Part shown: positions 1 through 64,000 of the stretch, piece after piece | How the letters are laid out: every line of letters begins with the position of its first letter | Numbering within the stretch: position 1 is the stretch's first letter | Assembly: GCA_008632985.1 (NCBI GenBank) | Contig: QPGO01000176.1 | Coordinates: forward strand, 79,778-143,777 | Length of the DNA stretch: 64,000 nt | Source of the DNA: Psammoneis japonica | Lineage: Eukaryota | Direction: 5' to 3' | Translations under genes and position numbers: made by a program | The notes under the pieces: model-generated | Told to the model about the DNA's origin: nothing | What the model saw: the letters and a program-made list of their open reading frames with translations, nothing else | The model's database searches: none

Positions 1-63
1 ACATTGTACAAATCCGTCACGTTGCCAACTGGCAAGGAAGAAGGTTGCGCCGTTTGGTGGCAC

Positions 64-400
64 GGTGGTGGGCGCCAACTTATTGCTGGTGCTTGCCAGT
101 AGTAAGTTTGGCCCGTCACGGCACAAATCTATTGCTGGTGCTTACCAGTAATACATTCGATCATCACCACTCGGAAGATGGCGGGCGCCAGCTTATTACT
201 GGTGCTTGCCAGCAATAAGTTTGGCCCGTCATGGCACAAATCTATTGCTGGTGCTTACCAGTAATGCATTCGACCGTGACCCTTCATCACCATACCACTC
301 GGAAGATGGTGGGCGCCGACATATTTCTGGTGCTTGCCAGTAGTAAGTGTGGCCCGTCACCGCACAAATCTATTGGTGGTGCTTGCCAGTACTAAATTTG
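64..400. repeat. Tandem array of three ~115-130 bp units, each with two copies of an imperfect hairpin (TATTGCTGGTGCTT[G/A]CCAGTA)
   Basis: GGGCGCC..TATTGCTGGTGCTTGCCAG..GGCCCGTCA..GCACAAATCTATTG recurs at ~70, ~185 and ~312. Confidence 0.85.
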
Positions 401-612
401 AGAAACAAAGAAATCAAACTTATCAATGGAAGTTACCACCTACACGCTAAAGCCACAACAGGTGCTAAGCACTGTCACCACTTGGCTTGAAACCCGTGTA
501 CGGTTCATCACGTGTCTGAGGGTACAAATCAAGTATCTCCCTGTGAATACAATCCGGAAGCTTCGTGGTATGCACAAGGTCACCTTTATAACTTCTTCAC
601 GTTACATATAAA

Positions 613-3600
613 CTAAATGGCGTAGCCATTCGAATGGTTCTGAAACACGTCGTACATATGAGTGCCAGCGCTATTGCGTGATTTCCTGTTGTATGCATCA
701 GTTTGAGCGAAATCAACGTGAGACAAAAGAATCCTTGTGAAACAGGCGGCAGAAGTACGCAAGAAACTTACGAGATAAGACCAAGGATTCTTCTTTTCAG
801 GCTCGATTCAGGCACGTCGACCATTAATCGCTTCTCGAACCGCTTCAAAGACACCCCGTGGCCATACCGAACTCCAGTGAAGCATGGGTAGTTGCTCTTG
901 TACATCATGATTTCGACGAGACCAAGAGCAATCTGGGAATTGTTCCGCGCAGCCATAAATCCTTCCACAAAGAGGTCTTGGAATTCCTTGAAGCACTTTG
1001 AACCCGCACCGCCCATGACTTCGATGTATTCATTGGTAAGCTTGAACGGTGCCTTCTCAAAGCTAAACTCGTGGCCCGGAGCCATGCCCATTGCAAAGCC
1101 AAAGTCAATGTGAATGAGGCGTCCCTTGGTATCAATCATAATGTTGCCGTTGTGCCGGTCCTTGAGGCCTAGCAGATATGTAACCAAAGAATATGCCGCT
1201 AGACTCTGCATGAAGTTCTTTTGCGCCTCCTGAAAGGATCGGCTGTCGGGTGAACCATAAACTTGTTCAAAGTACGCTCGCAACCCACCCTCTGTTGGAT
1301 AGCCTTCCGACTTTTTCAGACCATCGATCGAAGTGGCATCCGTAAGCACTTCGATAAGTCCCGTGTCCTTGGAAGTGCTCAAGATACGGTAGGTCTTCAG
1401 CCAAAGAGGAAGCCCTACGTTCGCAAAGACGGATTTGTAGTAGTGGATCATTTGCATAACAAACACCTCCTGGCGTAAGTCATCGTTGGATTTCGCCATT
1501 ACAGTCTCAATTTCCATTTGGACACCTTCAGCGTCATTGGATGCTGTGGACGAGTTCTCTTTGAGCATTCTTGCGGTTTTCTCCGCAAAGGTCTCCCCGT
1601 GACACACAATCGCCTTGGCCCGCTCAATCGACTCGCTATCAATGTCGCCTTCTTCCATATCACCCAAAATGATTCCACCCATATTCATAATACTACTGCT
1701 TCGAACTGAAACGACGCTATTCTGTCCATCAGCGCTGCTGTCGCCCTCATCGTGGCTCCCTGCTTCACCGATAATTGGGACAGAAGGAGAACTTGCAACA
1801 TCCATCATGGAGTTGATATTTTTGATATCCTTGACGGAAGCGCGTCTCTTCTCGATGCGGTTGACAATTTTTGACGGCGCCTTGACTAGATTCTCAGCCA
1901 TGAAGCTTCGAAGCATCCTGTTGCCCTTTCCGTGCGGGTGGTGCTGCTGACCCTCCGCCGTGGCCGCTGGGTCGCGGTCACCGAACCAAATGTTCTTAAC
2001 ACTATCCACGTTGAACTCATCATCCATCTCCTCTGAGTCCCTGTCATCATTGTTTTCGTTCCCCTTCTCCTTTTCGGTGGCGTCTTCTACCTCTTCCTTT
2101 TTCGTTTCTTCTTGCAAGTCCGGAGACGAATTCACAGGGGTCATTTCCGAGTTTCCTTCCTCGATTTTCTCTAGTTCAGGCTCTGGCACTTCTAGCTGCA
2201 AATGCAAATACTCTGCAACGTCCAAGTTAACATCGTTGAGTCCACCTCTATGACTTGCCAGTTTTTCTCCTCGTCGGGAGACGAAATACATAATAACGGG
2301 GCAGCGCTCGTTCGTGTTGAACACCCTTGTATCCTTGGGAACAGTCTTGGATACCCGACGCCAGATATCAGTACTGTTGCACATTGGGATGTAGCAGCAA
2401 GCAGGAATGCTCAATTCTTCCATGTACTGCGGGGCGAGCGCCTTTCGTTCGACTCTGTCCTTGAAGCGCAACCGTTCCGCGACGTCACAAACGTCTCGAA
2501 TAAAGTCACGTTCGTCCTTAAAGAAATTGTATCGGTCCAACTGCGCTTTCGTCAACTCGTCCAGGACCTTTTTCTGTTTCTTCGACGGTGCAGTCGGGTT
2601 ACCAACGTTCTCAAAAAGAGCTTGCGACGTGGCTTCTTCTCGCAGAGCAGCGATCCACTTTTGCTTCTCCTCCTCACTCGCCGCCCTCATTGTGAAATGG
2701 AACTCCCGATTTACAACTTGAAACATGAAGGGGTACTTTCCGTCCTCTTCCTGTACATCGGCGCCTTCAAGAGGCATGGCTCGGACGAGCTTGGAAGAAT
2801 CCTTTCCCGAGTAACAGTACAGCATCCGATCGCCTACCGTGAAGTACCGTTCTTTCCACGGCTTGGGTTTGAGGCAACCAGAACGCACACGTCGCTTGTA
2901 GAGCAAGACACCTCCAAAGTGCACTTCTGGATCCTTTGGCGCGGCGGTTATTTGCTCGGCATTGAACCGACGATCAGCTTGTTCCAGAATCTCATACTCC
3001 TTCTTGGAGATTTCGCCCTTTTCAAACAAGCGCTGAAGCCTGTGAGAGCGTGGCTTTCCATACACCACGCAAATTTCAATGTTGGTTAGTAGCTTGACAC
3101 ATCGTGAATAAAAGAGAGCGTGATAAGATGGATTAGGCTCTCCCGAGGTCGTTTCAGGCTGGTAGTCTTCAATTGCTCCCTGAAGGATCCAGTTGAATTG
3201 AAGAGCAAAGTGAAGGGACTGTTGAGAAATGACTAAAGCCAACCGCTCCAAGATGGCGTCGTCCCAATCAGCTTCTAGATGGATAATCATATGAGCCAAC
3301 TGAGGCAAGTAGAACTCGATTCCATCAAAGACTTCTCGCGAAGCAGCAAACTTGGCAACGAAGAGAGCCATGAACTCAACGACTTTGGGGTCGTCACGAA
3401 ACTGCCAGATAAGCATGACAACCTTTTCCATATGAACCTTTCCTTGATTGTCGCGGCCAAACACATCGTCGATAAGTCTAGTGAATAAAAAGTACGTGGG
3501 CAAGCACTGGAGTGAGTAACAGGCAGTACAATGGATACGAAATTGCGACGCGTACAGAGCCGTACAAAATCTACGTGAAAAAAGATTCGTCTGGCACGTA

Positions 3601-3654
3601 CTTTGCTTTTAACGTCTCATCAGCAGTCTTTTTGTCAGCACCAAAGGACGACAT
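613..3654 (-). CDS. PI4K: Phosphatidylinositol 4-kinase (type III-like) with an internal PH domain; predicted exons 3654-3602, 3477-772, 685-613
   Basis: 911-aa ORF with YLPQL helical region, PH domain (WKERYF...WIAAL) and kinase motifs KSNDDLRQE, KDRHNGNI, IHIDFGF, FEKAPFKLT. GT-AG introns at 3601-3478 and 771-686 add an ATG exon (MSSFGADKK...) and the C-terminal MYDVFQNHSNGYAI* typical of PI4Ks. Confidence 0.93.
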
Positions 3655-3987
3655 GTTGTCTCAAGCCGCGGCACAGATAAGCTTTTGTCTGAGAACAGCG
3701 CAACCACCAAAGCACTCAATAGCTATTTCACTAGCCACAAAGCGCACGGCACCGCCCTCGTTGTTTTCTCTTTTGGCATCCTGGCTTCACGCGTTTCCGT
3801 TGTGAATGATATCATCGTGGCCGTATTGGAAGATTGAAATTATCAAAATTCAATACTCATATACAAAGCTGAATATCCGATTGAAACGTTTCTGACCAGC
3901 TCACTCATTCTCAATTCAAGACTCATTCAATCGGCTACCAGACTCAAGACTCATCGACTCACTCACAGCGAAGAGCAAGTAGTAGTC

Positions 3988-5010
3988 ATGTCAGATGTCA
4001 GAGAAGAAAAAGGGGGCGATCATGCATCAAGAAAGTGTCAGCATTGTCCCGCCTACTCCGTTGACTCTGACTCGCACGTCGCTTGTGTTAACGTTGCAAT
4101 GCCGTTGAAGCGTACGAACATTGTGCTGTTGACTTTTGTAGCAACCATGGTGTTCACTGAAACGGGAGGATCGACACGAGGTGCTGAATCGAAGCTCCGT
4201 CAAAAAGAAACGAAAGCGCTCGAGTTGCTCCCACATGTTAATGACTGGCCTCATCGGCCGTCACTCGTACAGGTATCCGACGACACAATCGTAACAGGAA
4301 ACTGTAACAAGCAACATGTCCCGATTGGTGTCCCTGTAGAATTTGAGTCCCCGTTGTTCAAGGGAAGCATTCTCATTCGGCTTCGAAACTCAACGTCAGA
4401 TGACCCGACAAGTCACGATGCATATTTTGAGGGACGCTCGAGGGTAAAGCAAGTGCTAGTTCAAGGACAGTTCAAGGAGCCATTGAAAATGTCGGACGTT
4501 TACTTTGGTGACGTGTTCGAAAAGCCACTGAATCCGGCACCGCCTCCTGCGATTGGAAAAATCATCAAAAGCTTTATTCGCCGACTGTCACCGGGTGTGA
4601 TTGTAGATCTCGCCTCGCAAGAGCCGCGCGTCCTAGAGCTCCTTGCCGGCGGAGCACAGAGCTTCAGCATAGACTTGCCCGGGAACGAACCTGATATGCT
4701 ACAAGCGGACATACCCGAGAACACAAGTTTGCTCGGACAGTACTTCAAGTCGTCGGAGCACCGAAAGAAGGAGCTCTCCAAGCCGACACGCGCGGCAGAT
4801 TACACATTTGATACAAAGCACATATATACCTTTCACAGCTATGACAACTTGCTGGACCTTGGGACTTACTATTTTCACCTGCCGCTGTTGGGGAGCTTTG
4901 ACATGACGAAAACGTTAGATGGGCAGCCGTTGTCAGTCAGTGCTATAACGAGGGATGGGCGATATTTGTTTCGATTCAGTGTTTGGCACGAGCGTTTGTT
5001 GACAAACTGA
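3988..5010 (+). CDS. DUF1769-family protein
   Basis: Intact 340-aa ORF with motifs PVEFESPLFKG, YFEGRSR, VQGQFKEP, VYFGDVFEKPL, YTFHSY recognised as DUF1769-like. Confidence 0.75.
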   Translation: MSDVREEKGGDHASRKCQHCPAYSVDSDSHVACVNVAMPLKRTNIVLLTFVATMVFTETGGSTRGAESKLRQKETKALELLPHVNDWPHRPSLVQVSDDTIVTGNCNKQHVPIGVPVEFESPLFKGSILIRLRNSTSDDPTSHDAYFEGRSRVKQVLVQGQFKEPLKMSDVYFGDVFEKPLNPAPPPAIGKIIKSFIRRLSPGVIVDLASQEPRVLELLAGGAQSFSIDLPGNEPDMLQADIPENTSLLGQYFKSSEHRKKELSKPTRAADYTFDTKHIYTFHSYDNLLDLGTYYFHLPLLGSFDMTKTLDGQPLSVSAITRDGRYLFRFSVWHERLLTN

Positions 5011-5409
5011 CAAAAGCCACATGCATGCCGTTCTTCATTTGTATTTTATATTATCTACATTTCATAAAGGATAAAGGAAAACTGTTCATAGAAGTCTCAC
5101 TTTGCTGCGACTTGTCGTTTCGAGAGTTACGTCTATTGCCTCAACAACATTTTTGAAAAAGTTTCCGGCACTTTGTTGTGTAGACTTGGCTCAGTAGCAA
5201 TTCCTTTCATACTCCATTCCCAATTATGAACACCGACACATGCCATGGTACGCCGACAATTGAGTCGATTCGATCAATCGACGGAGATAGAACATGACGA
5301 CTCTGAATTATCACAAGTTGATAAAAACTAGACATTAGTTTAGATAAACTATCATAACATTGAAGTGTCCCCAAAATGAATTTACGCCTCGTCTTGATTT
5401 TGAATAGAT

Positions 5410-8020
5410 CTGGCAGTTCATGGAGCACAGAGCAAAGCACATCACGGCTCGAAGCACCTGTGTTCTGGCTGATGTGTCCAAGTGCATGGGCCCACACATG
5501 GGGGTGCACACATTGTGCATTTGATGCAGCTCCTTAGCATGATGTTCTAGAAGTGAAAGAATCATTGCTTCATTGCCTTGTTTCACAGCCAAGTCAAGGG
5601 CCGTTGGGCCGTCCCCATCAGTCCAACTGAAGTTGGCACCACGCTGCAAGAGAATTCGTGCCCCCCCCCCCCCCACATTGCCAAGGACAATGGCAGCCTT
5701 CAAAGGAGTGGTGCCTGCTTTGCTGTCATGTCAACTGCCTCCTGATGCTTCAATGGCATTCATGTGATTGCCAGCACCCAGCGACAACAGCCCACGAACA
5801 GACAACTCATTTCCCCTCATGCAGCCACACGTGGCCAGTGGTGTCACTTCCCCCCAGGAGCCCTCAACAGTTGCTGAGACATTTTCTGCAGCATCTGCAC
5901 AGATTTGGATGTCTTCTTCCATTCTGTGTGCATCAACTGTGAGCAAAGCAAGTGCCACAAGCCCAGCATCTCACAGTGCTTGCCACCCCTCAACCATTTG
6001 ACAAAATGAAGCAATGCATGTGCTCGCTGTCCATGTCATTCAAACTCATCATGCAACAATGCCATTGCACAATGGGAGAATGTTGTGTCTGCTGAAAACT
6101 GTGACAGCAAAAGTTGAAAATTTGAGTGTGTGTGAGTGGCCACTGTTGATGTGGTGCCAACATTTTTTGGTTTGAACAAACATGGCCTTGCAATTGACCA
6201 TTTTGAAAATCATGTAAAAAGAATTGCAGCATTGCACATCATTTGCAGGTGAAGGCTGCCCCCAATGTGCCAATCGATGGCCGGTCGGTCAGTTTTAAAT
6301 TTCATTCAAAAATGTCTGCCTGTCAAACTGAACACCAATCACCACATTGGCAGACAATGAGACAACACTGACATGCAACAAGAAGATGAACAACATGCCG
6401 AGCAACAGCAACCTTTTTTGGCAGAAGATGTGCAGACAAAAATTGCTGTTTTTGAAAGCACCAACCACACGCTGAGTTTTTTCAACAATCATTGCATGCC
6501 GTCCGGGTGTGATCACCAAAGCCGCTTGTGCCTTTGCCCCCAAACAGGCCAAAGACATTTTGCCATCTGAATTTTGAGAAACACTGTGTTTCCATTCTTT
6601 TGTGGTGTGGTGTGCTTTCTTCGCAGCTGCGTTGCTGGATCCTCCATCCAATGTTTCAAGGTTCCAAACAAGTTTGTCACATCTGCTTCAATGTGAGGGT
6701 GCCAACATCAAAGGCAATGATGGCAACCACAATCCAACAACAACAACAACAACAACAACAACCATGAGCAGTGCCAAAAGTGCTGATCCTCTCACGGGCT
6801 TAAAGTGAGTTGTCATGTGCACACAGTGGCGTGGATCTTGCCATTGATGGCCAGTTCTTCCATGAGCAAGGAAAGCAAATGCAGTGTTGTCTGTGCGCAG
6901 GGTGAGTGCAATTGGCTTCATGTTGTTCTGACATGTCCCTTGATTCAATCCATGTCCTCCACCCTGCACTGCTCATGCGACCATTCTGACTTGTTTGTTG
7001 GGTCAAATTGGTTTCATTTTCACCACTGGGAGGCAGGGGGGGCAGGGGGGTTGCAAGAAATCAAAGTGCACTTGCACCCAATGCCAAGGTTCAAAAGAAA
7101 TTGAGGTGTCACATGCCCAAGGTGCACGAAGCAGCCTTTGTCATTCTGTCTCTCAAAAGAATCTGTGGCACATGTGTGCACCTGAATTGGAGCATTTGCC
7201 AAAACTTCTTGAAAGCTTTGACGACACTGACGCCACATTTGCTGGGAAGTGTTGGGCAAGTTCATTTTGGATCACAACTTTCCCAGGACAGCCCTTCTTT
7301 GTTTGCACAGCTGCAGCACCTGGCTGTTGCGGCTGCTTCTGCCGGCATAAAGTCACTTCCAGCTGCTGGGTTGCTTCTGCTCTGGCCACTCCAGTTGCTC
7401 GAGATGGTTGCACATCACAGCAGCTGCCAGGCCCCAGGTCTGCAAAAGCCCAAGCAACAGATGGCACTGAGCAGGGACATTGGCGCAGAAGAAGATTGCA
7501 CTTGGGGTGTGTTTCAACTGATTGCTCGTTGTCCCTTCATGCTGCTGCAGTGTCAATTGACTCTTGCTCCAAGAGCTGGAGAAATGTGATGCAGCAGGCA
7601 CAACTCTGTGATGTTGTGCATGCCCATTTCACCAGATCCCAAAATCTCTCTGCCATGCACTGTGGTGCCCCAGCACAGCTCCCCTCTCACTCAATTTTTT
7701 GCTCTCCCCTTTTCTTCAAAAATGCAATCAAGGAAATGGCGCATCACACTTTTGGCACAACATTGCTCTGATTCCTTTGATTGGTGGCATCTCTTTGTGC
7801 TGGCATCAGCTGACATGCAAAAGCTGGAGAAATGTGTTGCAGGTGCAAACTCATTTTTATCCATGATGTCATGCATGCCCATTTCACCTTGTCCCCAAAT
7901 CTCTCTGCCAAAGATCACAGTGCCCCAACACCACACTCCCAAGTCTGCTCCATGTCATTGTCACTGTCGCTGTCACTGTCTTTCAGTGACATCAAGGAAC
8001 CCGGATGTTTCCTCGACAGT
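5410..8020. repeat. Degenerate repeat-derived block almost devoid of TpA and low in CpG
   Basis: Only a few TA dinucleotides in ~2.6 kb, strong TG/CA excess, internal duplications (7570-7660 vs 7820-7925), (CAA)n at ~6735-6762. Confidence 0.75.
5520..5920 (-). pseudogene. Ankyrin-repeat gene fragment
   Basis: Translations ...GEVTPLA...RGNELSVRGLLSLGA, GTTPLKAAIVLGN..ARILLQRGANFSWTDGDGPTALDLAVKQGNEAMILSLLEH match the ankyrin consensus; interrupted by a stop. Confidence 0.65.
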
Positions 8021-8237
8021 GTGTAAATCACGAAAAAAGCATTGTAGGGCCCTAAGGTTAGCGGCGTGAGCCGGGGTGTCATCATCGTTGCGGCTGATTC
8101 TGATGTTTTGTGGCTTGTTTCTGCCTGAAAAGTTACAATGGTCCGTCAGTCATCCGCCAAAAAAGGTACGTATGATCGCATGATGTGTTGTGTGTTGTGT
8201 ACTGGTACCGGTGTGTGTAATGTGCATCTGAACCACG

Positions 8238-9074
8238 ATGAGCGATGAGCTCGACCATCGAGTGGCGGCGCAACTACAAGTAGAACAACACTCAACAACG
8301 ACCAAGAAGTATCTGAATAATGACACTGCTGCACAGTGTATTGATGATGAGGAAGTACACGTAGGAGATATCAGATCTATGACGGTGAACAACAAACTCG
8401 CCACGGATGAGGACGAAGCAAAAAGAGTGGACGACAATTGTCGCGTTCTTGGTGTTTCTGAGGAGCCTGTCAACAATAGCGTCAATCTGGAAGGAGAGAA
8501 TACTGAATCAGACGATGATGAACTCGATTACATGAAGGACGATGTTCAACGAGACGCCGCCACGATGCGAGTGGCTATGCTCGTTCACGCGTGCTTGGTG
8601 TTCTTCGCCGGCATTCTCGTTCTAGCTATTGTCTTGGCTGTGTTTGCCGTGTCTCAGTTTGGGTTCTTGATGTTTGTATTTCTTATGATTATGGGAGGAT
8701 TCTTTTTTGGTGTTTTCGTACTCGTTAATGGAGCTCTAAAGGATGAAGCTCAACTCAAGCCGGTGCGAAGAAGAATGCACCGGTGGAAGGCATTGGTGAC
8801 TGCCGTGGTAATGAACGAACTGCAAAACCTTAAAGCTGAATGGAATGAGCACTTGCTGCTAACCAACGATGTATCTGACTACAACTTATACACGGACGGC
8901 GACGACCATCCAATGGCCTCAACGTCAAAAGCAAAAACGAAGAGAAAAGGACGTAGTGTTCTTTTCAAAATTGTCAAGCCTTTGGTTGCATTGAAAAGAC
9001 GCAGGCGTAAAAAAGCTGAAAACAAACAGTCACTGGACACTGAGATTCTACCGCCAGATGGTGAACTCGTGTAG
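8238..9074 (+). CDS. Hypothetical membrane protein (acidic N-terminus, two hydrophobic helices, basic C-terminus)
   Basis: Intact 278-aa ORF, normal codon composition, hydrophobic stretch VAMLVHACLVFF...GVFVLVNG. Confidence 0.75.
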   Translation: MSDELDHRVAAQLQVEQHSTTTKKYLNNDTAAQCIDDEEVHVGDIRSMTVNNKLATDEDEAKRVDDNCRVLGVSEEPVNNSVNLEGENTESDDDELDYMKDDVQRDAATMRVAMLVHACLVFFAGILVLAIVLAVFAVSQFGFLMFVFLMIMGGFFFGVFVLVNGALKDEAQLKPVRRRMHRWKALVTAVVMNELQNLKAEWNEHLLLTNDVSDYNLYTDGDDHPMASTSKAKTKRKGRSVLFKIVKPLVALKRRRRKKAENKQSLDTEILPPDGELV

Positions 9075-9342
9075 GCTCAGAAAACTCCGAAACAGCTAAG
9101 TAGCTGCAGCGGCGGTTGGTCGGTACATTTCTCTTTCGGTCTCATCCATACAGTAAGTACCGAGAAACGTCATCCATTCCCTCGCTGATACATAAAGCGC
9201 TCCACTTGTAAACATACTCAGTAGTGCAGCCGTCTTTTTTTAACAGTCACTGGACACCGAGATTCTACCGCCAGATGGTGAACTCGTGTAGGCTCAGAGA
9301 AGTTCGAAACAACTAAGTAACTCCAGCTTCGGTTGGTCGTTA
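9023..9342 (+). repeat. ~100 bp direct duplication of the 3' end of the membrane-protein gene
   Basis: AACAGTCACTGGACAC[T/C]GAGATTCTACCGCCAGATGGTGAACTCGTGTAGGCTCAG at ~9025 and ~9242. Confidence 0.9.
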
Positions 9343-9349
9343 CGGTACG

Positions 9350-10340
9350 CTTCGAGCGGTCTGAAACACAACACAGTCAAAGAAGCCATCATGGCAGAAA
9401 CTGATGAGCTCATGATGATGACGTCTCAAAAGCACTTGCCTACTTGGAAGACTTGCGCGAGGTGTTCGTTGGAAGTACCTCGTGCTATTTGATTACCGGG
9501 TGCGACGCGAATGCTTACGCGGAAGATGGCTTGGGTTGGTTCATTGACAGATTTCACTCTCAAGATGATATTGTAGATGCCAAGCATCTCCCAAACGACG
9601 AGAAAATGGACGATATCATTGTGGAATGCTTTCTCTCGTTTTCTTGGTTGCAGGATTGAACACCACAGGGACACAAAAGATTCGATTGAACTCTGTGACG
9701 AACTCCACAGTGACAGTGTGTTCACGGAGGCCTTGTACGAGGGGTTGACGGATGAAGGGATTTTGGTGATGCAACTAGGCGAAGCTCCCGATTGTGCAGA
9801 TGCAGCAGAATCCCTTACGGAAAGTCACAACACGGCAGGTATTGCTAGCCCATTAGAAGATGCTGAATTGAGAGCATTGATATTTACGAAGAGGTGACAT
9901 CTTCGTTGAAGAGTGGATCCTTCTACCTGAATTCATTGTTACGTATCTCTTCTGTGCGCCCTTGTTCTTTGCCCCGGGTGTTCTGTGATCGAAGTAGCTT
10001 TGCTTGAACGTGCCATGCCAACGAAAGCATGGAAGTCGCCTTACCGTTATTTGATGGATCGACCATGGCAACCTGTCAGGATCCCAACAAAACTTTCCAA
10101 GATGCGTTTTTTAGGGAGGAGTCGGCTCCACATGGACGTGAACTGAACGTGCAATCCATTGGTCCCTCAACGGATACCTCGGAACTGCTTTCAGTTTTGA
10201 TTGATCGCGGATTGGATTGTAGGCTGGATGCGTTTAGAGGCCTTGTCAGTGGCCGCGATCAAGTGAGTTCATTGTTATGGGACTTTCTTGGTATTCACGT
10301 TGCATCGTCACTAAAGTCTGTATTGTGCTTGTGTTTCTAA
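9350..10340 (+). pseudogene. Spermidine/spermine synthase-like (aminopropyltransferase) gene relic
   Basis: Fragments LKHNTVKEAIMAETDELMM..SQKHLPTW, YAEDGLGWFIDRF and ALYEGLTDEGILVMQLGEAP spread over several frames. Confidence 0.65.
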
Positions 10341-10514
10341 GGAGGACGAGTTGTTGATGCGAGCTTTCGGCACATACATGGAACGGCGTCAGCAACACCG
10401 ATATTAGTGGCGGTGTTTTATGCGCCGACTCGCTCTATAACCCGCTTATGGAACGGCATCGAACAGAGCTGGGGGGTGGCCTGTTAGAACACATCATTGC
10501 ATACACTATGATAA

Positions 10515-10722
10515 CCGAATGCACTAGAACCACTAAGGTGAATTGGATCATTCAGTGCTTCCCAAATTTAACGACCAACAATCCCGCACCCCTACGCCCT
10601 CTCTACTAGAGAAAGTGCTAAATCCTTTTTTTCCACTGTGATAATGAATACACTAGAACAACTAAGGTGACATGCATCATTCAGTGCTGCCCAAACCTAA
10701 TGACCAAAAATTCCGCCCCCGC
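10515..10722. repeat. Two diverged ~75 bp direct repeats
   Basis: GAAT[G/A]CACTAGAAC.ACTAAGGTGA...ATCATTCAGTGCT.CCCAAA..TAA.GACCAA at ~10518 and ~10646. Confidence 0.75.
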
Positions 10723-11029
10723 GGTTGCTCGACCCGGACTGGAAAGAAAATGGGTTTTGCATTGCCAATGCCGACAAGGACTTCTGGACCTCCCATGATC
10801 TTTGTTTCTACTTTGATTCGTTTGCCTGTGGGATCATTGTATTCTACCTCAAGATGTGACACGCTGGTACCCGACCACTACGTCTTTTCGTCAACCCTGA
10901 AGACGGTAACTGCCACCTCCTCATTCATGTCTTTTTCGAGTTGAAAACAGGACGGCGGAACTTGTGAATCGTCCGTTGAGCACGCACGTCGAGCTCGAAT
11001 TTTGCGTTCAACGGAAATCAGATTCTTAA

Positions 11030-14000
11030 GAATCGGCACCCGGATTCTTGAGAATCGGTTTTCACAACTTTCGTCGTGACAGATCTGCACATCGACGTGT
11101 CGGTTTGGCTGTCTGGCTTCTGCCACAAAGATGCCACCGTGCAGTGCCTCCTGTCACAGTCACCGCATCTGCCACAAAGAGTTTGTCAGCAGCTCTTCAG
11201 AGTCTTCTGTGTGTGACAAGCTCATCTCAGATGTGGCAGTGCTCCTGTGTGTGTGCATCTTTGATGGGGTGTGGCATCCAACGAATGGTGCAACAAGGAC
11301 CACACCAAACAACAAGATGACAAAAGCAGAAGTGCGGACGGACAATGTGCAAAAAGGCAGACATTGGGTGCATGACCTCATTTCTGAAGCCAGCCGACAC
11401 CACCATTGCAAAGAGCACCATCAAGAGATCCGCTCAACCTTGCCCCAGAAGCCACTGCTCACATGGCACAAAAGAGTGCATGCTTGCCAGCAAAGTCCAC
11501 TTCAAATGAGCTCCATTTGAGGCTGAATGCCAACTTGCCAAAATGGAAGCTGACAGTCTCAGATGACACCAAAAAGCCAAAGACAAACAACTCACTAAAA
11601 AACAGATGACAGCGAAACAAGCAAGAAGATCTCTGTGCTTGAAGTCACCTGAGCAGCGTGCAAGGGAGCCATGGGTGTTGTCTGCTTTGACCAGTGCCGC
11701 GACATTTGTGGACAATTTGTGTGGCTTGCACCTTGCACATGCCTCATGGTGCCACACGAGACCAGAAAGGCACAAGAGGCAACAGTGTTTCTTTGGTTGT
11801 TGGAGCACCAATGGCGCAGACTGCGCAAGAACACCAAAAGGGGTGACTGCACAAGAGCACAAGGCACTCTGCCAACAAAATCATGAGGAGCTGGGTGCAC
11901 ATTTGAACTTGGGCATTTGTGCTGCTTTTGGAGTTTGTGTTGTTCAAGAAGGGTTCTTGCTTCCTTCAGAGAAACTCCTCAAGTTGTCGCTCAGGAGCAC
12001 AGGTGAGCCTCTTGCCATCTGGCTCATTGGAGCTGTCTGATCCAGCAAAATGTTGCTGGGGCCAGCTCCTCCACAGTTGGTGAGAAAAGTCAACATTGTG
12101 CAGCTGCAGTTAGACCCACCACAAGTCATCAAAAATGGTGGGCAGGTGACTTGCAGCTCATTTTTGTCTTCTGATGAAAGACTCATCCTGCCATTTGCCA
12201 GTGCTCACAAGCTCAATTTCTGTGCTGCAAGGGTTGGTCAGCTTTTTTGGACATCAGATTTCAGAATGGCACAGACACATCAATGTGCAAAAGACAAGTT
12301 TTTTTTTGCTCTTCGGAACAAGAAAATCTGCATCCTCTGATGAGGGCAAGAGACATGGTTTGATTGGACTTCACTCAGCCACACACTCCAAAAGCTGGTG
12401 GTTGCACAATCACCATGAAGAGGAGGAGCATGAGAAGAAGGAGGTCCAACCCAATGACTGCTGCCTGTTGAATGCACTGAGCATGGAAGGGAGGCTGGGT
12501 GAACATTTCAAAGACTCATTTGTGTTGGTTGAGGGCCACATGCTGGAGAGTGTTGCCAGCTGATGCAAGGGTTGGGAACAGTTTCTTGAGGCTCCAAATG
12601 ATGGTGCACAGCTGGCAGTTCCTCCTTGGGCACTGTCACCTTCTGGCATGAGACCAACTGCTCTTTGAGTGGGAAACAACAACTGGTTGCATCATCTTTG
12701 CAACTGGCACTGATCTCATCATGTCACTCATTGGATTTTGACTGCTGTGTCCATCTGCTCTCTGATGATGTTTTCACCCCCAAACAATGAGTGGACAGAT
12801 GCCATCTTATCTGCATGATGAAGTTCAACAACATTTGTGCAAGAAATCAAGTTCCATGCTGTTTGTGTGCAAAAACCCCCCATTGTGACCAAAGCTTGGG
12901 TTGACAAGCAGGCATTCACTCAGAGACTGACCAGCAACAATCTGCTGCAGAGCACTTGCAATGTGATCATGCTGAGAGTGCTCATTCCAACATTGTGGAG
13001 TGACGATGACTGGCATGAACCCAAGTGCACTGCCAACCAACCTGAAGGCTCTGGCTGAACTTCTTGAAAGCAGGAAAACCTCTCCATCACAGAGACTCCT
13101 CTTTGGCACTGCATCTGAGTCATCACTGAAAAAGCACCTTTTCCTTCAAGCACAACCAGCAGAGACACAGGAGGCAGCAGTGCAATGCAACGTTGATGCT
13201 GCTTTTGGTTCATGTGGGACAAAGGTCAGCACCTTCTTCAAGCAATTGAACAATGATCTGCAGAGATCTTTGGGCACACACAAAAGTGCTGAGAGACAGT
13301 GTGACCAACATTTGGCAGAGCACAGCTGAAATTTGATTGATGGTGCCATTTGCAATCTGGTTGGCCACATTTTTGCTCACATTGAAGGGTTGTCACAAGT
13401 TGCCAGTGAGAGCCAACTGCTGCAGCAGGCCAGTTTCTTTTCTCAGCACTCATTGCAGCCACCCTCATTTGTCTCCAGCAAAATGCACCAACAGGTGCCA
13501 CAGCTCAGCTCATTGTTGGTGACCCAAACAACAAACAGCTGTGGACATGCTGCAGCCCTCTGGGTGGGACCATGTGAGACATCGGGCCTGCAGAACTTCA
13601 CATGCCATGAGCTCCACAGCAAGACAGTCAGGCAACAAACACACGGGTGATTGCCAGCAGGAAAAGAGGCAATTTTGCAAACAAACAAGAGAGCACTCCT
13701 TCACACTTGAAGCACATCATTTCCAGCTTGCCTGGATGTGTTCCATGGCTGCACACACACACACATGTCACACAACACAACCACAGCCATTTTTTGTTTT
13801 CAGAAATGCAGAAAGCAAAAAGCCTTTGACTTTGCAAAACAGGGAGCATGAAACAATTTTGTGGAAGATCAAGTGCACAGAAAAAATGCACATGCACTGC
13901 ATGTGGTGCATCTCAGAAAACTGTCAATGTCACAGCTCAGCAGTTCAAGGTCCCACCTGGAGCTGGGGCACACCTGTGGCACAACAGTGTTTTTCTTGAG

Positions 14001-15215
14001 GCTGGCCAAGCTTCCTTTGAAGAACAGCACAATTCTTTGTTGACAAGCACATTTTGCAACAGCAAAACAGATCATCACAAACATCCACTTTGGGCTCAGA
14101 CTGCTGTCCACTTTCCATGACACTGGAGTTTTTTGTCATGGCCACTCATGCAACACAAGCATGAGCCTTCATCAGCACCTGCTGCTCATGCTTGTTTGGT
14201 GTTTTGCAGTTGTGCTGACAGTCCAGCTGCTGCCAGCACAGCAACACCTCCAGGTTGAAGGAGGGCATCATGCACAACATTTGTGACTCTGCAACAGCAT
14301 CCTGGTGTGGTGGCTGCGGCAAATTGCATCAGCCAGCCAAATTTGCACCCGCACTTGCTCTTGGACATTGCACTGCTTGTCCAATCACTGACCAATGTTG
14401 ACTCCGCCTTGTGCACAGAGCTCCATTGTGTTTCATGCATTGCTCATCAGAGTGTTGTGTTTTAGACCATTGACAATGCTCTGACTGAAAGCTGGAGTTT
14501 GGTGTTGAAGTCAGCAGAGCCAGGAGACCCATGAGACCTTGACCATCTCCAAGCTTGAGCCCCACCTTCTGTTCTGCTGAGGACAAATTTGATGATGGTT
14601 TTTGCTGACATTGCAATGCCAAGCTTTGTGCACATGTGGCTGCCACCCAAGCTGTTTTTGCCACTGATCCTTTTCTTTTGAGTGACACAATGACAGATCA
14701 ATCCAAGCTTCAAGCTTCCCCCAGTTTCTGGTCTCACCATTCTTTGAAGCACAAACTTTGTCTTTGCATGCTCACACTTGATCAGATGATGCAGCTTTGA
14801 GGAAGGGTGTGGAGAGTGAGTTTTGGCTTCACAGGTGTTGCTCAAATTTGTCAGTCATGCCTGGCTGTCCTTGCTTGTGGATCCTCCATGGTGCTCCGTT
14901 GACAACAACAGATGGACCTTGCAAACATGTCTGCTCTCCACACAGTGCGCCACAAGCATGCCAGCTGTTGGCTTGCTGACCATGATTCCCAGATTGTTCT
15001 GCACCACACATGGTGCTCACTTGCACACCAGCAGCTTGCTCCAGCTGTGAGCAGCAGGGCACAATGGTGAAATGGGCGGAGCCCCCAACAGGGATGTCCT
15101 GATGGTGATTGTGAATTTGCAGCACAGTCTCAATTGTGCTGCAGGTGTTCTGCACATTTGAGAGCCCCAGCACACTGTCCAGAGACCACACTGCTGGTCA
15201 ATCATTTGAAAGAAG
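11030..15215. repeat. Unclassified degenerate repeat block, TpA-depleted
   Basis: About four TA dinucleotides seen in ~4.1 kb (11596, 12111, 12808, 14463); only short Cys/His-rich ORFs; no family recognised. Confidence 0.65.
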
Positions 15216-15548
15216 CTTTAGCACCGGACAAGGGTAGTCACGGGCAACAATCTCACTGTGCTTCAATTCGTTGCGTCCTGGAGCCAACTTCTTGGACCCT
15301 GGTTTTTTGAGTGCCTCTCGGAAAGAGACTGTGGCCACTGGCTTTTGCGGAAGCAAAAAACAAAAACCCTCTTCAAGATTGGAAGTCGAGCGAAGGTGGA
15401 CGTTACGAAAGAATCCCAAAACAAGGCTGAGTCTGAAATTCTTTTTCTTTTTCGACCTGGTACTTTGTTTATGATCACTGCGGTTGAAGAACACGACGAT
15501 CCCACGTTTGGAAAGTGGAAGTTTGTTTCAATGCGAGAGATTCATTAA
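15200..15548 (+). pseudogene. ADP-ribosyltransferase (C2/C3 exoenzyme-like R-S-E type) C-terminal fragment, frameshifted
   Basis: FLDPGFLSASRKETVATGF in one frame, then TLFKIGSRAKVDVTKESQNKAESEILFLFRPGTLFMITAVE in the next; resembles the (S)TS and ExE motifs of ART domains. Confidence 0.55.
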
Positions 15549-15868
15549 TTCAGGTGGTAAGCACAAGAGACGATAATGGAGCTTCGGATTTGCAAGATCA
15601 AAGGTCTATGAAGTATGAGATGTCAACCGCACGGTGTGTCGCAGAAAGGAAAATTAAAGCACGCGTCTCTCGGTGTTCGCCCTTTCCTCATACTCGTATC
15701 GTTCTTGGTAGATGGCATTGGCGGAACAAAGTGGTGGGATGATGACTCAAGGAAGAGCATGAAAGTAAAATGGAAATATCCCGTCCTATCATTACGTTAC
15801 ATATCTGAGTTGACCGTCAACGGATCCGTAAGTACGTCGCCGCCGAATCATCAAGGTAGATTCTTTCC

Positions 15869-17919
15869 TCAAAGTGGGCCGACCTTGCTGACGGAATCTC
15901 CCAACTGGATTGTGTCATTCGTAAAGTCCCGAAGACTCTTTCCCCATGGAATCCACTTTCCGTTGACAAACGTGCCATTCTGGGATTTCAAGTCGGTCAC
16001 TTGTACGGAGGAGACGCTCTTGTTTGTGACAAGATACAACTTGACACGTGCTGCGTCGGGCTCATCATCGGCAAGCCCCCCGTGTGACCGAGTACTCTTC
16101 TTTCAGGTGCGGACCCTCGATAATTACGAGACGGACTCCGGGACCATCCGACTTGACCCCGGCCGTCGGAGAAGCCCGGCGTTCTTTTCCTTTCGCCACC
16201 TTTGTGCTGTTCACATGGGTACTGCAGCCAGACTTGAAATCGACGACTCGAACGGTACTAAGTTTCTTGGTGCAGGAAAGAACAAGTTTGACGAGAGAAG
16301 CCTCCAAGTCGGAATCATTTGACAAGACAAAACTTCCTCCATTTCTCGATCGGGGGTTGCTTCCAAGGACAACAATTTCGGTAGCACCGGCTTGAAGTAC
16401 AAAGGTTCCAACACGAACTTCGGATACCGTAAGAAGGACGCCTTCTTTGGAAGCCGAGGCAACGTCACTTGAAGGGGCACGGTGCTTCAGAAACTTTTTC
16501 ATCCAGTTCCACATCGGCATCTTCAGATTCTTCCTGATCTGAAATATCCATGGCGATTGCCTCATCCTCGCTATTGTCATCTTTCTCGACGCGACGATAT
16601 ATGGTAGGCTTGGAACTGCGAGCCTGGAGAGAGGATCGCTTGGCAGCTCGCCGAGATCGCGTCAGCCTCGAGGCAGATTCCTCCGGTTCTGCATCGACAT
16701 CTGCATTGGTGGGGGCGGTAGCGATGCCGGCATGTCCAGAAACACGCTTTGGAGTCTTCTGCAGGGAAGCCTTGGCTCCAACGAACACGTCCAAACTCTT
16801 GACATGCAACTTGAGCGAGTCGTAGTCTGGTTTCTTCTTGAAATCGATGGTCCAGAAGATCTCTCTGAGATGCGAACATAAGCATTTAGCGACATGCTCA
16901 TTACCACCCACACTCAAACTTACATGCGCAGAACACTGACTTTGGGTCCTTCACTTGCTGAAACTTGATATGGAAAATATCGTGATGCGGTTTCGATTTC
17001 CCGTTGCTCCACTGAAATACTTCTTCACTTTTTGACGTGGACTTGGAGCCAAGAATGCTGGAGCAAAACAAGGAGTAGTCCTGCAATAACATATCTGAGA
17101 GCTTCCATATCATCTCTCTGGCTAAGCGTCTCGCCTCGGTGGACATTGAGAGAGGAGTAGAGAGGCGTTCCAATCAATTGCCCGCCCTCGTTCTGATAGT
17201 GTTGCGCGGAGGTATACCCAAGGGGCCTGACTAGTCCCAAATCAATCATCCGGATTCGCTTCTTACGTTTCCTGGCTGAACGAGCGAGCATGAAGTTTTC
17301 TGATTTGAAATCCACAAGCGACATCTTTTGATTGTGAACAGCTTCAATGCACGTCACTAGAGCGCACGCAACCGGACCAAAGGGAATCTTCTTCTTGGAC
17401 TTGTGCTGCTTCATCAGCAACGGAACCGCTTCCATGAGCGATCCGGCCATTCTCTCCATGACAAGAAATCGATACCTTAATAAAGCATTTCAGGGTATGG
17501 TTGAGATGACTTGAGTAAATCAATACGGATTTCAAGTAACGAGCGCGACAAAAGACTTACTATTGACATCGTCATTGCAAGGCGGAGAAGACCAGCCAGT
17601 CCCAGGCAACACAGGAATGAGCTTATCCTGCACCATGTATCAACTGGAGATGTGTATGTTACACGAGGTTCTCGTAGTACAAGAGGTCAGCGTTCGTTTG
17701 CGTTGCCGTTTTCTTCTTTTTCAGGTTTGTTGTGACAGGTGGGACAGGAGCTATCTTCACGACATGGGGCTAGCTGTCGCGTTTTGTCTCTGTCCTATAC
17801 TGCCCTTCGACTTCAACTCATATACAGTACCACAAGCACCTGAGCCAAGCTGGCGTCCAACGCGCCATTTGCATTTGCGCTTGCCCTTGAGTAAGCAGTA
17901 AGCTTTCAGGTCCGACCAT
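15869..17919 (-). pseudogene. CK1/VRK-like protein kinase with C-terminal FHA-like domains, frameshifted
   Basis: GRQLGSGACGTVYEL, VMERM, VDFKSENFML, IRMIDLGL, GTPLYSSLNVHRGETLSQRDDMEAL; C-terminal VTDLKSQNGTFVNG FHA motif; several frame breaks. Confidence 0.8.
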
Positions 17920-19419
17920 GGTCGATGCTGAAGAATCATGGAAGAATTAATTGGGATGGAGGGAGAATTTGTGGTACAAATCATGTAGAGTTCTACGCGA
18001 TTTTGAAAATTTGCCTGCGATGGACAGACAGAATTTTTTCACGCGCAGCGCAATTTCATTTCAAGTTCGCTCAACGCATTCTTCTGCTGCGGTTAATTGA
18101 GCGGTAAGGTTATGATAAGGCAGGCAGAAGTAGTACTACATGTTGGATGATGCAGCCAAGGCTTGTCTCTACACAATCATATTTTGGTCGCCATCAAGTA
18201 TCAAGTCTGGTACAGAGTTTTCTGTCGAAACTGAAGAGAAATGCGCGCATGCTGACTTTGCCAGACTTGCGCATGGTGCATACGTTTGCCTGTTGACACA
18301 ACATGTTATGTACTCTATCAGCAAGCCGCCCATCAAGTCATCGCCAGAATGAATTAATTGAGACAACCCTTGGCCACGGCAGCCCCGCATACGTCTTGTC
18401 TCCGGCTCCCCATGAAGCACTAAACGGAATAAGCAGGTGGTATCAGGTATCACTCAGAAAATTTCAGCGACAAGCTTGTAACAATCGATTATTCTTATCC
18501 ACCAAGCCGGGCCGAGCTCAATGAAACTGAAAAGTTTGACAGTAAAGTTCCGGGAATGCTTGTGATTGATACACCAGTCCACGTGTCCTTTACCAATCAT
18601 TGTTCTCGTGGATCGTCCCTTTGTGACATTACTATATTCTAGTTGTCAATCTTATGAATGGCTTGTAACAGCAGACAATCGAAAGTCTCACCAAGTTGCG
18701 TAAGCGAAGCTGTCCTTTCATTGAACAAGGTGGAAAGGTGCTATGCTTGGAAGACGTGAAAAAATACTCCTACTCGCGACGCTCTCAAGGATCACCCCGA
18801 GTGCATGATTTCAGAGTTCTCTAGTCATTCTACATAACGGAAGCAAAGGTTCAACTGCAGGAGCAGGGCTCAACTCAAACTTGTACCGGGAAATGGCAGA
18901 TGAGGATTGGACAAATTTTGACTTTGTCCCGCTCGTACCGACGTCGGCCTTGACGGGGGAGTGAGTTCAAGATGTCCTGATGCTACATTGTGATATGGCT
19001 CAACGCAAGCTATGGAAGAAAATCATGTGGTACGCCAACTTGCTGTGTACCGTACTGGAAGTGAAAGCAATCGACTGTTTAGACATGAGTGTAGATGCTC
19101 TGGAGGTGAATGGTTACCGCCCTATGAGTACGGGAGGGCGACAAGGCCGTGTTTTGTACAGTGGACTGTCCAATTGTTGCCGAAATGCTGATGCCACCAC
19201 CAAGCCGAGAAATGAGGATAAAGTATGATAACATTCATCATAAAGAAATCAAGGGAGCTCTTGGCGTCAAGATTATCGGAAACGGACTCGAGAAAGTGAT
19301 TGTCGGTACCCGGGTAATGGTAAGCTAACGATAGTCCTGCGCGTCGGACTCGTCGGCTGTGGCCTACTATCTTGGCTGTTTCTGATTCTTAGATTGTTGG
19401 AGAAGACGACGAAGAGAAA

Positions 19420-20060
19420 GATAAAGGCAGACGTCATATCTGATTTGATTGCGCTCGAAGACAAGTGGAGTACCGACAAGAAGGGAGCAATGGCCCAAGT
19501 CTCAACCTTGGGTGCACTCGAAGGGGTCCTGCAGTTCTTGAGGGAAGAAACAAACCAGCCAATACCCGTCAGTGCAATTTGAATTGGAACGGTACACAAG
19601 CGTGACGTGACGAAAATCTCCATTATGAACGAGAAAGGCTGTCCAGAGTACCCCACATTCCTTGCTTTTGATTTGACTATCTAGCGCGAGGCCCGAGAAC
19701 ATGCCAATGAGATGAGCATCCGAAATTTCACCGCCGAAATCATCATCTACCACTTGTTTGATCAGTTCGCCGTGTTCATGGACGAACTCAAAGCGGATCG
19801 CAGACGAGAGAGGCAGCAGCGTAAGTGGCAACGACGTGCTTTGTTGCGTACAAGAAGTTGCAGGTCTGCTTGATCATCTCACGCTTGATTTGTCTTTTTT
19901 ACCTAAAAGTGTCACTGTGATTCCAGCATTATCAAGATTCTGCCTCAACACATTTTCAACCGAAAGGATCCAATCATTGTCGGTGTTAAGGTTACTGAAG
20001 GTATCCTCAAAGGCGGTACTCCATTATGTACCACACCCTTATTTGAAGGTCAAGTTTGGA
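19420..20060 (+). pseudogene. eIF5B: Translation initiation factor eIF5B fragment
   Basis: AQVSTLGALEGVLQFLREE..PIPVSAI*IGTVHKRDVTKISIMNEKG and KILPQHIFNRKDPIIVGVKVTEGILKGGTPL; in-frame stops and frameshifts. Confidence 0.8.
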
Positions 20061-20229
20061 TAACCTTGACATTCTTGATTGGGCATAAGAACATCGTTGC
20101 AGCCTGTTCTGTTTTCGCCTAAGGCTTCGCATCTCAAATCAACCTGCAAAAGCATTAAATGTGAGTTAGTACTGACTTTTTTCAAAATGAGAGAGAACGA
20201 TTCAAGGAAGAATGAATGTACCTCGATAT

Positions 20230-20790
20230 CGCAGAACTCTCGTACGGTTGGTTCTTGACTCGGGGCGTCGCTAGAGGAACCGGGCTGCTACTTGGTGATG
20301 ACGATGGTGCGGGACTTGCAAGTGGAATTGCAGATGGAATGCTACTACGTAGGATCTGGCTTCTTGCTGGGTGTCGCTGATGAAGAATTGCTTGGAGTAG
20401 GACTGGCACTAGGGGATCCGCTTGGCGCACTACTTGGAGCTGCACTGGGTACAGCATTTGTTGCTGGACTCAAAGTTGGAGGCAGCGTCGTCTACTGTGT
20501 TGGTACGTTACTTGGTGCCGGGCTGGCAGCAATGCTCGGCGCGGAACTCGGAGCAGGGCTTGCGCTATGTGATCCATTTGGTGCATCGCTAGGAGCTGGG
20601 CTGCTTGCCACTTGGTATCTACTAGAAGCATCGCTTGGTGCTGGACTCGAACTTGCGAACTCGTTGCTGGACTTGCGCTGGGAACATTGCTCGGTGCAGA
20701 ACTCGGATCAGGACTTGCGCTCGGTGACTCACTCGGCGACTGACTTTTCGAGCCAGTTGAGGAAAAAGGGCGCTTGGCACCATGACATAA
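20230..20790 (-). pseudogene. Pro/Ser-rich (PSxxPS) extracellular mucin-like stalk, decayed
   Basis: Minus-strand translation rich in PSESPSASP, PSAAPSSAPSGSPS, with stops and frameshifts. Confidence 0.5.
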
Positions 20791-21189
20791 ACAAACTTAC
20801 GACGTTCGAATCTTTAGTTTCTCTGTACTAGAGAGTATAGTAGCTAGCTACTTCAGGATTGAGATGGCTCGAGCACACCCCCAGTGGCTCTGTCGATGGC
20901 TTTCTTCTCTTGCTCCGCCAGTTTTATTTAAAAAAAGATGCAGGCGATCAGCGACGAAATAGTCTGTCGACGACGAGCCTTGGGGCATGCTGAAACGAAT
21001 ACCTCAGCGTGGACCCCAGGCGAGAAGGGGATGCTGACGAGAAGACATCCAAAAGAAGGAGAGCAGTGTGGTGCAAAAACAAAATGATGACGTCAAAGTG
21101 TGCAACGGCATCGCAAGCGCTACGACCGCCATCGCAGTCCATTGACATGCGTGCAGAATAAATTACACGCAAGTGTGATTGCTGCATCG

Positions 21190-21536
21190 TGTGGGAAAGT
21201 AGCCAGAATTCTAAGATTCGTCTGCACTTTCAGTGATTAAAAGCTGTAATTGCGATACAACAATCAATCAGTAACTTTATTGTACCAAAAGTTGAGAGGT
21301 GATAATCAGTACGTTAGAAAGATTATGAGCAGTTTTTATGAGCAGATGCAGCTGCCATCTAAAGGAAACGCGAAGTTAAACAAGCGCGAAGCTAGGAACA
21401 AACATCGCATTCGTGACTCGGCTTCCGCGGGATTCGAGACTGAGCATCGCACACGGGGTTCGAATCTTGGATCTCTGATTTGAATCGTGGAGGTCCGATG
21501 TTGTTGTAAAAACATGCAAATATGAATATTGTCACA
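21190..21536 (-). repeat. 3' LTR of the young copia element
   Basis: TGTGGGAAAG...TTGTCACA, 347 bp; aligns without gaps to 27414-27760 with 17 substitutions; PPT GAAGGGAG on the minus strand at 21537-21544. Confidence 0.97.
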
Positions 21537-21579
21537 CTCCCTTCAACAATGTCGGGTGGAATGATGACTCGAAAACGTC

Positions 21580-24500
21580 TTACCACTTAAGGAGCGATTT
21601 CCTGTGTTTAACGAAGAGATTCTGTGGTAGAGGTTTGGTGAAAATGTCTGCAATCTGATCCGCCGTATCAATTGGTAGAATTGATATGAGACCTTTGCGA
21701 ACATGGTCTTTAAAGTGGTGGAGAGTGAGGTTGAAGTGTTTTGTCCGAGGACGCATCTTAGGCAATCTCGCGATCTCCAATGCTCCAGAATTGTCTTCAA
21801 AAGCCTTACAATAACAATGTACGACTGGTGTCTTGGAAGGGACATTATGACCGTGATCCATAAATTCTTGAATTAGGTTCATAATTGGGATGGCGCTTCG
21901 AAGACTTTCCGAAAGAGCGATAAATTCAGCTTCAGTAGTGCTGAGCGCGATCTGAGTCTGTAGCTTGGACGTCCAGACAATCGGACATCCTGCATAGGTG
22001 ATGACAAACCCAGTTCGAGATTTGGAAGTGCCGACGTCATCGGGTGCAGTCAGCTTATTCCAATTGCCCACAAAGTCCGCGTCGGCGTGAACTTCAAGGG
22101 ACTTGTCCGTTGAGGGCTGTAGTATAATACCTTCAGTTCTGGTTGACCTTAGGTACTTACAGAGCCATAGTACGGCTTCACCGTGAGAAACCTTGGGATC
22201 GGAAGAAAAGCGTGCGACTTGGTGCACCGCGTAAGCGACATCCGGTCGAGTGCTCTTCTCCAGAAAATTGAGCTTGCCGATGATGGATCGGTAATGAAAG
22301 CTCCCTTGGAAAGCAGGCTCACTCATATGCCTGTGGAGGATCTTGGAGGAAGGAGCAGGAGTAGGCTTATCTGGTAGTCTCTTTGGAATGTTGGCCATCT
22401 CCAGCATCTGATTGATAAGGTGAGGTTGGGTAAGTTTCATTCTGCCGTCTGGTAGTGTCTCGACGTTGACACCGAGATAGTCGTCCAGAGTGCCTTGATC
22501 ATCAATGTCAAAATTCTCATCTCTGACATCCTGTATCGCCTTGTCAACAGCAGACTTGTCAGGGGATGCAAAGATGCCGTCATCGACATAATGGATGAAA
22601 ATGACATTGCCACGAAAATGCAGGCACTCATCAACCGCCGATTGTACGAAACCAATCCTTAACAATCCATCACGTAAGTGTTCTTGCCATACTCTCCCTG
22701 CTTGCTTTTGTCCATATAAGTTCTTGAGCAACTTCAGAACATGAGTCTTGCCATTGCCACATTTTGTTTCAATTCCTGCAGGTAACTCCATGTGCATGTC
22801 ATGTTCGATATCGGCATGCGGATGCGCCAGAACGAAGTCGACTTGGCGTGTATGCCACTTCTTAAGAATGGCAATGATCAGCAGGAGCCGGACAGTGAAC
22901 CAGAAGACCACGGCAGAGTAGGTCTGGAAGTGGTTGACAGCATGCTCTTGCTTTCCGCCGTGCACATTAAGTCGGGACTTCCATTTGTAGACGGCTTGGG
23001 TCTTAACATCTCTTTTGCGCTTCATAGACCATGCCGAAGGGAGAACATCAACATCGTCAGGTACGTCCTCTCTTGGAATGAGTATCCAATGTTTCCTTTC
23101 AATGTGATCATTGACCTCCTTAACACAGGCCTTGATAAATTCGTCTCTGTCAGGTTCACGCATAGCCTGATCAAAGTACATGGTGTCGGGGTCCGAGCTC
23201 GCCAGAAAAGAGACAGGTGAGTCCATATCGTCCTGCAGTTTGTAATCATCCTCGTGCATCGCATCATAATATGCCTCTGCCTCTGCATTGTAGGAGACAA
23301 TGCCTTGAGCCCGTTGCAGTTGGCTCTCGCGCATCCTTTCGGTCGGGCGTCGTTGTCGGCCGGACCTGCTGGCACTGGGTTGACCCATAGTGCGCTGTGG
23401 GTCAGATGGTGCGTCAGAATCATCTGGAGGCGTGTATAGCATTTCATCATCCGGTTGGGCATTATCAAATGAGTCATCAGTGGTAGACGTATCAGTAGGA
23501 TGCAGCAGCTGAGACGGGACATCCGAATTCGGCTCAGGTGGTTCCGTTGTGGCAGGGACTGATCCCTCAACCGGTACGTCACTTGATTTCCCAAAGATGT
23601 TGAAAGCACTCCTTGTCTTGAGTTGTCTGAAACCTGTAATGCCTTGCCATTGTGAGAATGTAGGAGGATTCCCAGCAAAAGGGCGAACGGTCTCAAAGAA
23701 GTCGTCAAATTGTACGTGAAATTGCGGCGATACGAGTCCGGTCTGCAAATTCAAAACCAAGGTAACTGAACCTGCGTGTCTTGTTGATGGTCCCAAATTG
23801 ATTCCTAACCTTGCCCTTGGGTCCCACTTAGGCAGCCTACCTCCTCCCTGCAACCGGTTGTGCAAGGCGTAGACGGGACAGCCGAAGGTATGGTGTTGTT
23901 TGAGATTAGGCTGGACCTTGACGGACGAGAAACGTTCCAGCGGAGAAGAGCCGTCCTCGTGATTCGGTAAGTGATTCTTGATCTCGTTTGAGTTCCTGAG
24001 AGCGCTTGGCCATAAGTTCAACTCAATAGCCGTTGGCCATCTCACTTTTGCATGCAGGAGTTGCTTCCGAGATTGCTCTTGGAGGTCCCTTATTCTTTTC
24101 TCCGCGATGCCGTTTTGGAAGTGGGCGTTGACCCCACAATAGGATATTGTTTGCTGTTGCTTCTTGACGTCTTGTATGAAAGCATTGTCAGCAAATCTTC
24201 CATTGTCGGCGTGGCAGTGTTGAATACGGACGTGCATCCGGCGTGCGAATGCCTCGAAAGCGTGCTTGGCTTCGAGCGTCTCGGCTGAGGTAAGTCCTTT
24301 CTGCAAATATATGTATCCCAATCCGCTGAAATGATCAACAAAAATTGTCGCTGCTCGATGCCTTTGTTTCGTAGGTCTCCCTTTGAGCTGTGGGATCAAT
24401 CCAGGAGTAGGACTCTCGAGCTGGTCGACGGATGCGGCTTCTCCAGGCGAAGTTGCCAAGTGGATTCGTCGGTTCCGCTTGGACTTGGAGCGCCATGGTC

Positions 24501-27339
24501 GTTTCGTCATGGCACCGTACAGGCAGCCGGCACATTTTGGGTTGTGCACCTTTGTAAGGCGTTTCGGTAGAATGCCTGGGGCGGCCAATAGCTTTATCAT
24601 TTTGAATGACATGTGGCCCAGGCGGTAATGCCAACGCAATAGTTCACCCTGGTCATCTGTGGCAGCAAGGGCGTCATCATTTGGTATGATGTTGATGGGT
24701 TCCGGCAAGTCCTGCTGTACCTCCGGTGTCGTGAAATCCCTTGGGTTTTCCTCGTCTGAGTCTGAACGACTTGCTCCGTCTGTTGGCTCAAATAAGACAG
24801 GAGCATCCTCATCAGCAGTGTTGCGTGCGTCTTGCGTCTCGGAAGGACGTGTCTCGGATGGACTTCTGAAGACGTCTGCATCAATTGCAGCCTCGTCATC
24901 ATTCGCAGTGCTCTTGTCGTCTGGTGGTATGATGTGAGCTTGACAGGCCACGTGCTCGATAGTTTCGACATCGGTTTGTTCTTCGACAGCGGCTGCAAAG
25001 GTCCGGTGTTTGTTGTAACCGGGTGCGGAGCGCATCTTGGCGACATTAGAGTTGGCGGACCATGGAATCAGGCGATGGCACTTGCGCTGGTCCCACATCA
25101 GCAACAGTCCGTCGTCCCTGGTCCAAGATACGGTTCCGTGAGGCTCTGGCGTGTGGTCATCAGCTTGTTGGCTCCATTGCTGCGGGCAGAGAAGACAATG
25201 AGGTGAGTCCGGCACGAGTGGCGCGTCTCGAATTTTGATGCTGTGCACTCGTCCCATGTCGTCCTCAATTGCCCACTGCACTGTTCCTTCTCCCTTAGCA
25301 CGCAAGTGGCCCTTGACACCGAGTGCCACTTTGTTGGATTTGCGAAGAGGACCAATGAAGTGTGCCTCGTTGTTGGACATGGCGCAGGAAGAATGTGAGT
25401 CGACACCGATTGCGAATGAGTCCGAATCGCAAGTGGGCTCCGTTCGCTCGGGACGGTGTGGTGTGGTTGAGTTGCACGCTCTAACCGTCTTGTGTCGCGC
25501 AATGACACAGTGAGCCTTCTTGGTGGCCACTCTGGAGCGGTGACCTGGCCTCGTCGAGGTGTGATGCCGTGCACAGCACCTCGTCGTTGGCCGTCGCTGG
25601 TGAGTCTTAACTCGTCTTGTGCCTGGTTCAGCCAGGACATGTGAGATGACCCACTCACCCAGCGTCATTGCGGCATGTGACAGGCACTTGCACTTTTCTG
25701 AAGGAAGGGATGGCATCATGAATGGCAGCATGATCCAGATCGATGCTGCACATTTCATGACGCCAGCGACCGCTGTCAGAAGCACTGACACAGTGACGGC
25801 CATCTGCAAGGACAGCAGCAGTGTCAGAGTGAACCTGCAGAGCAGTCGCTCTTGATCCACTTCGTTTGGGATGGTGGAGATGGCACTTGCGAAGGAGACT
25901 TTCTTGTCCGACGTGTCTGTGGATGGAGCAGACTGTTGCTTGCGGAGTCCACAGCCTTGGTTGCCCGGATCATCAGGTGAGTGTATGACCCAAGCAGTGT
26001 GATGTGGGCACCAGTGATGGTCGCGATTGTTGACGCGCTTGTGACAGTGCTGATGACCGTTCACTGTCTTCTCAGGAGCGTCCTCCTCAGGCGGGACTTT
26101 CTTCCAGGCTTCGTCCGCTTTCTGTCTCTGACGTGGAGTGGTCTTGGTCTTCCTTGACCGTGTGCTTCTTTCCTTGGTTGAACCAGCCTTGGCCTTCAAA
26201 GCTTTGGACAGCTGAAGGTTCTGATCCTTGATGGAGTCTACCTTGGCTGCAAGCGCGACGATTTGCTCTTCAGCCGGTGATGGTGCTCCCCACTTCTTCT
26301 CGCGCTTGAGGTTGGCACATTTGTTCAGTGCCGACGTCATGATTTGCGTCGGCGTGAATTCCTCACCGTCGTCGCACCTGTCCTTGTGTGACATGATGCA
26401 CTTGACGAATGCTTCGTCAGCAGCTGCGGCGTGTCCTTTGAACAGGTTCATGATGAGGTCGTCGCACTGCTCTCCTCTGGCTTGGAGTCCGTCAACGTTG
26501 AGCTTGGCGTGCTTGTTGAGCTCTTCGATGTCCGAGTTGACAGCCGCCATGTGCGCATCCAGGCTTGACAAGTTCTCGCGGAAGCAGTTGGTGGCAGAGC
26601 GTGTGTCAACGATGGCCTTTTGCGCAAGCAGCTTGAAGAACAGTGCGCTGATTTGATTTCCATTGATCGCACGGGAATCTGTCTCAGCCAACATCTTGTC
26701 TCTTGCTTCCTCCGCAAGGGATTGAGAGATCGCCTCGGCCATCTGCACATTGTTCTGTGCTTGTCGCGCAGGCAGATTCGCGAAGGTGTTGGCGTGGGTT
26801 CTGACATCCTGTGGAGTGAGCAGTCCGCACTCGGAGATGAGATCTCGTGGAGTTCCATTCGCATCGGGAATGGCAAGTGTGTCTCCTGCCCCTGTTTTCC
26901 ATCCTGCCTCGGCAGCTCGTTGACTGAGTGTCTCACAAAACCATTTGAGACCTTCTGAGTCGCCGTTGAACTCGCGCGGCAGCGGTGCAGCAGCGGCGTT
27001 CCAAAGCTTGAGGCCTTGCGATGTGCCGCAGTCGATGAAGTTGTTGGGACGGTGTTGACCTGGAGTCAACGCGAAGATCGGCAGTGGTGGCACAGGTGCC
27101 AATGGTGGTCCACCTGGCGGGACTCCACCTGGCGGGACTCCACCTCCGCCTCCTCCTCCACCTCCTCCGCCACCTCCTCCTGGAGGCACACCGGGAGGAA
27201 CGACTGGGGGAGGTGCAGGAGCAACTGGAGCGGCTGCAGGAGCAGGTGCTGTTGCCGGAGCAGCAGCAGTGGCAGGAGCTGCAGCGGGAGCTGCAACAGA
27301 GGCAGCCAGAGCAGCCGCGGTTCGTGTCTGCGCGACCAT
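21580..27339 (-). CDS. Copia gag-pol polyprotein, open but mutated
   Basis: 1919-aa ORF: gag, protease (GVDSHSS), GAG-pre-integrase WHYRLGH..C..C, integrase (SVDQL, HADNG, QNGIAEKRIR), RT (LYGQKQAG, YVDD), RNase H (ADADF, STTEAE, EDNSGA, ADIFTKPL); integrase precedes RT. Confidence 0.93.
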   Translation of the reverse strand: MVAQTRTAAALAASVAAPAAAPATAAAPATAPAPAAAPVAPAPPPVVPPGVPPGGGGGGGGGGGGGGVPPGGVPPGGPPLAPVPPLPIFALTPGQHRPNNFIDCGTSQGLKLWNAAAAPLPREFNGDSEGLKWFCETLSQRAAEAGWKTGAGDTLAIPDANGTPRDLISECGLLTPQDVRTHANTFANLPARQAQNNVQMAEAISQSLAEEARDKMLAETDSRAINGNQISALFFKLLAQKAIVDTRSATNCFRENLSSLDAHMAAVNSDIEELNKHAKLNVDGLQARGEQCDDLIMNLFKGHAAAADEAFVKCIMSHKDRCDDGEEFTPTQIMTSALNKCANLKREKKWGAPSPAEEQIVALAAKVDSIKDQNLQLSKALKAKAGSTKERSTRSRKTKTTPRQRQKADEAWKKVPPEEDAPEKTVNGHQHCHKRVNNRDHHWCPHHTAWVIHSPDDPGNQGCGLRKQQSAPSTDTSDKKVSFASAISTIPNEVDQERLLCRFTLTLLLSLQMAVTVSVLLTAVAGVMKCAASIWIMLPFMMPSLPSEKCKCLSHAAMTLGEWVISHVLAEPGTRRVKTHQRRPTTRCCARHHTSTRPGHRSRVATKKAHCVIARHKTVRACNSTTPHRPERTEPTCDSDSFAIGVDSHSSCAMSNNEAHFIGPLRKSNKVALGVKGHLRAKGEGTVQWAIEDDMGRVHSIKIRDAPLVPDSPHCLLCPQQWSQQADDHTPEPHGTVSWTRDDGLLLMWDQRKCHRLIPWSANSNVAKMRSAPGYNKHRTFAAAVEEQTDVETIEHVACQAHIIPPDDKSTANDDEAAIDADVFRSPSETRPSETQDARNTADEDAPVLFEPTDGASRSDSDEENPRDFTTPEVQQDLPEPINIIPNDDALAATDDQGELLRWHYRLGHMSFKMIKLLAAPGILPKRLTKVHNPKCAGCLYGAMTKRPWRSKSKRNRRIHLATSPGEAASVDQLESPTPGLIPQLKGRPTKQRHRAATIFVDHFSGLGYIYLQKGLTSAETLEAKHAFEAFARRMHVRIQHCHADNGRFADNAFIQDVKKQQQTISYCGVNAHFQNGIAEKRIRDLQEQSRKQLLHAKVRWPTAIELNLWPSALRNSNEIKNHLPNHEDGSSPLERFSSVKVQPNLKQHHTFGCPVYALHNRLQGGGRLPKWDPRARLGINLGPSTRHAGSVTLVLNLQTGLVSPQFHVQFDDFFETVRPFAGNPPTFSQWQGITGFRQLKTRSAFNIFGKSSDVPVEGSVPATTEPPEPNSDVPSQLLHPTDTSTTDDSFDNAQPDDEMLYTPPDDSDAPSDPQRTMGQPSASRSGRQRRPTERMRESQLQRAQGIVSYNAEAEAYYDAMHEDDYKLQDDMDSPVSFLASSDPDTMYFDQAMREPDRDEFIKACVKEVNDHIERKHWILIPREDVPDDVDVLPSAWSMKRKRDVKTQAVYKWKSRLNVHGGKQEHAVNHFQTYSAVVFWFTVRLLLIIAILKKWHTRQVDFVLAHPHADIEHDMHMELPAGIETKCGNGKTHVLKLLKNLYGQKQAGRVWQEHLRDGLLRIGFVQSAVDECLHFRGNVIFIHYVDDGIFASPDKSAVDKAIQDVRDENFDIDDQGTLDDYLGVNVETLPDGRMKLTQPHLINQMLEMANIPKRLPDKPTPAPSSKILHRHMSEPAFQGSFHYRSIIGKLNFLEKSTRPDVAYAVHQVARFSSDPKVSHGEAVLWLCKYLRSTRTEGIILQPSTDKSLEVHADADFVGNWNKLTAPDDVGTSKSRTGFVITYAGCPIVWTSKLQTQIALSTTEAEFIALSESLRSAIPIMNLIQEFMDHGHNVPSKTPVVHCYCKAFEDNSGALEIARLPKMRPRTKHFNLTLHHFKDHVRKGLISILPIDTADQIADIFTKPLPQNLFVKHRKSLLKW

Positions 27340-27400
27340 GGTGACAGCAGAGTAAAGCAGAATCGAGAGCTTAAGATCGATTGACTTAACTTGTAGATTT

Positions 27401-27413
27401 CGCAGAGGAAGCG
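27401..27413 (-). promoter_or_regulatory. Putative primer-binding site complementary to the D-arm of initiator tRNA-Met
   Basis: Plus strand CGCAGAGGAAGCG(TG) abuts the 5' LTR and resembles eukaryotic tRNAiMet ...GCGCAGCGGAAGCGTG... Confidence 0.55.
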
Positions 27414-27760
27414 TGTGGGAAAGTAGCCAGAATTCTAAGATTCGTCTGCACTTTCAGCGATTGAAAGCTGCAATTGCGATGCAACAATCAATCAGTGACT
27501 TCACTGTGCCAAAAGTTGAGAGGTGACAATCAGCACGTTAGAAAGATTGTGAGCAGTTTTTATGAGCAGATGCAGCTGCCATCTAAAGGAAACGCGAAGC
27601 CAAACAAGCGCGAAGCCAGGAACAAACATCGCATTCGTGACTCGGCTTCCGCGGGATTCGAGACTGAGCATTGCACACGGGGTTCGAATCTTGGATCTCT
27701 GATTTGAATCGTGGAGGTCCGATGTTGTTGTAAAAACATGCAAATGTGAATGTTGTCACA
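27414..27760 (-). repeat. 5' LTR of the young copia element (hypermutated copy)
   Basis: Colinear with 21190-21536; 13 TpA sites converted to TG/CA. Confidence 0.97.
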
Positions 27761-27858
27761 CATCGCACTTCTGGTCTTTCCGCTTCTGTTGCATGGAGGT
27801 TCAAAGCGTGTTTCAAAAAACTTGAAACACCATTGTCAAAAGCCGCCATTGATTCGGT

Positions 27859-30800
27859 TGAACTGTTTGCCATGTGGTGATGTTTTGTGTCATGAATTTG
27901 TGTGTAGAACACAATGTAATTTAGCGACAATGAGGATTCGACGTGAGTGCTGAGTCGAGCTCACTTCTTGAAAATAGTAGCACGATGTTACACCTTTTCT
28001 TTTAGTCTATTCCCTAGGTTCCTAGTGCACGTCTTCACAGGGTAATTTATTCACTTTATCACAGCCATATGCCGCATGTAGTGACAATATCATAGTATTG
28101 ATGATTTCGCTTGCGATTGTTTCGCAACAACAGCTTTCGTTCCGCAAGGTCAGGGATGACGAATGAACATCTACGAGCACAAGACGGTGCTCGTGCTTGA
28201 CGAGTTGGTTACTCCCGGGTGTGGTTCAACTATGGTGCGCATTGACAACTACAGTGTCGACCATTCTGATGTGTCTCACAGCGAACACACACGGACACAG
28301 AGCGCAACCCATGGATCTGGGGACGCCATTTCCATTCCGAAGTCATCTCGCGGAGGCAACGCGCGCGTGAGCAATTTGAAATCGCTGGGTGATGCGGCAC
28401 AACGTCAGTCAGTCGCTGAAATTGCATGTCATGTGCAGACACAAAACATCACAACGCTGCACAATTCATGATGTTGTGCTTTGCACTGGCCACTGGCATC
28501 GATCAAGTGGATCGTAGGAACGTTCTTAGTTCGCTGCACAAGTCACGGCAGTCTCATTGTGCCGGCAGACCCATTGGCAATGCAAAACTGGCTGAACAAA
28601 CGACAATGAAAAAGCGCGCATCGTGCTCACTTTTCACACAATTGTGAGTTTTTTGACCACACGCACCACCGACACCTGCCAAAACAGCACCATGGCGGCC
28701 ATTGCAGCTGTGCGAGCCGCGCGCCGTTGCCCAGGCTTCATGGACGCTGGTTCCGTGGCCCTGGCCAATGAGCAGGGAATCCACTCGGTCGACGAACTGC
28801 TTCACTTGGACGACCATGAGGACGTGACCTCACGCAAGGCCGCTCGCCGCCTTGGAGGAGCTGCTCCTCCAGCAGACCCAGCAGCTCCACCCCAACCCAA
28901 CTTGGGTGCTGCTGTCTCTCTCCATGCAGAGATGAGTCTAAAGCTTGCTGCTTGTGCCACTCGCCACTGCTCCCGCATCTCCCATGCTCCACCTGTGAGG
29001 TCCTGGACACCCTGCCCAACATCTTTGAGAAGGACTGGACGAAGATGATGGAGTCTGTTTCAGAGCACCTTCACACCTGCCGCAGTGAAACCAAGATGCC
29101 GCTTGCCTGTGTTGTTTGCAATGAACCTGCTGCACCTGCTGAGGCCGATGACGACCAGGACAACTGCTGCGGGGATGCTGTTGCCAAGATGATTGCTTGT
29201 GAATCCCATGCCATGACTGGGGCAGATCCCCAGCCCACTGAAACCTTTGTGGTGTGCAACCACAAGGTTTGGGAGATCACAGAGCAGGTGTTGCCAGGGA
29301 GCACTTGTGCTGGGCTTGTGTCAAGTCAGCACAATGTGCACAGGATGGCAGGACAGCCTGTCAAAACCTGCACGATCACTTCCTTGGCCCCAACAACATG
29401 GACAACATGGCTGGTGCAGCCAAGAAGTGCCTTGCAGGCCTCTCACACCATGGGGAGAAGTGCAGCTGGAACTTTGAGCATTGCACACGTGTTCATGTGG
29501 AGCAGCACACCATCCTTGATGGACTCAGGGGGAGCATGGCTGCACCAGCATTGACAAACAATCCAGAGTTTGCCATCTGTTGGAGAGAGCGTCAAAGATC
29601 CGAGAAGCTTGACTCAGTTAAGATGCAGATTGTGGCCAGTCCCAACCTGCACAGCAACTTTGACACATGTGTGGTCCTGTGCAAGGACTTCCTCAAACAG
29701 CCCAAGCCCAAGGACTCCAACTCTTCCTTGTGTGTTGCAGCTCTGAAGGCTCAGAAGCGCAAGCAGTGCAAGAAGGATGTCATCCATGCACAGGATGCAG
29801 AGGACAAATGCTGTCCCAATGAAGAGCATGGCTGGTTCTCGCCCAAGGCATGAAAGCGGCTTAAGACTCTGCACAAGAATGACCACGATGGTTCCAAGAT
29901 GGATGCCATGAAGCAAGTCAAGGCTCTTGCCAAGAACCTCCCTGCTCAAAGACACCATGACCAAGAACGGGCATGATGAGAATGGTGGTCTTGAGCCTGG
30001 ATGGAAGAAGCAGGAGATTGACAGCCTGCAACGGTCATGCATCTCAGCCCATTGCAGACCTTGCACCTGACTCAGACCACCATGACGGCAGCCACACGCA
30101 AGGAATCTCAGTCTGAGATTGATGGTCATGCAGACACAAGTGCATCAGGCAGGTGTGCTTTAATTTTACTTGACTGTGACCACCCAGTTGACATCACAGG
30201 ATGCAACCCCAACCCAGGCTCTGGCAAAAGCTTGCGCACCGTCAGTGGCGCCCTGATGTGCACGGATCCTGCCATGGGCCAACAACACATCTTGGCAGTG
30301 CACCAAGCCATCCATGTCCCGCATCTACAGCACAACTTGTTGGGCCCCATTCAATTGTGGCTGAATGATGCAGGCCCAAACTTGAAACCCAAGTTCCCAC
30401 TGTCAAAGCCCAACAATCAATCACATGCAATGATGTTGGAAGACATGGATGACTCAGATGAGTCAATCACACCACTGGAACTCCATGAAGTTGTGAGCTG
30501 CTTTGCCACCTCCAAACTGACTGTTTCAGAGTGCAAGGCTGCTGTGCAAGATGGCACAGTCCAGGAACTCACCTGTGAAACCCCCGCATGGGACCTGCAG
30601 GAGTCGGACTTCCCGGCCAGGGAGGGTGCCATGACAGATCCCCTTGGCTGCGTTCCTGAGATCGGGGACAATGCATGTGCTCAAATGTGGATTGTGAGCA
30701 CAAAGCTCTTGCGAAACGCAGCACAAGAGACCTCCAACGCTCTTGGGAACAAGCCACTGTGAAAAATCTTGAACGCGTGTGATGACTGTGTGCTGCTTCT

Positions 30801-33800
30801 TGCATCCATTGGCCTCTCTTTGCTCAAGACAATGAAACAGGGCTTGAAGGCAAAAGCGGAACAGTTGGCCAAGAATTGGTCCATCAGCCTCAAAGATGCA
30901 GAAAATGCAGCCAAGGTCACTGCTCAATGTGGAGCCCAAACTGTGTTGCACCCGGCGCTGTCACATCAATTCCACACCAATGACCAACAATTGCACCACA
31001 GACGCATTGCAAAAGAGATGCACTCTGACACCCTCTTCTGTCTGTCAAGTCAAGATGTGGCAATGTCTGTGTGCAGGTTTTTGGTGTGGCCAGTGGCTGG
31101 GCACGCGTCTGTCCATTGAGGTCCAAAGGGCTTGTCCACGAGGCACTGTCCCCACTCTTTGCCCAGGATGGGGTGCCACATGCCATGACAGCAGATGGTG
31201 CAAAAGAAGAGATGCTTGGTCAGTTCAAGTCAAAAGCCAGGGAGGCTGATTGCTGCATTTGACAGACCGAGCCTCACATTCCTTGGTCCAACTTTGCTGA
31301 AGGCACTGTTCGCAAGCTCAAGCGAGGTGTCGGGGATGGATGGTCAAGACTCAGGCACCCAAACATCTTTGGGATGATTGCCTTGAACTTGAAGCCTTGA
31401 TCCACTCCAACACTGTGCATGACATTTGCGAGCTTGATGGCAAAGTGCCGGAGACAGCAGTGTCAGGACAGACAGCCAACATTTTGCACACATGCAAGAT
31501 CGGATGGCATGACTGGGTCATGCACAGGCACCCAGGCCCCAGTGGGGATGCAGGACCAGCAATGACCGCCAAGATGCTCAAAGAGAATGGGCAAGTTGTC
31601 CACAGATCCTCCTGCCAGGCTCTCACCCCAGAGGAACGGCATCACAAGACACACCTGGCGTTGAGGGAAAAATTCCATGCAATGGTGGAGGCCAAGCTTG
31701 GTCCCGGGATGGCCATCAGCAACATTGATGACCCCGATGCGATCACTCCCACCTTTGATCTGCACAAGGACGACTCAGGACAAGACCCATCTGGTGCCCT
31801 GGAGGCCGACACTCCACCTGACACAGCTCACAATGTCTGCATGAACGCCAAAGTTTTGCTGCCACATGGGGACATGCACCAAACCGGCAAGATCAAATGG
31901 CGGAAGCTGAACCCGGACGGAACACCGGCAGGACAAGCCAGCGCCAATCCCACCCCAGACACGCTCGTCCATGAGGTGGAATTCCCTGATGGTCAAGAGG
32001 CCGAACCAGTGGCTGATGTCATTGCCAAGAACATGTTCGCCCAATGTGACAATTGGGGCAACCAGCATCCATTGCTGGATGCTGTCGTGGACCACAAGAC
32101 CAATGAGCATGTCATTCAGATGCAGGACATGGTCTCCCAAGACAGTGGGGGGCACTGATTCACTCGGAAAATGACCAAAGGATGGCACCTTTGTGTTCGT
32201 TGGAGAGACGGCACCACCTCTTGGGAGCGACTTGCAGATTTGAAAGATTCAAACCCTGTGGAGCTGGCTGAGTGCACCAGAGTGTGTTCTGTTGAAGACA
32301 AACCAGCCTTTGCTTGGTGGGCTCCACACACCTTCAAGAAGTGAGCAGATTGTGGCCGCCATCAACAAGCACTGCCACAAGCAGACTCACAAGTGTGGGA
32401 TGCATGTTCCCAAGACTTGTGAAGAAGCCGTCGAGATTGATGAGGCAAATGGGGACCACCAACAATGGCAGAATGCCATTGACAAGGAAATGGGTGTGGT
32501 CAAGAAAGCCTTTGTTTTCATTGATGATGATGAGAAGCTGGCAGGGTGCCAGCACATCAGATGCCACTTGGTCTTTGATGTCAAACTGCAGGACTTCAAG
32601 TGCAAGGCCAGCTGTGCAGCAGGGGGACACACCACTGAACCTCTGGCTGCACTGACATGTGCCAGTGTTGTTTCTTGTCAGAGCGCAAGGACAGAGTTCA
32701 CTCTTGCCACCCTCAATGACCTGGAGGTTAAGGCCACAGATGTCGAGAATGCCTGCATCACCACTCCCAACAGCAAGAAGACAACTGCAACTCCAGGGCC
32801 AGAGTTCAGACCTGATGCAGGCAAAAGAGCAATTGTCCAGCATGTCCTTTGTGGATTGAAGAGCGCTGGTGCTTCTTTCAGAAATCATTTGGCCTCATGC
32901 ATGAGACATCTGGGATGGTTGCCATGCCTGGCAGATCCAGACATCTGGATGAAGGAAGAGGTCCAACCCGACGATGGGTTCCGGTGCCATGCCTGCGCAC
33001 TGTTGTGTGTCGATGATGCTTTGATGGTGCACCATGATGCCACATGTGCTCTCAAGGAGATCAACCGATGCTTCAAGATGAAGCCCGGTTCAACAGGTGA
33101 TCTTGAGATGCATCTTGGAGCCAAGATTTGCAAGACAGAGCTGCCAAATGGTGTCCATGCTTGGGGCATGAGTTCCAGCAAGTGCGCCCAACAGGCCATC
33201 AAGAATTCAGAGGTGCGTCTTCATGCAAAGTGCCCGGGGATGATGTTGCCATGCCAGGCAATTGCTCCCTTCCCACGTGACTGCCCGAGGTTGATGCCAC
33301 TCCTGAGCTTGACACTGATGAAGCTCAGTTTTGCCAGTTGCAGGCAGCTGTTCTGCAATGGACAGTCAAACTTGGACGTGTGGATCTCATTGCTGAGGTT
33401 TCTGAGCTTGCCTCCTCCCTTGCAGAAAAGACACAATGCCAGGCTGGTGTTTGATCTGACACATCCGGAGATTGACATGCCTGACTTCAAGGAATGTGAC
33501 TGGAAGTCAATTTGTGGGGATGTCAAGGAGGCGATTCCCAGCAATGTGCCAATCCCTCTAGACAAGGAGGTTGATCTGCACCTGTTTGTAGACTCTGATC
33601 ATGCCAATGACAAGTTGACAAGGCATTCACACACAAGCTGTTTCATTTGCTTGAACATGGCTCTGGTTGCATGGTTTTCCAAGCGCCAGAGCACCGTTGA
33701 GACTTTGGTCTTTGCTGCCAAGTTTGTTGCCATGAAGCAGGGCATGGAAGCCTTGCGTGGTCTGAGACACAAGCTGCGAATGATGGGCACACCATTGTCT

Positions 33801-34364
33801 GGTCCATCCTGCATCTGTGGCAATGGCATGTTCATCATTCACAACACACAGAGCCCTGAGTCCACTTTGAAGAAGAAGTCGAACTCGATTTGCTGCCACG
33901 CTGTTAGAGAGTCAGTGGCAATGGGTGAATCCCTCACTGGACACATCCGATTGGAGTGCAATCCGGTGAACATTGCCACCAAGATCATGTGCAGTGGCAT
34001 GAAACAAGATGGACTTGTGAGCATGGTGCTTCACAATTTGTCAAGTCCTGAGCCAGTTCCCTCAACCCACTGGGTTTGTTGCAGGTTGTTGGGGTTCCCT
34101 TGTTGCCTCTGTGCAGCTGAATGTGACCAGACTGTAAATTGAGTCAAGCCAACTCAGTGTCTGCCTCGTCAACTTGAGGGGACTGAACAATTTACCATGT
34201 GGCAATGTTGCACATGAATTTGCATGCAGAATGTAGAATTTGGTGACAATGAGGACTCGATGTGAGTGCTGAGTTGAGCTCACTTCTTGAAAACAGTGGC
34301 ATGATGTTGCACCTTTTCTTTTAGTCTGTTCCCCAGTGCACATCTTCACAGGGCAATTCATTCA
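27859..34364 (+). mobile_element. Older degenerate Ty1/copia element (second family) with LTRs at ~27859-28053 and ~34184-34364
   Basis: Related TGAA...TTCA LTRs, PPT TTGAGGGGAC before 34184, gag (HDHFLGPNNMDNM), protease (EIDGHADT), integrase, RT (LCGLKSAG, LLCVDD), RNase H (FVDSDHA, LKKKSNSI); many stops and frameshifts; no matching TSD found. Confidence 0.88.
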
Positions 34365-35479
34365 AAGTTGTGCAGATGAAGTTGCCTCAAGAGCACCACC
34401 AACGATGGCTCTTAAGTTTTTCCCATTTTTAGGGTGGATCAACACACCAAAAAAAGAAAAAGGGGGGATGCACTGCAGCGACAACAAGAAAACTTGTGAG
34501 TCAAGCATGTGCCAAATCAACACTCCCTGTGAATGAAGACTTGTCGCGCCATGTTGCTGACGCAACGGAGCCCCAAATCCCTGTGTTCCATCAACAGCAT
34601 GATGTGCTCAGCAAGCTTTTGCTGCTTTTCAGACAAATGCTGCTCTGTCTGTTTCAACAACCATGTTTTGATGGGCCAAGCAAACAGACAACTTCCTGCA
34701 CTCAAAGGCTTGAGAGTGACATGGACTCAAGGCCGGAGAGATGCACTTGATGTGCACCCTGACCTCCAGACTTAACTGGCAACACCCACACCACCAATTT
34801 CAACAGCACAAGAGTGCTGAAGCAACTTTGACAAAAAAAAAGAGAAGCCACCAGCATCGGAGTTTAGCTCATCCATGGCTCCATTGGATGCTCTGCCAGC
34901 ATTGTCAGTCACACTCCTTGAATGATGAAGCAAAGAGAAGTGCTCGATCCTTCTCTGCATTGGAGTGGACTCAGGTTCAACGCTCTGCAGATGGGGCCCG
35001 TTGCCCTTCTCCTTTGCCTGTGGCACCATCATTGTCCCGGCACCAATCACTGACATTTTGTTGCGGCAATTTGTGCTTGCATCAGTGTGGACAGATTTTT
35101 GAAAAATGGCAATGTTTGAAACCAGAAGAAAATGGCAGGAAACAAATGTTTTTTTTCACTGTCACATTTTGTGTGGATCATGTGAGCCCCATGACATCAG
35201 CAGAACACACACAAACAAACAAGCACCAAACTCCAAGATCATTTGTTTCCTTCTTGCAGCAACCTTCAAGCACACACACCCACACCTGCACACACAGCAT
35301 CATTTCATTGTTTTGCTGACCACAACACATGGGCAACAGGCAGTGCTGGATTTTGTTGCTGACACTTTTCCTGCCAAATTTTCCAACAAAACATGCTTTG
35401 CAGTGTTGTCCTGAGAAGTTCATGCACAAAAAGAGAGAGGTGAGATGAACTCCAGTTTTTCTGCCATTTGCACTTGTTG

Positions 35480-35900
35480 CTCACTGCTTGCGCTGCACTT
35501 TCCATTGTTTCTTGACAGAGTCAATGAACCCATTGCATGGGAGCCCACAATTGTGTGGAAGACAAAGTTTCTTTTGTCTGAAGTGGTGTCACTTGATTTG
35601 GTTGCATGTGTGGCCAATTTGCTGTGACAACAACAGGATGCAGGAGAGCCTTTTTACATTCTGCCAGTTGTGCAAACTCCCATCAAGCCGCCATTGTGCC
35701 ATGCTTTTCCAAAAAATGAGCCCATTGCATGGGAGCCTGCAATTGTGTGGAAGACAAAGCTTCTTTTGTCTCAAGTGGTGTCACTTGATTTGGTTGCATG
35801 TGTGGCCAATTTGCTGCAACAACAGGATGCAGAAGAGCCTTTTTGCATTCTGCAAGTTGCACAAACTCCCATCAAGCCGCCGTTGTGTCACGCTTTTCCA
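35480..35900. repeat. ~200 bp tandem duplication within a TpA-depleted block
   Basis: AATGA.CCCATTGCATGGGAGCC..CAATTGTGTGGAAGACAAAG...CCCATCAAGCCGCC at ~35523 and ~35715. Confidence 0.85.
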
Positions 35901-36362
35901 TTGATCTGCATTTCATGTTTGGGATGTGACCTTGCAGGTGGCAGCTTGATTGGCTTGAAAAGCATGCACTGTTCTGCAGCACTTCTTTTGGCTCTCAGCC
36001 TTTTGGGCTGTTCGACGCAAAGCAAAGCATTGCTTGGTGCTCCACCTCCTCTTTTGTGTGTTGGCATGCCAAGCAAACAACTCCTTGGAGCCACCACATG
36101 AGGCAAGATCATTGTGCCAGTGCAGAACAGCACAGCAGAAACCTTCCTCTGTGACACTGTTTGATGCTGTTTGCAAGGAAAAGAACAGACAAAGTGGTCA
36201 CAGCAAAGATTGGTTGGATGTTGCAACAAGCAATCCAGGAAGATCAATGAACTTTTCTCCCTTGTGGTTTTGTTTTTGAGGAAGAGTGGCCTTGGGTCCA
36301 TTTTTGGACTCACAATGTTCTGCCTTTGGGGTTTTGCAATGCAAAGGGCCTCCATCTGCTGT

Positions 36363-39100
36363 TGAATGAATTGCCCTGTTGTCACAAGCACCAGGGACAA
36401 GACCAAAAGAAAGACTTGCGACATTTTTGCTGCTTTTCCAGAAGTGAAATCTAAACCTGAGGAACAGCTCTGTGACCAATCGCCAATGACGAGGCACACA
36501 AAACTGACTCAAATTGATTGCATGGCAAATTCTTCAGTCCCCTCAAGTTGATGAATTGAAGAGTCGGCTTGATCCAATTTGCTCTCTGACCATGTTTGGT
36601 CACTCAAACATGACAAGGAAACCCTGGTGGCCTGCACCAGAAAAACCCCAAAAGGGGCAAATGAACCCCATGTGACAGACAACTGGTCTTCACAGATGTT
36701 GTGGAGGATCATCCCCACAAGCCCATCTTGCTTCATGCCACCATGCATGATCTCAGTTGTGAGGTCTGCCAGATTGCATTCCAAGTGAATGTCCAGTCAG
36801 TGACTCACCCATTGCCACCAACTCCCTTGCGGTGTGGTGACAGATGAAGCTCGACTTCTTCTTCAAAGCAGACTCTGGACTTTGTGCACTGTGGATGACT
36901 GACATGTTGTTCTCAGGGATGTGGGGTGGGCCAGTCAAGAATGGTGTGCCCATCATCCTTGACTTGTGTTGCAAGCAGTGCAACTGCTCCATGCCTTGCT
37001 TCATGGCTGCAAACTCCACTCCAAAAACCAAGGTTTCAATTGCACTTCAGTGCTTTGAAAACCATGCTGTCAAGGCCATGTTTGTGTGAATGAAGAAGCC
37101 AGTGCGTGAATGCCTCCTTGTCAAGAACTTGTCATTTGCACGATCCAAGTTGACGAACAAGCACAGATCAACCTCCAAGCCTGGAGGCTCTGGTGCATTG
37201 GGTGGGATGGCTTCATGTGCACGTCCACATGAAATGACTTCCAGTCACATTCCTTGAAGTCAGACATGTCAATGTCGGGACGTGTCGGGTTGAACACCAA
37301 CCTGGCATCATGTCTTGCCTTGAGGTGTCCACAGACATGGAAGAAGACAGCCTCAAGATGACCCTTCCTGGGCATGGCAAGACACAAGGTTGTGAGCTCA
37401 GAAACCTCCATCATCAGATCAATGTGTCCCAGCTCCACCATCCATTGCAAGACACCTGCCTGCGACTGGTGGAGCTGGGCATCCTCTGCCTCAAGCTCAA
37501 GTGACACATCTAACTCAGGATGACAATCCTGTGGAAATGGAGCCAACACCCAGGATGGCAACATCTGTCCAGGGTGGCGTTCGTCCAGATGCGCCTTCAC
37601 ATTCTTGACAGCCTGCTGGACACACTTGCTGAAGCTGATGCCCCATGCATGGACACCATTTGGCACTTGTGCTTCTCAGATCTTGGCACCCAGTTGCATC
37701 TCAGGGTCGCCAATTGAGCCAGGCTTCATCTTGAAGTGATGATCCAATTTCTTGAGTGTCCTCAAGGCATTGCTTGTGGTGCACCATCAGTGCAGTGTCC
37801 ACACACAGCAGCACATGTGCGCAGTGCCAGAACCCATCCTTGATTCGGACACTTCCTTGAGCCACACATCAGGATCTGCCAGGCAAGGCTTCCACCCAAG
37901 ATGATGCATGCAGGAGGCTGGGCAATTCCTGAAGGCTGTGCCTGCACTCTTCAAACCGCAAAGCGTGCACTTGACTGTCACATGCCTCCCTGCATTGTGT
38001 CCAAACTCTTGGCCTGGAGTCGTTGTGATCTTCTCACTGTCAGGTGCAGCAACACAAGCATTTTCAATGTCAGCTGCCTCAACCTCTGAGTCATTCAGGG
38101 CAGCAAGAGTGAAGGCAATCTTCACACTCTCACATGACACAATGCTTGCACATGCCAAGGTGCTGGGAGTGTCAGCGGCATGTCCACCAGCTGCACAGCA
38201 TGCCTTGCACTTGAAGTCTTGCAGCTTTGTGTTGAAGACCAAGTGACATCTGATGTGCTGGCATCCCACCAGTTCCTTGTCATTGTCAATGATCTCAAAC
38301 ACCTTGTTTGCAATGCCCATTTCCTTGTCTGCAGCATCTTGCCACAGGTGGTTGCCATTTGCCTGGTCAATCTTGACTGCCTCATCGCACATCTTGGGAG
38401 TGCACATCCCACACTTGTGCACCCATTTGTGATGCCACTTTTGTTCATTGCAGCAACAATCTGCTGCTGTTTCTTAAAGGCACATGGAACCCACCACACA
38501 AAGGCTGGTTCATCCTTGATTGATTGGGCTCTGGCATGCTCAGCTGGCTCAACCAGGCTGGATTCCTTCAAGTCTGCAATGCGTTCCCAAGTTGTGGTTC
38601 CATCCTTCCAGCAAACACAAAAGTGCCATCCTTCAGTCATCTTGTGCATGGTTTGGTGTCCTCCACCACTGTCCTGCAGGAAAGTGTCATCCTTCTGGAC
38701 TGCATGCCCATCAGTCGTGTGATCAACAAGAGCACCCAGAAGCAAGCACTGATTGCCTTTGTTGTCACATTGTGCAAACATGTTCTCAGCTGTGATGTCA
38801 GCTGCAAACTCTGCTTCCTGACCATCAGGCATGCACAAGCATCTGCAATGGGATTGGCGCTGGCTCTGCCCACTGGTGTTCCATCTGAACTGGGCTTGCA
38901 CCGCTTGACCATCCCGGTTTGTTGGGTGTCCCCGTGAGGTGGCAATGCTTCTGAGTTTGCACAAACATCAAAAGCAGCATCAGGCACATCGTCCTTGCCG
39001 GGTGCACTCACAGGAGCATCCTGGTCAGCTTCATCCTTGTGCTGATCAAAAGCAGGAGCAGTGGCATGGGGGTCATCAACATCTCCAACATCAGAAACCC
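36363..39100 (-). mobile_element. 5'-truncated degenerate copia (RT-RNase H plus 3' LTR 36363-36536), related to the 27859-34364 family
   Basis: Minus-strand fragments VGCQHIRCHLVF, LCGLKSAG, ADPDVW, DMSDFKECDW, ALKKKSSFI; PPT TTGAGGGGAC followed by a TGAA...TTCA LTR. Confidence 0.85.
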
Positions 39101-39419
39101 GCAGAAAAGGCCACGAGTCACAGGTCATTGAACCCCCCCATCTCATGGAGTGTGCACACACGCAAACATTGGTTGACCCCCTTCCAGACTGAAATTGACA
39201 TTCACTCATTTGGAGCACAACATTTTCATTTATTTTCACCATGCTGATTGGTGTGTTTTGTGCTTGTTGCTCCCAGATGTGTTTTGTTCAATGTGCACTC
39301 ATTGACTTGAATGCCAACACACCAAGCAACATGGCAGCATCGCTCCACCATCTCTTGACGATTGCATTTCCTTCCAACTGAGACCTGTTCATTTTCACAT
39401 TGTGCACGCATTTCCACCA

Positions 39420-39720
39420 AAAGCGCTGCATTTCCGTCTTCATGATGCACGTCAATCATTCAGCAAAATTTTCACCTTTTTCTGTTTCCCCCTCAAAACC
39501 CATCCTCACCATCGACTCATGATTGCATCTCTGAACAGTTGAATTTCATTCCAGCTGAAACATGTTTGTTTTCACATCAGACATGGCATTGCCGCCAAAA
39601 GCACTGCATTTCCATCTTCATGATGAACGTCAATCATTCAGCAAAATTTTCACCTTTTTCTGTTCCCCCCCCAAAAACCCATCATCACTGTCGACTCATG
39701 ATGTTCCGTTTGCAGCATTT
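39420..39720. repeat. ~180 bp tandem duplication
   Basis: CTGCATTTCC.TCTTCATGATG.ACGTCAATCATTCAGCAAAATTTTCACCTTTTTCTGTT at ~39426 and ~39604. Confidence 0.8.
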
Positions 39721-42282
39721 GTCCAACCAATCATGCACAGGGCATTTGTCCCTTCCACTTGTGATCTGCAGATCCAATCCCCTGTGTTTTTTTGTGAATC
39801 AGTGCAGAACCGTGAAAGCAGTGTGACGAGGAGCCCGTGGCTTCTCTGCACAAGACTGCACTGCAGGCATCATCAAGAGCTGCCAAACAACTCTGCCCCA
39901 CCATGACAATGAAGTGCGACAGCGTTGATGCTCATTCCACCTTTTGCGAAGCATGTGTGGTCACCACAAAACAACAACCAACAACAACAAAAAAGAACAA
40001 GCTCCTTCCTTTTGACATGAGCGGCAAGTTTGTGATTGATTGTTGAGATGGCTGATCAATGAATTGGCAGCAAAACACACCTTCAGCATGGAACACATTG
40101 CATCTGATGATGCACATTCATTGTTGTGGTTGTCTCATGTGACTCACTGGTGATTTTTGCTCTGCGAGACTCAGAAATTGACCGAACATGCCACGTCAGG
40201 GTCATTGCGGTGGATGACTTGAGAGGTTGGTGAAAGCACATTTTCCTCATGCACGAGCCATGCAGAAATCATGCAGAAAAATGGATGCTTCCGTTTGTGT
40301 CATCACTTTGAATCTGTCCCGCTTTTTTCAAGTCAAGAGATGTCACAACACAAAAAGGGGAGGGCCAGCTTGCAATGGCGTGCAAAGCAGTGTGGCCAAG
40401 GCAAGTGCAGACAAATGCACAACGCCACAAAAAACAACAAAGAATTGTTGCAACTGTGCCTCAGAGAGGGGATGTGGTTGTTGTTGAGAGCCAACAAGTT
40501 CTTCAAGGAGCTGGGTTGCAGAGATCAAATGCAACATCACGAGTGAGCAATTTGGTTGATGGGAAGATTTGTGTGGAATGATTTCAGGCAGCCACTGAAA
40601 GCAAGCAGGGGAGGACTTCACAACTTGGGTGACAAGGGGGAGACCCCACATGGTGAGCTGTGCCAAGGTTGGCAAGCTGGAGCTGATGGTGGCTTGGCAG
40701 ATGTGAGCCCATTGTCACAATTTCATTGTTGTCCAACTCAAGCATTCTTACATTGCAGAAGCTGCACTTTAGACAGCCGCTTGCACATTTCGTGTGGGTG
40801 CAAACTTCTTGAATTTTGCCGTGCTGATTGGATCTGCTCACCTGGGTTCGAACTTGTGGACATTTGTTGGAGCCAGGTGCACGACATTTCATTCGAACCA
40901 ACGGACATTTGTTGGCTGGTGCGGACATTCATTTGTTTTTAACCACACCAATTTATGGTGGACTGGTGTGATTCGTGTTAAACAGCCATGATTCACAAAC
41001 AAGTGCGTGTGTGGGCACTCACAAATGCTGTCTGCAACAGTGTCCATTGGTCAGACCACAAGACAATTCATGGAAACGGGCCTCTGATGAGTGCCGGAGT
41101 TGAAGACAAGGCTCAAATGCAGACTCTCACTGCAGCGCATGGCACTCCCCACAGTGCGCTGATGTCGACTGCATGCTGACAGACTCCAAATTCCCTGGGC
41201 AATTTTTCACTCCCCCCCATTCAAAGCATGCCAAACAGTTGCCCTCTGCACACTGGAAACACCCTGTTCTTCCCCGATGGTTTCACGAGGGCTTCCCAAC
41301 AATGCTGTCCCCCCAAGGCAGGCATGTCCCGTTTTTGAGACAGAGAGATGCGTGTGCCACTCTGTGAATCACACCATGACAGGATTTAATCAAGATTGAC
41401 TGACTCAACCAAATCCGACCAAACGACTTGAAAAATGTGCCATGACAGGATTCAATCAAGATTGACCACCTCGACCAAATCCAACCCAACCACTTGAAAA
41501 ATGTGACACCCAGGATTCAAGCCCAGGTCATCAAGCAACCGGTTGCCAACCAAACCATTCACCATGCAGCTCAAGTTGAGAGGCTTTTTGCACACAGTGA
41601 CTGGATGTGTTGCAGCCAGAGAGTGACGTGCCAGCATTCAACTCTTCTTCGAATTCTGTCAGCAGGCACACAGCCATGTCTGGATGCTTGCCTTGAAAGT
41701 GCTTGCCAGCAGTTTGTCGACTTGCTCAATGTGTCTGCACTGTCATGCTTGGTTGAAAGTTTGAGCAACAGCGGACAGATGCCACCAGCAAAAGCAGCAC
41801 TCAAAGCAGGCAAATCATCTTTTGACAAAGCCGCAAAAAGTGATGGCCCGATCTTGTCATCTGCAGCTGTTCATTCCAAAATTGTTTGAGGTTTGCTCTC
41901 TGACTGCACTGTCATGATTGAGTGACAAGGTTGTTGTCTTTGCATGTCTCTGTGCATTGCTGATGTCAATCACAGGTGCACCCATTGACAATGACACGCT
42001 CCATCGTTTCTTGGATGCGCTTCCAACAAGACTGGGGCTGTTTGTGTCACTGGCAGAGGGCACTCTCTCCAGCAAAAGGATTTCACCATTGCTCATCAAT
42101 GCACAGGTTGATGAATGCTGCCGCCTTGTTCGAAATGTGGAATTTGACTGTCAGAGCGAGCCCCTCTCTCCAATTTCTCGTGTCATTTTCGGGAGACACA
42201 CGGACCGTGTCGGAGGGAGTTTCGGCCGGGAGACATGCGGACAGTGTCGGAGGGAGTTTCGGGCGACACACGGACTGCGTTG

Positions 42283-43840
42283 CAAGGATTTATAAGTCTG
42301 TCAGGATGTACAAGCTCCGGTACAAATCTACGCACGAGCCTGTTGCCATGCGTGGTACGAACACCGTTAAAATTTGTACTTCGTTTTACGGCAGTCTACG
42401 TAGGGCTTCTGACGGGACGAACTTATCATTTATAAATATTCATGCACAAATATCATAGATACCTCGAAGACGAAACGTGATGGAGGGGAGAAAACAGACG
42501 GCACACGAAACGTGATGGAGGGGGATAACAGACGGCACGAATGTGATGGTATGGTACGGTAGGTGCGTGGCGTGGATGAAGACAGAGACACGCAATGGAA
42601 TTTCAAAAATCATAGCTCTAAAATCTGCCGCCGATTGCCAATCAACCCAATGACTGATTGATTGTTGTAACAATGAGTGATGATGTATGCTGCTGTATTT
42701 CGCCAAATTGTCATGTGTTTCGACAAGCGCTGATTCACGCTAATGATCCACTTTGGGGTCGCCCGCTGGCAAGGATACGCGTGACGCAAAACACACGATG
42801 CAAGCGTCTCGTCCAAAGCATTGTCCATTACTTGAAGCCCGAGAGAAGCACTAAAATTTATGCATTGCCCCTCATCACTGGCCAAGAATCAAAAATAAGA
42901 CACCACCTAGATGGGAAAGATAGAGATGGAGAATGATATTGTTAGTTTGTTTGTCATGCCGGTACTGTAAATGCATGATGCATCAATACTGCTTTAAATG
43001 TAAACATACCTTATTGTACACATCCTTCAGAAGTAAACTGCACGAGATTCCAGCCCGCTCGCTCGCATTCCAATCGCAGAGTCTCCACGCCACCAAGATT
43101 TACCCCAGTTTTCGGTCCCCGAACCCCGAACGAGGGAGTACTACTAACCGGCACTCGGCAAGGTCATGGACGTCAATATCCAACCCATTGCACATTATAA
43201 TTGTCATTATTCGTGAAAGTATCAACTGTAGCTTGCTTGGTTCAGTCCAAAAGAGAGCGTAGGACACACCACAGCCCCGTTCCGATATAAGGAAGAACAT
43301 GAGTTGAAAAGAAATGGTGTCGACACCGACACGAAACTATGAGATATTGTTCGTCCGTAGGGGTGATACGTTGCTCAACAGCTTCTCTATATGAGTTATA
43401 AAGACGAACATGTCAAAGAAAATGAGTGAGATGCCGAAACAAAAGCACAATATAATTCGATTGCGACAGAGAGCGATAATGAGTCTCGAACCGTGGTGTC
43501 AATACAAAATCCTTTTTTCACCTTACAATTGGCCGCTTACCTTCGAAAAAGCAACATAAGCTGTTTCTATATGGAGATAAAGACTAGCAGATAGCGTTGG
43601 TACTGTTGAAAGGATCGTCAATAGTCTAATAAGCGGCGCTCCGATTATCATGGTGTGTGGTGCTTTGATGAAAATGATGCGCGATCCCTTGAAAAAATGA
43701 GGATATACAAAATATCCATAAATTAATATATTTTAACGGCGGAGTTCGCACCGTCAAGATTACTTAGAGGCTGGTGACCACGCATGGCAACACGCGTTCT
43801 ACGCAGCTTGTACATCCTGACAGACTTATATAAATCCTTG
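42283..43840. mobile_element. Non-autonomous hAT-type DNA transposon, 1558 bp
   Basis: Terminal inverted repeats CAAGGATT(TA)TATAAGTCTGTCAGGATGTACAAGCT, 8-bp TSD CTGCGTTG (42275-42282 and 43841-43848), subterminal repeats GAAACGTGATGGAGGGG; no transposase ORF. Confidence 0.88.
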
Positions 43841-44209
43841 CTGCGTTGGAGGGAATTCGCGCGCATGAACGGCAAAAAAAAAACGCTACACCATGGCGTA
43901 ATCTTCATATGGAAGAAATTGCGTGATTTTCAATTTACCGTAAGTGCCAAGAAAATACGTTTTTAGATCACTCGCTCCCATCACGGGTTGCAATAAGCCA
44001 GGAAAAGACGGCATGGAGGTGGAGGATAAGAGCAATAAGGCGTCGTCTGCGTCTCCACGAAATGATTTTTCTCGTGAAGGCAAGCAAAACAAAACAAAGC
44101 CTTCCACCAAGAGCAAACAATCAACGTCTTAGTCCACCGCAGTCTTGCACTCCGATGCCGTTGGTGGTGTTGATGCACATCCGTTTGCTCGTGGATCTCT
44201 GGGAAAATG

Positions 44210-44500
44210 AGGATGATGATGGTACTACAATCGACGGACGAGCCTGCAGCGGGCCTAGCATCCGAGCACATCATCCTCACGGCTATTGATCATGTCGCTG
44301 TCGGTGACAAGCAGCGTTATTATGTGCATCACCGCTGCTTCAATCGACGTGTGGAAGAATGGGTTTTCATGGGTCGTATTGTGTCACCTCCTTCATTTGG
44401 GAATGCCAAAGCTCGAGTGATTAAAAAGGAGGAAGAACGTCGAAAACGAAAGCAAGCGCGATTGGAGGAACGGAATGCGGAATACACTTAAGATGCACTG
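44210..44500 (+). pseudogene. MYST acetyltransferase N-terminal Tudor-knot/chromo fragment
   Basis: RYYVHHRCFNRRVEEWV resembles the Esa1/Tip60 YYVHYxxFNRRxDEW motif; no acetyltransferase domain follows. Confidence 0.65.
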
Positions 44501-44899
44501 CCGGCACACCGGGGCAGATGAAAGCCGCTGTGGGTGGTGCTACTGCTACTACTACTTCAGCTGAAGAATCGTCTGCGGACGCTGCTGCGGCTATGGTCTC
44601 GGATCCAGCGTCAGCAACCACAACTCCTCGCAAAACACGCCCAACGTGCTGACGGTGACGTGTCTTTCGGTGTGCAAACGGTGTGTTTTGTTTGACGGGT
44701 CTCACTGTATGACGCCACGTATATTTCTCTCTTTTGTTTAGTTGCCATTCGTATACAACCATTGAGCTCCAAGGAATCACGTCGAATACAGCTAGCCGCG
44801 TACAGAAAGTTTTTCGGCAGTACAAGTCGATAGTCGATTGATCAAACGAATTATTGGCCGAACCTTTTCAGCTTTAACAGAACCTTTGGAGAAGAATAT

Positions 44900-45560
44900 A
44901 CTGCACCGCAAGTTGATGATGGTGCAGTACAGCCAAGAACATCGTTCAGGGAGTCGTCGTTTCGGGAATCAATGCAACCGTCCTTGTATACGGACAAACC
45001 TCTATTGGTAAGACCTACGCGGTGCAGGGTTTCGGGTCTATTGAAAAGAAGGCTACAAATCTACCGGTGGAGGCGTTGTACATATGACTACCAATGATGC
45101 ATTTAATCACGTTGCCGAGACACCAGACCGAATGTTCTTGGTTCGAACGTCATTCTTTGAAGTCTTCAACGAGGAAGTGCGGGAGTTGCTCGGCGAGAAC
45201 GATGTGCTACAAATACGAGAAGACCCTCGACGTGGAGGGTTTGTGAATAGCCACGAGGAGGATGTTACCGACTTGATCGCATCATGGAGGTACTATTTGC
45301 TGGAGAGAAGAACCGGGCGGTAGCATCTACCTGCATGAATGAACGGTCTTCCCGATCTCATGCCATTTCCGTATCACCATCGAAAGTCGGTGGAAGACGG
45401 ATCAAGATTTATGACGATGCATCGAGTGATAAGGATAACCACAAAACAAAGATGACGGTGCTATTCATATCTACACTCTGAACTTGGTGGACTCAGCCAG
45501 TTCCGAGATCGTTCCTCACTGTAATAGTCAGAAAGAAGGAGGAAAGATCAATCAGTGGTG
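44900..45560 (+). pseudogene. Kinesin motor-domain fragment (kinesin-7/CENP-E-like)
   Basis: GINATVLVYGQTSIGKTY (P-loop), SFFEVFNEEVRELL, LQIREDP, MNERSSRSHAI, LNLVDSASSE, KEGGKINQ; frameshifted. Confidence 0.82.
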
Positions 45561-46475
45561 AGTTGCTTTGAGAGCTTGCAACTCTCATCTATTGTACTCT
45601 CAACTGTTACACAATACCTGTCCATATATCTGCGGTCAATCTCGCTTTCGCGAACTGTTAAAGGAAACACTCCGAGGAGCCTTCTAACTCCGAAAGAGAC
45701 TGCTACATGTTGTAGGAACGATTAACGTGATCTCTCCATCGGTTGAAATGCGCATGGAATAAATATTTAAACTAAACTAAAACAAGATGTGTTGACTGCT
45801 AGTCCCCATCAGATTTGCGGTCTGATGACTCATGCTCCCTCACCACGGCACGGTCGTCAACAAGAAGGAGTGCTGCTGCCTGTGGTACCCTTTGGGGGCC
45901 CCGTGCAGGTTGTTAATAGCCCGTCAGCTCTTACAACAGCCATGTTCAATGTTTTTTTACGATTAACATGAAAAACTCGGGGCTTTCTTAACTTGGTGCT
46001 TTCCTAACCAAGGGGGCCTATTGTTTGCTTGGCGCCCCGCCAAGGTTCTGGGCTTGTCTTTTTCATCGAGGTGCTTTCCTAACCTCGCCGTTTTAGTTGT
46101 TAACATCGAGTTTCGTCTCGAGTGGGGTTTCCTGAGGGTGCAGAGAATGGGACACTCTCTGTGCATCACCCAACAGGCGGTCGTCCTACCGTACCGAGAC
46201 ACTCGTCAGTGCCAGCAATTGCAAGAAGCTTGAACCTACATGAGAAGGAAGAAGGTATAACTCAGCCAGTTTGGCATCGTTAGAAAGGGGTTAGCACTTC
46301 TTCTTGTCTTGCAGAGCGCCGCAACCATACTGCAGTGCAGAGAGGGCGGTCGATGCAGAAGAAGTGAGACAAAAACGCGTCGTGCAGAAGATCACGAGAC
46401 CACGACGCACGACGAAGTGAACGGTGTGACGATGGTGGCCCGCCAAATCTTTTCGCTGGCCTGCCTTTTTTCAAT

Positions 46476-46835
46476 TCAAACATACACTCACATCCCGCCT
46501 TCTCGGCTTCGAATGTGCTGGTTCTACATTCATTGATGAAAGCAACAACTCATTCGTGGCGCCAATTTTTACTTAACGGAAAAGATGCCTCCCACCGTGT
46601 GCATCGCTTTTCCTGTCATGTGCATCGCTTTTCGCGCCTTCCGCGGCGATTTTCAAACATACACTCACATCCCGCCTTCTCGGCTTCGAATGTGCTGCTT
46701 CTACATTTTAATTGATGAAAGCAACAACTCATTCGTGGCGCCAATTTTTACTTAACGGAAAAGATGCCTCCCACCGTGTGCATCGCTTTTCCTGTCATGT
46801 GCATCGCTTTTCGCGCCTTCCGCGGCGATTTCAAA
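46476..46835. repeat. Near-perfect ~180 bp tandem duplication
   Basis: TCAAACATACACTCACATCCCGCC...CCGCGGCGATTT repeated back to back. Confidence 0.92.
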
Positions 46836-47049
46836 AAGAAAAGCCGAAGTCGCACATCCTACTGTAGATCCTACGTGCGACGGCACCGACCCAGGGTTGT
46901 ACCGGAGAAATCACCGTGGGATCCGTCCACGCGCGACGCGAGCTCCGGCACGGCACGCGCGCGACAACGGCTTCAACCTCGTGCGTCATCGGAATTCGAA
47001 CGCATCCGAACCCCGCCCGACCAACGGCTTGTTTTACAGTGGCCCTACA

Positions 47050-50000
47050 AAGAATGCACTGTGGTCCTTGACAAGCATTGCAATCTTGTCAAGCTGGAGG
47101 CTGAGCAGTGTGCATCTGAGCAGTGTGTAGATTGTGGCTCTGCAGCAATCAGAGCAGTGTGTAGATGGAAACTCAGCAGCAATGTCTCAGCCATGTGCAA
47201 CCTCACAGCACAGCCCCCCACTTGCACAGACCAACTCTGCAAAGCAGCGCCAGCTGATTGGAGCGCTCTGCAGAGCACCGCAGTGTCATTGAGTGCTCTG
47301 CAGCAGAGCATCACAGTGTCACTGAATGCTCTGCGCAGAGCATCGCAGTGTCGTTGGGTGCTCTGCAGAGCGCTGCAGCGTCATTGGATGCTGGGCAGAG
47401 CACTGCAGTCAGCTGGTGCTCTGCAGAGGTGCTCTGCAAAGTGGGGGTGTGTCCTCCCCGAGATGGCAAAGTTTGCAGTCTGCTTTCACTCACCAGTCGA
47501 AATGCGCCAATTTAAATGCTGCTGCTCCATTTTCTCTTGCCCGCGGGCCTTTTGCGGATGGAGGGGGCTGCTGTTCACGAAGAGGTTTTGTGATGTCATC
47601 TTTGTCAGCGCCTTCGGCTGCAAAGAATGTTGTTGCCAACTCAAGTGCACCACAGTCAAGCTGACTGAGCTTGTTTTCCCAACATTGCAGGCGGCTGCAT
47701 CTGAGCAGCGCAGGTTGCAGCTCTGCAGCAATCTGGGCATTGTGCAGATGGAAGCTCCACAGCGGTGTCTCAGCCGTGTGCAATCTTAGAGCACGCTTGC
47801 ACAGATCAACTCTGCAGAGCACCTCTGCAAAGCACCAGCTGATTGGAGCACTTTGCTGAGCACCACAATGTCGTTGAATGCTCTGCAGAGCACTGCAGTG
47901 TCATTGCATGCTTGGCAGAGCACTCCAATCAGCTGGTGCTCTGCAGAGGTGCTCTGCAGAGTGTGAGTGTGTCCTCCCTGAGATGGCAAAGTTTGCAGTC
48001 TGCTTTCACACACTGATTGAAGTGCGCCAATTTGAGTGGTGTCGGCTCAAATGTTGCTGCTCCTTTGCCTCTTGCTTCCACTTTTGACCTTTTTTTGGAA
48101 AGGGCTGTTCTGTGGCATGTCGTCTGGAAGGGATTGGCTTTGTCAGTGGCACAGGGGGCGCTGTTCACCAAGACAAGTGTCGCCAAAGAACTCAAAAACC
48201 AACATCAGGGTGGGCAAACAAAAAGCAGATTTTGGCCATTTTACGAGAAAAATCAGGTGGATGTTTTTCTCATCTCTGGCAGATTTCTGCAGGCAATCTC
48301 AGTGTGGTCTGTGCTTCACTCCATGAATGTTTGCGCGCACTTCAAAAACTGAGTGAGGCACTGCACCAACACAACAATCAACCAAGTGAAGCAATGGCCA
48401 ATGGCATGTCACAACAAACCAACGGCCATGCTGCATGCAGCATTCTCTCTCCATGCTGCACCCACCTGTGCTCGTGTGCAGTGCGCTGCAGCATGGTGCA
48501 TGTTGCGTCATTTGCTCTAGAAGACTGTGGCAGATGAATGCCGGAATTGAACAAAAGCACGGATCTTGGGATCTCACTCCATCATTGCAGGTGCTGTTTG
48601 TCCATGAGTTGATTCCCTCAGCAAGGAAAACAAAAGAAGCTGAGAGACACATCGCTGGTCACAATGATCATCCAACAAAACCAACACACAGATCTGCGCT
48701 GGTTTCTGCACTGGTGTGCACGGGACAATCTCATGTGTTTGTGCCAAAGAAGAAAAACAGAAAGAACATGAGCATCTTTGGCTTTTTGTCACCAAAGTTC
48801 TCTCCAAGGGTGTTGAAGATCCCAAGCGGAAGCCAGGGAACACTTGAGAACAGCAGTTGAGAGTTGCACAACTTGCCCAGCACAGCTGCACCAGACAAAG
48901 CTGTCAGCAAAGAGCATCCTCCTGACACAACCAGCCAACCAACTGCATGCTCTGGGCATTGAAAGTTTCCTGTGGAACCCAACAAGCACTTTGAGAACAG
49001 AGGGTGGGCGCTGAAGGACTCATCTGGTGCACTTGCACTCCCCAGTCACTTGATCCATGCCGCGGTGCATGAGTGCTGAAACCCCCAACCACACAATGAA
49101 AGAACACCCTGATGCAACCAACCATCCCAACAACTGCATGCTGAGGGCATTGAAGTTCTTTGAAGGCACCCAGGGAACACTTTGAGAAGGGTGGCAGAGT
49201 GTTGCGAGGCCCACCTGGCACACTGAAGATCCCAAGTGGAAGCCATGGAACAATTGAGAACAGCAGTTGAGAGTGGCACAACTTGCCCAGTGCAGCTGCG
49301 CCAGACAAAGCTGCCAGTGAAAGAGCATCCTCCCAATGCTGGTGTTCTGTTGCTGTTCTCAGACTCACTTGGTGTTGGCTGCAACAAGCGACTTGTGTTG
49401 TTTGTTGTGTGTTGTGTTTTGCATGATGTGTGTGGTTGTGGGATGACCCTGCACCAGGAACAAGCAGAGTTGCAGGGCTGACCTTTGGCGGAGGTCAGAA
49501 AAGAGCTTTCAAAAGTGCCCAACACAGCGTGGCATCAATTTTGCGTGGAAAGGTGCTTGTGCACTTTCCCTCAATGACCCCCGTGGGCACCACGTCTTGA
49601 GCTCTGACCCCTTGCACCATTGGCGCCACATGTGCACATGTGGAGCAAAAAAAAAGAAGACAGTGACCCTGCACGAAGGGCAGCATGCAGAGGATTTGAG
49701 CTGCACAATGGCCAGAGTTTTCAGTGGAGACGTTAAACTTTTGCCATTGGAGCAATTCAAAACCAATGGCATGCCTCTCCCTGCCTCTCCAACAATTCAA
49801 ACCAATTGTTTTTGAAATTTTCAAATCAACCCCAGGCTTGCGTGTGGATGAAACAGCTCAAAAAGCTCAAGCCAACCCGGATTTTCACCCTCGACTCTTT
49901 TCCAACTCAGCTGAAACAAAAAAAGAGTCCAACTCTTTTTTCACAAACCCAGAAGCATGAAAAAAAGAAAAGATTGATGTGGGCCTCATGCCTTCATGCA

Positions 50001-51150
50001 CCTCACACATGCATCTTGGTTTGCGCAGGACACCAGTGGGGCAGTCCAAAGTTTGCCTCACGCACCGCATCATCAAGCTGCCATGGTGGTCTGTGGTTGT
50101 TTTTGATGACTTCTTTCAATGTCATGACTGCAGAAGCAACACCAGCTGACAATTTGAAGCAGATGTGATGTGTCTCTTGAAGGAATTGGCAAAGCATGTG
50201 GCAGCTCTTCTGCAACAAACCTTTTGTTTTCAAACGATGTTGCCAGTCTTGATGTGTGCTGCAGAAAGTCAACACACAAGGTCCCTGAAGCAGATCTGTG
50301 TGACACAGAAATGACTGTGCAACCAGCTTAGATGTGGCTTGTTCAATGGCGCTGTTCTTGTGATGTTTGATTTTAGATTGGGGGCTTGAAATGGCCTGAG
50401 AAGTGCACAAAAAACTTTCCACTTGACAACCACTTGAGGTGGTGCGGGCACAAAATTGGGCCAGATTCCACGCACGCAGAGCTCAGTGTGTTTTCTGCAC
50501 AAATCGCCAAAGTCGGCTCACCAACTTGAACCCTCTCCCGGACGATGGAAACTTGGACATTTCACACAACAAAGTGTTTTGACTGCTCGGCTGCACTCCC
50601 CTCGACTTGTTTGTGGAGAGAAGTTGCAAGTTTTCACAGGTTTCTAAGGACATGCAACAAATCTGGTCAGAAAGGTGCCAAAATTGTAATGTTCAAGTTT
50701 GGAAGAGCCAGGCAAAAAGAGCAGGCAGGAATCCATGTGACATTGGGCCCGCAGAATTCTGCGTGAGAGCTCTGCAGCAAATCATCAGGCAACCAACAAC
50801 ATGTCAATGATGGCCAACAGAAAATGAGGCAATTTTGCTGATGCACAAACTCGTCTGTGATTCAAGCACATCATTTTCTGCTTGGCAGGTGCGCTCTTCA
50901 GACATTGAAGAATGTGCCTGGCCTGTTTGTGTTCCCATGATTTTGTTGAACAAAACATCTGGGGTTTTGCAAAACAGCGAGTCTGGAGCAATTTTTTGAA
51001 ATGTCACACGTGGAAATGCACAAAATTGCAAAACATGCGACGGATGACAAAAAACAATTGTGCCACATGTCAAGCTTCGGTGTGCATGGCTTCCTTCATG
51101 GTCATTTGGGTCATGCACAGGGTCCAAAGCGGGCTGAGACACAGGGTTGC
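47050..51150. repeat. TpA-depleted repeat block with internal minisatellite-like units (GCTCTGCAGAGCACTGCAGTGTCATTG) and duplications
   Basis: Repeated CTCTGCAGAG palindromes 47260-47960; 47380-47530 vs 47900-48060; 48815-48925 vs 49224-49335. Confidence 0.75.
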
Positions 51151-52200
51151 AGAGGATCATTCCTTCTCCTTCCTGCCAGGTCTGAGGTTGTTGTTCCCAT
51201 GACTCCGGCCATTGGCCGTCGCACCCTTCAACATCTGAAAGTTGGAGCAGCTGCACTTCTGCTTGACGATGGCAGGCCGCTTTGTGGTTTCTTCAGAGTT
51301 GCTGGCAGCGTTGTCCTGCTGGCCCTCAATGCAAGCAGCGGCGGCTGCAACCGCGCTGACAAGGGCCTTGATCTGCTTTGCGTTCTTGGCCATGGACGTT
51401 GTGTCTCAGCCACTGCAAGCATGGCATGGGGACTTGAGCTTCTCACGTGCTTTGGGGACATTTGCTTGTGCTCCTTGTCAGGGCAATGCTTGTCCTTGAC
51501 ATCTTTCTCATGAATGACATCATCACATTGGTGCTCAGCAGCCTTCAGGGCTGCAATGCAAAGCTTCTTGGTTTCGCCATCCAGCTTGGACTGCTTGATG
51601 AAGTCTTTGCACAAGACAGCACATCTGTCAAATTTGCTGCACAGCGCAGTGCTGGCCACAATCTGTGCTTTCAAGGAGTCAAGGGACATGCCCTTGATGC
51701 TCTCCAGAAGGCAGCACACATTGGAGCATTTGTCGATTCCGGCATGGCCGTGCTCCTTGAGGCTGTCAATGATGGAGTGCTGTTCAACGTGAACACGCAC
51801 TGGGTGCTCAAGTTCCAGTTCCAGCATTTGCAGTGATGGCAAAGACCTGCCAAGCACTTTTCAGCCACACTGGCCATGTCATCTGCATCATTCGGGCCCA
51901 AGAAATGGTTTTGCAAGTTCAGACAGGCTGTCCTGCTGTCCTGGTTGTGCTGAGCCTTCTTGCCCAACATGAATGTTCCTGCGTGATCGCAGCAATGATC
52001 TCCCAAATCTTGACGTCATCAGCGGCAAATGTTTCGGTGGGTTGCAGGTTGGCCCTGGTGGTGAAGTGGGGGGCATGGGCAATCATCTCGGAGCAGGCAT
52101 TGGTGTGGTTGTCGGCGTCATCGTCTGCCTCCAGTGTGCTCGTCATTTCTTTCTTCATCTGTCGCACGTCCGATGCCCAACTGAGCAGAACCGAAATGCT
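51150..52200 (-). mobile_element. Copia gag relic (same family as 28690-30000)
   Basis: PTETFAADDVKIWEII, NHFLGPNDADDMASVAEK, VRVHVEQHSIIDSLKEHGHAGID. Confidence 0.8.
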
Positions 52201-52259
52201 CCTCAGACGTGCGGCGTTGACTGTGCGGGCTTGGCATTCGGAAACTGCAAACAAGATGG

Positions 52260-55200
52260 GCTCGTCGCGGATGTGGCATTATGTCGACTGCCGTCTGTTG
52301 GACCAAAGGCGGACGCGACATGTTCACTGCTAAACGTGACAATGGCTTCAAGTTACGAGAAAGCTGGAGCCGAAACACTAGACGAAAAAGCCAGATGAGA
52401 CGACGTGCTGGCCTAAGAATTTGAACTCAGTGAACCTCGATAGGTGGGCTTCCCGGGCTCTTTGCTCGGAACGGGATTTCACTGCAGAAAAGGAAATGCG
52501 TTTTATTAGAGCTTAGAGTGTCTCGCTACCTAGCAAGGGTTGCCGGCGCGGGTACTCGCACCATGCCGAGTCTTGAACAAACTGTCGGCGCACAAAGAGC
52601 TGGCTGTTAGCAGCAGAAGGAGCACGCAATTCCGCCATGAGTGAAGCCTAAAAGTCTTGCAGACGAACACCAGACCTTGCCAACGTGACGTCGTTTCGGC
52701 TCCCAAACGATAAGAATTGAAGACTGTGCGTAGCGGCAGCCTTCTAATAAATGCCAGTCTTCCCCTGTGCCGATAATTCGGATCGTAGTGCCACTGAACA
52801 AGGCGGACCGTGGTCATGGCTAATTCCGAGTTCAGTAGGACATCGTGGGCCGAGTCCTTTGCACGGGTGAGAACAATAAGGGACGACAAGGTGCAGGCCA
52901 AGAGACCACCATCGCTTCGATCGCACTTGGACGCCACACTTCGGTCAACCGTTAAACTGTTAATCAACTTTGTAAACCGAGAAGACACATCCTGTAGGAG
53001 ACCCAATTGGGCATCCGCATCGACACAATCGAAAACAGCTTCGATTCTCGAAATGACAGCGCTATGAAGAAGGTTGTTGGTCGATCCAGTGGATTTGGAC
53101 AGCTTATTCACATCGCGTTCGCTTCCTCGTTTTGTCGGCTTTGATGGCGCCTCTTGGTCTTGAGAACCCTTTGATATAGAGTGGAAAACCTCCGCGAGAT
53201 CTGCCAGCGAGACAGCAGCGTCAAAACCAGAGCTCATTACAAACGGTACAACCTTTGTCAGAAACGACACCGCCGCATGCTGCAATTTGAGAGAGGTAGA
53301 CTGCGACGTCACAGCCGTGGTCGCCTCCAAAAGAGCGGAATCTTTAAGAATAGTTCCGCGGCACTTCTTGGAGAACAAAAGCTGTGAAAGGAACAAATAG
53401 CAGCAATCTCCAGACCGGGCTCGTCAACGACTACCTTCACTTCCCGTGCTTGCTTCTTCGTAGGCTCGTCAGGGCTTATGGCTTTCTCTTCCTCGGGTCC
53501 ACTGTCATCAATTTCGGAAGCTTCTTCATCCGTTTGCTAGTCTCCCGTATTGTCAATGAAGAGGATACGAATATCTTCTGTGTACTCGTCCATTAGCAAC
53601 TTGATCAGTTCAAATGAAGGGCCAACAAGGCTTGGTCTTTGCAAAGAGAAAGACACTGCTGAGGAGCACGAAATTCTTTCAGCAGGCACAACATGTAAGA
53701 GTCGTCCTCTAATGCTGGAGCTAGTACTGGGGAATCTTCCTTCTCGACAATGAATTCGTCCAGAAGCCGATGGCGAAGGAGCGGTCGGAAAATCGTGGCA
53801 TAGTCTTGCTTCTTCTTTGGCGACAAAGGAACAAAAGGCCCAGATTCATCGTCACCGAGAAGAGCGAGGAGATGGGCGCACAAGACCGCGGCAGCTTTTT
53901 CACGTTCAGCAGCCTCCACCTCACCAGCGTTTTCTCGCAAAAGCGCATTGTTCAAAAACAAATCACTCGAAGGTGACTCAATCGCACAGCAAAATACCGC
54001 ACACACGAAGAAAAGCGAATTCGCGGCGTCATGCGTGTCCTTGAATCCTGAGCACCTTTCGTCTACCTGGACAAGTTGCGGCACATAGAGCGGAGGGACT
54101 TTAAAGCTATGCATTTTCGTCTTTGTACCAACAAGGAGTATGGCACAGAGGGACCGGACAAAGGTTGCCTCGTTGGATACAGACTCGACAAACGCTTTGG
54201 CGGCTGGAGACTGCAAAACAAGCGGAGTGGCGAGGGAGCGCTCGATGTCAGACAACCCGGAATGGAGAATATCCGGTCGAAAAAAGGTAATATCGGCACT
54301 AGGGTCAGTTGGCTGTTCTGGACTATCTGTTGCGGCGTCTCCAACAGCTCCACAAACCGCCGCGACAGCTCCGCATTCCAAAAGGTGAGCTGCCCGCCTT
54401 CCGTCATCGCTACGGGAAATAACATGGAGCACCTCAATCGCTCGCAACATTACCTCCACTATCGTCGTCGTTCTTTCTGTGTGACGCAATGATATTGGCC
54501 AACGGCTCGGCGATTCCACATTGGGCAGCAGAAAGAGTCTGCGAAGGAAGTTGGATGATTCGTTGCACCGCTTTGAGTGCGGCCATAAGCGCTTTTCACG
54601 TTGACATTGATTTGCCAATCCCATCTCACCACTGTGGAGGTATGATAGTTGACAACAGACGGGAGGGCGTCCTTGGAAATGGAATTCCACAAGGAAGCAT
54701 TCTTGCTGAGAGCCTCGAGAGCACTAGTGCATTCCGACTTGAGCGACTCGTGAGTCTCAATCTATACTGGCGTTAGGATCCACCGGAAGCATAAGCACAT
54801 TGGTCGCAACCCGAATAGTTTCTCTCCGGACTAAAGGCCGTTGCCTTCTCCAGCGGCAATATGTGGACCATAGAATCGGATAACCACAAACGATGCCGAG
54901 AATTTGAACAAATCGCCATGTGTAGACAAAAGTAGGATGGGGCAGGTGAGCAACAATACTCTCTACGCTGTCCAGTGGAATCGATTAATGTAGATAAAAA
55001 CACACCCGTGAGAGAAACACGAAACAAGTCGTTGATAGGAGTTAGAATTCCACTCATGACAAGCTTGGCGTGTTCCTTCTCAGTTCTGTTCTGAGCTACT
55101 GCCAAAGCCAGACGCAAGGCAGCGGAGACAGATCTTTCTCAAAAGCCACCCACAAGAAGTGATAGTGGGCAACACAGCTTGTCGCTGTCTGGTTCCATAT

Positions 55201-56760
55201 ACGAGAACGTCACACGCAATGGAACAGGATTATTGTTCTCGCCTCTTTAAGTCTTCATTGTCTGTGGGAACATCATCCTGCAATAACCAGCATTTACATT
55301 TTAAAATATGAGAATTCCATCCAACCCTTCATTTCCAAATCAAACATTACAAAGCTACTCACAATTTTAACCAAAGATCCCTTTCCACTTCCCGGAGTCA
55401 CGGAAGAACCACAAAAACTGCCGGCCTCAAGCAAGGCAGCCTCCACCAAGTCCACAAGAGCCGCATAATGAGGACCCTTGTTACCAATCGCAAACTCAGT
55501 CTTGGCTTGAGCACACGCCGCCTGCAAAATCCACAGCGCCGTGTTGTTACGTCTCGTGGAGCATTGCGGGCCTGCTTTCCCTTGTTCTTGTAGGTATACG
55601 AGTCGGTATCGACCATTTGATAGAGTCTCGTCAAACCAATTCCCGTCTCGTCGATACGAGCAATCCAGACAAGGCACAGAGAATCCGACAACACGCGTCT
55701 CGCGCCTTCATGGCTCCTACCGACTTGTCTTGGGATTCAAAGTCCAGTGGAGAAGCCAAGATGCGTGACACGGTCGAGACGGCATCCGCGTCAATAGCTT
55801 CGAGCAATCGATCCAAGAGTTTGGTAGAGCGGTTCTTCCATTCATACACTATAATGGCAGCCGACATTTCCAACATGCCAGAGCAACGCACGGCACCATC
55901 ACCGCGCAAGGTGGACGGTGTCGCCGCACCGGCATCACTCGAAGCTGCCAGCATGGCGGAAACTGCATTCATGGATTGCAACGTCTCGATTCCTTCCGAG
56001 GAATATCCAAGGCATCGTCAACACTGACTTCATTCTCATCTTGTTGGGAAACCTCGACGCCAGTGTCTACACAACGGACGACTCGGTAAGATAGAAACGT
56101 GCACGCGCCGCTTGTTCTTGAACAAAGAGTGTTCTTCGATTGCTCTCACTCCGTTCCAAGAGTGCCAAAATGGCTTCCAACACGGGCTTGCCATCCGTCG
56201 TGTAAGCCAAGTTTGCAAACTCCGTATTCATGACAATGCTCCCCAACGCCAAGACTCGAAAATACCGATCCGATGTGCTGGCCAATTGCAAGTGCCTCGT
56301 AATGGCAGGTACCAATACATCGGGAGGAATGGTGATATGAGTTCGTCAGAAGCGAACCCAAATCCGACGAGAGCGAACACAGCGCCGCCTCGACATGTTT
56401 GGCCGTCGCCACTCCATTTTCGTCTTCTTCCTCGTTATTGTTGGGATCAAACAATTGAAGAGGAGTCAAGTACCGTCGCATGAAAAAGAAATTTCACTTG
56501 TCGATATCATTAAAACCCAAGTCACAGACCCGAACAGTCTTTTCAAACTCGGCACCCTCCAGAGGCGATTCGACACGATGCGACGAACACGAATCACAAA
56601 AGACATCTCCACACAAGCAGCAATGATGACGGCGTAGCGAGTACGGAAAGAGGACATTGCAATTGAGACACTTGGGATGCAAGTGATCCGGGACTTTCTT
56701 CACTTTGAAATTAAGCGTGGGGAGTGCGTCGGAAAAAGTCGTCATCGTGTGCGTGGGAAT
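52260..56760 (-). pseudogene. Large FYVE zinc-finger / helical-repeat protein gene, decayed
   Basis: KVPDHLHPKCLNCNVLFPYSLRRHHCCLCGDVFCDSCSSHR...VRVCD FYVE motif, followed by several broken Leu/Ala-rich ORFs on the same strand. Confidence 0.7.
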
Positions 56761-57094
56761 GACTGAAGTAGACTTGATGGTGTTCTTGTTGCCAGCTGTT
56801 TTGATAGGAAGCAGCAGATGATGACGTTGAATAGGATCGCTGTGGAGCGGGAGCCAAAGCTACAGCCGTGGGTTGGCAAGTACCGAAGACTGCGAGTGCT
56901 ACCTCTTTCTTTATTGTAACACCCCACACATCCCCATGCAGTGAAGCGAACAGACACCATAAGCACTTAGCACCTAGTGTCACCCCCAATAGCGTGACAA
57001 ACTAGCGCACAGTGGTATGACAAGTGGCAAGTCCTCTCCTTCAAGGTTTACCCCCAACGGCAGCGTCGGCGCATTCTAATAAAACGTTCGATGC

Positions 57095-58894
57095 TTACTC
57101 CCCCAACTCTCCGAGAGTATTACTTTCCGATACCAGAAAAAGTCTGGGCATGAGATCTACAATTCGTTCATAATCTCGTCGAAAGGCGCGAGCGTCATGG
57201 TTCACCAGGTGGATCCACCCAGCGTCAGTACGAATATCAACTGTGGGTGCGATATGATGTCCCAGATCCATAAAGTGTGGGTATATTTCTAATGCTGCAA
57301 CGCTCTCCATCCTTTCAATTTCATCCAAAGCCGCTTCATTCAAGCCCATCAATATTCCATCAGCATGATTGACCAAGTGAACAATGGCCCCATGGACTCG
57401 CGGCGAAGCCAAATCTGGCAGCGAGTCCCATTGGAGCCGAATTGGCGGAGGTTGACCTTCATCGAGTACGGCATCATCACTGACCTCATTGAAACTATTT
57501 TCTAGATAGGCAGAAAGAAGCATATCAAGAACATTGTAACCAATACAAAACATGGTAAGGGGCGCAAAGTCAGTATTGTGTTGACGGCAATTGACTTCGA
57601 CCAACCGCGGCTTCCCGGTGGAATCTACAATGACTTCGCAGTGAGTCATACCCCATCGGATCCCAAGAGCATCCAGAGTCTTTGCAATGTAATCGTACAC
57701 CGCTCTCCCAATTTCCGTGTCGGCATCCACCAATTCTGTTGCATGATAAACAAAGTGAGCTCCATTGGCACGGCGCTTGTCATACTGCCAGAGAGCTCCA
57801 ATCTTATGATGCCCATTTTTGCTAACAACATCAATGGCATATTCTGTGCCAGACGCAAACTCTTGGACCAAAACCGTATCGTGCTTTTCTCGAGGGGACC
57901 CGAAAACCGTGGAGCCATGAACCGTGTCGAATGCTGATTCTACCTCGTGGATATCACGACACAAGAACACATTGTCCGAAGCGACCCCTCGAACCGGCTT
58001 GACGACACAAATAGGCTTCCGTAGTGGCTGAGCAGTACTTGCTATTTTTTCCATTCCGAGTTTTCCGATTTTGTTTATGTCGTCACTTCCTCCGCGGTCA
58101 ACAGCAATCCCCTCAATGCGGATTCTGAGTTCATTAGCAAACTCGACTGCTTGTTCTCTACTACGACACAGCTTTTGCTGTACAACATCCAGTCCATACT
58201 CTCCCACTGCTTTATTCATGAGAAACTTGTCACGTCGTGCTTCATTGATGCCATTGGTATGGGTGACATTGAGCCGATCTCCCCAACGCTCGGCATCTGG
58301 CAGTCCCGAATCTGTTTCACATATAATACCAACAATTTCATCAAAAGGTAATTGGTCCATCCACTCTTTTGTTTTGTTGAGAGAAGGCAGTTGCTTCATG
58401 AGTTCCACATTGACTCGTTCTACTTCTTCCATGGGCGCCGACTCATCAAGCTCTTGCTTCCGAATTTGAAAGTAGCCTTTCATGTAATCGCTCAAGACGT
58501 AAGCAACACCAACGCCATACGCCTCTCTCGCCATTTTTGACAAGTACCCCGAGTGATAAATGGAAAAAACGTCCATTAAAATCAATCCCCTTTTTATATT
58601 TTTGTCGTGTTTATTCCAAACTGAGGGTAAATCACAGCACGGCGACAACTCCCCTTCTGAAGGACTTACTCGTGAATGATCTGTTTCTTTACCGCTCTTC
58701 TCGTTTTCCATGCCACCACCGCGAGCCAACAACGGTGACGAAGTAGGTTCATTCTTGTCGATCCTTCCACTTATCAATGCCGGAGGAACCGGGACAAAGG
58801 AAAGCGAATTCTTTGCTGCTACCACGCCAACATGCCGTGAAAGAAACAACATGAGGGAGACGGAGCTTAGGACGCATCGATTTCGCATCTTCAT
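57095..58894 (-). CDS. ATP-grasp domain protein (ligase-like) with N-terminal signal/bipartite targeting peptide
   Basis: Intact ORF; RDKFLMN, VVKPVRGVASDNVFLC, VLVQEFASGTEYAID, HCEVIV..PRLVEVNCR; start placed at MKMRNR. Confidence 0.85.
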   Translation of the reverse strand: MKMRNRCVLSSVSLMLFLSRHVGVVAAKNSLSFVPVPPALISGRIDKNEPTSSPLLARGGGMENEKSGKETDHSRVSPSEGELSPCCDLPSVWNKHDKNIKRGLILMDVFSIYHSGYLSKMAREAYGVGVAYVLSDYMKGYFQIRKQELDESAPMEEVERVNVELMKQLPSLNKTKEWMDQLPFDEIVGIICETDSGLPDAERWGDRLNVTHTNGINEARRDKFLMNKAVGEYGLDVVQQKLCRSREQAVEFANELRIRIEGIAVDRGGSDDINKIGKLGMEKIASTAQPLRKPICVVKPVRGVASDNVFLCRDIHEVESAFDTVHGSTVFGSPREKHDTVLVQEFASGTEYAIDVVSKNGHHKIGALWQYDKRRANGAHFVYHATELVDADTEIGRAVYDYIAKTLDALGIRWGMTHCEVIVDSTGKPRLVEVNCRQHNTDFAPLTMFCIGYNVLDMLLSAYLENSFNEVSDDAVLDEGQPPPIRLQWDSLPDLASPRVHGAIVHLVNHADGILMGLNEAALDEIERMESVAALEIYPHFMDLGHHIAPTVDIRTDAGWIHLVNHDARAFRRDYERIVDLMPRLFLVSESNTLGELGE

Positions 58895-59714
58895 CTTCGT
58901 CAAACAGATTGTTCTACTCTCTACTCTCTCTACTAGTAGAGTACAGAGAGAGCCTGTTCCTGCCCACCAAGCCAAAACCAGCAGTCAGCATTAGCATGTT
59001 GTTGTTCGGTACTTTTTTGTGGAGCTCGAAAAGCTCGTGTGTAATTGCCCCTGCCTGATGGGGTGAGAAAGCATACCATACTGTATTTTTTATTCGTGCA
59101 TGTTGATCTCAGTAATATTTATACGAATGTATTAAATTTATGTACAATTGTACACGAATGATAACGTATAACCACCCTATATATCAACGGGGCCGTTTGT
59201 ATGTACGACCCCTGCCATTATCGGTAGTCGTATGCGTTATCCGTTGTGAAAATATTAGCCCGTTATTGAAACTGTTACTTCTATCATGGCTACCAAAATT
59301 GATACAAAATTTTCATTATCACCTACATGTGATTCCAAATTTTATGGGGAGTCCCGGTGACGGTAGGGCCCTAAGTATTCGTCGAGTGCGCAACATTACA
59401 CGAACCAGCCAAAAATCCCGTGACCCTCTCACAATTTTACAATTTCATCAGCAAAATATTCTGATTCGAACTACCGGTAAACAGGTGAAAGGTAAGTAGC
59501 ATCAATTGTTATTGCATGTACTCATCATCAAAGTGACTGCGCCTTCCTGATGAGTGTCGAGTCGTCCACGAAGCTGTCATGTCGCAGTTTTCCATCGCTC
59601 CCGATATCTCTTTCGTTGCCACTGTTGGCCTTTCGTCCCCCCGTGCCTCCAACTTTGTTCTGCTTTGCCCGCATGCGCTGAAGCCTTCCTCGTGACTGTG
59701 GCGTTCCAAGGCGT

Positions 59715-60010
59715 CCTAGCTCCTTGTGTCCTTGGAGACGTCGGTTCATGCCATTGTGCACAGTGCAGCGAAATACTTGTCGAACCGGCAGTAGTCCGGG
59801 ATGAGAAAAAGATGTTTTTGGATGTTCGTATAGGTGGGCTCACCAGACTCCCATGTCGCACTTCCTGGAGAGTCTTACTATAGCTCCTTGTGTCGTTGGA
59901 GACGTCGTTCATGCCATTGTGCTCAGTGTTACGAAGTGCTTATCTTGCCGGCGGTGGTCCTGGATGAAAAGATACTTTTTGGATCTTCGAATAGGTCGAC
60001 TCACCAGATC
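59715..60010. repeat. Two diverged ~135 bp direct repeats upstream of the collagen-like gene
   Basis: TAGCTCCTTGTGTC.TTGGAGACGTCG.TTCATGCCATTGTGC...CTCACCAGA at ~59717 and ~59881. Confidence 0.8.
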
Positions 60011-60187
60011 GCGAGCCAAAAATGCGCGCTTCACCGTCCTCTGTCTGCGATGATTCGCGTTTTTTTTCTTCGACGCGAAAATCCATGATCACCATGATGT
60101 GTCCGTTTGTCCCTTAAATACTGAGCCCATGTTCATATCTGTCACTCACGCTTTCGTTACATGTTTGCCGCTCCCTACAGAATCAAC

Positions 60188-62557
60188 ATGAAAGTGCTGG
60201 TTCAAAAGTTCGCGCTATTGGCGCTTTTGGCCGCCCCTTTGCAAGGCGCTGAGACAGGAGGCCTTCGTGGGCCTGGTCCGCAAAACGACATTCGCCAACT
60301 TCGCAATTTGAGCGTGGGCGGATCGATTCATGGCTGTGTTGCAAATAACAAGGATCTTCGCTTTGTCGGAAGCGGAGACGGCTGCAGCTCCTACGAGCAG
60401 TACGTCCACTTGAGTGCCTCTGATCTTAGTGGAGAAGTCCAACAGCCTCAAGAGAAGGCAAGCATGCGTCGCCGTCATCTTGGAAAGTCGGAGACGAGGC
60501 TATCTCCGGAATCGCATTCTGGCTCGGGACCAGGAATGTACATGGGAGGTGTCGTTCATGTCTGTATGAAGATGGACAAGTACATCCGCTTGGTCGATGG
60601 CATGAGCATGTGCAGCAATTCGGAAACCTACGTCTACTGGAAAGTAAAGGGAGACCGAGGCAAAGACGGAAAGGATGGTAAAGATGGAAAGGATGGTAAA
60701 GATGGGAAGGACGGTTCCGACGGAAAAGATGGTAAAGATGGAAAGAAGGGAGAAAAAGGAGCTGACGGCGTGAATGGGAAGGATGGCAAAGATGGAAGGA
60801 ACGGAGTCGACGGACAGGACGGCCACGATGGAAAGGACGGCAGAAACGGCAAGGACGGAAGGGATGGTCGAGACGGAAGACATGGAAAGGACGGTATGGA
60901 CGGCTCTAGTGGTGCCGACGGCAGAGATGGCAAGGACGGTGCCGACGGCAGGCACGGCAAAGATGGCAAGGACGGTGCCGACGGCTCAAGTGGCGCTGAT
61001 GGCAAGGACGGTGCCGACGGCAAGGACGGGAAAGATGGCGAGGACGGTGCCGATGGAAAGGACGGGAAAGATGGCGATGACGGTGCCGACGGAAAGGACG
61101 GCTCTAGTGGCGATGACGGCAAGGATGGTGCCGACGGAAAGGACGGAGCCGACGGAAAGGACGGTGTCGACGGAAAGGACGGTGTCGACGGAAAGGATGG
61201 CGAGGACGGAAAGGACGGTGCCGACGGAAAGGACGGCAAAGATGGCGACGACGGAAAGGATGGTGCCGACGGAAAGGACGGCGCGGACGGAAAGGATGGC
61301 AAGGACGGTGCCGACGGCTCAAGTGGCGATGACGGCAAGGACGGTGAAGACGGCAAGGACGGAAAGGATGGCGAAGACGGCGAAGACGGAAAGGATGGCG
61401 TCGACGGAAAGGATGGCAAAGATGGCGATGACGGAAAGGACGGAAAGGATGGCGATGACGGAAAGGACGGCGCCGACGGAAAGGACGGAAAGGATGGCGA
61501 TGACGGAAAGGACGGTGCCGACGGAAAGGACGGCTCAGACGGAGCGGATGGCAAAGATGGAATGGACGGCTCAAGTGGCGATGACGGAATGGACGGCGCC
61601 GATGGAAAGGACGGCAAAGATGGCGAGGACGGCAAGGACGGAAAGGACGGCGCCGACGGAAAGGACGGAGAAGATGGCGATGACGGTGCCGACGGAAAGG
61701 ACGGCAAGGACGGCGATGACGGCAAGGACGGTGCCGACGGAAAGGACGGCAAGGACGGTGATGACGGCAAGGACGGTGCCGACGGAAAGAATGGCGTCGA
61801 CGGAAAGGATGGCAAAGACGGAATGGACGGTTCAAGTGGCGATGACGGCAAGGACGGTGCCGACGGCAAGGACGGTGCCGATGGTAAGGATGGTGTTGAC
61901 GGCAAGGACGGAAAGGATGGCGAAGACGGCGATGACGGCAAGGATGGCAAGGACGGAAAGGACGGCGCCGACGGCTCCAGTGGCGATGATGGAAAGGACG
62001 GCGCCGACGGCAAGGATGGCGAAGATGGTGAGGACGGCAAGGACGGTGCCGACGGCAAGGATGGCGATGATGGCAAGGACGGTGCTGACGGCAAGGACGG
62101 CATGGACGGCAAGGATGGCGAAGATGGTGAGGACGGAAAGGACGGAAAGAACGGCGTCGACGGAAAGGACGGATCAAGTGGCGACGACGGAAAGGACGGC
62201 GTTGACGGCAAGGATGGCGAGGACGGCGAGGACGGCAAGGACGGCAAGAACGGCAAGAATGGCGAGGACGGAAAGGATGGCGTAGACGGCAAGGACGGAA
62301 AGGATGGTGAAGATGGCAAGGACGGCGTCGACGGCAAGGACGGTTCCAGCGGTGATGACGGCAAGGACGGCATGGATGGCAAGGACGGCAAGGACGGCGA
62401 GGATGGCAAGAACGGCAAGAACGGCAAGGACGGCGAGGATGGCAAGGACGGTGAGGACGGCAAGGACGGCAAGGATGGCAAGGACGCTGTCGCCTTTTCG
62501 CCCAGTATGGATTCGCCTGATGATTCGCACATGGCCTCCCCCAGTCATTCGCGTTAA
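60188..62557 (+). CDS. Secreted collagen-like protein with a long (Gly-X-Asp)n domain
   Basis: Signal peptide MKVLVQKFALLALLAAPLQGA, two Cys-containing N-terminal repeats, ~600 aa of uninterrupted Gly-X-Y triplets (GKD/GAD/GED/GDD/GSS). Confidence 0.9.
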   Translation: MKVLVQKFALLALLAAPLQGAETGGLRGPGPQNDIRQLRNLSVGGSIHGCVANNKDLRFVGSGDGCSSYEQYVHLSASDLSGEVQQPQEKASMRRRHLGKSETRLSPESHSGSGPGMYMGGVVHVCMKMDKYIRLVDGMSMCSNSETYVYWKVKGDRGKDGKDGKDGKDGKDGKDGSDGKDGKDGKKGEKGADGVNGKDGKDGRNGVDGQDGHDGKDGRNGKDGRDGRDGRHGKDGMDGSSGADGRDGKDGADGRHGKDGKDGADGSSGADGKDGADGKDGKDGEDGADGKDGKDGDDGADGKDGSSGDDGKDGADGKDGADGKDGVDGKDGVDGKDGEDGKDGADGKDGKDGDDGKDGADGKDGADGKDGKDGADGSSGDDGKDGEDGKDGKDGEDGEDGKDGVDGKDGKDGDDGKDGKDGDDGKDGADGKDGKDGDDGKDGADGKDGSDGADGKDGMDGSSGDDGMDGADGKDGKDGEDGKDGKDGADGKDGEDGDDGADGKDGKDGDDGKDGADGKDGKDGDDGKDGADGKNGVDGKDGKDGMDGSSGDDGKDGADGKDGADGKDGVDGKDGKDGEDGDDGKDGKDGKDGADGSSGDDGKDGADGKDGEDGEDGKDGADGKDGDDGKDGADGKDGMDGKDGEDGEDGKDGKNGVDGKDGSSGDDGKDGVDGKDGEDGEDGKDGKNGKNGEDGKDGVDGKDGKDGEDGKDGVDGKDGSSGDDGKDGMDGKDGKDGEDGKNGKNGKDGEDGKDGEDGKDGKDGKDAVAFSPSMDSPDDSHMASPSHSR

Positions 62558-63299
62558 TTCCTCATGTTTTGGTGGTGTTATGGAGAATAAAGGGCCGCAA
62601 TTCATGAAGACTGCCTGCTAGCTTAGAGACACATTAACAACAGAATTATATGCACGCTCTCCCCATTTATCCTCTAATGTCATAGAGTACATGCATGTCT
62701 CGTGCGAGAATCTCTTCAGGAGGAGAGAAGCAGAGGTCACGTCGATCGCGTCAAACATCGGAGCGGCATGCACAAGTTGTTGGCAACCGGTATCAAAGGA
62801 AGCTGTGTCTGTTTGGCATGAGATATGTTGCACAAATCTCTTCCGAAGACTGTGAATGAGTTAACCGATTCTGGTTTCAGTCAATTCGCCGCTTCACGCG
62901 CCACCGCCTCAACTGCCCCCAGCTCACATTGTAAATCGAAAACTTGCGAGTGTAGTTCATGCGCCGCCAATTCTGATCTTAATGGGTCGACCAAGGAGAC
63001 TGCTGGCACTAACATCGACGAGCTCTTTTTTGCGCCTGCGAAGTTCTGCTTCCGTCGTGAACAAGGCAGTGGCCTGATAACTCATTTGCAGCAATGGGGA
63101 ACTACAGTCTTTGCCATGCAGGCGCGATTCTAGCTTTCCACGGTTCTCATTGTATCACAGTTGTCCTTGCTTTCGTCTTGCAGCTTTTCAATCCAACTTT
63201 CGAACTTCTGGCACCTCACAACACCACAGAAGTAGATCCTTTTCCAACTGAAAATTCAAGGTGGGTGTCTCTGGCGATGTTGGCTCAAGTCTTGGCTTC

Positions 63300-64000
63300 A
63301 GGCGACATGCACTGTGTTCTCCAGATGTGATTGTGAAGTCACTGTGGCGCTGTGCTTGTGGAATGAATGGGGGGCATCACTGGCTGGTGCAGCTGTTAGC
63401 CACAGACCGAGCTGTTGGGAGTGCTGCTCTCTGCTGCCAGCAGTGGCCAGCAGCTGCCAGCTGCCAGCTCCTCCAGCTGGCTGGCAGAGCCATCTGGCAG
63501 CTGCAGACACTGCAAAACAAGCTCCGGTTCACAAAATCGTGACGTCTTTTCATGACTCACACAAAACTGAATCCGCCAAAACCATCAAAATTTTTCTTCA
63601 AAATTTCATTTCCAATGAAAACCAGTTGGCTCGCTGGATGTGGTTCAGCAAATTGCCCAAGACTTTGGGCCAAAAGTGGCAATCGATGAGTCTGCCTTTA
63701 AAGGGAACATCAAAGATTGTCTTGTGGGGCTGAGATGCCAGTGCATGACAACATCCATGCAGAGGCTGTGTGGCTGGCCTGGCACAGTGTTGCGCTGCTG
63801 GGCACTGATGCACCAGCAAGACAATTGGAGAGTGTGCCTTTCAAGGGCACATCAAAGATTGTCATGTGGAGCTGCAGCATCAGCGCGAATGACACCCATT
63901 TGGAGCAGTGGTTGGCGTGGCACAGTGCAGCATTTTGCAAGGTGCTGCCGTGCCACCAGCATGGGAACTGCATTTCGACAAGGTCGCTGCTCTGCTCTTG
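63300..64000. repeat. Start of another TpA-depleted repeat block
   Basis: TA nearly absent, TG/CA excess, duplicated AAGGG.ACATCAAAGATTGTC.TGTGG.GCTG. Confidence 0.6.

What the first reader, a model, noticed from the sequence alone, without database searches (positions are those of the whole stretch)
21190..27760. Reverse-RIP: TpA to TpG/CpA hypermutation seen directly between the two LTRs of one retrotransposon
Seen: the two 347-bp LTRs (matching TSD CATCG) differ at 17 sites, all transitions. 13 are TA in the 3' LTR and TG or CA in the 5' LTR (e.g. GATACAA/GATGCAA, TGTAATT/TGCAATT, AATATGAATATT/AATGTGAATGTT); 13 of the 19 TpAs are converted. Two more are AA>AG on the minus strand next to a converted TA, and two are CpG-type. 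Established: LTRs are identical at insertion; fungal RIP converts CpA/TpG to TpA; ADAR/APOBEC editing of retroelements is strand-biased. Inference: a post-integration, double-strand, TpA-directed A>G mutagenesis, the exact inverse of RIP, acting as a genome-defence system. I do not know of it being described. Candidate mechanisms are a TadA/ADAT-like DNA adenine deaminase, or pol-eta-like error-prone repair (WA>WG) recruited to methylated repeats.
Basis: partly seen in the sequence, partly recalled or inferred. Interest (0 to 1): 0.97.

Follow-up and report, generated by a model that had tools for sequence, protein, structure and literature searches.

The report
TpA-erasing hypermutation of diatom transposons
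In this diatom genome, transposable elements have had nearly every TpA turned into TpG or CpA, the opposite direction to fungal RIP, and one young copia retrotransposon shows the process half done; I found no published description of it.

Summary
A Ty1/copia (CoDi-like) element lies on the minus strand (LTRs 21190-21536 and 27414-27760, TSD CATCG). Its LTRs differ at 17 transitions, and 13 of them are TA in the 3' LTR against TG/CA in the 5' LTR.

I expected ordinary RIP with the polarity misread. The tests say otherwise:
- At columns conserved among 31 homologues, 15 changes fit TA>TG/CA and 1 fits the reverse. Invariant Tyr codons read His or Cys.
- Of the 40 displayed differences from other copies of the family in a public run, 23 are "window TG/CA, others TA" and 0 are the reverse.
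- Residues 38-650 contain no Tyr.

The window also holds sharp TA-free domains, about 28 kb of 64 kb, with 0-3 TA per kb against 55-75 expected. The older ones are also CpG-poor. TG and CA counts are about equal, so both strands are hit. Two of 120 copia homologues from other public records show the same Tyr>Cys/His signature.

The host is a diatom. Ten literature searches found no description.

Best reading (0.72): a real, TE-directed, DNA-level TpA>TpG/CpA hypermutation. The enzyme is unknown; I favour an adenine deaminase that prefers TAY. Rivals: RNA editing with cDNA conversion, slow mutation bias, artefact, RIP.

The parts
27414..27760 (-). 5' LTR of the copia element, the mutated copy: 6 TpA left, 13 read TG/CA
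21190..21536 (-). 3' LTR, near the ancestral state: 19 TpA, rho(TA) 0.64, like ordinary DNA of this window
   Evidence: X1 contig record 2 covers 21492-22047 with 2 other letters
21185..21189 (.). target-site duplication CATCG, left copy
27761..27765 (.). target-site duplication CATCG, right copy
21580..27342 (-). gag-pol reading frame (Met at 27342; stop-to-stop frame 21580-27453). It is open but damaged: invariant Tyr codons read His/Cys. An open frame is no sign of function, because TA>TG/CA cannot create a stop codon
25130..27352 (.). TA-poor core inside the element (5 TA in 2.2 kb; none in 26240-27352) with normal CpG. It encodes 613 residues without Tyr
27761..27904 (.). unique flank next to the mutated 5' LTR with no TA in 144 bp (5.7 expected): a possible leak of the process
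5549..7857 (.). old TA-free, CpG-poor domain D1 (4 TA)
11028..15218 (.). old TA-free, CpG-poor domain D2 (4 TA in 4.2 kb)
28528..42290 (.). old TA-free, CpG-poor domain D3 (29 TA in 13.8 kb). It holds an inverted pair of degenerate copia-like relics, 31725-34036 and 36699-39079
47163..52279 (.). old TA-free, CpG-poor domain D4 (9 TA in 5.1 kb)
63234..64000 (.). start of a further TA-poor, CpG-poor domain that runs off the window
22782..26982 (+). antisense transcript of the copia family with about 13 short introns, seen in X2 contigs. Several GTAAGT donors read GCAAGT or GTGAGT in the window copy

Best explanation
The window comes from a diatom. Its transposable elements are subject to a DNA-level hypermutation that changes TpA into TpG or CpA, that is, A:T to G:C at one of the two A:T pairs of the TpA step.

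The copia element at 21190-27760 was hit after it inserted. About two thirds of the TpA in its 5' LTR and almost all TpA in gag are converted. Roughly a quarter of conserved Tyr codons in pol are converted, and none of the TpA in the 3' LTR. Older elements are driven to saturation and form sharply bounded TA-free domains. They then lose CpG more slowly, presumably through cytosine methylation and deamination.

The result disables coding sequence (Tyr to His/Cys, Ile to Val/Met/Thr). It creates no stop codons and leaves G+C near 50%.

Shown: the spectrum, the polarity, the use of both strands, the domains, and the same signature in other public copia records.

Inferred: action in situ after integration, targeting of repeated or silenced DNA, and a burst-like rate.

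My commitment on mechanism, about 0.35 given that the phenomenon is real: an enzyme deaminates adenine to hypoxanthine, read as G, at 5'-TA, preferring TAY. It acts in strand-coordinated patches on DNA of silenced or transcribed repeats, with about 150 bp of spill-over. The alternative is oxidation or modification of the T of TpA, giving T>C.
For: Spectrum: 13 of 17 LTR differences are TA against TG/CA, all in one direction. No change lies outside TA, its immediate neighbours, or CpG/TpG sites (P = 5e-10).

Polarity:
- Of 583 columns conserved in 31 homologues, 58 are changed in the window protein. 24 of those are explained by one transition: 15 TA>TG/CA, 1 CA/TG>TA, 8 other. The remaining 34 are not single transitions.
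- Of 26 conserved Tyr, 5 read His (CAY) and 1 reads Cys (TGC); 15 are kept and 5 are other residues.
- Of the 40 rows that read laying displayed out of 947, 23 are 'window TG/CA, others TA', 0 the reverse, 7 'window TG/CA, others CG', and 10 other. They include the sites behind Y1508H, Y1080C, I1483V, I1521V and L959P.
- Residues 38-650 have 0 Tyr in 613 aa, against 3.4-4.2% in homologues.

Generality: TA-free stretches cover about 28 kb of 64 kb, with 0-3 TA per kb against 55-75 expected. Edges are sharp, for example no TA in 41388-42290 and then 20 in the next 170 bp.

Both strands: TG against CA is 1513/1595, 570/559, 264/278 and 468/531 in the four old domains. Among 289 adjacent double mismatches in an old repeat pair, 96 are CA<>TG and the next class has 15. 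This is what independent resolution of YpR steps would give.

Order of events: the copia core has lost TA but keeps CpG (rho 0.78-0.90), while old domains have lost both.

Reality: X1 contigs reproduce TA-free sequence, for example 33996-34741 with 0 other letters.

Other records: 2 of 120 homologues show the same signature at 22 conserved Tyr columns. P0003 has 13 Cys, 1 His, 7 Tyr and 1 other; P0051 has 6 Cys, 3 His and 13 Tyr. The mean over all 120 homologues is 0.024 (13 of P0003's 40 changes are Y>C).

In situ action: intact TSD with unequal LTRs, and 0 TA in 144 bp of unique flank. Gaps that long are 4 of 1056 in ordinary DNA of the window.

Sequence preference: of 46 surviving TA in the old domains, 31 have no TAY on either strand (TTAA 14, CTAA 15, CTAG 2), against 16% of 1061 TA elsewhere (P = 9e-15).
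Against: - No outgroup LTR was seen. Polarity at the 17 LTR sites rests on the internal sites, on composition, and on one multi-copy contig over the last 45 bp of the 3' LTR.
- Only 40 of 947 difference rows were displayed, and the tool chose them by support.
- X1 may be the data the window was assembled from, and its library type is not on record. It excludes an assembly slip, but not every chemistry-specific artefact.
- P0003 is strongly one-sided (13 Cys : 1 His). RNA editing of the sense transcript would predict this. I could not see its DNA or learn its source.
- The patchy profile along the element (5' LTR 68%, six unconverted TA at 27353-27436, gag about 100%, pol partial, 3' LTR 0%) has no explanation yet. 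Gene conversion from a mutated copy could also produce it.
- Evidence that the old domains are TE relics is thin. There is one sub-threshold RVT_2 match among 75 ORFs and one tblastn hit, and no terminal repeats at their edges.
- No enzyme, trigger or life-cycle stage is known.
- In one other diatom, passages of a preprint report 5mC but no 6mA. That gives no support to routes through adenine methylation.
Confidence: 0.72

Rival explanations
1. RNA editing fixed through reverse transcription. An ADAR- or ADAT-like enzyme deaminates A at UA in element transcripts. The edited RNA is copied into cDNA, which either integrates or replaces part of a resident copy by gene conversion. That would leave the 3' LTR untouched.
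For: A>G with a 5' U/T is the known preference of adenosine deaminases (recalled, not tested here). P0003 has 13 Tyr>Cys against 1 Tyr>His, so almost all its changes are A>G on the sense strand. X2 contigs show abundant spliced antisense transcripts of the family, so sense and antisense RNA could pair. Sharp domain edges would follow if elements were already mutated when they inserted.
Against: Both products occur in the window copy, counted on the + strand: LTR 7 TG: 6 CA, internal 11 TG: 12 CA. Old domains have TG about equal to CA, including each arm of the oppositely oriented pair. Reverse transcription makes the two LTRs identical, yet here they differ while the TSD is intact. The unique flank 27761-27904, which is not part of the element RNA, also lacks TA. 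Antisense RNA is not a template for tRNA-primed reverse transcription, and the antisense introns are still present in the DNA.
Confidence: 0.12
2. There is no dedicated system. A context-dependent mutation or repair bias in methylated heterochromatin slowly removes TpA, together with the ordinary decay of methylated CpG.
For: TA loss and CpG loss coincide in the old domains. Passages of PMC9998398 say diatom TEs are CpG-methylated by DNMT5.
Against: In the LTR pair, 13 of 19 TpA changed while none of about 290 other non-CpG positions away from a TA changed, which implies a rate contrast above 100-fold. The copia core has lost TA while CpG is still near normal. Saturation reaches 0 TA in 2.4 kb. 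Only transitions occur, and only at TA.
Confidence: 0.1
3. Base-calling or assembly artefact. A modified base at TpA in heterochromatin is read as G or C, so the real DNA still has TA.
For: The library type of X1 is not on record, and X1 may be the assembly's own data. Modified thymines at TpA are known in other protists (recalled).
Against: k-mer contigs of X1 match TA-free sequence exactly over hundreds of bases (0 other letters in 746 bp), which noisy long reads would not give. Each TA reads either TG or CA and CpG is not created, as expected if one real change removes the target. A symmetric miscall would not behave so. The frame stays free of indels over 1957 codons. Other copies in the same run read TA at the same sites. 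Two other public records show the same signature.
Confidence: 0.04
4. Ordinary RIP-type C>T at CpA/TpG in the 3' LTR, with the reader's polarity reversed.
For: It is the only described dinucleotide-specific repeat hypermutation, and two LTRs alone cannot give a direction. Passages of PMC9998398 say diatoms carry RID-related DNMT4 genes of unknown function.
Against: Polarity tests give 15:1 and 23:0 against it. Repeats in this window are TA-free, not TA-rich. The 3' LTR has the TpA level of ordinary DNA (rho 0.64 against about 0.55), while the 5' LTR is depleted (0.24). Heavy RIP would have put stop codons into a 1957-codon frame.
Confidence: 0.02

Closest known systems
Repeat-induced point mutation (RIP) of Neurospora and other Pezizomycotina
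   Same: Transitions aimed at one dinucleotide. Multi-copy mobile elements are the target. Both strands are hit, mutation runs to near saturation, and domains have sharp edges with a short spill into flanking DNA. Relics coincide with cytosine-methylation-type CpG decay. Single copies can be strand-biased (P0003).
   Different: The direction is opposite: TpA is the substrate, not the product. The change is A:T>G:C instead of C:G>T:A, so cytosine deamination or RID-type chemistry cannot explain it. G+C stays near 50% and no AT-rich isochores form. Stop codons are destroyed, not created. The host is a diatom. Dependence on repeats or on a sexual stage is untested.
ADAR hyper-editing of retroelement and viral RNA; fungal A-to-I mRNA editing by ADAT2/3-type enzymes; TadA (recalled, not tested)
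   Same: A read as G with a 5' U/T preference. A TAY preference would resemble the UAC context of the TadA substrate.
   Different: Those act on RNA and mark one strand. Here both strands, unequal LTRs and a unique flank point to DNA in place.
APOBEC3/AID editing of retroelements
   Same: Deaminase-type hypermutation that disables retroelements, with context specificity.
   Different: Those are C>U on minus-strand cDNA before integration, giving G>A on one strand. Here the changes are at A:T pairs after integration.
CpG decay of methylated transposons (DNMT5-dependent methylation in diatoms; passages of PMC9998398)
   Same: It explains the CpG loss in the old domains and 7 of the 40 displayed private changes of the copia.
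   Different: It cannot remove TpA, and it lags behind TA loss in the young element.
Pol-eta WA>WG mutagenesis of somatic hypermutation
   Same: A>G at TA.
   Different: That process also hits AA and gives many transversions. Here only transitions occur, and AA changes only next to a TA. Saturation is near 100%.

Membership tests
Ty1/copia LTR retrotransposon (diatom CoDi-like) | LTRs with TG...CA ends and a 5-bp target-site duplication | tested here: met
   347-bp LTRs, TSD CATCG
Ty1/copia LTR retrotransposon (diatom CoDi-like) | Single gag-pol frame with integrase before reverse transcriptase (RVT_2) | tested here: met
   gag_pre-integrs at residues 930-980, SH3_retrovirus at 1181-1251, RVT_2 at 1463-1690. 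Homologues are 45-59% identical
Ty1/copia LTR retrotransposon (diatom CoDi-like) | Host is a diatom | tested here: met
   The best named matches of the neighbouring PI4-kinase ORF are all diatoms (Cyclotella, Thalassiosira, Fistulifera, Nitzschia, Epithemia), at 54-67% identity. Assignment to a named CoDi clade was not tested
RIP (repeat-induced point mutation) | C:G>T:A transitions, CpA>TpA, with TpA enrichment of repeats | tested here: not met
   Polarity is 15:1 and 23:0 the other way. Repeats are TA-free
RIP (repeat-induced point mutation) | Acts on duplicated DNA in place, on both copies and both strands | tested here: inconclusive
   The family is multi-copy: up to 20 different X1 contigs carry the other letter at one place. 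Both strands are hit. Dependence on repeats was not tested
RIP (repeat-induced point mutation) | Premeiotic timing and dependence on RID/DIM-2 | not testable with these tools
   No genome is held. Passages of PMC9998398 say diatoms have RID-related DNMT4 of unknown function
ADAR/ADAT-type RNA editing fixed by retrotransposition | A>G on the transcribed (sense) strand only | tested here: not met
   Window copy, + strand counts: LTR 7 TG: 6 CA, internal 11 TG: 12 CA. Old domains have TG about equal to CA. It is met in P0003 (13 Cys: 1 His)
ADAR/ADAT-type RNA editing fixed by retrotransposition | Changes precede integration, so the two LTRs are alike and flanks are untouched | tested here: not met
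   LTRs are unequal with an intact TSD. The unique flank is TA-free for 144 bp
APOBEC/AID-type editing | C>U, seen as G>A or C>T in a deaminase-specific context | tested here: not met
   The derived bases are G/C, not A/T

The most novel reading that the evidence does not exclude
Diatoms possess a dedicated genome-defence hypermutator that edits A:T pairs at TpA in double-stranded genomic DNA of transposons to G:C. It works like RIP but uses adenine (or thymine) chemistry. It is G+C-neutral and makes no stop codons, so RIP indices, GC profiles and ORF-based TE annotation do not detect it. Its enzyme would be a natural DNA adenine editor with TAY preference.
Probability: 0.55. Interest if true: 0.95.

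Novelty: categorically new. Interest (0 to 1): 0.9.

Why it matters
If this is real, it is a second, chemically unrelated solution to the problem that RIP solves, in a major group of marine primary producers.

- It would imply a natural activity that makes A:T>G:C changes in genomic DNA at a defined dinucleotide. To my knowledge (recalled) no such activity is described for cellular genome defence. It would also interest the base-editing field.
- Mutated elements keep long open reading frames and normal G+C. They will therefore be annotated as intact genes or as unknown unique DNA, and LTR-divergence dating will be badly wrong for them.
- About 44% of this window is TA-free DNA in which Pfam finds almost nothing.
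- The process can be tested directly by scanning diatom assemblies for TA-free domains and by following a repeated transgene through vegetative and sexual generations.

Tried and rejected
**My starting hypothesis.** I assumed ordinary RIP with misread polarity. Searches rejected it.

- Whole genome: not held. So no genome-wide LTR survey and no search for deaminase, TET/JBP or DNMT4 genes.
- Earlier findings: nothing on this genome or these words.
- Rfam and tRNA scans of the window: nothing.
- The listing of cluster members for P0003 and P0051: switched off.

**Searches for more copies**
- Other copies of the element or its LTR within the window: none.
- A 20-base LTR word in metagenome contigs: 4 loci that share only those 20 bases, so chance matches. 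That used the only scan.
- Relatives in viral contigs: none confirmed.
- Close siblings of P0003, to polarise it directly: the best are 62-68% identical.

**Old TA-free domains**
- Terminal repeats at their edges: none found.
- Pfam on 75 ORFs from them: one sub-threshold RVT_2 match and two chance-level hits.
- tblastn with 7 copia proteins: one weak hit.

**Reads**
- X3 laid nothing, and X2 contigs covered few bins of the TA-free domain 27838-40500. I draw no inference from absent cover.
- No joint for an empty insertion site was among the 15 joints displayed of 94. I draw no inference from that either.

**Literature**
- Ten searches (two searches were format errors) found no description of TpA>TpG/CpA hypermutation.
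- I read passages only, using 'find', in six papers: PMC4165359, PMC7884421, PMC2806351, bioRxiv 10.1101/2025.10.24.684338, PMC9998398 and bioRxiv 10.1101/2024.10.28.620566. I opened no supplements.
- Subscription journals are not in the library, so absence from print is not proven.

**Choice between the two products.** The +1 base of the edited A is C 15, T 9, G 7, A 5 in 36 conversions. That is too weak to explain the choice between TG and CA.
Full report
**1. The observation**

The region holds one LTR retrotransposon. The repeats are 347 bp each (21190-21536 and 27414-27760). They begin TG and end CA, and CATCG flanks them on both sides.

The only long frame runs on the minus strand, 21580-27453 (1957 codons stop to stop; the first Met is at 27342). 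It carries gag_pre-integrs, an integrase SH3-like domain and RVT_2 in the Ty1/copia order. A purine-rich tract abuts the 21536 end. So 27414-27760 is the 5' LTR and 21190-21536 the 3' LTR.

The LTRs differ at 17 positions, all transitions, with no indel:
- 13 are TA (3' LTR) against TG (7) or CA (6) (5' LTR).
- 2 are A:T against G:C, 1-2 bp from such a site.
- 2 are CpG/TpG type, one in each direction.

TpA counts are 19 against 6. It is far from chance (P = 5e-10 for 13 of 17 on TA bases).

**2. Polarity**

Two LTRs cannot say which state is ancestral. My first reading was ordinary RIP in the 3' LTR. The composition profile changed that.

Ordinary DNA of this window has rho(TA) about 0.55. 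The 3' LTR has 0.64 and the 5' LTR 0.24. The adjoining gag region has 1-7 TA per kb where about 50 are expected. I then polarised the changes in three ways.

(a) I aligned the protein with 31 homologues of 45-59% identity.
- Of 583 columns conserved in at least 70% of them, 58 are changed in the window copy.
- 24 of the 58 can be explained by a single transition: 15 TA>TG/CA, 1 CA/TG>TA and 8 other. The remaining 34 are not single transitions.
- Of 26 conserved Tyr, 15 are kept, 5 read His (CAY), 1 reads Cys (TGC) and 5 read other residues. Only 1 conserved His reads Tyr.
- In all six Ile>Val changes the preceding base is T.

(b) I laid the contigs of three coded runs on 20501-40500.
- Many different contigs lie on the element, up to 20 carrying the other letter at one place, so the family has many diverged copies.
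- The tool displayed 40 of 947 difference rows, those with the best support. Of these, 23 are "window TG/CA, others TA" (11 TG, 12 CA), 0 are "window TA, others TG/CA", 7 are "window TG/CA, others CG" and 10 are other.
- They include the very bases behind Y1508H, Y1080C, I1483V, I1521V and L959P.

(c) Residues 38-650 contain no Tyr in 613 residues, against 3.4-4.2% in homologues.

So within the element TA is ancestral and TG/CA is derived. The LTR sites were not displayed. The only direct hint is one multi-copy contig over 21492-22047 with two other letters in all, one of them at 21679. At least one of the two TA sites in the last 45 bp of the 3' LTR therefore matches that contig. Otherwise, polarity at the LTR sites rests on parsimony with the internal sites.

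**3. It is not confined to this element**

TA-free stretches of 350-2400 bp tile five domains: 5549-7857, 11028-15218, 28528-42290, 47163-52279 and 63234 to the window end. There is also the core of the copia, 25130-27352. Together they make about 28 kb of 64 kb.
- Edges are abrupt. There is no TA in 41388-42290 and then 20 in the next 170 bp.
- The old domains are also CpG-poor (rho 0.02-0.4), with CA/TG near twice expectation and G+C unchanged.
- The copia core has lost TA but keeps CpG (0.78-0.90). So TA loss is fast and CpG loss follows.
- TG and CA are balanced in the old domains (1513/1595, 570/559, 264/278, 468/531).
- In an old inverted repeat pair, 96 of 289 adjacent double mismatches are CA against TG, and the next class has 15. 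That is the expected trace of each copy resolving the same YpR step independently.
- Surviving TA are mostly TTAA and CTAA. 31 of 46 have no TAY on either strand, against 16% of TA elsewhere. This suggests a TAY preference.

That these domains are TE relics is only weakly shown. There is one sub-threshold RVT_2 match among 75 ORFs and one tblastn hit, both in the inverted pair. I found no terminal repeats at their edges.

**4. Real or artefact**
- X1 contigs reproduce TA-free sequence (33996-34741 with 0 other letters; 6-10 other letters per kb elsewhere). Such exact k-mer contigs argue for accurate reads. But the library type is not on record, and X1 may be the assembly's own data.
- Each TA reads TG or CA and never CG. 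The frame has no indel. Other copies in the same run read TA at the same sites.
- At 22 conserved Tyr columns of 120 homologues from other public records, two carry the same signature. P0003 has 13 Cys, 1 His, 7 Tyr and 1 other. P0051 has 6 Cys, 3 His and 13 Tyr. The mean Cys/His fraction over all 120 homologues is 0.024. In P0003, 13 of 40 changes at 462 conserved columns are Tyr>Cys.
- I could not see the DNA or the origin of those two records.

**5. Where it acts**

Reverse transcription makes the two LTRs alike. Unequal LTRs with an intact TSD therefore point to change after integration (established knowledge).

The 144 bp of unique DNA next to the mutated LTR have no TA, where 5.7 are expected. 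Gaps that long are 4 of 1056 in ordinary DNA of the window. At three old domain edges the TA-free zone similarly extends 130-170 bp beyond the CpG-poor zone.

These are single observations, but they fit a process acting on chromatin in place with about one nucleosome of spill.

The one-sidedness of P0003, and a TG excess on the + strand in the copia core (245 against 163), suggest that single events are strand-coordinated. The RNA-editing rival predicts the same. So does RIP-like or transcription-coupled action on DNA.

**6. Host and literature**

The neighbouring PI4-kinase ORF finds its best named relatives only in diatoms. Passages of PMC9998398 say that diatom TEs are methylated by DNMT5. 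They also say that many diatoms carry RID-related DNMT4 genes of unknown function. That may bear on the CpG part, not on TA.

Ten full-text searches and passages of six papers gave no description of TpA>TpG/CpA hypermutation (listed under Tried and rejected). The library lacks most subscription journals.

**7. Verdict**

This is a TpA-directed A:T>G:C hypermutation of transposons, opposite in direction to RIP. It is seen half-finished in one element and at saturation in older DNA.

Not shown: the trigger, the life-cycle stage and the enzyme. I favour a DNA adenine deaminase with TAY preference. Thymine oxidation is the alternative. Pol-eta-type repair fits poorly.

Noticed in passing
window 22782-26982, + strand: X2 contigs skip 13 stretches of 70-113 nt on the strand antisense to gag-pol: 8 GT..AG, 2 GC..AG and 3 other, as tabled. 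The donors look like AG|GTAAGT or GTACGT. X2 therefore looks like RNA, and the copia family has an abundant, multiply spliced antisense transcript. In the window copy several donors read GCAAGT or GTGAGT, as expected from TA conversion.
   Followed up: partly
window 27761-27904: The unique flank next to the mutated 5' LTR has no TA in 144 bp and 32 TG+CA. The 144 bp next to the unmutated 3' LTR have 3 TA.
   Followed up: partly
window 11028-11164, 42122-42290, 52113-52279: At three edges of old domains the TA-free zone extends 130-170 bp beyond the CpG-depleted zone, about one nucleosome.
   Followed up: no
P0003 and P0051 (homologues from other public records): These are copia proteins with conserved Tyr replaced by Cys/His (14 of 22 and 9 of 22 columns), while Phe/Trp columns are nearly intact. 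P0003 is almost purely Tyr>Cys, which is a one-strand pattern.
   Followed up: partly
window 60125-62557, + strand: An 810-codon frame full of collagen triple-helix repeats (Pfam Collagen, E 1.2e-99) lies in a tandem-repeat region of 55-62% G+C. It is unusual for a diatom. Its lack of TA is compositional and is not counted among the TA-free domains.
   Followed up: no
window 27353-27436: Six TA survive within 84 bp across the boundary between the 5' LTR and the internal region, between a 68%-converted LTR and a fully converted gag. This protected patch is unexplained.
   Followed up: no
window 33559-34865: This is an island with about 10 TA inside the large TA-free domain. An X1 contig matches it exactly, and an X2 contig lies nearby. 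It may be a younger insertion or a gene.
   Followed up: no
window-wide: TA>TG/CA removes TAA and TAG and cannot create a stop codon. The TA-free domains are therefore full of long spurious ORFs on both strands: 75 ORFs of at least 110 codons, and 72 of them have no Pfam match at E 0.01 or better. Gene callers will mis-annotate such DNA.
   Followed up: partly

Follow-up and report, generated by a model that had tools for sequence, protein, structure and literature searches.

Loss of TpA ahead of CpG decay in a young Ty1/copia element, and loss of both dinucleotides in older transposon-holding blocks of a diatom-like genome

The window analysed in this work (the whole stretch of 64,000 nt) contains domains in which TA is nearly absent, and most of them are also poor in CG. 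The question raised by this locus is whether both losses are the product of a single process, or whether they represent two mutational layers of which one precedes the other. A preliminary description had proposed the latter, with TpA being lost before CpG decays and with an enzymatic conversion of TA. Our results make it probable that two distinct mutational processes operate on the same silent transposon-holding domains: a fast TpA mutator, and a slower change of C to T at CpG.

The young copia element and its TA-erased end

The element that bears the key tract is a young Ty1/copia LTR retrotransposon, located on the minus strand. It shows 347-nt LTRs with TG..CA ends, a 5-nt target duplication and the order gag, integrase, RVT_2. 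The 3′ LTR (21190–21536) keeps its TA (19 TA, 18 CG), the 5′ LTR (27414–27760) is partly erased, and the two copies of the target-site duplication CATCG (left, 21185–21189; right, 27761–27765) match perfectly. Between the LTRs, a gag-pol frame of 1919 codons from the ATG (21583–27339) remains open and encodes the domains gag_pre-integrs (residues 930–980), SH3_retrovirus (1181–1251) and RVT_2 (1463–1690) in the copia order; in the TA-free part its openness is weak evidence, because the loss of TA deletes TAA and TAG in all frames. The depth of the X1 contigs (~2000 over the element vs ~58 over the single-copy flank) indicates a many-copy family. A tblastn search with the polyprotein against the 64,000-nt window returned no match besides the element itself, and for the gag part of the polyprotein (residues 38–800) no relatives were found at E ≤ 0.001 among the candidates searched, which were 1076–3425 long. 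A metagenome scan with the pol protein retrieved three loci with normal TA (observed/expected, o/e, 0.63–0.73); these were rejected as proxies of the ancestor, given that 36–55% identity is too distant.

The tract at 25050–27340 (2291 nt, minus strand) covers the gag and protease end. It contains six TA (25129, 25296, 25482, 25608, 25984 and 26239; o/e 0.06) and 147 CG (o/e 0.79), with TG and CA at o/e 1.43 and 1.57. The young gag region had been described as devoid of TA yet rich in CpG, which these counts bear out, and both CpG-rich strings cited at that time are present, near 26970 and 26255. With the element's own pol part as a reference (32.8 TA per kb), 75 TA would be expected (Poisson P(≤6) = 6e-25). 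This pol part (21583–25049, minus strand) has near-normal TA (o/e 0.52), with sparse losses relative to other copies. The gag tract holds 64.2 CG per kb vs 53.8 in pol, that is, CG shows no deficit where ~92% of the TA is gone, and the GC content rises from 0.497 in pol to 0.573 in the tract. The coding sequence reflects this change: tyrosine codons are absent from the 763 codons of the tract vs 23/1156 in the remainder of the frame (p = 1e-5), and also from the 673 that are left when the low-complexity start, the Ala/Pro/Gly-rich first 90 gag codons, is set aside. Cysteine amounts to 3.1% in the tract vs 1.1% in the remainder, and CGN represents 30/44 vs 42/73 of the arginine codons.

Other copies of the element were compared through sequencing contigs from three runs of one sample. 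Among the 40 of 709 variable places that were listed, which make a biased per-site sample of gag, the window reads TG or CA where the other copies read TA at 22 and the reverse was found at one. Of these 22, fourteen lie in pol (22620–24969) and eight in the gag tract. In the X2 contigs, the window carries C/G against T/A at 96 places and the reverse at 20, with 10 transversions. The direction is a loss of TA and not a gain, because the tract lacks tyrosine, its cysteine is raised and the other copies read TA (22 vs 1). Both strands were struck, because the listed places comprise nine TG and 13 CA and the changes between the LTRs described below are similarly divided. Some of the TA losses in pol are inherited, as they are common to some of the copies (shares 0.19–0.8); at some positions of the element, several of them in the tract, no X1 contig carries the letter of the window (share 1.0).

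The two LTRs differ at 17 positions, with no transversion among them. At thirteen of these the 3′ LTR has TA where the 5′ LTR has TG (7) or CA (6), so that 13/19 TA were converted and six were kept; two are additional T>C changes adjoining converted sites, and two touch a CpG (21234/27458 and 21448/27672). The previous tally of 13 TA vs 2 CpG changes was thus reproduced exactly. Of the 17, 16 are consistent with an A:T>G:C change in the 5′ LTR, where 13/19 TpA changed vs 3/165 of the other A/T positions; the restriction to TpA is not absolute, with approximately one change in five at another A. At 27458 the mutated LTR has probably gained a CpG, which leaves one CpG loss in the pair: the three X1 contigs covering this position carry T, as does the other LTR, although one of the three might derive from the left LTR itself. 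The sole clear CpG loss of the pair lies in the mutated (5′) LTR. These mutations occurred after integration, because LTRs that were identical at insertion now differ at 17 places and the target duplication is intact. Next to the mutated LTR, the host flank (27766–27904) has no TA vs 6.4 expected (P = 0.0017), suggesting that the TA-loss tract extends beyond the end of the element.

Old blocks, their borders and the surviving sites

The old blocks (29–42, 11–15, 5.5–7.9 and 47–52 kb) have lost both dinucleotides, with a TA o/e of 0.03 and a CG o/e of 0.26. For comparison, CG o/e is 1.02 in host DNA and near 1.0 in genes, and TA o/e is 0.59 in the genes beside the domains; TG/CA o/e values are 1.86/1.81 in the blocks vs 1.17/1.15 in host DNA. 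A CpG o/e of 0.1–0.35 is restricted to transposon-holding domains. The individual TA and CG values are 0.034 and 0.27 for 29000–42050, which contains an inverted pair of decayed copies, 0.015 and 0.105 for 11150–15150, 0.026 and 0.23 for 5550–7850, 0.031 and 0.35 for 47250–51900, and 0.055 and 0.31 for 63350–64000, which runs off the window. These figures agree with the earlier statement that the older relics (28.7–39 kb and 11–15 kb) lost TA and most CG. As transposable elements the blocks are only weakly identifiable: a Pfam search of the erased blocks, over 82 ORFs defined from stop to stop, gave only an ankyrin trace and one sub-threshold RVT_2 profile match, a relic at 37790–38473 (minus strand) inside the largest block. 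An excess of residual TA within antisense 'introns' (4/6) was considered and set aside as not significant by hand estimate.

Two pairs of repeats bear on the history of these blocks. One copy of a 195-nt repeat (27862–28055, plus strand) keeps its TA and CG, and its partner (34190–34364) lies inside the old block; in this old copy 9/10 aligned TA and 5/6 CG were converted, and the pair shows 29 transitions and two transversions in 183 nt. In the inverted pair, four positions are CG in both copies vs 51 that are CG in one and TG or CA in the other. The CpG loss of the old blocks is real decay, because both the repeat (5/6 CG) and the inverted pair (4 vs 51) register it. TG<>CA double differences in the inverted pair number 98 vs 12 for the GT<>AC control, and estimates of the ancestral TA and CG from this pair are too loose; likewise, the counts from small tandem pairs inside the old blocks are too low for rates. 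CpG loss is 83% at two transversions in 183 nt for the repeat and 76–86% at 250 in 2333 for the inverted pair. This loss is not clock-like against transversions, so the calibration of the old blocks' 'age' is poor, and CpG may also have been lost in episodes.

The state of the domains switches within 50–300 nt, and the borders of TA loss and of CG loss coincide within ~300 nt. Given these shared borders, the two layers are not independent in their targeting. Near 47050–47250 and 63000–63300, a few TA persist and CG is already low. At four borders (11000–11150, 42100–42250, 51950–52250 and 28251–28950) the TA-free zone exceeds the CpG-poor zone by 150–700 nt, although these overhangs may partly be host sequence. 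The last of them, at the edge of an old block, is a second TA-free and CpG-rich stretch, with three TA (o/e 0.09) and 46 CG (0.86); the young element and this short edge are the sole cases in the 64,000-nt window in which TA was lost and CG kept.

The sites that survive differ between the two dinucleotides. Among the 53 surviving TA, 33 lie in TTAA or TTAG/CTAA vs 131/1076 (12%) in host DNA (OR 11.9, p = 2e-16), the host contexts being a mere proxy for the ancestral contexts of the old blocks. The same trend was observed against the portion of the young element that kept its TA (19/132, p = 3e-10). No survivor was found in ATAT, GTAC or ATAG/CTAT contexts. In contrast, the contexts of surviving CpG range only 0.7–2.2 fold, which is little bias. 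This difference, a TTAA and TTAG/CTAA bias at surviving TA vs little bias at surviving CpG, is new here.

Order of the two layers and alternative explanations

Within one element, and hence at one age, 13/19 TpA sites of the LTR changed vs 1–2 of ~19–20 CpG (Fisher p = 2e-4 to 4e-5). The corresponding hazards are 1.15 (LTR) and 2.5 (gag) for TA and 0.05 for CpG, and the per-site ratio of TA loss to CpG loss is 22.5, with a lower bound of 4. When the window was divided into 500-nt bins (n = 128), none had kept TA and lost CG, 48 had lost both, and six had lost TA and kept CG, three of the latter corresponding to a natively TA-free coding repeat (60.7–62.5 kb). The sum of TA, CG, TG and CA per kb is similar in host DNA (242.7), pol (241.3), gag (250.1) and old blocks (247.5). 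In gag, the TG+CA excess (+28.6 per kb) matches the TA deficit by itself (−30.2), and in the old blocks the excess (+85.5 per kb) matches the deficit of TA and CG together (−80.7). Taken together, the LTR fates, the gag tract and the old blocks uphold the proposal that TpA is lost before CpG decays, and the TG/CA ratios and this mass balance sustain the idea that both layers converge on TG/CA. The claim that the layers are separable stands for their timing, their chemistry and their choice of sites; it does not extend to space, where their borders coincide.

The mechanism that best explains these data would begin with a mutator that acts on DNA after integration and changes A:T to G:C nearly only at TpA, on both strands and thus yielding TG or CA, in tracts and ahead of ordinary mutations. 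It would be context-selective: purine-TA-pyrimidine sites would disappear, and TTAA and TTAG/CTAA would remain. As to its chemistry, an enzyme most likely deaminates adenine in DNA to hypoxanthine, which the next round of replication reads as G. In the second layer, C would change to T at CpG more slowly and with little regard to neighbouring bases, and would go on doing so long after TA is exhausted; judging from the CpG footprint and the literature on Phaeodactylum tricornutum, 5-methylcytosine deamination in methylated transposons is its most likely cause. In the young copia element, the first layer would have struck gag and the 5′ LTR and reached ~140 nt into the host flank, and the second would have barely begun.

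Four other explanations were weighed. According to one, a single machinery has two arms: a heterochromatin-coupled deaminase would act fast on A at TpA and more slowly on C at CpG, or the C>T arm would belong to a DNMT4/RID-like enzyme; in either case CpG loss would be enzymatic as well. We regard this as unlikely. It accords with the coincident borders, with the fast CpG loss of the repeat copy that has only two transversions, and with the presence of the only clear LTR CpG loss in the mutated LTR; moreover, ADAT2-type enzymes, cited in the preprint on Bigelowiella natans (Mettrop et al., bioRxiv 10.64898/2026.01.13.699255), deaminate A and C in DNA, and DNMT4, related to the fungal RIP/MIP methyltransferases, is widespread in diatoms (PMC9998398). 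However, CG density is not lowered in the tract where nearly all TA is lost, the dependence on flanking bases is strong at TA and weak at CG, and in the larger B. natans region only 1/211 mutations were other than AT>GC (bioRxiv 10.64898/2026.01.13.699255).

A quite improbable possibility is that the pattern reflects space and not time, TA loss with CG retention being a stable state of DNA that the TpA mutator reaches and cytosine methylation does not. The four borders at which TA-free sequence extends into CpG-rich DNA would fit this scheme, but the element is independently young (its 347-nt LTRs show no transversion and its target duplication is intact), and therefore time by itself accounts for its CpG; in addition, in P. 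tricornutum young transposable elements are the methylated, DNMT5a-controlled class (PMC9998398).

It is very doubtful that the tract acquired its mutations elsewhere, whether by editing of the RNA or cDNA prior to integration or by conversion from an older copy already mutated, or that it is a mosaic introduced by assembly or polishing. The many copies of the family, the tract positions where the window's letter is missing from the X1 contigs, and the inherited losses of pol speak in favour of such an origin. In reverse transcription, the same parts of the template give rise to both LTRs. For this reason the 13 LTR differences at TpA postdate integration, whereas editing before it would put the same edits in both LTRs; the host flank also lacks TA, and the perfect target duplication indicates that both ends come from one insertion. 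A converted donor tract, for its part, would itself be TA-lost and CG-kept, leaving the order of the layers unchanged. Finally, a natively TA-poor and GC-rich gag, through codon choice or low complexity, as the first 90 codons and the coding repeat at 60.7–62.5 kb might evoke, has a negligible probability in view of the TA carried by other copies at eight listed tract places, the absence of tyrosine from the 673 codons beyond that start, and the same change in the non-coding LTR relative to its twin.

The preferred reading, of a fast TpA mutator and a slower CpG process, allows a broader proposal that we advance tentatively, with somewhat more doubt than conviction. In diatoms, a DNA adenine mutator that prefers purine-TA-pyrimidine and spares TTAA/TTAG would burst on new transposons and on some of their flank, quicker than one background substitution, as a first irreversible defence; decay by cytosine methylation would be a slow second layer in the same domain, and new CpGs would be made at CAC. 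Such a mutator would be shared with Rhizaria and so possibly old within SAR. What is added here is the order in time, the TA layer being complete in the tract and the CpG layer hardly started. The layers can therefore be distinguished and can serve as two clocks, one fast and one slow, to date transposon silencing, and the flanking-base rule offers a concrete fingerprint for candidate deaminases. The erasure of TA also deletes tyrosine codons and the stops TAA and TAG, with the result that dead elements mimic long open reading frames, which is relevant to gene prediction in such genomes.

Comparison with known systems

Fungal RIP, in Neurospora and other ascomycetes, changes C to T mainly at CpA, creates TpA and lowers GC. 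The present case resembles it in its dense transitions within repeated or mobile DNA, its dinucleotide preference and its sharp edges, in DNA that in RIP is cytosine-methylated, and in the killing of transposon genes. Nevertheless, RIP (named in PMC9998398) is ruled out, as here TpA is destroyed, GC rises (0.573 vs 0.497) and TG/CA reach o/e 1.8–1.9.

A-to-I hyperediting of the ADAR type targets RNA. It is similar to the first layer in changing A to G with T/U favoured before the edited A, a 5′ U preference cited in the discussion of the B. natans preprint (bioRxiv 10.64898/2026.01.13.699255). The difference lies in the substrate, which here is chromosomal DNA, given the differences between the two LTRs of a single integrated copy and a host flank that seems affected.

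The second layer is comparable to the CpG decay of methylated transposable elements (PMC9998398; PMC12344493), in which CpG is also lost to TG/CA; here, this loss is nested within, and runs behind, a second and faster layer. The preliminary description had stated that diatom transposable elements carry CG methylation by DNMT5. This holds for P. tricornutum, in which DNMT5a methylates them (PMC9998398), the only documented case.

A literature search on diatom TpA loss or hypermutation gave no relevant published report; PMC9258296 was discarded, since 'hypermutation' refers there to antibodies only. So far, a single 2026 preprint on one alga describes programmed or targeted A:T>G:C mutation in chromosomal DNA; the same signature on retrotransposons of a diatom-like genome, where it has reached saturation, would make this a widespread principle of genome defence that mirrors fungal RIP.

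In that alga, the chlorarachniophyte B. natans, 230/231 mutations in two viral regions of the mutation-accumulation lines consisted of A>G or T>C changes, every one of them at TpA, with rates of 6.85e-7 for AT>GC and 3.9e-9 for GC>AT (Mettrop et al., bioRxiv 10.64898/2026.01.13.699255). The main text of this preprint contains no mention of CpG, flanking-base context or diatoms. The measured rates, together with the flanking-base selectivity found here, strengthen the earlier suggestion that TA conversion is enzymatic. As in our locus, the changes in the integrated giant-virus and virophage DNA are near-exclusively TpA to TpG or CpA, on either strand, within bounded foreign or mobile DNA. They yield clusters poor in TpA and rich in CpA and TpG, and RT and DDE domains are enriched among the TpA-poor genes. 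The rate there is orders of magnitude over the background, a property that here is judged from sequence comparison. The two systems differ in the host, which here is a diatom-like stramenopile, in the targets, which here are retrotransposons and repeat blocks, and in the extent of TA depletion, near complete in our case (o/e 0.03) vs a Rho of 0.45 in the B. natans NCLDV region.

TA loss in the young copia element

The element at 21190-27760 is a young, minus-strand Ty1/copia retrotransposon. Both LTRs are 347 nt long, lie on the minus strand and have TG..CA ends; they occupy 21190-21536 (left, 3' LTR) and 27414-27760 (right, 5' LTR), and a perfect 5-nt target duplication, CATCG, was found just outside them (21185-21189 and 27761-27765). 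The gag-pol frame is open over 1919 codons from an ATG at 27339 (minus strand), with gag_pre-integrs, SH3_retrovirus and RVT_2 domains following one another as in copia; the surrounding genes are eukaryotic (PI4-kinase, Duc1, ATP-grasp). For the ATP-grasp protein, the nearest Atlas cluster occurs most often in Bacillariophyta, a preliminary pointer to a diatom. All young-element evidence comes from this single element in the window.

We observed that its gag tract (25050-27340), which the preliminary description had called TA-poor yet CpG-rich, indeed holds 6 TA (o/e 0.06) and 147 CG (o/e 0.79); at the TA density of pol, the rest of the frame, 75 TA would be expected (P(<=6) = 6e-25). The LTR pair, for which 13 TA and 2 CpG changes had been claimed, gave exactly these numbers on recounting. 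Its 17 differences include no transversion: at 13, the 3' LTR has TA where the 5' LTR has TG (7) or CA (6), 2 are extra T>C changes located 1-2 bases away from changed TA sites, and 2 involve CpG. Hence, 13/19 TpA sites changed, compared with 2 of ~19-20 CpG sites (Fisher p 2e-4) and 3/165 other A/T positions. Because reverse transcription yields identical LTRs, these differences are chromosomal in origin.

The tract lost its TA in situ, after integration. Tyrosine codons are absent from the tract (0/763 vs 23/1156 in the rest of the frame, p 1e-5) and cysteine is enriched (3.1% vs 1.1%), the outcome predicted for conversion of TAY to TGY or CAY. Contigs of further copies of the family were also aligned on the element; in this comparison, with counts based on 40 of 709 variable places, 22 places have TA in the contig and TG/CA in the window, and 1 shows the reverse. 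Since 14 of these 22 fall in pol and 8 in the tract, pol also has sparse TA losses, and some of them, common to part of the copies, are possibly inherited. At some element positions, the contigs never show the letter of the window. Erasure is densest at 25130-27340 (6 TA) and incomplete across the leader and 5' LTR (10 TA remain in ~420 nt), with only scattered losses in pol. Past the 5' LTR, 139 nt of host flank contain 0 TA vs 6.4 expected (P 0.0017).

In a separate observation, X2 contigs, from one of three sequencing runs of one sample, omit 70-113-nt pieces of the copia element at 22782-27100 (+ strand). The omitted pieces have canonical + strand ends (GTACGT..CAG, GTAAGT..TAG, GTGAGT..CAG, GCAAGT..CAG) at ~9/13 joints examined. 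X2 was guessed to be RNA-like from its restriction to genes, and the pattern resembles an antisense transcript of gag-pol with several introns removed, probably non-coding given its 23-44 stops per frame after splicing. These contigs derive from other, TA-intact copies (1.4-5% different).

Rates and CpG fate in the young element

The hazard of TA loss was 1.15 in the 5' LTR and ~2.5 in gag, and that of CpG loss ~0.05, giving a TA/CpG ratio of 22.5 (at least 4 by the exact interval). At 27672 lies the sole plain CpG-to-TpG candidate of the LTR pair. The other CpG difference, at 27458, is CG in the mutated LTR and TG in the other LTR and in 3/3 covering contigs, one of which possibly stems from the left LTR itself and aligned to both LTRs; it looks like a T>C change in the mutated LTR, i.e., a CpG gained through an off-target hit. 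Three CpGs within the mutated tract (25383, 25848 and 27458) are unique to the window copy, and in each, read on the strand whose A changed, C-A-C has become C-G-C. Judging from these sites, new CpGs seem to be an occasional by-product of the TpA mutator. Among the same 40 of 709 variable places, the window copy has probably lost CpG at 24915 and 25371. With these gains beside few losses, the tract shows a net CpG change close to zero, in agreement with the CG densities (64.2 per kb in gag vs 53.8 in pol) and the CGN share of Arg codons (30/44 in the tract vs 42/73 in the rest of the frame).

Old blocks, borders and mass balance

Older relics at 28.7-39 and 11-15 kb had been described as having lost TA and most CG, which the counts bear out for the decayed repeat domains of the window (5550-7850, 11150-15150, 29000-42050, 47250-51900 and 63350-64000; TA o/e 0.015-0.055, CG o/e 0.105-0.35). 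Comparison of repeat copies argues that their CpG deficit is real decay. A 195-nt repeat occurs both in TA-holding DNA (27862-28055) and in an old block (34190-34364), and the old-block copy has converted 9/10 aligned TA and 5/6 CG, with 29 transitions and 2 transversions over 183 nt. An inverted decayed pair (31.7-34.1 and 36.7-39.1 kb; 69% identity, 473 transitions, 250 transversions) shows 98 TG<>CA double differences vs 12 for the GT<>AC control, and 51 CG/TG-or-CA vs 4 CG/CG. Across these two comparisons, CpG loss is not clock-like relative to transversions, so old-block ages are loose; it is possible that the C>T process there was episodic.

A survey of the whole window in 128 bins of 500 nt classified 64 as normal, 48 as having lost both TA and CG, 6 as TA lost with CG kept, 4 as TA lost with CG intermediate, and 0 as TA kept with CG lost. 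Three of the 6 TA-lost, CG-kept bins correspond to the gag tract and 28251-28950, and three to a coding repeat at 60.7-62.5 kb, which was rejected as a TA-erased domain. This repeat (60659-62486) is a 9-nt periodic tandem array with units such as GACGGCAAG, within an 810-codon open frame (60125-62557, +); it encodes Asp-Gly-Lys/Glu, is natively TA-free (CG o/e 1.4-1.7) and, as a compositional look-alike, must be excluded from scans for erased domains.

At 4 borders the TA-free zone extends 150-700 nt past the CpG-poor zone, and at 2 a few TA remain where CG is already low. TA and CG borders thus agree within ~300 nt. The layers are separable in time, but their target domain is common. The sum of TA, CG, TG and CA per kb is 242.7 in host DNA, 241.3 in pol, 250.1 in gag and 247.5 in old blocks. 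From pol to gag, the gain in TG+CA (+28.6 per kb) matches the loss of TA (-30.2), and CG contributes nothing; from host DNA to old blocks, a gain of 85.5 matches losses of 37.9 TA plus 42.8 CG. The remaining dinucleotides hardly shift between classes.

Other features of the erased DNA were recorded. It is rich in long overlapping open frames at 25050-42000 that match no family (e.g., 32244-34139, 632 codons), because the stops TAA and TAG disappear with TA from each of the six frames; such frames can mislead gene finders. The 82 ORFs taken from the erased blocks gave a single recognisable TE protein trace, a weak, sub-cut-off RVT_2 relic (37790-38473, -, E 2e-5) in one arm of the inverted pair in the 29-42 kb block (other arm 31725-34036, +). 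An Ank_2 trace at 5338-5730 (-; 27.0 bits vs a cut-off of 27.3), at the edge of an erased block, may be a gene end or a gene scrap inside it. A short repeat family (28001-28250 and 34001-34500) is TA-rich at 27905-28250 (15 TA in 250 nt), between two TA-free stretches, and erased in its old-block copy; the TA-rich repeat may have arrived later or been spared.

Flanking-base selectivity and known systems

Of the 53 TA surviving in erased domains, 16 are TTAA and 17 TTAG/CTAA (62%). These contexts make up 12% of 1076 TA in host DNA, used as a proxy for ancestral contexts (OR 11.9, p 2e-16), and 14% where the young element has kept its TA (132 sites, p 3e-10). No survivor is ATAT, GTAC or ATAG/CTAT, and 2 are ATAC/GTAT. 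In the young tract, TTAG/CTAA accounts for 0/21 known converted vs 5/16 retained sites (p 0.01), and TTAG is also the context of the lone TA that the two copies of the 195-nt repeat both retain. For surviving CpG, the context spread is just 0.7-2.2 fold. A four-base preference this strong at TA, read from survivors, is consistent with an enzyme that reads sequence rather than with spontaneous chemistry.

The first layer is a fast, context-selective A:T>G:C change at TpA, on both strands of chromosomal DNA and in tracts. A polynucleotide deaminase converting adenine to hypoxanthine in DNA would be its most likely source, possibly recruited through the same chromatin state that bears CpG methylation, and CpG would be lost via 5mC deamination. 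In P. tricornutum, TE methylation is reported to be DNMT5a-dependent (PMC9998398, PMC12344493). DNMT4, relatives of fungal RIP/MIP enzymes, are described as widespread in diatoms (PMC9998398), so the C>T arm could also be enzymatic.

The literature searched yielded no account of diatom TpA loss or hypermutation. The closest known case is the TpA hypermutation of B. natans (bioRxiv 10.64898/2026.01.13.699255), for which the preprint proposes ADAT2-like proteins as adenine deaminases; flanking context is not mentioned in its main text. In the larger hypermutable region of that species, the reported rates are 6.85e-7 for AT>GC and 3.9e-9 for GC>AT per site per generation, a gap similar to or above the TA/CpG ratio found here. 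The window provides a further, clean instance, and what it contributes is the order of the two layers in time, their mass balance, the detail of CpG gain and the flanking-base rule.

Follow-up and report, generated by a model that had tools for sequence, protein, structure and literature searches.

The first account of a host-driven A:T->G:C hypermutation of integrated DNA is a 2026 preprint on a single chlorarachniophyte, Bigelowiella natans, in which integrated giant-virus and virophage DNA undergoes such changes specifically at TpA (Mettrop et al., bioRxiv 10.64898/2026.01.13.699255). According to the available text of that preprint, de novo TpA to TpG or CpA mutations arise in the integrated viral DNA at about 6e-7 per site per generation, roughly 1000 times the genome background, the activity is confined to some lines, and reverse transcriptase and DDE domains are over-represented among the TpA-depleted coding sequences. 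Our literature search found no report of TpA hypermutation in diatoms, and TpA loss is not mentioned in the available text of Maumus et al. 2009 (PMC2806351) or Hoguin et al. 2023 (PMC9998398).

Several other systems introduce transitions into particular nucleic acids. Fungal RIP is an irreversible, transition-only hypermutation of mobile genomic DNA in sharply bounded domains; it makes TpA from CpA, lowers the GC content, creates stop codons and hits all sufficiently long duplicated copies. APOBEC on retroelement cDNA, ADAR on dsRNA (with a preference for U before the edited A) and AID in somatic hypermutation are likewise host-driven and context-specific, but their substrate is C, or else RNA or cDNA prior to integration, and they leave a strand bias. 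Deamination of methylated CpG converts CpG to TpG or CpA and cannot remove TpA.

Here we describe a locus in a diatom-like alga where retrotransposons have been mutated at TpA to saturation. As in B. natans, TpA is converted to TpG or CpA on both strands, in domains confined to foreign or selfish DNA, the genome being normal elsewhere, and the long-term outcome is a shortage of TpA and a surplus of CpA+TpG in clusters of 1-kb windows. The two cases differ in host (a rhizarian there, a diatom-like stramenopile here), in target (viral DNA there; here Copia retrotransposons, identified in one block and in a young element) and in extent, with a Rho of 0.45 in the giant-virus region of B. natans versus an observed/expected ratio (o/e) of 0.03 here. 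We consider it highly probable that the pattern reflects TpA-specific A:T->G:C hypermutation, after insertion, of transposon-derived DNA in the nuclear genome of a diatom or close ochrophyte; the process would most likely serve as a genome defence.

Results

Five blocks nearly free of TpA

A 500-bp composition profile together with a list of gaps between successive TAs delimited five blocks nearly free of TpA in the window, by which we mean the whole 64-kb stretch of DNA analysed here (Table 1). The pooled blocks contain 51 TpA in 26,590 bp (o/e 0.03), compared with 1120 in 28,439 bp (o/e 0.58) in a background set that excludes the young Copia element and a collagen-like gene. CG is also depleted in the blocks (493 occurrences, o/e 0.30 versus 1.01), TG (2951, 1.84 versus 1.18) and CA (3101, 1.80 versus 1.16) are enriched, and the other 12 dinucleotides change little, the o/e values for AA and TT being 1.15 and 1.21 in the blocks and 1.14 and 1.14 in the background. 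Losses and gains balance, with about 996 TA and 1057 CG missing and an excess of about 2171 TG+CA. About 95% of the TAs expected at the background density are absent. The spacing of TAs, with a median of 19 bp in the window, reaches 500-2403 bp inside the blocks; with TAs at the background frequency of 0.039 per position, a gap as long as 2403 bp would arise with a probability of about exp(-94.6).

The borders are sharp, with transitions within less than 20-50 bp on the right and about 80-150 bp on the left, and the genes adjoining the blocks have TA o/e values of 0.4-0.9. A preliminary description of this DNA had reported near-absence of TpA with TG/CA enrichment, sharp transitions and ordinary TA content in the neighbouring DNA, and had proposed a mutational process near saturation; all of this is borne out by the figures above, its block coordinates agree with ours to within about 150 bp, and its count of TAs in block 2 holds. 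Two other TA-poor stretches are of a different nature; one of them, the collagen-like gene at 60.7-62.5 kb, is low in T. Using the cut-offs of the B. natans preprint (bioRxiv 10.64898/2026.01.13.699255), Rho TpA <=0.43 combined with a Rho CpA+TpG >=1.52 over at least 3 consecutive windows of 1 kb, 28 of the 64 windows qualify, up to 14 of them in succession.

The process shares with RIP its irreversibility, its restriction to transitions in mobile DNA and its sharp domains. The direction of the change is the opposite of RIP, a point that the preliminary description left unnamed: TpA is destroyed and CpA and TpG are made. RIP is recognised by C->T changes at CpA with a TpA excess and AT-rich relics, whereas the blocks have TpA at 0.03, CpA/TpG at 1.8 and a GC content of 0.49-0.52. 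Nor can the process seen here create stop codons.

Table 1. Positions of the TA-poor blocks and of the Copia-related features in the window
Feature	Position	Strand	Description
Block 1	5549-8023		5 TA, o/e 0.03; CpG o/e 0.23; weak ankyrin-repeat fragment at left edge
Block 2	11028-15218		4 TA, o/e 0.015; CpG o/e 0.14, most decayed
Young Copia	21190-27760	-	one 1919-aa ORF (21580-27339), 347-bp LTRs
3' LTR of young Copia	21190-21536	-	19 TAs kept; reference state for 5' LTR
Saturated part of young Copia	25130-27352	-	first 736 codons, gag-protease side; TA o/e 0.05, CpG o/e 0.78
5' LTR of young Copia	27414-27760	-	13 of 19 TAs of 3' LTR now TG (7) or CA (6); 6 of 19 left
Spacer between young Copia and block 3	27762-28250		unmutated; 22 TAs in last 350 bp
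Block 3	28251-42290		31 TA in 14,040 bp, o/e 0.036; CpG o/e 0.32; nested Copia relics and other repeats
Relic A	30061-34142	+	pol region matches diatom-type Copia polyproteins
Relic B	36351-39090	-	Copia relic, inverted relative to A; identity to A 68-72%, 86-87% with transitions disregarded
Block 4	47163-52279		9 TA, o/e 0.03; CpG o/e 0.38
Block 5	63234-64000		2 TA; continues past window end

Sequence content of the blocks

The claim that TpA loss is restricted to repeats stands for block 3, which holds two Copia relics and has a read depth above the unique level. It gains some support for blocks 2 and 4, which are homologous to block 3 or to each other when transitions are disregarded: positions 13561-13934 in block 2 resemble 50722-51067 in block 4 under this comparison, and 51062-52125 in block 4 is homologous, in reverse orientation, to 29150-30119, the 5' region of relic A. 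Profile, protein-relative and Copia tblastn searches gave no identity to block 1, block 5 or the greater part of block 2. Pfam was searched with blocks 3 and 2 read through in all six frames, with block 1 read in its three minus-strand frames and with 72 of the 80 open frames in the five blocks that span at least 110 aa; a weak RVT_2 match and a sub-threshold ankyrin match were the only returns. No relative of the longest block 1 frame was present among proteins of 151-482 residues, and anywhere other than in block 3 and the young Copia the matches of a relaxed tblastn with 44 Copia polyproteins amounted to noise. Terminal repeats at the block ends, sought with purine/pyrimidine coding, scored no better than shuffled controls, and neither tRNA genes nor Rfam matches were found in the 64-kb window. 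No RNA sequencing runs are listed for this stretch.

The Copia relics in block 3

The ORF at 32292-34142 in relic A is open and free of Tyr. At 13 columns where Tyr is conserved it contains no Tyr, 10 Cys (TGY) and 3 His (CAY), with most other conserved residues retained. Because of these Tyr to Cys/His changes the relic reverse transcriptase is overlooked by Pfam, although its best single-sequence match has an E-value of 4e-162. In the alignment of relics A and B, exchanges between TG and CA account for 96 of 289 adjacent double differences, the next class numbering 9. The two relics are also separated by 238 transversions and 107 gap columns and are therefore truly old.

Low TpA is not a trait of the Copia family. 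Metagenomes supplied 79 related Copia loci (392,572 bp), in which TpA o/e ranges from 0.42 to 0.90 and the longest stretch without TA measures 308 bp.

A young Copia element caught part-way through hypermutation

The young Copia is flanked by a 5-bp target-site duplication (CATCG, 21185-21189 and 27761-27765) and belongs to a family of roughly 20-40 copies. Of the 347 sites in its LTRs, 17 differ, in every case by a transition; at 13 of these one LTR has TA and the other TG or CA, so that 13 TA changes stand against 0 transversions in 347 bp, an indirect hint of a raised rate. Two differences outside the TA and CpG classes are T->C beside a mutated TA, which corresponds to A->G at ApA on the opposite strand. 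Since the LTRs of an element with target-site duplications differ in this way, the loss of TA happened in place, after insertion, by mutation. The TG/CA exchanges between the relics and the TAs present in other copies also speak for loss in place, and the Tyr replacements in relic A and the balance of dinucleotide losses and gains for a mutational origin.

The element has been caught part-way through hypermutation. Its 5' LTR is partly hit, the adjoining 2.2 kb are saturated and the remainder is lightly hit, such that saturation is limited to the 5' ~2.6 kb. The preliminary description contained no mention of this sixth, partly mutated domain. With 6 of 19 TAs left in the 5' LTR followed by a saturated segment and a lightly hit remainder, the element forms a gradient, and the two-state genome proposed in that description does not hold strictly. 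Somatic hypermutation acts in a promoter-proximal window, and the young Copia resembles it in being hit hardest in the first ~2 kb behind the 5' LTR.

Other copies of the family have TA where the window has TG or CA at 22 of the best-supported 40 of 973 differing places (places, not copies). Equal depletion in active or less mutated copies, which the preliminary description had named as the observation that would count against it, was thus not seen. The spacer of 490 bp between the young Copia and block 3 keeps dense TAs, and for this reason mutation spreading from block 3 into the young Copia was rejected. Part of the spacer is a 200-bp repeat, of which the copy at 27856-28058 keeps its TAs while the copy 6 kb away in block 3 (34181-34364) has lost about 9. 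Two facts thus argue against a purely homology-triggered, RIP-like rule, namely that members of the 20-40-copy family keep TAs, unlike the duplicated copies hit by RIP, and that the 200-bp repeat is mutated only inside block 3.

Strand symmetry and sequence context

Both strands are hit and the sites resolve independently of one another. TG and CA are about equal in every block, and in the young Copia 5' LTR they number 7 and 6. Strand-coordinated tracts, the sign of a processive single-strand deaminase, were not found (runs tests, z -0.9 to +1.4).

The TAs that survive in the blocks are unevenly distributed over sequence contexts: 0 of about 331 expected at RTAY, 17 of about 542 at asymmetric sites and 34 of about 179 at YTAR. 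The YTAR share of TAs is 34/51 in the blocks versus 191/1125 in the background (Fisher p 3e-14). Among the products gained, YTGY+RCAR outnumber YCAY+RTGR by 772 to 285, an estimate that assumes strand-symmetric CpG decay, and where the ancestral state is known 15 cases agree with a TAY preference and 6 do not. TA followed by a pyrimidine (TAY) is thus preferred and YTAR is longest-lived, but the preference is not absolute. Four Tyr-free Copia proteins in public data, two of them on Logan contigs of 1.4-1.9 kb, have a Cys:His ratio of 18:21; should they stem from the same organism, this is at odds with a strict TAY rule. Neither "context" nor "trinucleotide" appears in the available text of the B. 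natans preprint, the supplements of which may hold flanking-context data.

Loss of CpG in the same blocks

The preliminary description made no mention of the CpG depletion in the blocks, and the term "CpG" is likewise absent from the available B. natans text. This loss is a separate and slower process than the loss of TA: in the saturated segment of the young Copia TA o/e has fallen to 0.05 while CpG o/e is still 0.78, and many of the 79 related Copia loci have CpG o/e values of 0.06-0.4, yet TpA o/e of 0.42-0.90. We read the CpG to TpG/CpA changes in the blocks as ordinary 5-methyl-CpG deamination of silenced elements.

Discussion

Alternative explanations

The strand-symmetric conversions of CG and TA would be mimicked by an assembly or base-calling artefact in which 5mC and 6mA in silenced DNA pass for T and G, so that TG would appear in the reads of one strand and CA in those of the other. 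Logan contigs of run X1, with a word depth of about 48-61, reproduce block 3 at 0-10 differences per 461-1091 bp piece, unlike noisy long reads; this run, the one that contains the sequence, comes from the same sample, may underlie the assembly or its polishing and is not independent proof, and of the other runs X2 covers 12 of 30 bins and X3 none. An artefact also fails to account for the transversions (238) and gap columns (107) between the relics, for a TpA signature measured with Illumina data in B. natans and for Tyr-free Copia ORFs on contigs of other Logan assemblies, and we regard it as very improbable. That TA was lacking from the outset in the elements or in a viral donor, or was removed by selection, has nothing in its favour beyond the composition itself and is already refuted by the replacement of Tyr by Cys or His at 13 of 13 conserved columns, by the LTR asymmetry, and by normal TA in 79 of 79 related Copia loci and TA in other young Copia copies; its probability is practically nil. 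Scarcely more credible is ADAR-like editing, with its U-A preference, of retrotransposon RNA before reverse transcription, by which copies would arrive already mutated. The identified targets are indeed retrotransposons, and the young Copia family probably produces both sense and antisense RNA. Editing of RNA or cDNA before integration should, however, affect one strand and leave identical LTRs; both LTRs are copied from one template, yet 13 TA sites differ, and this asymmetry refutes RNA editing as the main route. Moreover, TG and CA are equal and interleaved (7 versus 6 in the 5' LTR, with no strand runs) where a sense-strand-only change is expected, the same sites had different outcomes in relics A and B, and a non-coding 200-bp repeat was mutated only in its block 3 copy.

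Two further routes act on integrated DNA, and we consider both improbable, though less so than those above. In error-prone patch repair, 5-methyl-CpG deamination in methylated transposon DNA would leave T:G mismatches, to which non-canonical mismatch repair and a polymerase-eta-like enzyme would be drawn. Polymerase eta is known from somatic hypermutation to make A->G errors at WA motifs, CpG decay and A:T->G:C change coincide in the blocks, and the two LTR differences outside TA and CpG are A->G at ApA beside a mutated TA. A WA-type error should nevertheless erode AA as well, whereas TA is ~95% erased with AA/TT unchanged; the loss of TA is complete in a segment of the young Copia with CpG still close to normal, and because CpG o/e is 0.78 there, CpG deamination cannot be the trigger in that segment. 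Alternatively, the T in TpA could be oxidised or otherwise modified (for example to 5-hydroxymethyluracil by a TET/JBP-type enzyme) and then pair wrongly with G, or the A could be N6-methylated and then deaminated; both variants would turn TA into CA or TG symmetrically on the two strands. The symmetry of the pattern is compatible with this: RTA, with T as the target, is the strand mirror of TAY with A as the target, and sequence context therefore cannot separate A-deamination from a T-directed route. Nothing within the window lends support to such a modification, and the B. natans authors, whose work is the only experimental precedent, proposed A-deamination.

Proposed mechanism

A defence of the DNA adenine-deaminase type against silenced mobile DNA is the most likely mechanism, with the enzyme and the targeting signal being what we infer. 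The blocks would consist of transposon-derived DNA, that is, relics of Copia LTR retrotransposons (identified in block 3 and the young element) and other repeats, in which A:T->G:C changes at TpA occurred in place after insertion, giving TG or CA depending on the strand that was hit. Because TA followed by a pyrimidine is preferred, RTAY sites are lost first and YTAR sites last, and the process runs to about 95-97% completion and halts at sharp domain borders. Loss of TA is much faster than neutral decay and faster than CpG decay in the same blocks. The elements are thereby deprived of every Tyr codon, every TAA and TAG stop and signals that contain TA, TATA and AATAAA among them; as TA to TG/CA changes create no new stop codon, the dead elements keep long open frames. 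The agent may be a DNA adenine deaminase that converts A to inosine, read as G, and is possibly related to TadA/ADAT2, recruited as a genome defence to chromatin that is silenced or foreign, conceivably through sense/antisense RNA. TadA-type tRNA deaminases target U-A-C, which is echoed by the TAY motif; no ADAT2/TadA-like deaminase is encoded in the 64-kb window. Given a deaminase defence of this kind, the process described here would be of the same kind as the TpA hypermutation of B. natans.

Implications

Relative to the B. natans precedent, this locus adds the proof of post-insertion change from an LTR pair, a preference for TAY over TAR that constrains the enzyme, independence from CpG decay and, as an additional asset, a half-mutated young Copia. 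TA-free regions will be misread by gene finders and repeat annotators, because the relics keep long open frames and the Tyr to Cys/His changes defeat Pfam. More tentatively, and with rather less than even confidence, we propose that a natural DNA adenine editor specific for 5'-TAY occurs in diatoms, and conceivably throughout the SAR group or beyond, and is aimed at silenced mobile DNA, an "anti-RIP" defence that runs to completion. If so, TpA maps alone would chart the defended, silenced fraction of a genome, and the enzyme would represent an adenine base editor that occurs in nature and works on chromosomal DNA. The findings suggest that the TpA mechanism is widespread among major marine phytoplankton.

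TpA-free blocks in the window

The window belongs to a eukaryotic nuclear genome and carries large genes that lack introns. The best relatives of its PI4-kinase are from diatoms (Cyclotella, Thalassiosira, Nitzschia, Chaetoceros and Skeletonema; 50-63% identity, with no identical entry), and Fragilaria and Thalassiosira are among the diatom names borne by the relatives of its Copia elements. The source is accordingly taken to be a diatom or a nearby ochrophyte.

Features of the window and their positions
Feature	Position	Strand	Remarks
PI4-kinase with PH domain	768-3503	minus	
Duc1-domain protein			
ATP-grasp protein			
Collagen triple-helix repeat ORF	60161-62557		798 aa; Pfam E 1e-99
TpA-free block 1	5549-8023		
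TpA-free block 2	11028-15218		
TpA-free block 3	28251-42290		
TpA-free block 4	47163-52279		
TpA-free block 5	63234-window end		
Block margins with near-normal CpG	28251-28750, 11028-11500, 42120-42290, 52000-52279		outer few hundred bases, TpA-free
Ank_2 fragment	5535-5715	minus	just within the left edge of block 1; 25-28 bits, near cut-off
Short tandem or near-tandem duplications	66-401, 35523-35900, 39349-39702, 46475-46836, 48814-49333		about 100-190 bp; 84-97% identity
Young Copia element	21190-27760	minus	1919-aa ORF
First 736 codons of young Copia	25130-27352	minus	
Copia relics in block 3	31725-34036, 39079-36699		second one inverted
Copia-like ORF in block 3	32292-34142		
200-bp repeat	27856-28058, 34181-34364		outside and inside block 3
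Group of surviving TpAs	34135-34430		small; block 3
Stretch of raised contig depth	34340-35006		block 3
Precise skips in X2 contigs	22782-26982	plus	13 skips, 70-113 bp
Joined X2 segments	24818-26871		seven segments, 1485 nt

A 500-bp profile and a list of TpA-to-TpA distances recovered the five blocks of the preliminary description almost to the base. Pooled, the blocks contain 51 TpA sites in 26,590 bp (observed/expected, o/e, 0.03), as compared to 1120 in the 28,439 bp of background (o/e 0.58), defined as the rest of the window minus the collagen gene and a partly mutated LTR element here called the young Copia. The median TpA spacing was 19 bp and the longest TpA-free run 2403 bp, which has a probability of about exp(-94.6) at the background frequency; the depletion in the blocks is confirmed to be far beyond chance. 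The near saturation proposed earlier was thus borne out, and so were the sharp borders, which are placed within 20-50 bp on the right and 80-150 bp on the left. The proposed restriction to repeats is shown for three of the five blocks.

The o/e value for CpG was 0.30 in the blocks versus 1.01 in the background, while TG and CA were raised to 1.84 and 1.80 from 1.18 and 1.16, and the remaining twelve dinucleotides showed almost no shift. The mass balance closes, with about 996 TpA and 1057 CpG lost against a surplus of about 2171 TG and CA. In the collagen-repeat ORF the CpG o/e is 1.4-1.7, so its paucity of TpA is an effect of composition rather than of hypermutation; its strand is strongly purine-rich (GC 0.62, T about 8%) and both strands carry long overlapping frames. 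The weak Ank_2 fragment could be a piece of a host gene trapped in block 1, or it could belong to a foreign element, and several of the short duplications lie within TpA-free blocks.

Loss of TpA by mutation after insertion

The Copia-like ORF in block 3 matches Copia polyproteins (best E 4e-162, 52% identity). It contains no tyrosine, as compared to 3-5% in its matches, along with 6.7% cysteine and 4.9% histidine. At columns where at least 20 homologues agreed on one residue at a level of at least 60%, all 13 conserved tyrosines were replaced, 10 by cysteine (TGY) and 3 by histidine (CAY), while other conserved residues were mostly retained (D 14/17, K 11/12, G 16/21). In 79 related Copia loci from metagenomes (392,572 bp), many of them CpG-poor, the TpA o/e values were 0.42-0.90 and no TpA-free stretch exceeded 308 bp, and the absence of TpA is therefore a derived state and not a trait of this clade of elements.

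The two LTRs of an element are identical at insertion. The young Copia encodes gag-pre-integrase, SH3 and RVT_2 domains in a single ORF and has 347-bp LTRs with TG...CA ends and a 5-bp target-site duplication, CATCG. All 17 differences between its LTRs are transitions: at 13 sites the 3' LTR has TA where the 5' LTR has TG (7) or CA (6), and the rest are 2 CpG transitions and 2 T-to-C changes adjoining a mutated TA. The 3' LTR has 19 TpA sites and the 5' LTR 6, both have 18 CpG sites, and in purine/pyrimidine coding the pair is 100% identical. Between the two relics, which are 69.5% identical, TG stands against CA in 96 of 289 adjacent double differences, the next class having 9; this excess is the mark of a single ancestral dinucleotide that was resolved independently in each copy. 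About 9 TA sites in the outer copy of the 200-bp repeat read TG or CA in the copy inside block 3. The TpA change is a post-insertion event in the chromosome.

Strand, sequence context and relation to CpG loss

TG and CA are about equally frequent in each block, indicating that both strands are equally affected. Their order is random for the 96 informative relic sites as well as for all TG/CA in each block (z -0.9 to +1.4), and no long single-strand tracts were found in either set. YTAR accounts for 34 of 51 surviving block sites versus 191 of 1125 background sites (Fisher p 3e-14). Survival relative to the background density was 0.29 for TTAA, 0.21 for CTAA/TTAG and 0.03-0.06 for mixed classes, and zero for GTAC, ATAG/CTAT, ATAC/GTAT and ATAT, which together have 457 background sites. 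In strand-asymmetric contexts, YTGY+RCAR, the products expected from a change of A with a 3' pyrimidine, gained 772 and the opposite YCAY+RTGR 285. This class also lost roughly 583 CpGs; with an even split of these, nearly all TpA changes would have been on the TAY strand. Cases with a known ancestor agree more weakly (15 to 6), making TAY a preference, not a rule. Bacterial TadA naturally acts on U-A-C in the loop of a tRNA, and the early base editors derived from it had a preference for YAC.

The losses of TpA and CpG coincide in the old blocks, yet they are separable. The first 736 codons of the young Copia have o/e values of 0.05 for TpA and 0.78 for CpG (0.52 and 0.88 in the rest of the element), and CpG is near normal in the TpA-free edges of blocks 2, 3 and 4, so that a CpG-depleted core is nested inside the TpA-free domain. 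It follows that TpA is lost quickly and before CpG; the loss of CpG is slow and, judging from the metagenome loci, would be the ordinary fate of silenced elements. The two-state genome proposed earlier needs an intermediate class.

Other copies of the young Copia family

We compared the window with contigs from two public sequencing runs of the same sample, X1 and X2. The summed word depth of X1 contigs was 1000-2400 for the young Copia and about 48-61 for pieces of block 3, which suggests a family of roughly 20-40 copies. Over all places, the window and X1 differed by 829 transitions and 134 transversions. Base states were examined at 40 of 973 differing places: the window had TG or CA versus TA at 22 and versus CG at 8, with 1 in the reverse direction and 9 others. 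The depletion is thus not common to the other copies, in agreement with the preliminary description, which would have been contradicted by equal depletion in unmutated, active copies of a family. X1 contigs matched block 3 with 0-10 differences per 461-1091 bp piece, which argues against a base-calling artefact, but the assembly may have been made from X1 itself, a run with no recorded library type.

The stretch of raised depth in block 3 (summed depth about 1250 versus 70-300 around it), which X2 also covers, probably belongs to a younger, higher-copy element. On the young Copia, 8 of the 13 skips in X2 contigs (about 30 Mb) have GT..AG ends on the plus strand, with strong donors GTAAGT and GTACGT, plus GTGAGT in the TpA-free part. 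Their orientation is antisense to that of the Copia ORF, whose frame continues across them, and the joined segments have 12-18 stops per frame; X2 contigs have TA where the young Copia of the window has TG or CA. We infer that X2 is RNA, and these contigs would seem to represent an antisense transcript of the family that is abundant, non-coding and spliced several times.

Possible agent and determinants of the domains

These patterns are explained by a TpA(Y)-specific A:T-to-G:C hypermutation acting on mobile DNA after insertion, the most likely agent of which would be a DNA adenine deaminase. The process is the reverse of fungal RIP, and a RIP-like, purely homology-triggered rule fits poorly because most copies of a multi-copy family keep their TpA and the 200-bp repeat is mutated at only one of its two locations. 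The diatom DNMT4, which is related to RID, the enzyme of RIP, has no known function (PMC9998398), and none of the present results ties it to this process. Damage to the young Copia is polar: 13 of 19 TpA sites are affected in the 5' LTR, the next 2.2 kb are saturated, the remainder is lightly affected and the 3' LTR represents the reference state. Spread from block 3 into this element is excluded by a TpA-dense 490-bp spacer. Speculatively, the polarity might suit a process coupled to transcription near the promoter of the element itself, or to a silencing signal that starts from that region.

Consequences for reading frames and occurrence elsewhere

Tyrosine codons, the stops TAA and TAG, and signals of the TATA and AATAAA types are abolished when TA becomes TG or CA. 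No new stops are created, since TGA arises from TAA only, and dead elements therefore retain long frames; those in the window include one of 1919 aa and one of 632 codons. Open frames of at least 110 aa number 2.87 per kb in the blocks versus 1.63 per kb outside. A Pfam search of the 632-codon frame failed, while its 616-aa ORF finds the E 4e-162 match by single-sequence search.

Among the 150 best listed matches of the relic ORF, which are cluster representatives, four Copia reverse-transcriptase fragments (P0170, P0196, P0198 and P0259) are free or nearly free of tyrosine, two of them from Logan assemblies (contigs of 1.4-1.9 kb). They have cysteine or histidine at 39 of 45 conserved tyrosine columns, in a ratio of 18:21 versus 10:3 in the window relic, and are 34-48% identical to the window relics. 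No tyrosine-free sequences were found among 118 further relatives of the ORF.

The sole relevant report in full-text literature searches was a preprint on Bigelowiella natans (10.64898/2026.01.13.699255), in which two regions of integrated viral DNA acquired 231 de novo changes; 230 of these were A to G or T to C, all 230 at TpA, with rates in these regions elevated about 1000-fold. It also describes clusters of 1-kb windows poor in TpA and rich in CpA+TpG, TpA-poor coding sequences that are enriched for reverse transcriptase and DDE domains, and an ADAT2-like candidate enzyme; the main text does not contain the words 'diatom', 'context', 'trinucleotide' or 'CpG'. With its cut-offs, 28 of 64 such 1-kb windows pass here. 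The process is of the same kind, but the present case is from another lineage, is saturated and has retrotransposons as targets, and it adds detail on timing and sequence preference to this type of process.

Follow-up and report, generated by a model that had tools for sequence, protein, structure and literature searches.

Near-complete loss of TpA dinucleotides from LTR retrotransposons of the diatom Psammoneis japonica, probably by hypermutation of integrated DNA

In the searchable literature, a genome defence that changes A:T to G:C specifically at TpA is known from one 2026 preprint on one chlorarachniophyte, Bigelowiella natans, in which integrated viruses carry a TpA to TpG/CpA signature (Mettrop et al., April 2026, bioRxiv 10.64898/2026.01.13.699255). 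The available text of that preprint reports that mutation-accumulation lines gained 231 mutations in two integrated viral regions, of which 230 were A>G or T>C changes, placed without exception on TpA by the authors, and that the ongoing mutation rate, measured in clonal lines, was raised roughly 1000-fold. The same text describes clusters of 1-kb windows in the B. natans genome that are depleted in TpA and enriched in CpA and TpG, and an enrichment of reverse-transcriptase and DDE domains among the TpA-depleted genes (10.64898/2026.01.13.699255). An adenine deaminase was proposed by these authors, but not shown.

Fungal RIP also acts in place on DNA: its transitions are specific to a dinucleotide and occur on either strand of repeats, and it saturates and has regional limits. 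RIP requires RID/DIM-2-type enzymes and a premeiotic stage, and converts C:G to T:A, mostly CpA to TpA, so that TA is raised and TAA and TAG stop codons are made. Somatic hypermutation of immunoglobulin genes in B cells is driven by AID, which deaminates C at WRC motifs. The decay of 5-methylcytosine at CpG leaves DNA that is poor in CG and rich in TG and CA, and removes neither Tyr codons nor TA.

The DNA analysed here, called the window below, is a 64-kb stretch from the diatom Psammoneis japonica, and its host genes likewise indicate a diatom. Five blocks of 1.7-14 kb each, adding up to about 27 kb, are almost devoid of TA: TA density is 0-3 per kb, versus 25-66 in the normal stretches of the window, and the observed/expected ratio is 0.00-0.07 for TA and 1.6-2.15, that is, approximately doubled, for TG/CA. 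TA-free gaps of at least 200 bp number 42, and the median gap is 19 bp. The blocks are located at 5548..7858, 11027..15219, 25608..27353, 28250..42291 (the largest, 14 kb) and 47162..52280, and their edges are sharp; at the right edge of the largest block, no TA occurs within 41387-42291 and 22 occur in the following 270 bp. The process saturates and has sharp regional limits. In the older blocks CG observed/expected is 0.02-0.41, with an excess of TG/CA: the blocks at 5548..7858, 11027..15219 and 47162..52280 are CG-poor, and in 28250..42291 CG depletion begins only near 29000. The block at 25608..27353, with two internal TA in 1.73 kb, is not depleted in CG. The first-pass annotation of this DNA had assigned to 28690-34040 an effect particular to transposon proteins, Tyr being converted to Cys or His; the TA-free DNA includes this interval and extends far beyond it, and the effect is a regional DNA process rather than one confined to proteins of transposons.

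As in B. natans, TpA becomes TpG or CpA whichever strand carries the change, and the effect is regional; B. natans hits foreign DNA, and the window has three copia copies that were hit. The host is a diatom (a stramenopile) and not a rhizarian chlorarachniophyte, and the identified targets are LTR retrotransposons, unlike the viral targets described in the available B. natans text. Judged against the same text, the window is saturated, whereas a giant-virus region of B. natans still has 3.3% TpA dinucleotides; CpG is co-depleted in the older blocks, unlike in B. natans; and our evidence is comparative and comes from one assembly, whereas that for B. natans comes from mutation-accumulation lines. 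Nowhere does the available text of the preprint use the words tyrosine, stop codon, CpG, LTR or retrotransposon (10.64898/2026.01.13.699255). No report of TpA hypermutation in diatoms was found in the available literature, including PMC2806351, PMC8147415, PMC9998398 and PMC6604790, with supplements and subscription journals outside the scope of the search. A saturated TpA signature on diatom LTR retrotransposons extends the phenomenon to a second major algal lineage. The process in the window shares with RIP the action in place, the dinucleotide specificity, the transitions on both strands, the saturation and the regional limits, but its direction is the opposite: TA is erased, and the change makes no stops.

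A young complete LTR retrotransposon was recognised at 21190..27760 on the minus strand from its LTRs, target duplication and domain order. A 5-bp target duplication, CATCG, matches on both sides (21185-21189 and 27761-27765). The 3' LTR (21190..21536, minus strand; TGTGGG...GTCACA on the plus strand) is unaffected and contains 19 TA; 6 TA remain in the 5' LTR (27414..27760, minus strand). Between the LTRs, an open frame (21583..27339, minus strand) encodes a polyprotein of 1919 aa with the Pfam domains gag_pre-integrs (residues 892-942), SH3_retrovirus (1143-1213) and RVT_2 (1425-1652, E = 2.8e-32), and with the motif YVDD (22579-22590, minus strand). The element is of the Ty1/copia type: integrase precedes the reverse transcriptase (RT), the RT is of the RVT_2 type, the LTRs are TG...CA and the duplication is of 5 bp. 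Its word depth in sequencing runs exceeds that of the old element described below by a factor of about 20-40, and by depth the family has roughly 20-40 copies.

The young polyprotein has 23 Tyr, the first of which is residue 775, so the earlier observation that its first ~770 residues lack Tyr was correct. In the N-terminal parts of 38 homologues Tyr makes up 3.72% of the residues (478/12854), which gives P = 1.8e-13 for none in 774. A word-based homologue search with residues 1-800 gave no match; a gag column test comprised 50 conserved columns, two of them Tyr columns, and one alignment stretch judged by eye. In the 5' part of the element, observed/expected is 0.02-0.15 for TA and 0.79-0.90 for CG. 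TA loss precedes CG loss, because this part is TA-poor while its CG content is near normal. Along the element, the leader is little changed, the loss is near-total in the first 1.7 kb of the transcribed body, TA density climbs back gradually from 25608 to about 24750, and background is reached by about 3 kb; the partly hit zone (24750-25608) and the 5' LTR still contain 15 TA. In shape only, and for this one element, the profile resembles AID hypermutation: leader spared, 5' body hit, decay, both strands.

The two LTRs of the young element are identical at 330 of 347 positions, and all 17 differences are transitions. At 15 of the 17, the 3' LTR has A:T and the 5' LTR G:C; at 13, TA in the 3' LTR stands against TG (7) or CA (6) in the 5' LTR, and the reverse direction does not occur. 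In the LTR, the frequency of change at TA bases was about 45-fold that at the remaining bases. This one-way asymmetry indicates that the change arose in the DNA after integration. When other copies of the young family were compared with the window, 26 of the 40 best-supported differences were TA in those copies against TG or CA in the window; these 26 TA sites are split 14:12 between TG and CA, close to the 7:6 of the LTR. Runs tests on the order of TG and CA gave z = +0.9 and +0.8, and no robust strand bias was found in the LTR and other-copy sites. The process is thus post-integrational, affects both strands and is not strand-coordinated. The polarity is, from these comparisons of sequences, evidently TA to TG/CA.

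An old degenerate copia-type element occupies 27859..34364 on the plus strand. It has TG...CA LTRs at 27859-28053 and 34184-34364, a primer binding site (PBS)-like sequence 3' of the 5' LTR and a purine tract 5' of the 3' LTR; the flanking pentamers differ (TCGGT versus AAGTT). TGA stops and frameshifts have broken its pol region into eight or more pieces of reading frame, so that the phrase "instead of stop codons", with which the first-pass annotation described this interval, does not apply to it. The RT piece considered here, a frame of 632 aa with RT and RNase H (32244..34142, plus strand), contains no Tyr, 6.6% Cys and 4.7% His. It was not matched by Pfam even at E up to 10, and phmmer returned 9826 matches to copia-type polyproteins, with a best E of 4.6e-162. 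Because the proteins of the old and young elements reach a best E of only 0.061 by BLASTP, the two belong to different copia families.

A second degenerate copy, which belongs to the family of the old element or to a sister of it, lies at 36699..39079 on the minus strand; its DNA is 68-72% identical to 31725-34036, and its RVT_2 match (E = 2.1e-05) is below the Pfam cut-off. When the old element was compared with this copy, 96 dinucleotides were discordant with TG against CA, a ratio to concordant ones of 0.34; the six other double-transition classes comprised 3-15 each, with ratios of 0.02-0.10. The two old copies therefore appear to have been hit independently, the same ancestral sites having been resolved differently.

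All the strings quoted in the first-pass annotation were located in the window, although only some of them in the interval 28690-34040. LLCVDD (33000-33017), LCGLKSAG (32847-32870) and HDHFLGP (29371-29391), all on the plus strand, are inside it, the second being repeated in the second degenerate copy (37940-37963, minus strand); YVDD is that of the young element. Outside it are VGCQHIRCHLVF, which as written belongs to the second degenerate copy (38234-38269, minus strand) and has its counterpart in the old element in AGCQHIRCHLVF (32544-32576), and ISECGLLT, which belongs to the young element (26815-26838, minus strand).

Conserved columns of the old 632-aa frame were defined by at least 60% agreement among 40 Tyr-normal homologues. 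At the 12 conserved-Tyr columns no Tyr was kept: Cys is found at 8, His at 3 and Met at 1. At the other conserved columns the residue was kept in 137 of 208 cases (Fisher's exact test, p = 4.9e-6), and all 11 Cys and His codons at the Tyr columns are TGY or CAY. Homologues carry Tyr at the 12 columns, in place of a natural Cys or His; together with the 26 of 40 sites in family copies, this supports the TA to TG/CA polarity independently of the LTRs, as had been claimed. Among the changed conserved columns, 39 of 83 are not single transitions and represent ordinary family divergence.

Back-mutation in silico raised the profile score, as anticipated, for Cys and failed to do so for His. Changing all 42 Cys of the old frame to Tyr raised its score against the profile of the 40 homologues from 539.0 to 601.4 bits; the control substitutions gave 565.6 (C>F), 549.5 (C>W), 531.7 (C>S) and 472.2 bits (S>Y). 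Blanket replacement of His by Tyr lowered the score to 508.0 bits, which indicates that many His are genuine, or come from Arg codons via CpG decay. The frame also bears R>C/H/Q, P>L, A>V, D>N and E>K replacements. A separate decay of CG to TG/CA has affected the old element, which can yield TGA from CGA; as in 5-methylcytosine decay, the older blocks are CG-poor and TG/CA-rich, and CpG decay forms a second, slower layer here.

These findings are probably best explained by a hypermutation of retrotransposon DNA after integration, in which A:T would be changed to G:C at TpA on either strand until TA has all but vanished; in the same blocks CpG would then be lost more slowly, to TpG/CpA. The changes of TAY to TGY (Tyr to Cys) and of TAY to CAY (Tyr to His) would be the coding read-out of the TpA process, and the resulting missense changes would inactivate the proteins. 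A freshly hit element would stay open-framed because no TA to TG/CA change makes a stop from a sense codon; the codon table bears out this part of the earlier proposal, TAA and TAG giving only TGA, CAA, CAG or TGG. As to the chemistry, the chances seem evenly balanced for and against an enzyme that deaminates adenine in DNA at 5'-T-A, the resulting inosine being read as G at replication. The profile of the young element suggests that such an enzyme may be directed to silenced or transcribed internal regions of elements. The 5' LTR and about 200 bp of leader of the old element (27859-28250) are normal in both TA and CG, and this TA-normal segment does not fit a simple rule of whole-element targeting. 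The lack of a TA-free kilobase in the 79 related metagenome loci treated below also speaks against the explanation, with the reservation that this set favours intact copies.

The observed changes fix only the dinucleotide and a symmetric A:T to G:C outcome, so that A>G is indistinguishable from T>C on the opposite strand. They could hence stem from another in-place process on DNA, either a modification of thymine at TpA (of the 5-hydroxymethyluracil/base-J type) or a heterochromatin-specific bias of repair or replication giving T>C; that TA and CG losses share blocks would fit a common chromatin-dependent cause. We know of no natural pathway for T-to-C conversion, and the two losses are separable in time, as seen in the 5' part of the young element. 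In B. natans, moreover, TpA changes arose without CpG changes, going by the available text (10.64898/2026.01.13.699255). We consider such a process unlikely.

It is more doubtful still that sequencing or assembly systematically misread TpA and CpG as TG and CA because silenced DNA carries modified bases there. In favour of this, TpA and CpG are the two pyrimidine-purine steps that are self-complementary, the blocks resemble silenced repeats, and the only supporting run (X1), for which the library type is not on record, may be from the source sample of the assembly and so is no independent proof. However, contigs built from exact 31-letter words of this run reproduce the TA-free sequence over 28776-35610, each piece of 362-1073 nt differing at 0-9 positions. 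A column-wise consensus of miscalls on two strands should create CG and leave TA, and both are depleted. Relatives poor in Tyr and rich in Cys and His occur in other public assemblies, and Illumina-sequenced mutation-accumulation lines of B. natans show the same process as true mutation, according to the available text of the preprint. In run X1, 18 of the 298 differing places were transversions. The relatives from other assemblies include P0008 and P0171; Tyr was below 1% in 4 of 150 matches.

Post-integration hypermutation shares with the editing of retroelements by APOBEC3 or ADAR its clustered deaminase-type transitions in LTR elements, and ADAR-type enzymes have a similar preference for a 5' U/T (cited in the available text of 10.64898/2026.01.13.699255). 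In run X2 there are contigs with the appearance of antisense transcripts of the family that were spliced, which makes double-stranded RNA possible; run X3 yielded no such contigs. Editing of RNA or cDNA in this manner, fixed by reverse transcription, acts before integration and on one strand, and predicts identical LTRs, but 13 TA sites differ between the LTRs in one direction, both strands were changed in equal numbers, shared ancestral sites ended up different in the two old copies, and block edges are sharp against host DNA; it is scarcely credible here. The inverse polarity, a TA-free original state from which the rest of the genome and the 3' half of the young element gained TA by RIP-like change of CpA to TpA, can practically be dismissed: a two-sequence LTR comparison gives by itself no direction, but host genes and 79 related copia loci from metagenomes (the best 80 of 502, biased to intact copies, with one search pattern containing Tyr) do not fall below a TA observed/expected of 0.23 in any kb window, with no TA-free kilobase in any of the 79, homologues hold 3.7% Tyr, the catalytic YxDD included, and TA is present in the majority of family copies.

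With hypermutation after integration as the preferred reading, the window amounts to a natural time series: a fresh insertion hit in its 5' third only, an old element that lost TA first and CG later, and two independently resolved copies. Tentatively, and with less confidence than for the hypermutation itself, diatoms and chlorarachniophytes may share a dedicated TpA-editing defence against mobile DNA that has just integrated. Such a defence would first act on the 5' part of the transcribed body of a fresh insertion, guided by transcription or RNA as in somatic hypermutation, would be about two orders of magnitude faster than other decay, and would kill proteins through the removal of Tyr while frames stay open. 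If this were true, TA-free blocks would mark silenced invaders generally in these algae and would be simple to scan for, and genetically tractable diatoms would open the way to the first natural DNA adenine deaminase of eukaryotes. CRISPR knock-outs exist for laboratory diatoms (PMC9998398), which may put the question of the enzyme within reach of experiment, provided that P. japonica, or a relative with the signature, can be transformed.

Elements that were hit can look intact, as had been suggested: the young one combines an open frame of 1919 aa, a matching duplication and closely similar LTRs with a Tyr-free first third. Open frames and matching target duplications would hence overstate the number of active elements. 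Dating by LTR divergence is inflated, because 13 of the 17 LTR differences stem from the process, and profile searches can miss elements that were hit, as Pfam did with the old RT frame.

Mobile DNA with erased TA was identified in three copia copies, and the targeting of transposons rests on these three. In the blocks 5548-7858, 11027-15219 and most of 47162-52280, a Pfam scan of 64 frames of at least 100 aa left 63 without a match and gave a weak sub-threshold match to MSP for the remaining one; neither tRNA genes nor Rfam matches were found in the 64-kb window. A segment of the last block (51584-51943, minus strand) is similar to the gag region of the old element (29341-29707), with 68% identity. 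Stop codons are about 30% rarer in TA-free DNA, which favours spurious gene calls, and 93-98% of those inside the blocks are TGA.

Per-kilobase dinucleotide counts across the window showed that TA falls to 0–3 per kb in sharp blocks, compared with 25–66 in ordinary stretches, and that TG and CA reach 1.6–2.15 times expectation inside the TA-poor blocks. From a map of TA positions, TA-free blocks were delimited at 5548–7858, 11027–15219, 25608–27353, 28250–42291 and 47162–52280, with a further TA-free stretch starting at 63397; summed, they occupy about 27 of the window's 64 kb. The median gap between TA sites is 19 bp, and 42 gaps without TA extend over at least 200 bp. The largest block, of 14 kb, contains the transposon region singled out in the first-pass annotation (28690–34040), and its right edge is abrupt: 0 TA in 41387–42291 and 22 TA in the following 270 bp. 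The TA-free blocks also have a low CG observed/expected ratio (0.02–0.41), apart from 25608–27353 and the initial 750 bp of the largest block; that stretch, 28250–29000, is TA-free yet normal in CG (12–18 per 250 bp), which drops to 2–6 per 250 bp from about 29000.

Two tandem duplications were also observed, one of 185-bp units, 97% identical, next to a TA-free block (46475–46835) and one of 189-bp units with 91.5% identity within the large block (35523–35900). An 810-aa open frame of collagen triple-helix repeats (60125–62557, plus strand; Pfam Collagen, E = 1.2e-99) is odd in composition (GC 0.62, CG observed/expected 1.64, CA 0.48), with internal repeats 68–74% identical; the repeat itself accounts for the absence of TA, which has no connection with the hypermutated blocks.

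The young element (21190–27760, minus strand) was identified as a complete copia-type retrotransposon by its LTRs, flanking pentamer, open frame and Pfam domains: the 347-bp LTRs have TG...CA ends, the pentamer CATCG is present on both flanks, the frame is open over 1919 aa, and gag_pre-integrs, SH3_retrovirus and RVT_2 follow in that order. The old element (27859–34364, plus strand), which belongs to a different copia family, has TG...CA LTRs of 195 and 181 bp as well as a purine tract and a PBS-like stretch. Its pol region aligns colinearly to residues 6–1300 of the homologue P0123, and its flanking pentamers, TCGGT and AAGTT, are mismatched. The old family has a further degenerate copy in the window (the second copy; 36699–39079, minus strand). 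Word depth in sequencing run X1, possibly the source sample, was about 1000–2300 over the young element compared with 50–140 over most of the old one, which suggests some 20–40 copies of the young family.

The 5' LTRs of the two elements stand back to back, 98 bp apart, in a TA-normal, CG-normal island (27353–28250) between two TA-free zones. This island comprises the young leader and partly hit 5' LTR, the 98-bp spacer, and the old 5' LTR together with some 200 bp of its leader; 22 TA are found in the old element's part, in 27905–28250. Along the young element, TA was counted at 17 per kb in the 5' LTR, 54 per kb (4 sites) in the 74-bp leader, 1.2 per kb in the first 1.73 kb of the frame, 10.5 per kb in the next 0.86 kb, 30 per kb in the following 1.5 kb, 38 per kb over the final 1.7 kb of internal sequence and 55 per kb in the 3' LTR. 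CG is normal along its whole length; TA is thus lost much more quickly than CG, and the two losses are separable. The old element echoes part of this profile: neither TA nor CG is depleted in its 5' LTR and some 200 bp of adjoining leader. Compared with the 5' LTR, 9 TA and 5 CG are missing from its 3' LTR, against 2 losses in the opposite direction. The normal 5' end may be protected, or it may be a younger piece acquired by recombination, as the mismatched flanks permit. Normal CG in 28250–29000 could likewise be due either to such a younger piece or to uneven CG loss along the old element.

The LTRs of a retrotransposon are identical at integration. Those of the young element (21190–21536 and 27414–27760) differ at 17 of 347 positions (4.9%), all 17 by transitions; in 13 cases TA in the 3' LTR corresponds to TG (7) or CA (6) in the 5' LTR, and in none is the reverse found. 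TA sites number 19 in the 3' LTR and 6 in the 5' LTR, and per base, the frequency of change at TA positions is about 45-fold that at the remaining positions. Divergence without TA sites is 1.3% (4/309); insertion dates based on LTR divergence would be badly inflated in this genome. The 40 best-supported differences from other family copies in runs X1 and X2 were taken, 268 further ones lying outside the tally: the window carries TG or CA against TA in 26 and against CG in 6. The other copies confirm the direction from TA to TG or CA.

No strand-coordinated runs were detected among successive TG and CA outcomes (z = +0.9 and +0.8). Between the old element and the second copy, 96 aligned dinucleotides pair TG with CA, against 3–15 for each of the other double-transition classes, an excess expected if each old copy resolved shared ancestral TA or CG sites independently. 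The LTR asymmetry, the family copies, the absence of strand runs and the discordant old copies together show that the change acts at the DNA level, after integration, on both strands and separately in each copy.

The first-pass annotation had claimed that transposon proteins are disabled by conversion of Tyr to Cys or His through this change, without stop codons. The peptide strings quoted are all present in the window, two of them outside the range given, VGCQHIRCHLVF in the second copy and ISECGLLT in the young element. The 632-aa RT/RNase H frame of the old element (32244–34142, plus strand) contains 0 Tyr, 6.6% Cys and 4.7% His. The comparison set was 40 homologues with a normal proportion of Tyr, drawn from 9826 phmmer hits, columns being called conserved when at least 60% of the 40 agreed. 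The replacement was confirmed: the 12 conserved Tyr columns carry Cys (8), His (3) or Met (1), compared with retention of non-Tyr residues in 137 of 208 conserved columns (p = 4.9e-6), and all 11 Cys and His codons are TGY or CAY. Altered conserved columns number 83, of which 44 are one transition away from the consensus (15 of TA>TG/CA type, 16 of CG>TG/CA type, 13 other); the other 39 are no single-transition changes and reflect ordinary divergence.

Back-mutation in silico, proposed in the first-pass annotation, was run in a crude form: against a profile built from the 40 homologues, this frame scored 539.0 bits as it stands and 601.4 bits with all 42 Cys changed to Tyr. Controls yielded 565.6 (C>F), 549.5 (C>W), 531.7 (C>S) and 472.2 bits (S>Y), and changing all His to Tyr gave 508.0 bits, below the unaltered frame. 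A Pfam search of the frame produced no match, even at E up to 10. In the young polyprotein the first Tyr is residue 775; given 3.72% Tyr in the N-terminal parts of homologues, 0 Tyr in 774 residues has P = 1.8e-13. Its pol half keeps 17 of 30 conserved Tyr, with 6 His and 1 Cys.

Another public assembly contains, on a 66-kb contig, a relative of the young element, P0008 (1481 aa), that is likewise low in Tyr (1.2%, with 3.1% Cys and 5.6% His). Of its 32 conserved-Tyr columns, 14 read Cys and 3 His, in a 5'-to-3' gradient of 7/10, 10/17 and 0/5. Among the 150 top-ranking relatives found with the old frame, 4 have less than 1% Tyr, and the homologue P0171 is among further Tyr-poor relatives.

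By the codon table, TA>TG/CA turns no sense codon into a stop, and TAA and TAG become TGA, CAA, CAG or TGG. TGA makes up 93–98% of stops in the six frames of the TA-free blocks, with 2.4–2.8 stops per 100 codons compared with 3.3–4.1 elsewhere; this low density explains the numerous long overlapping frames. The first-pass inference of a frame kept open, with putative inactivation by missense, holds for the young element; the old one, by contrast, is broken into at least 8 frame pieces, each break being a TGA or a frameshift; CpG decay (CGA>TGA) is a sufficient source of these TGA stops. The first-pass observation as such stands and the core of its interpretation is right; its scope was understated, and it wrongly implied an old element free of stops.

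Long uninterrupted host genes in the window code for a PI4-kinase with PH domain, Duc1, an ATP-grasp protein and the collagen-repeat protein. The nearest Atlas cluster of the ATP-grasp protein is mainly Bacillariophyta (score 0.98), and 8 of 8 species-named homologues among the 120 matches listed are diatoms, the top match being 58% identical; the nearest clusters of the PI4-kinase are oomycete. The host is very probably a diatom.

The process is a TpA-specific A:T>G:C change that occurs in place and after integration, is strand-symmetric, saturating and regionally bounded, and is faster than CpG decay. It is of a kind that was reported, only a few months earlier, from another lineage, in one preprint on Bigelowiella natans (bioRxiv 10.64898/2026.01.13.699255). 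In its mutation-accumulation lines, two integrated viral regions gained 231 new mutations, of which 230 were A>G or T>C, all of these on TpA per the authors, and the rate was about 6e-7 per site and generation; the genome has 124 clusters of TpA-depleted windows, TpA-depleted genes are enriched in reverse-transcriptase domains, and an ADAT2-like deaminase was put forward as a candidate (10.64898/2026.01.13.699255). The words CpG, tyrosine, stop codon, LTR and retrotransposon do not occur in that text (10.64898/2026.01.13.699255). Literature searches and term look-ups in diatom papers yielded no diatom report of TpA hypermutation. This looks like the first diatom case, and stages of the process are visible together in one window.

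TadA/ADAT2 enzymes naturally act on A34 of tRNA, after U33, a substrate that fits TpA. Adenine in DNA may be deaminated to inosine by an enzyme with a 5'-T preference, which might be recruited to silenced or transcribed element bodies. A different DNA-level chemistry is a rival to deamination, as is a read-out artefact of base modification. The homologue data and the asymmetry between the LTRs contradict both editing before integration and a reversed polarity of the change.

The contigs of sequencing run X2 (labelled 'DNA?', depth about 210–630) omit at least 13 segments of 70–113 nt within 23055–26982, and 9 of the 13 listed segments have GT..AG bounds on the plus strand, antisense to the frame of the young element. 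These contigs look like spliced antisense transcripts of the young family, which could bear on RNA-guided targeting.
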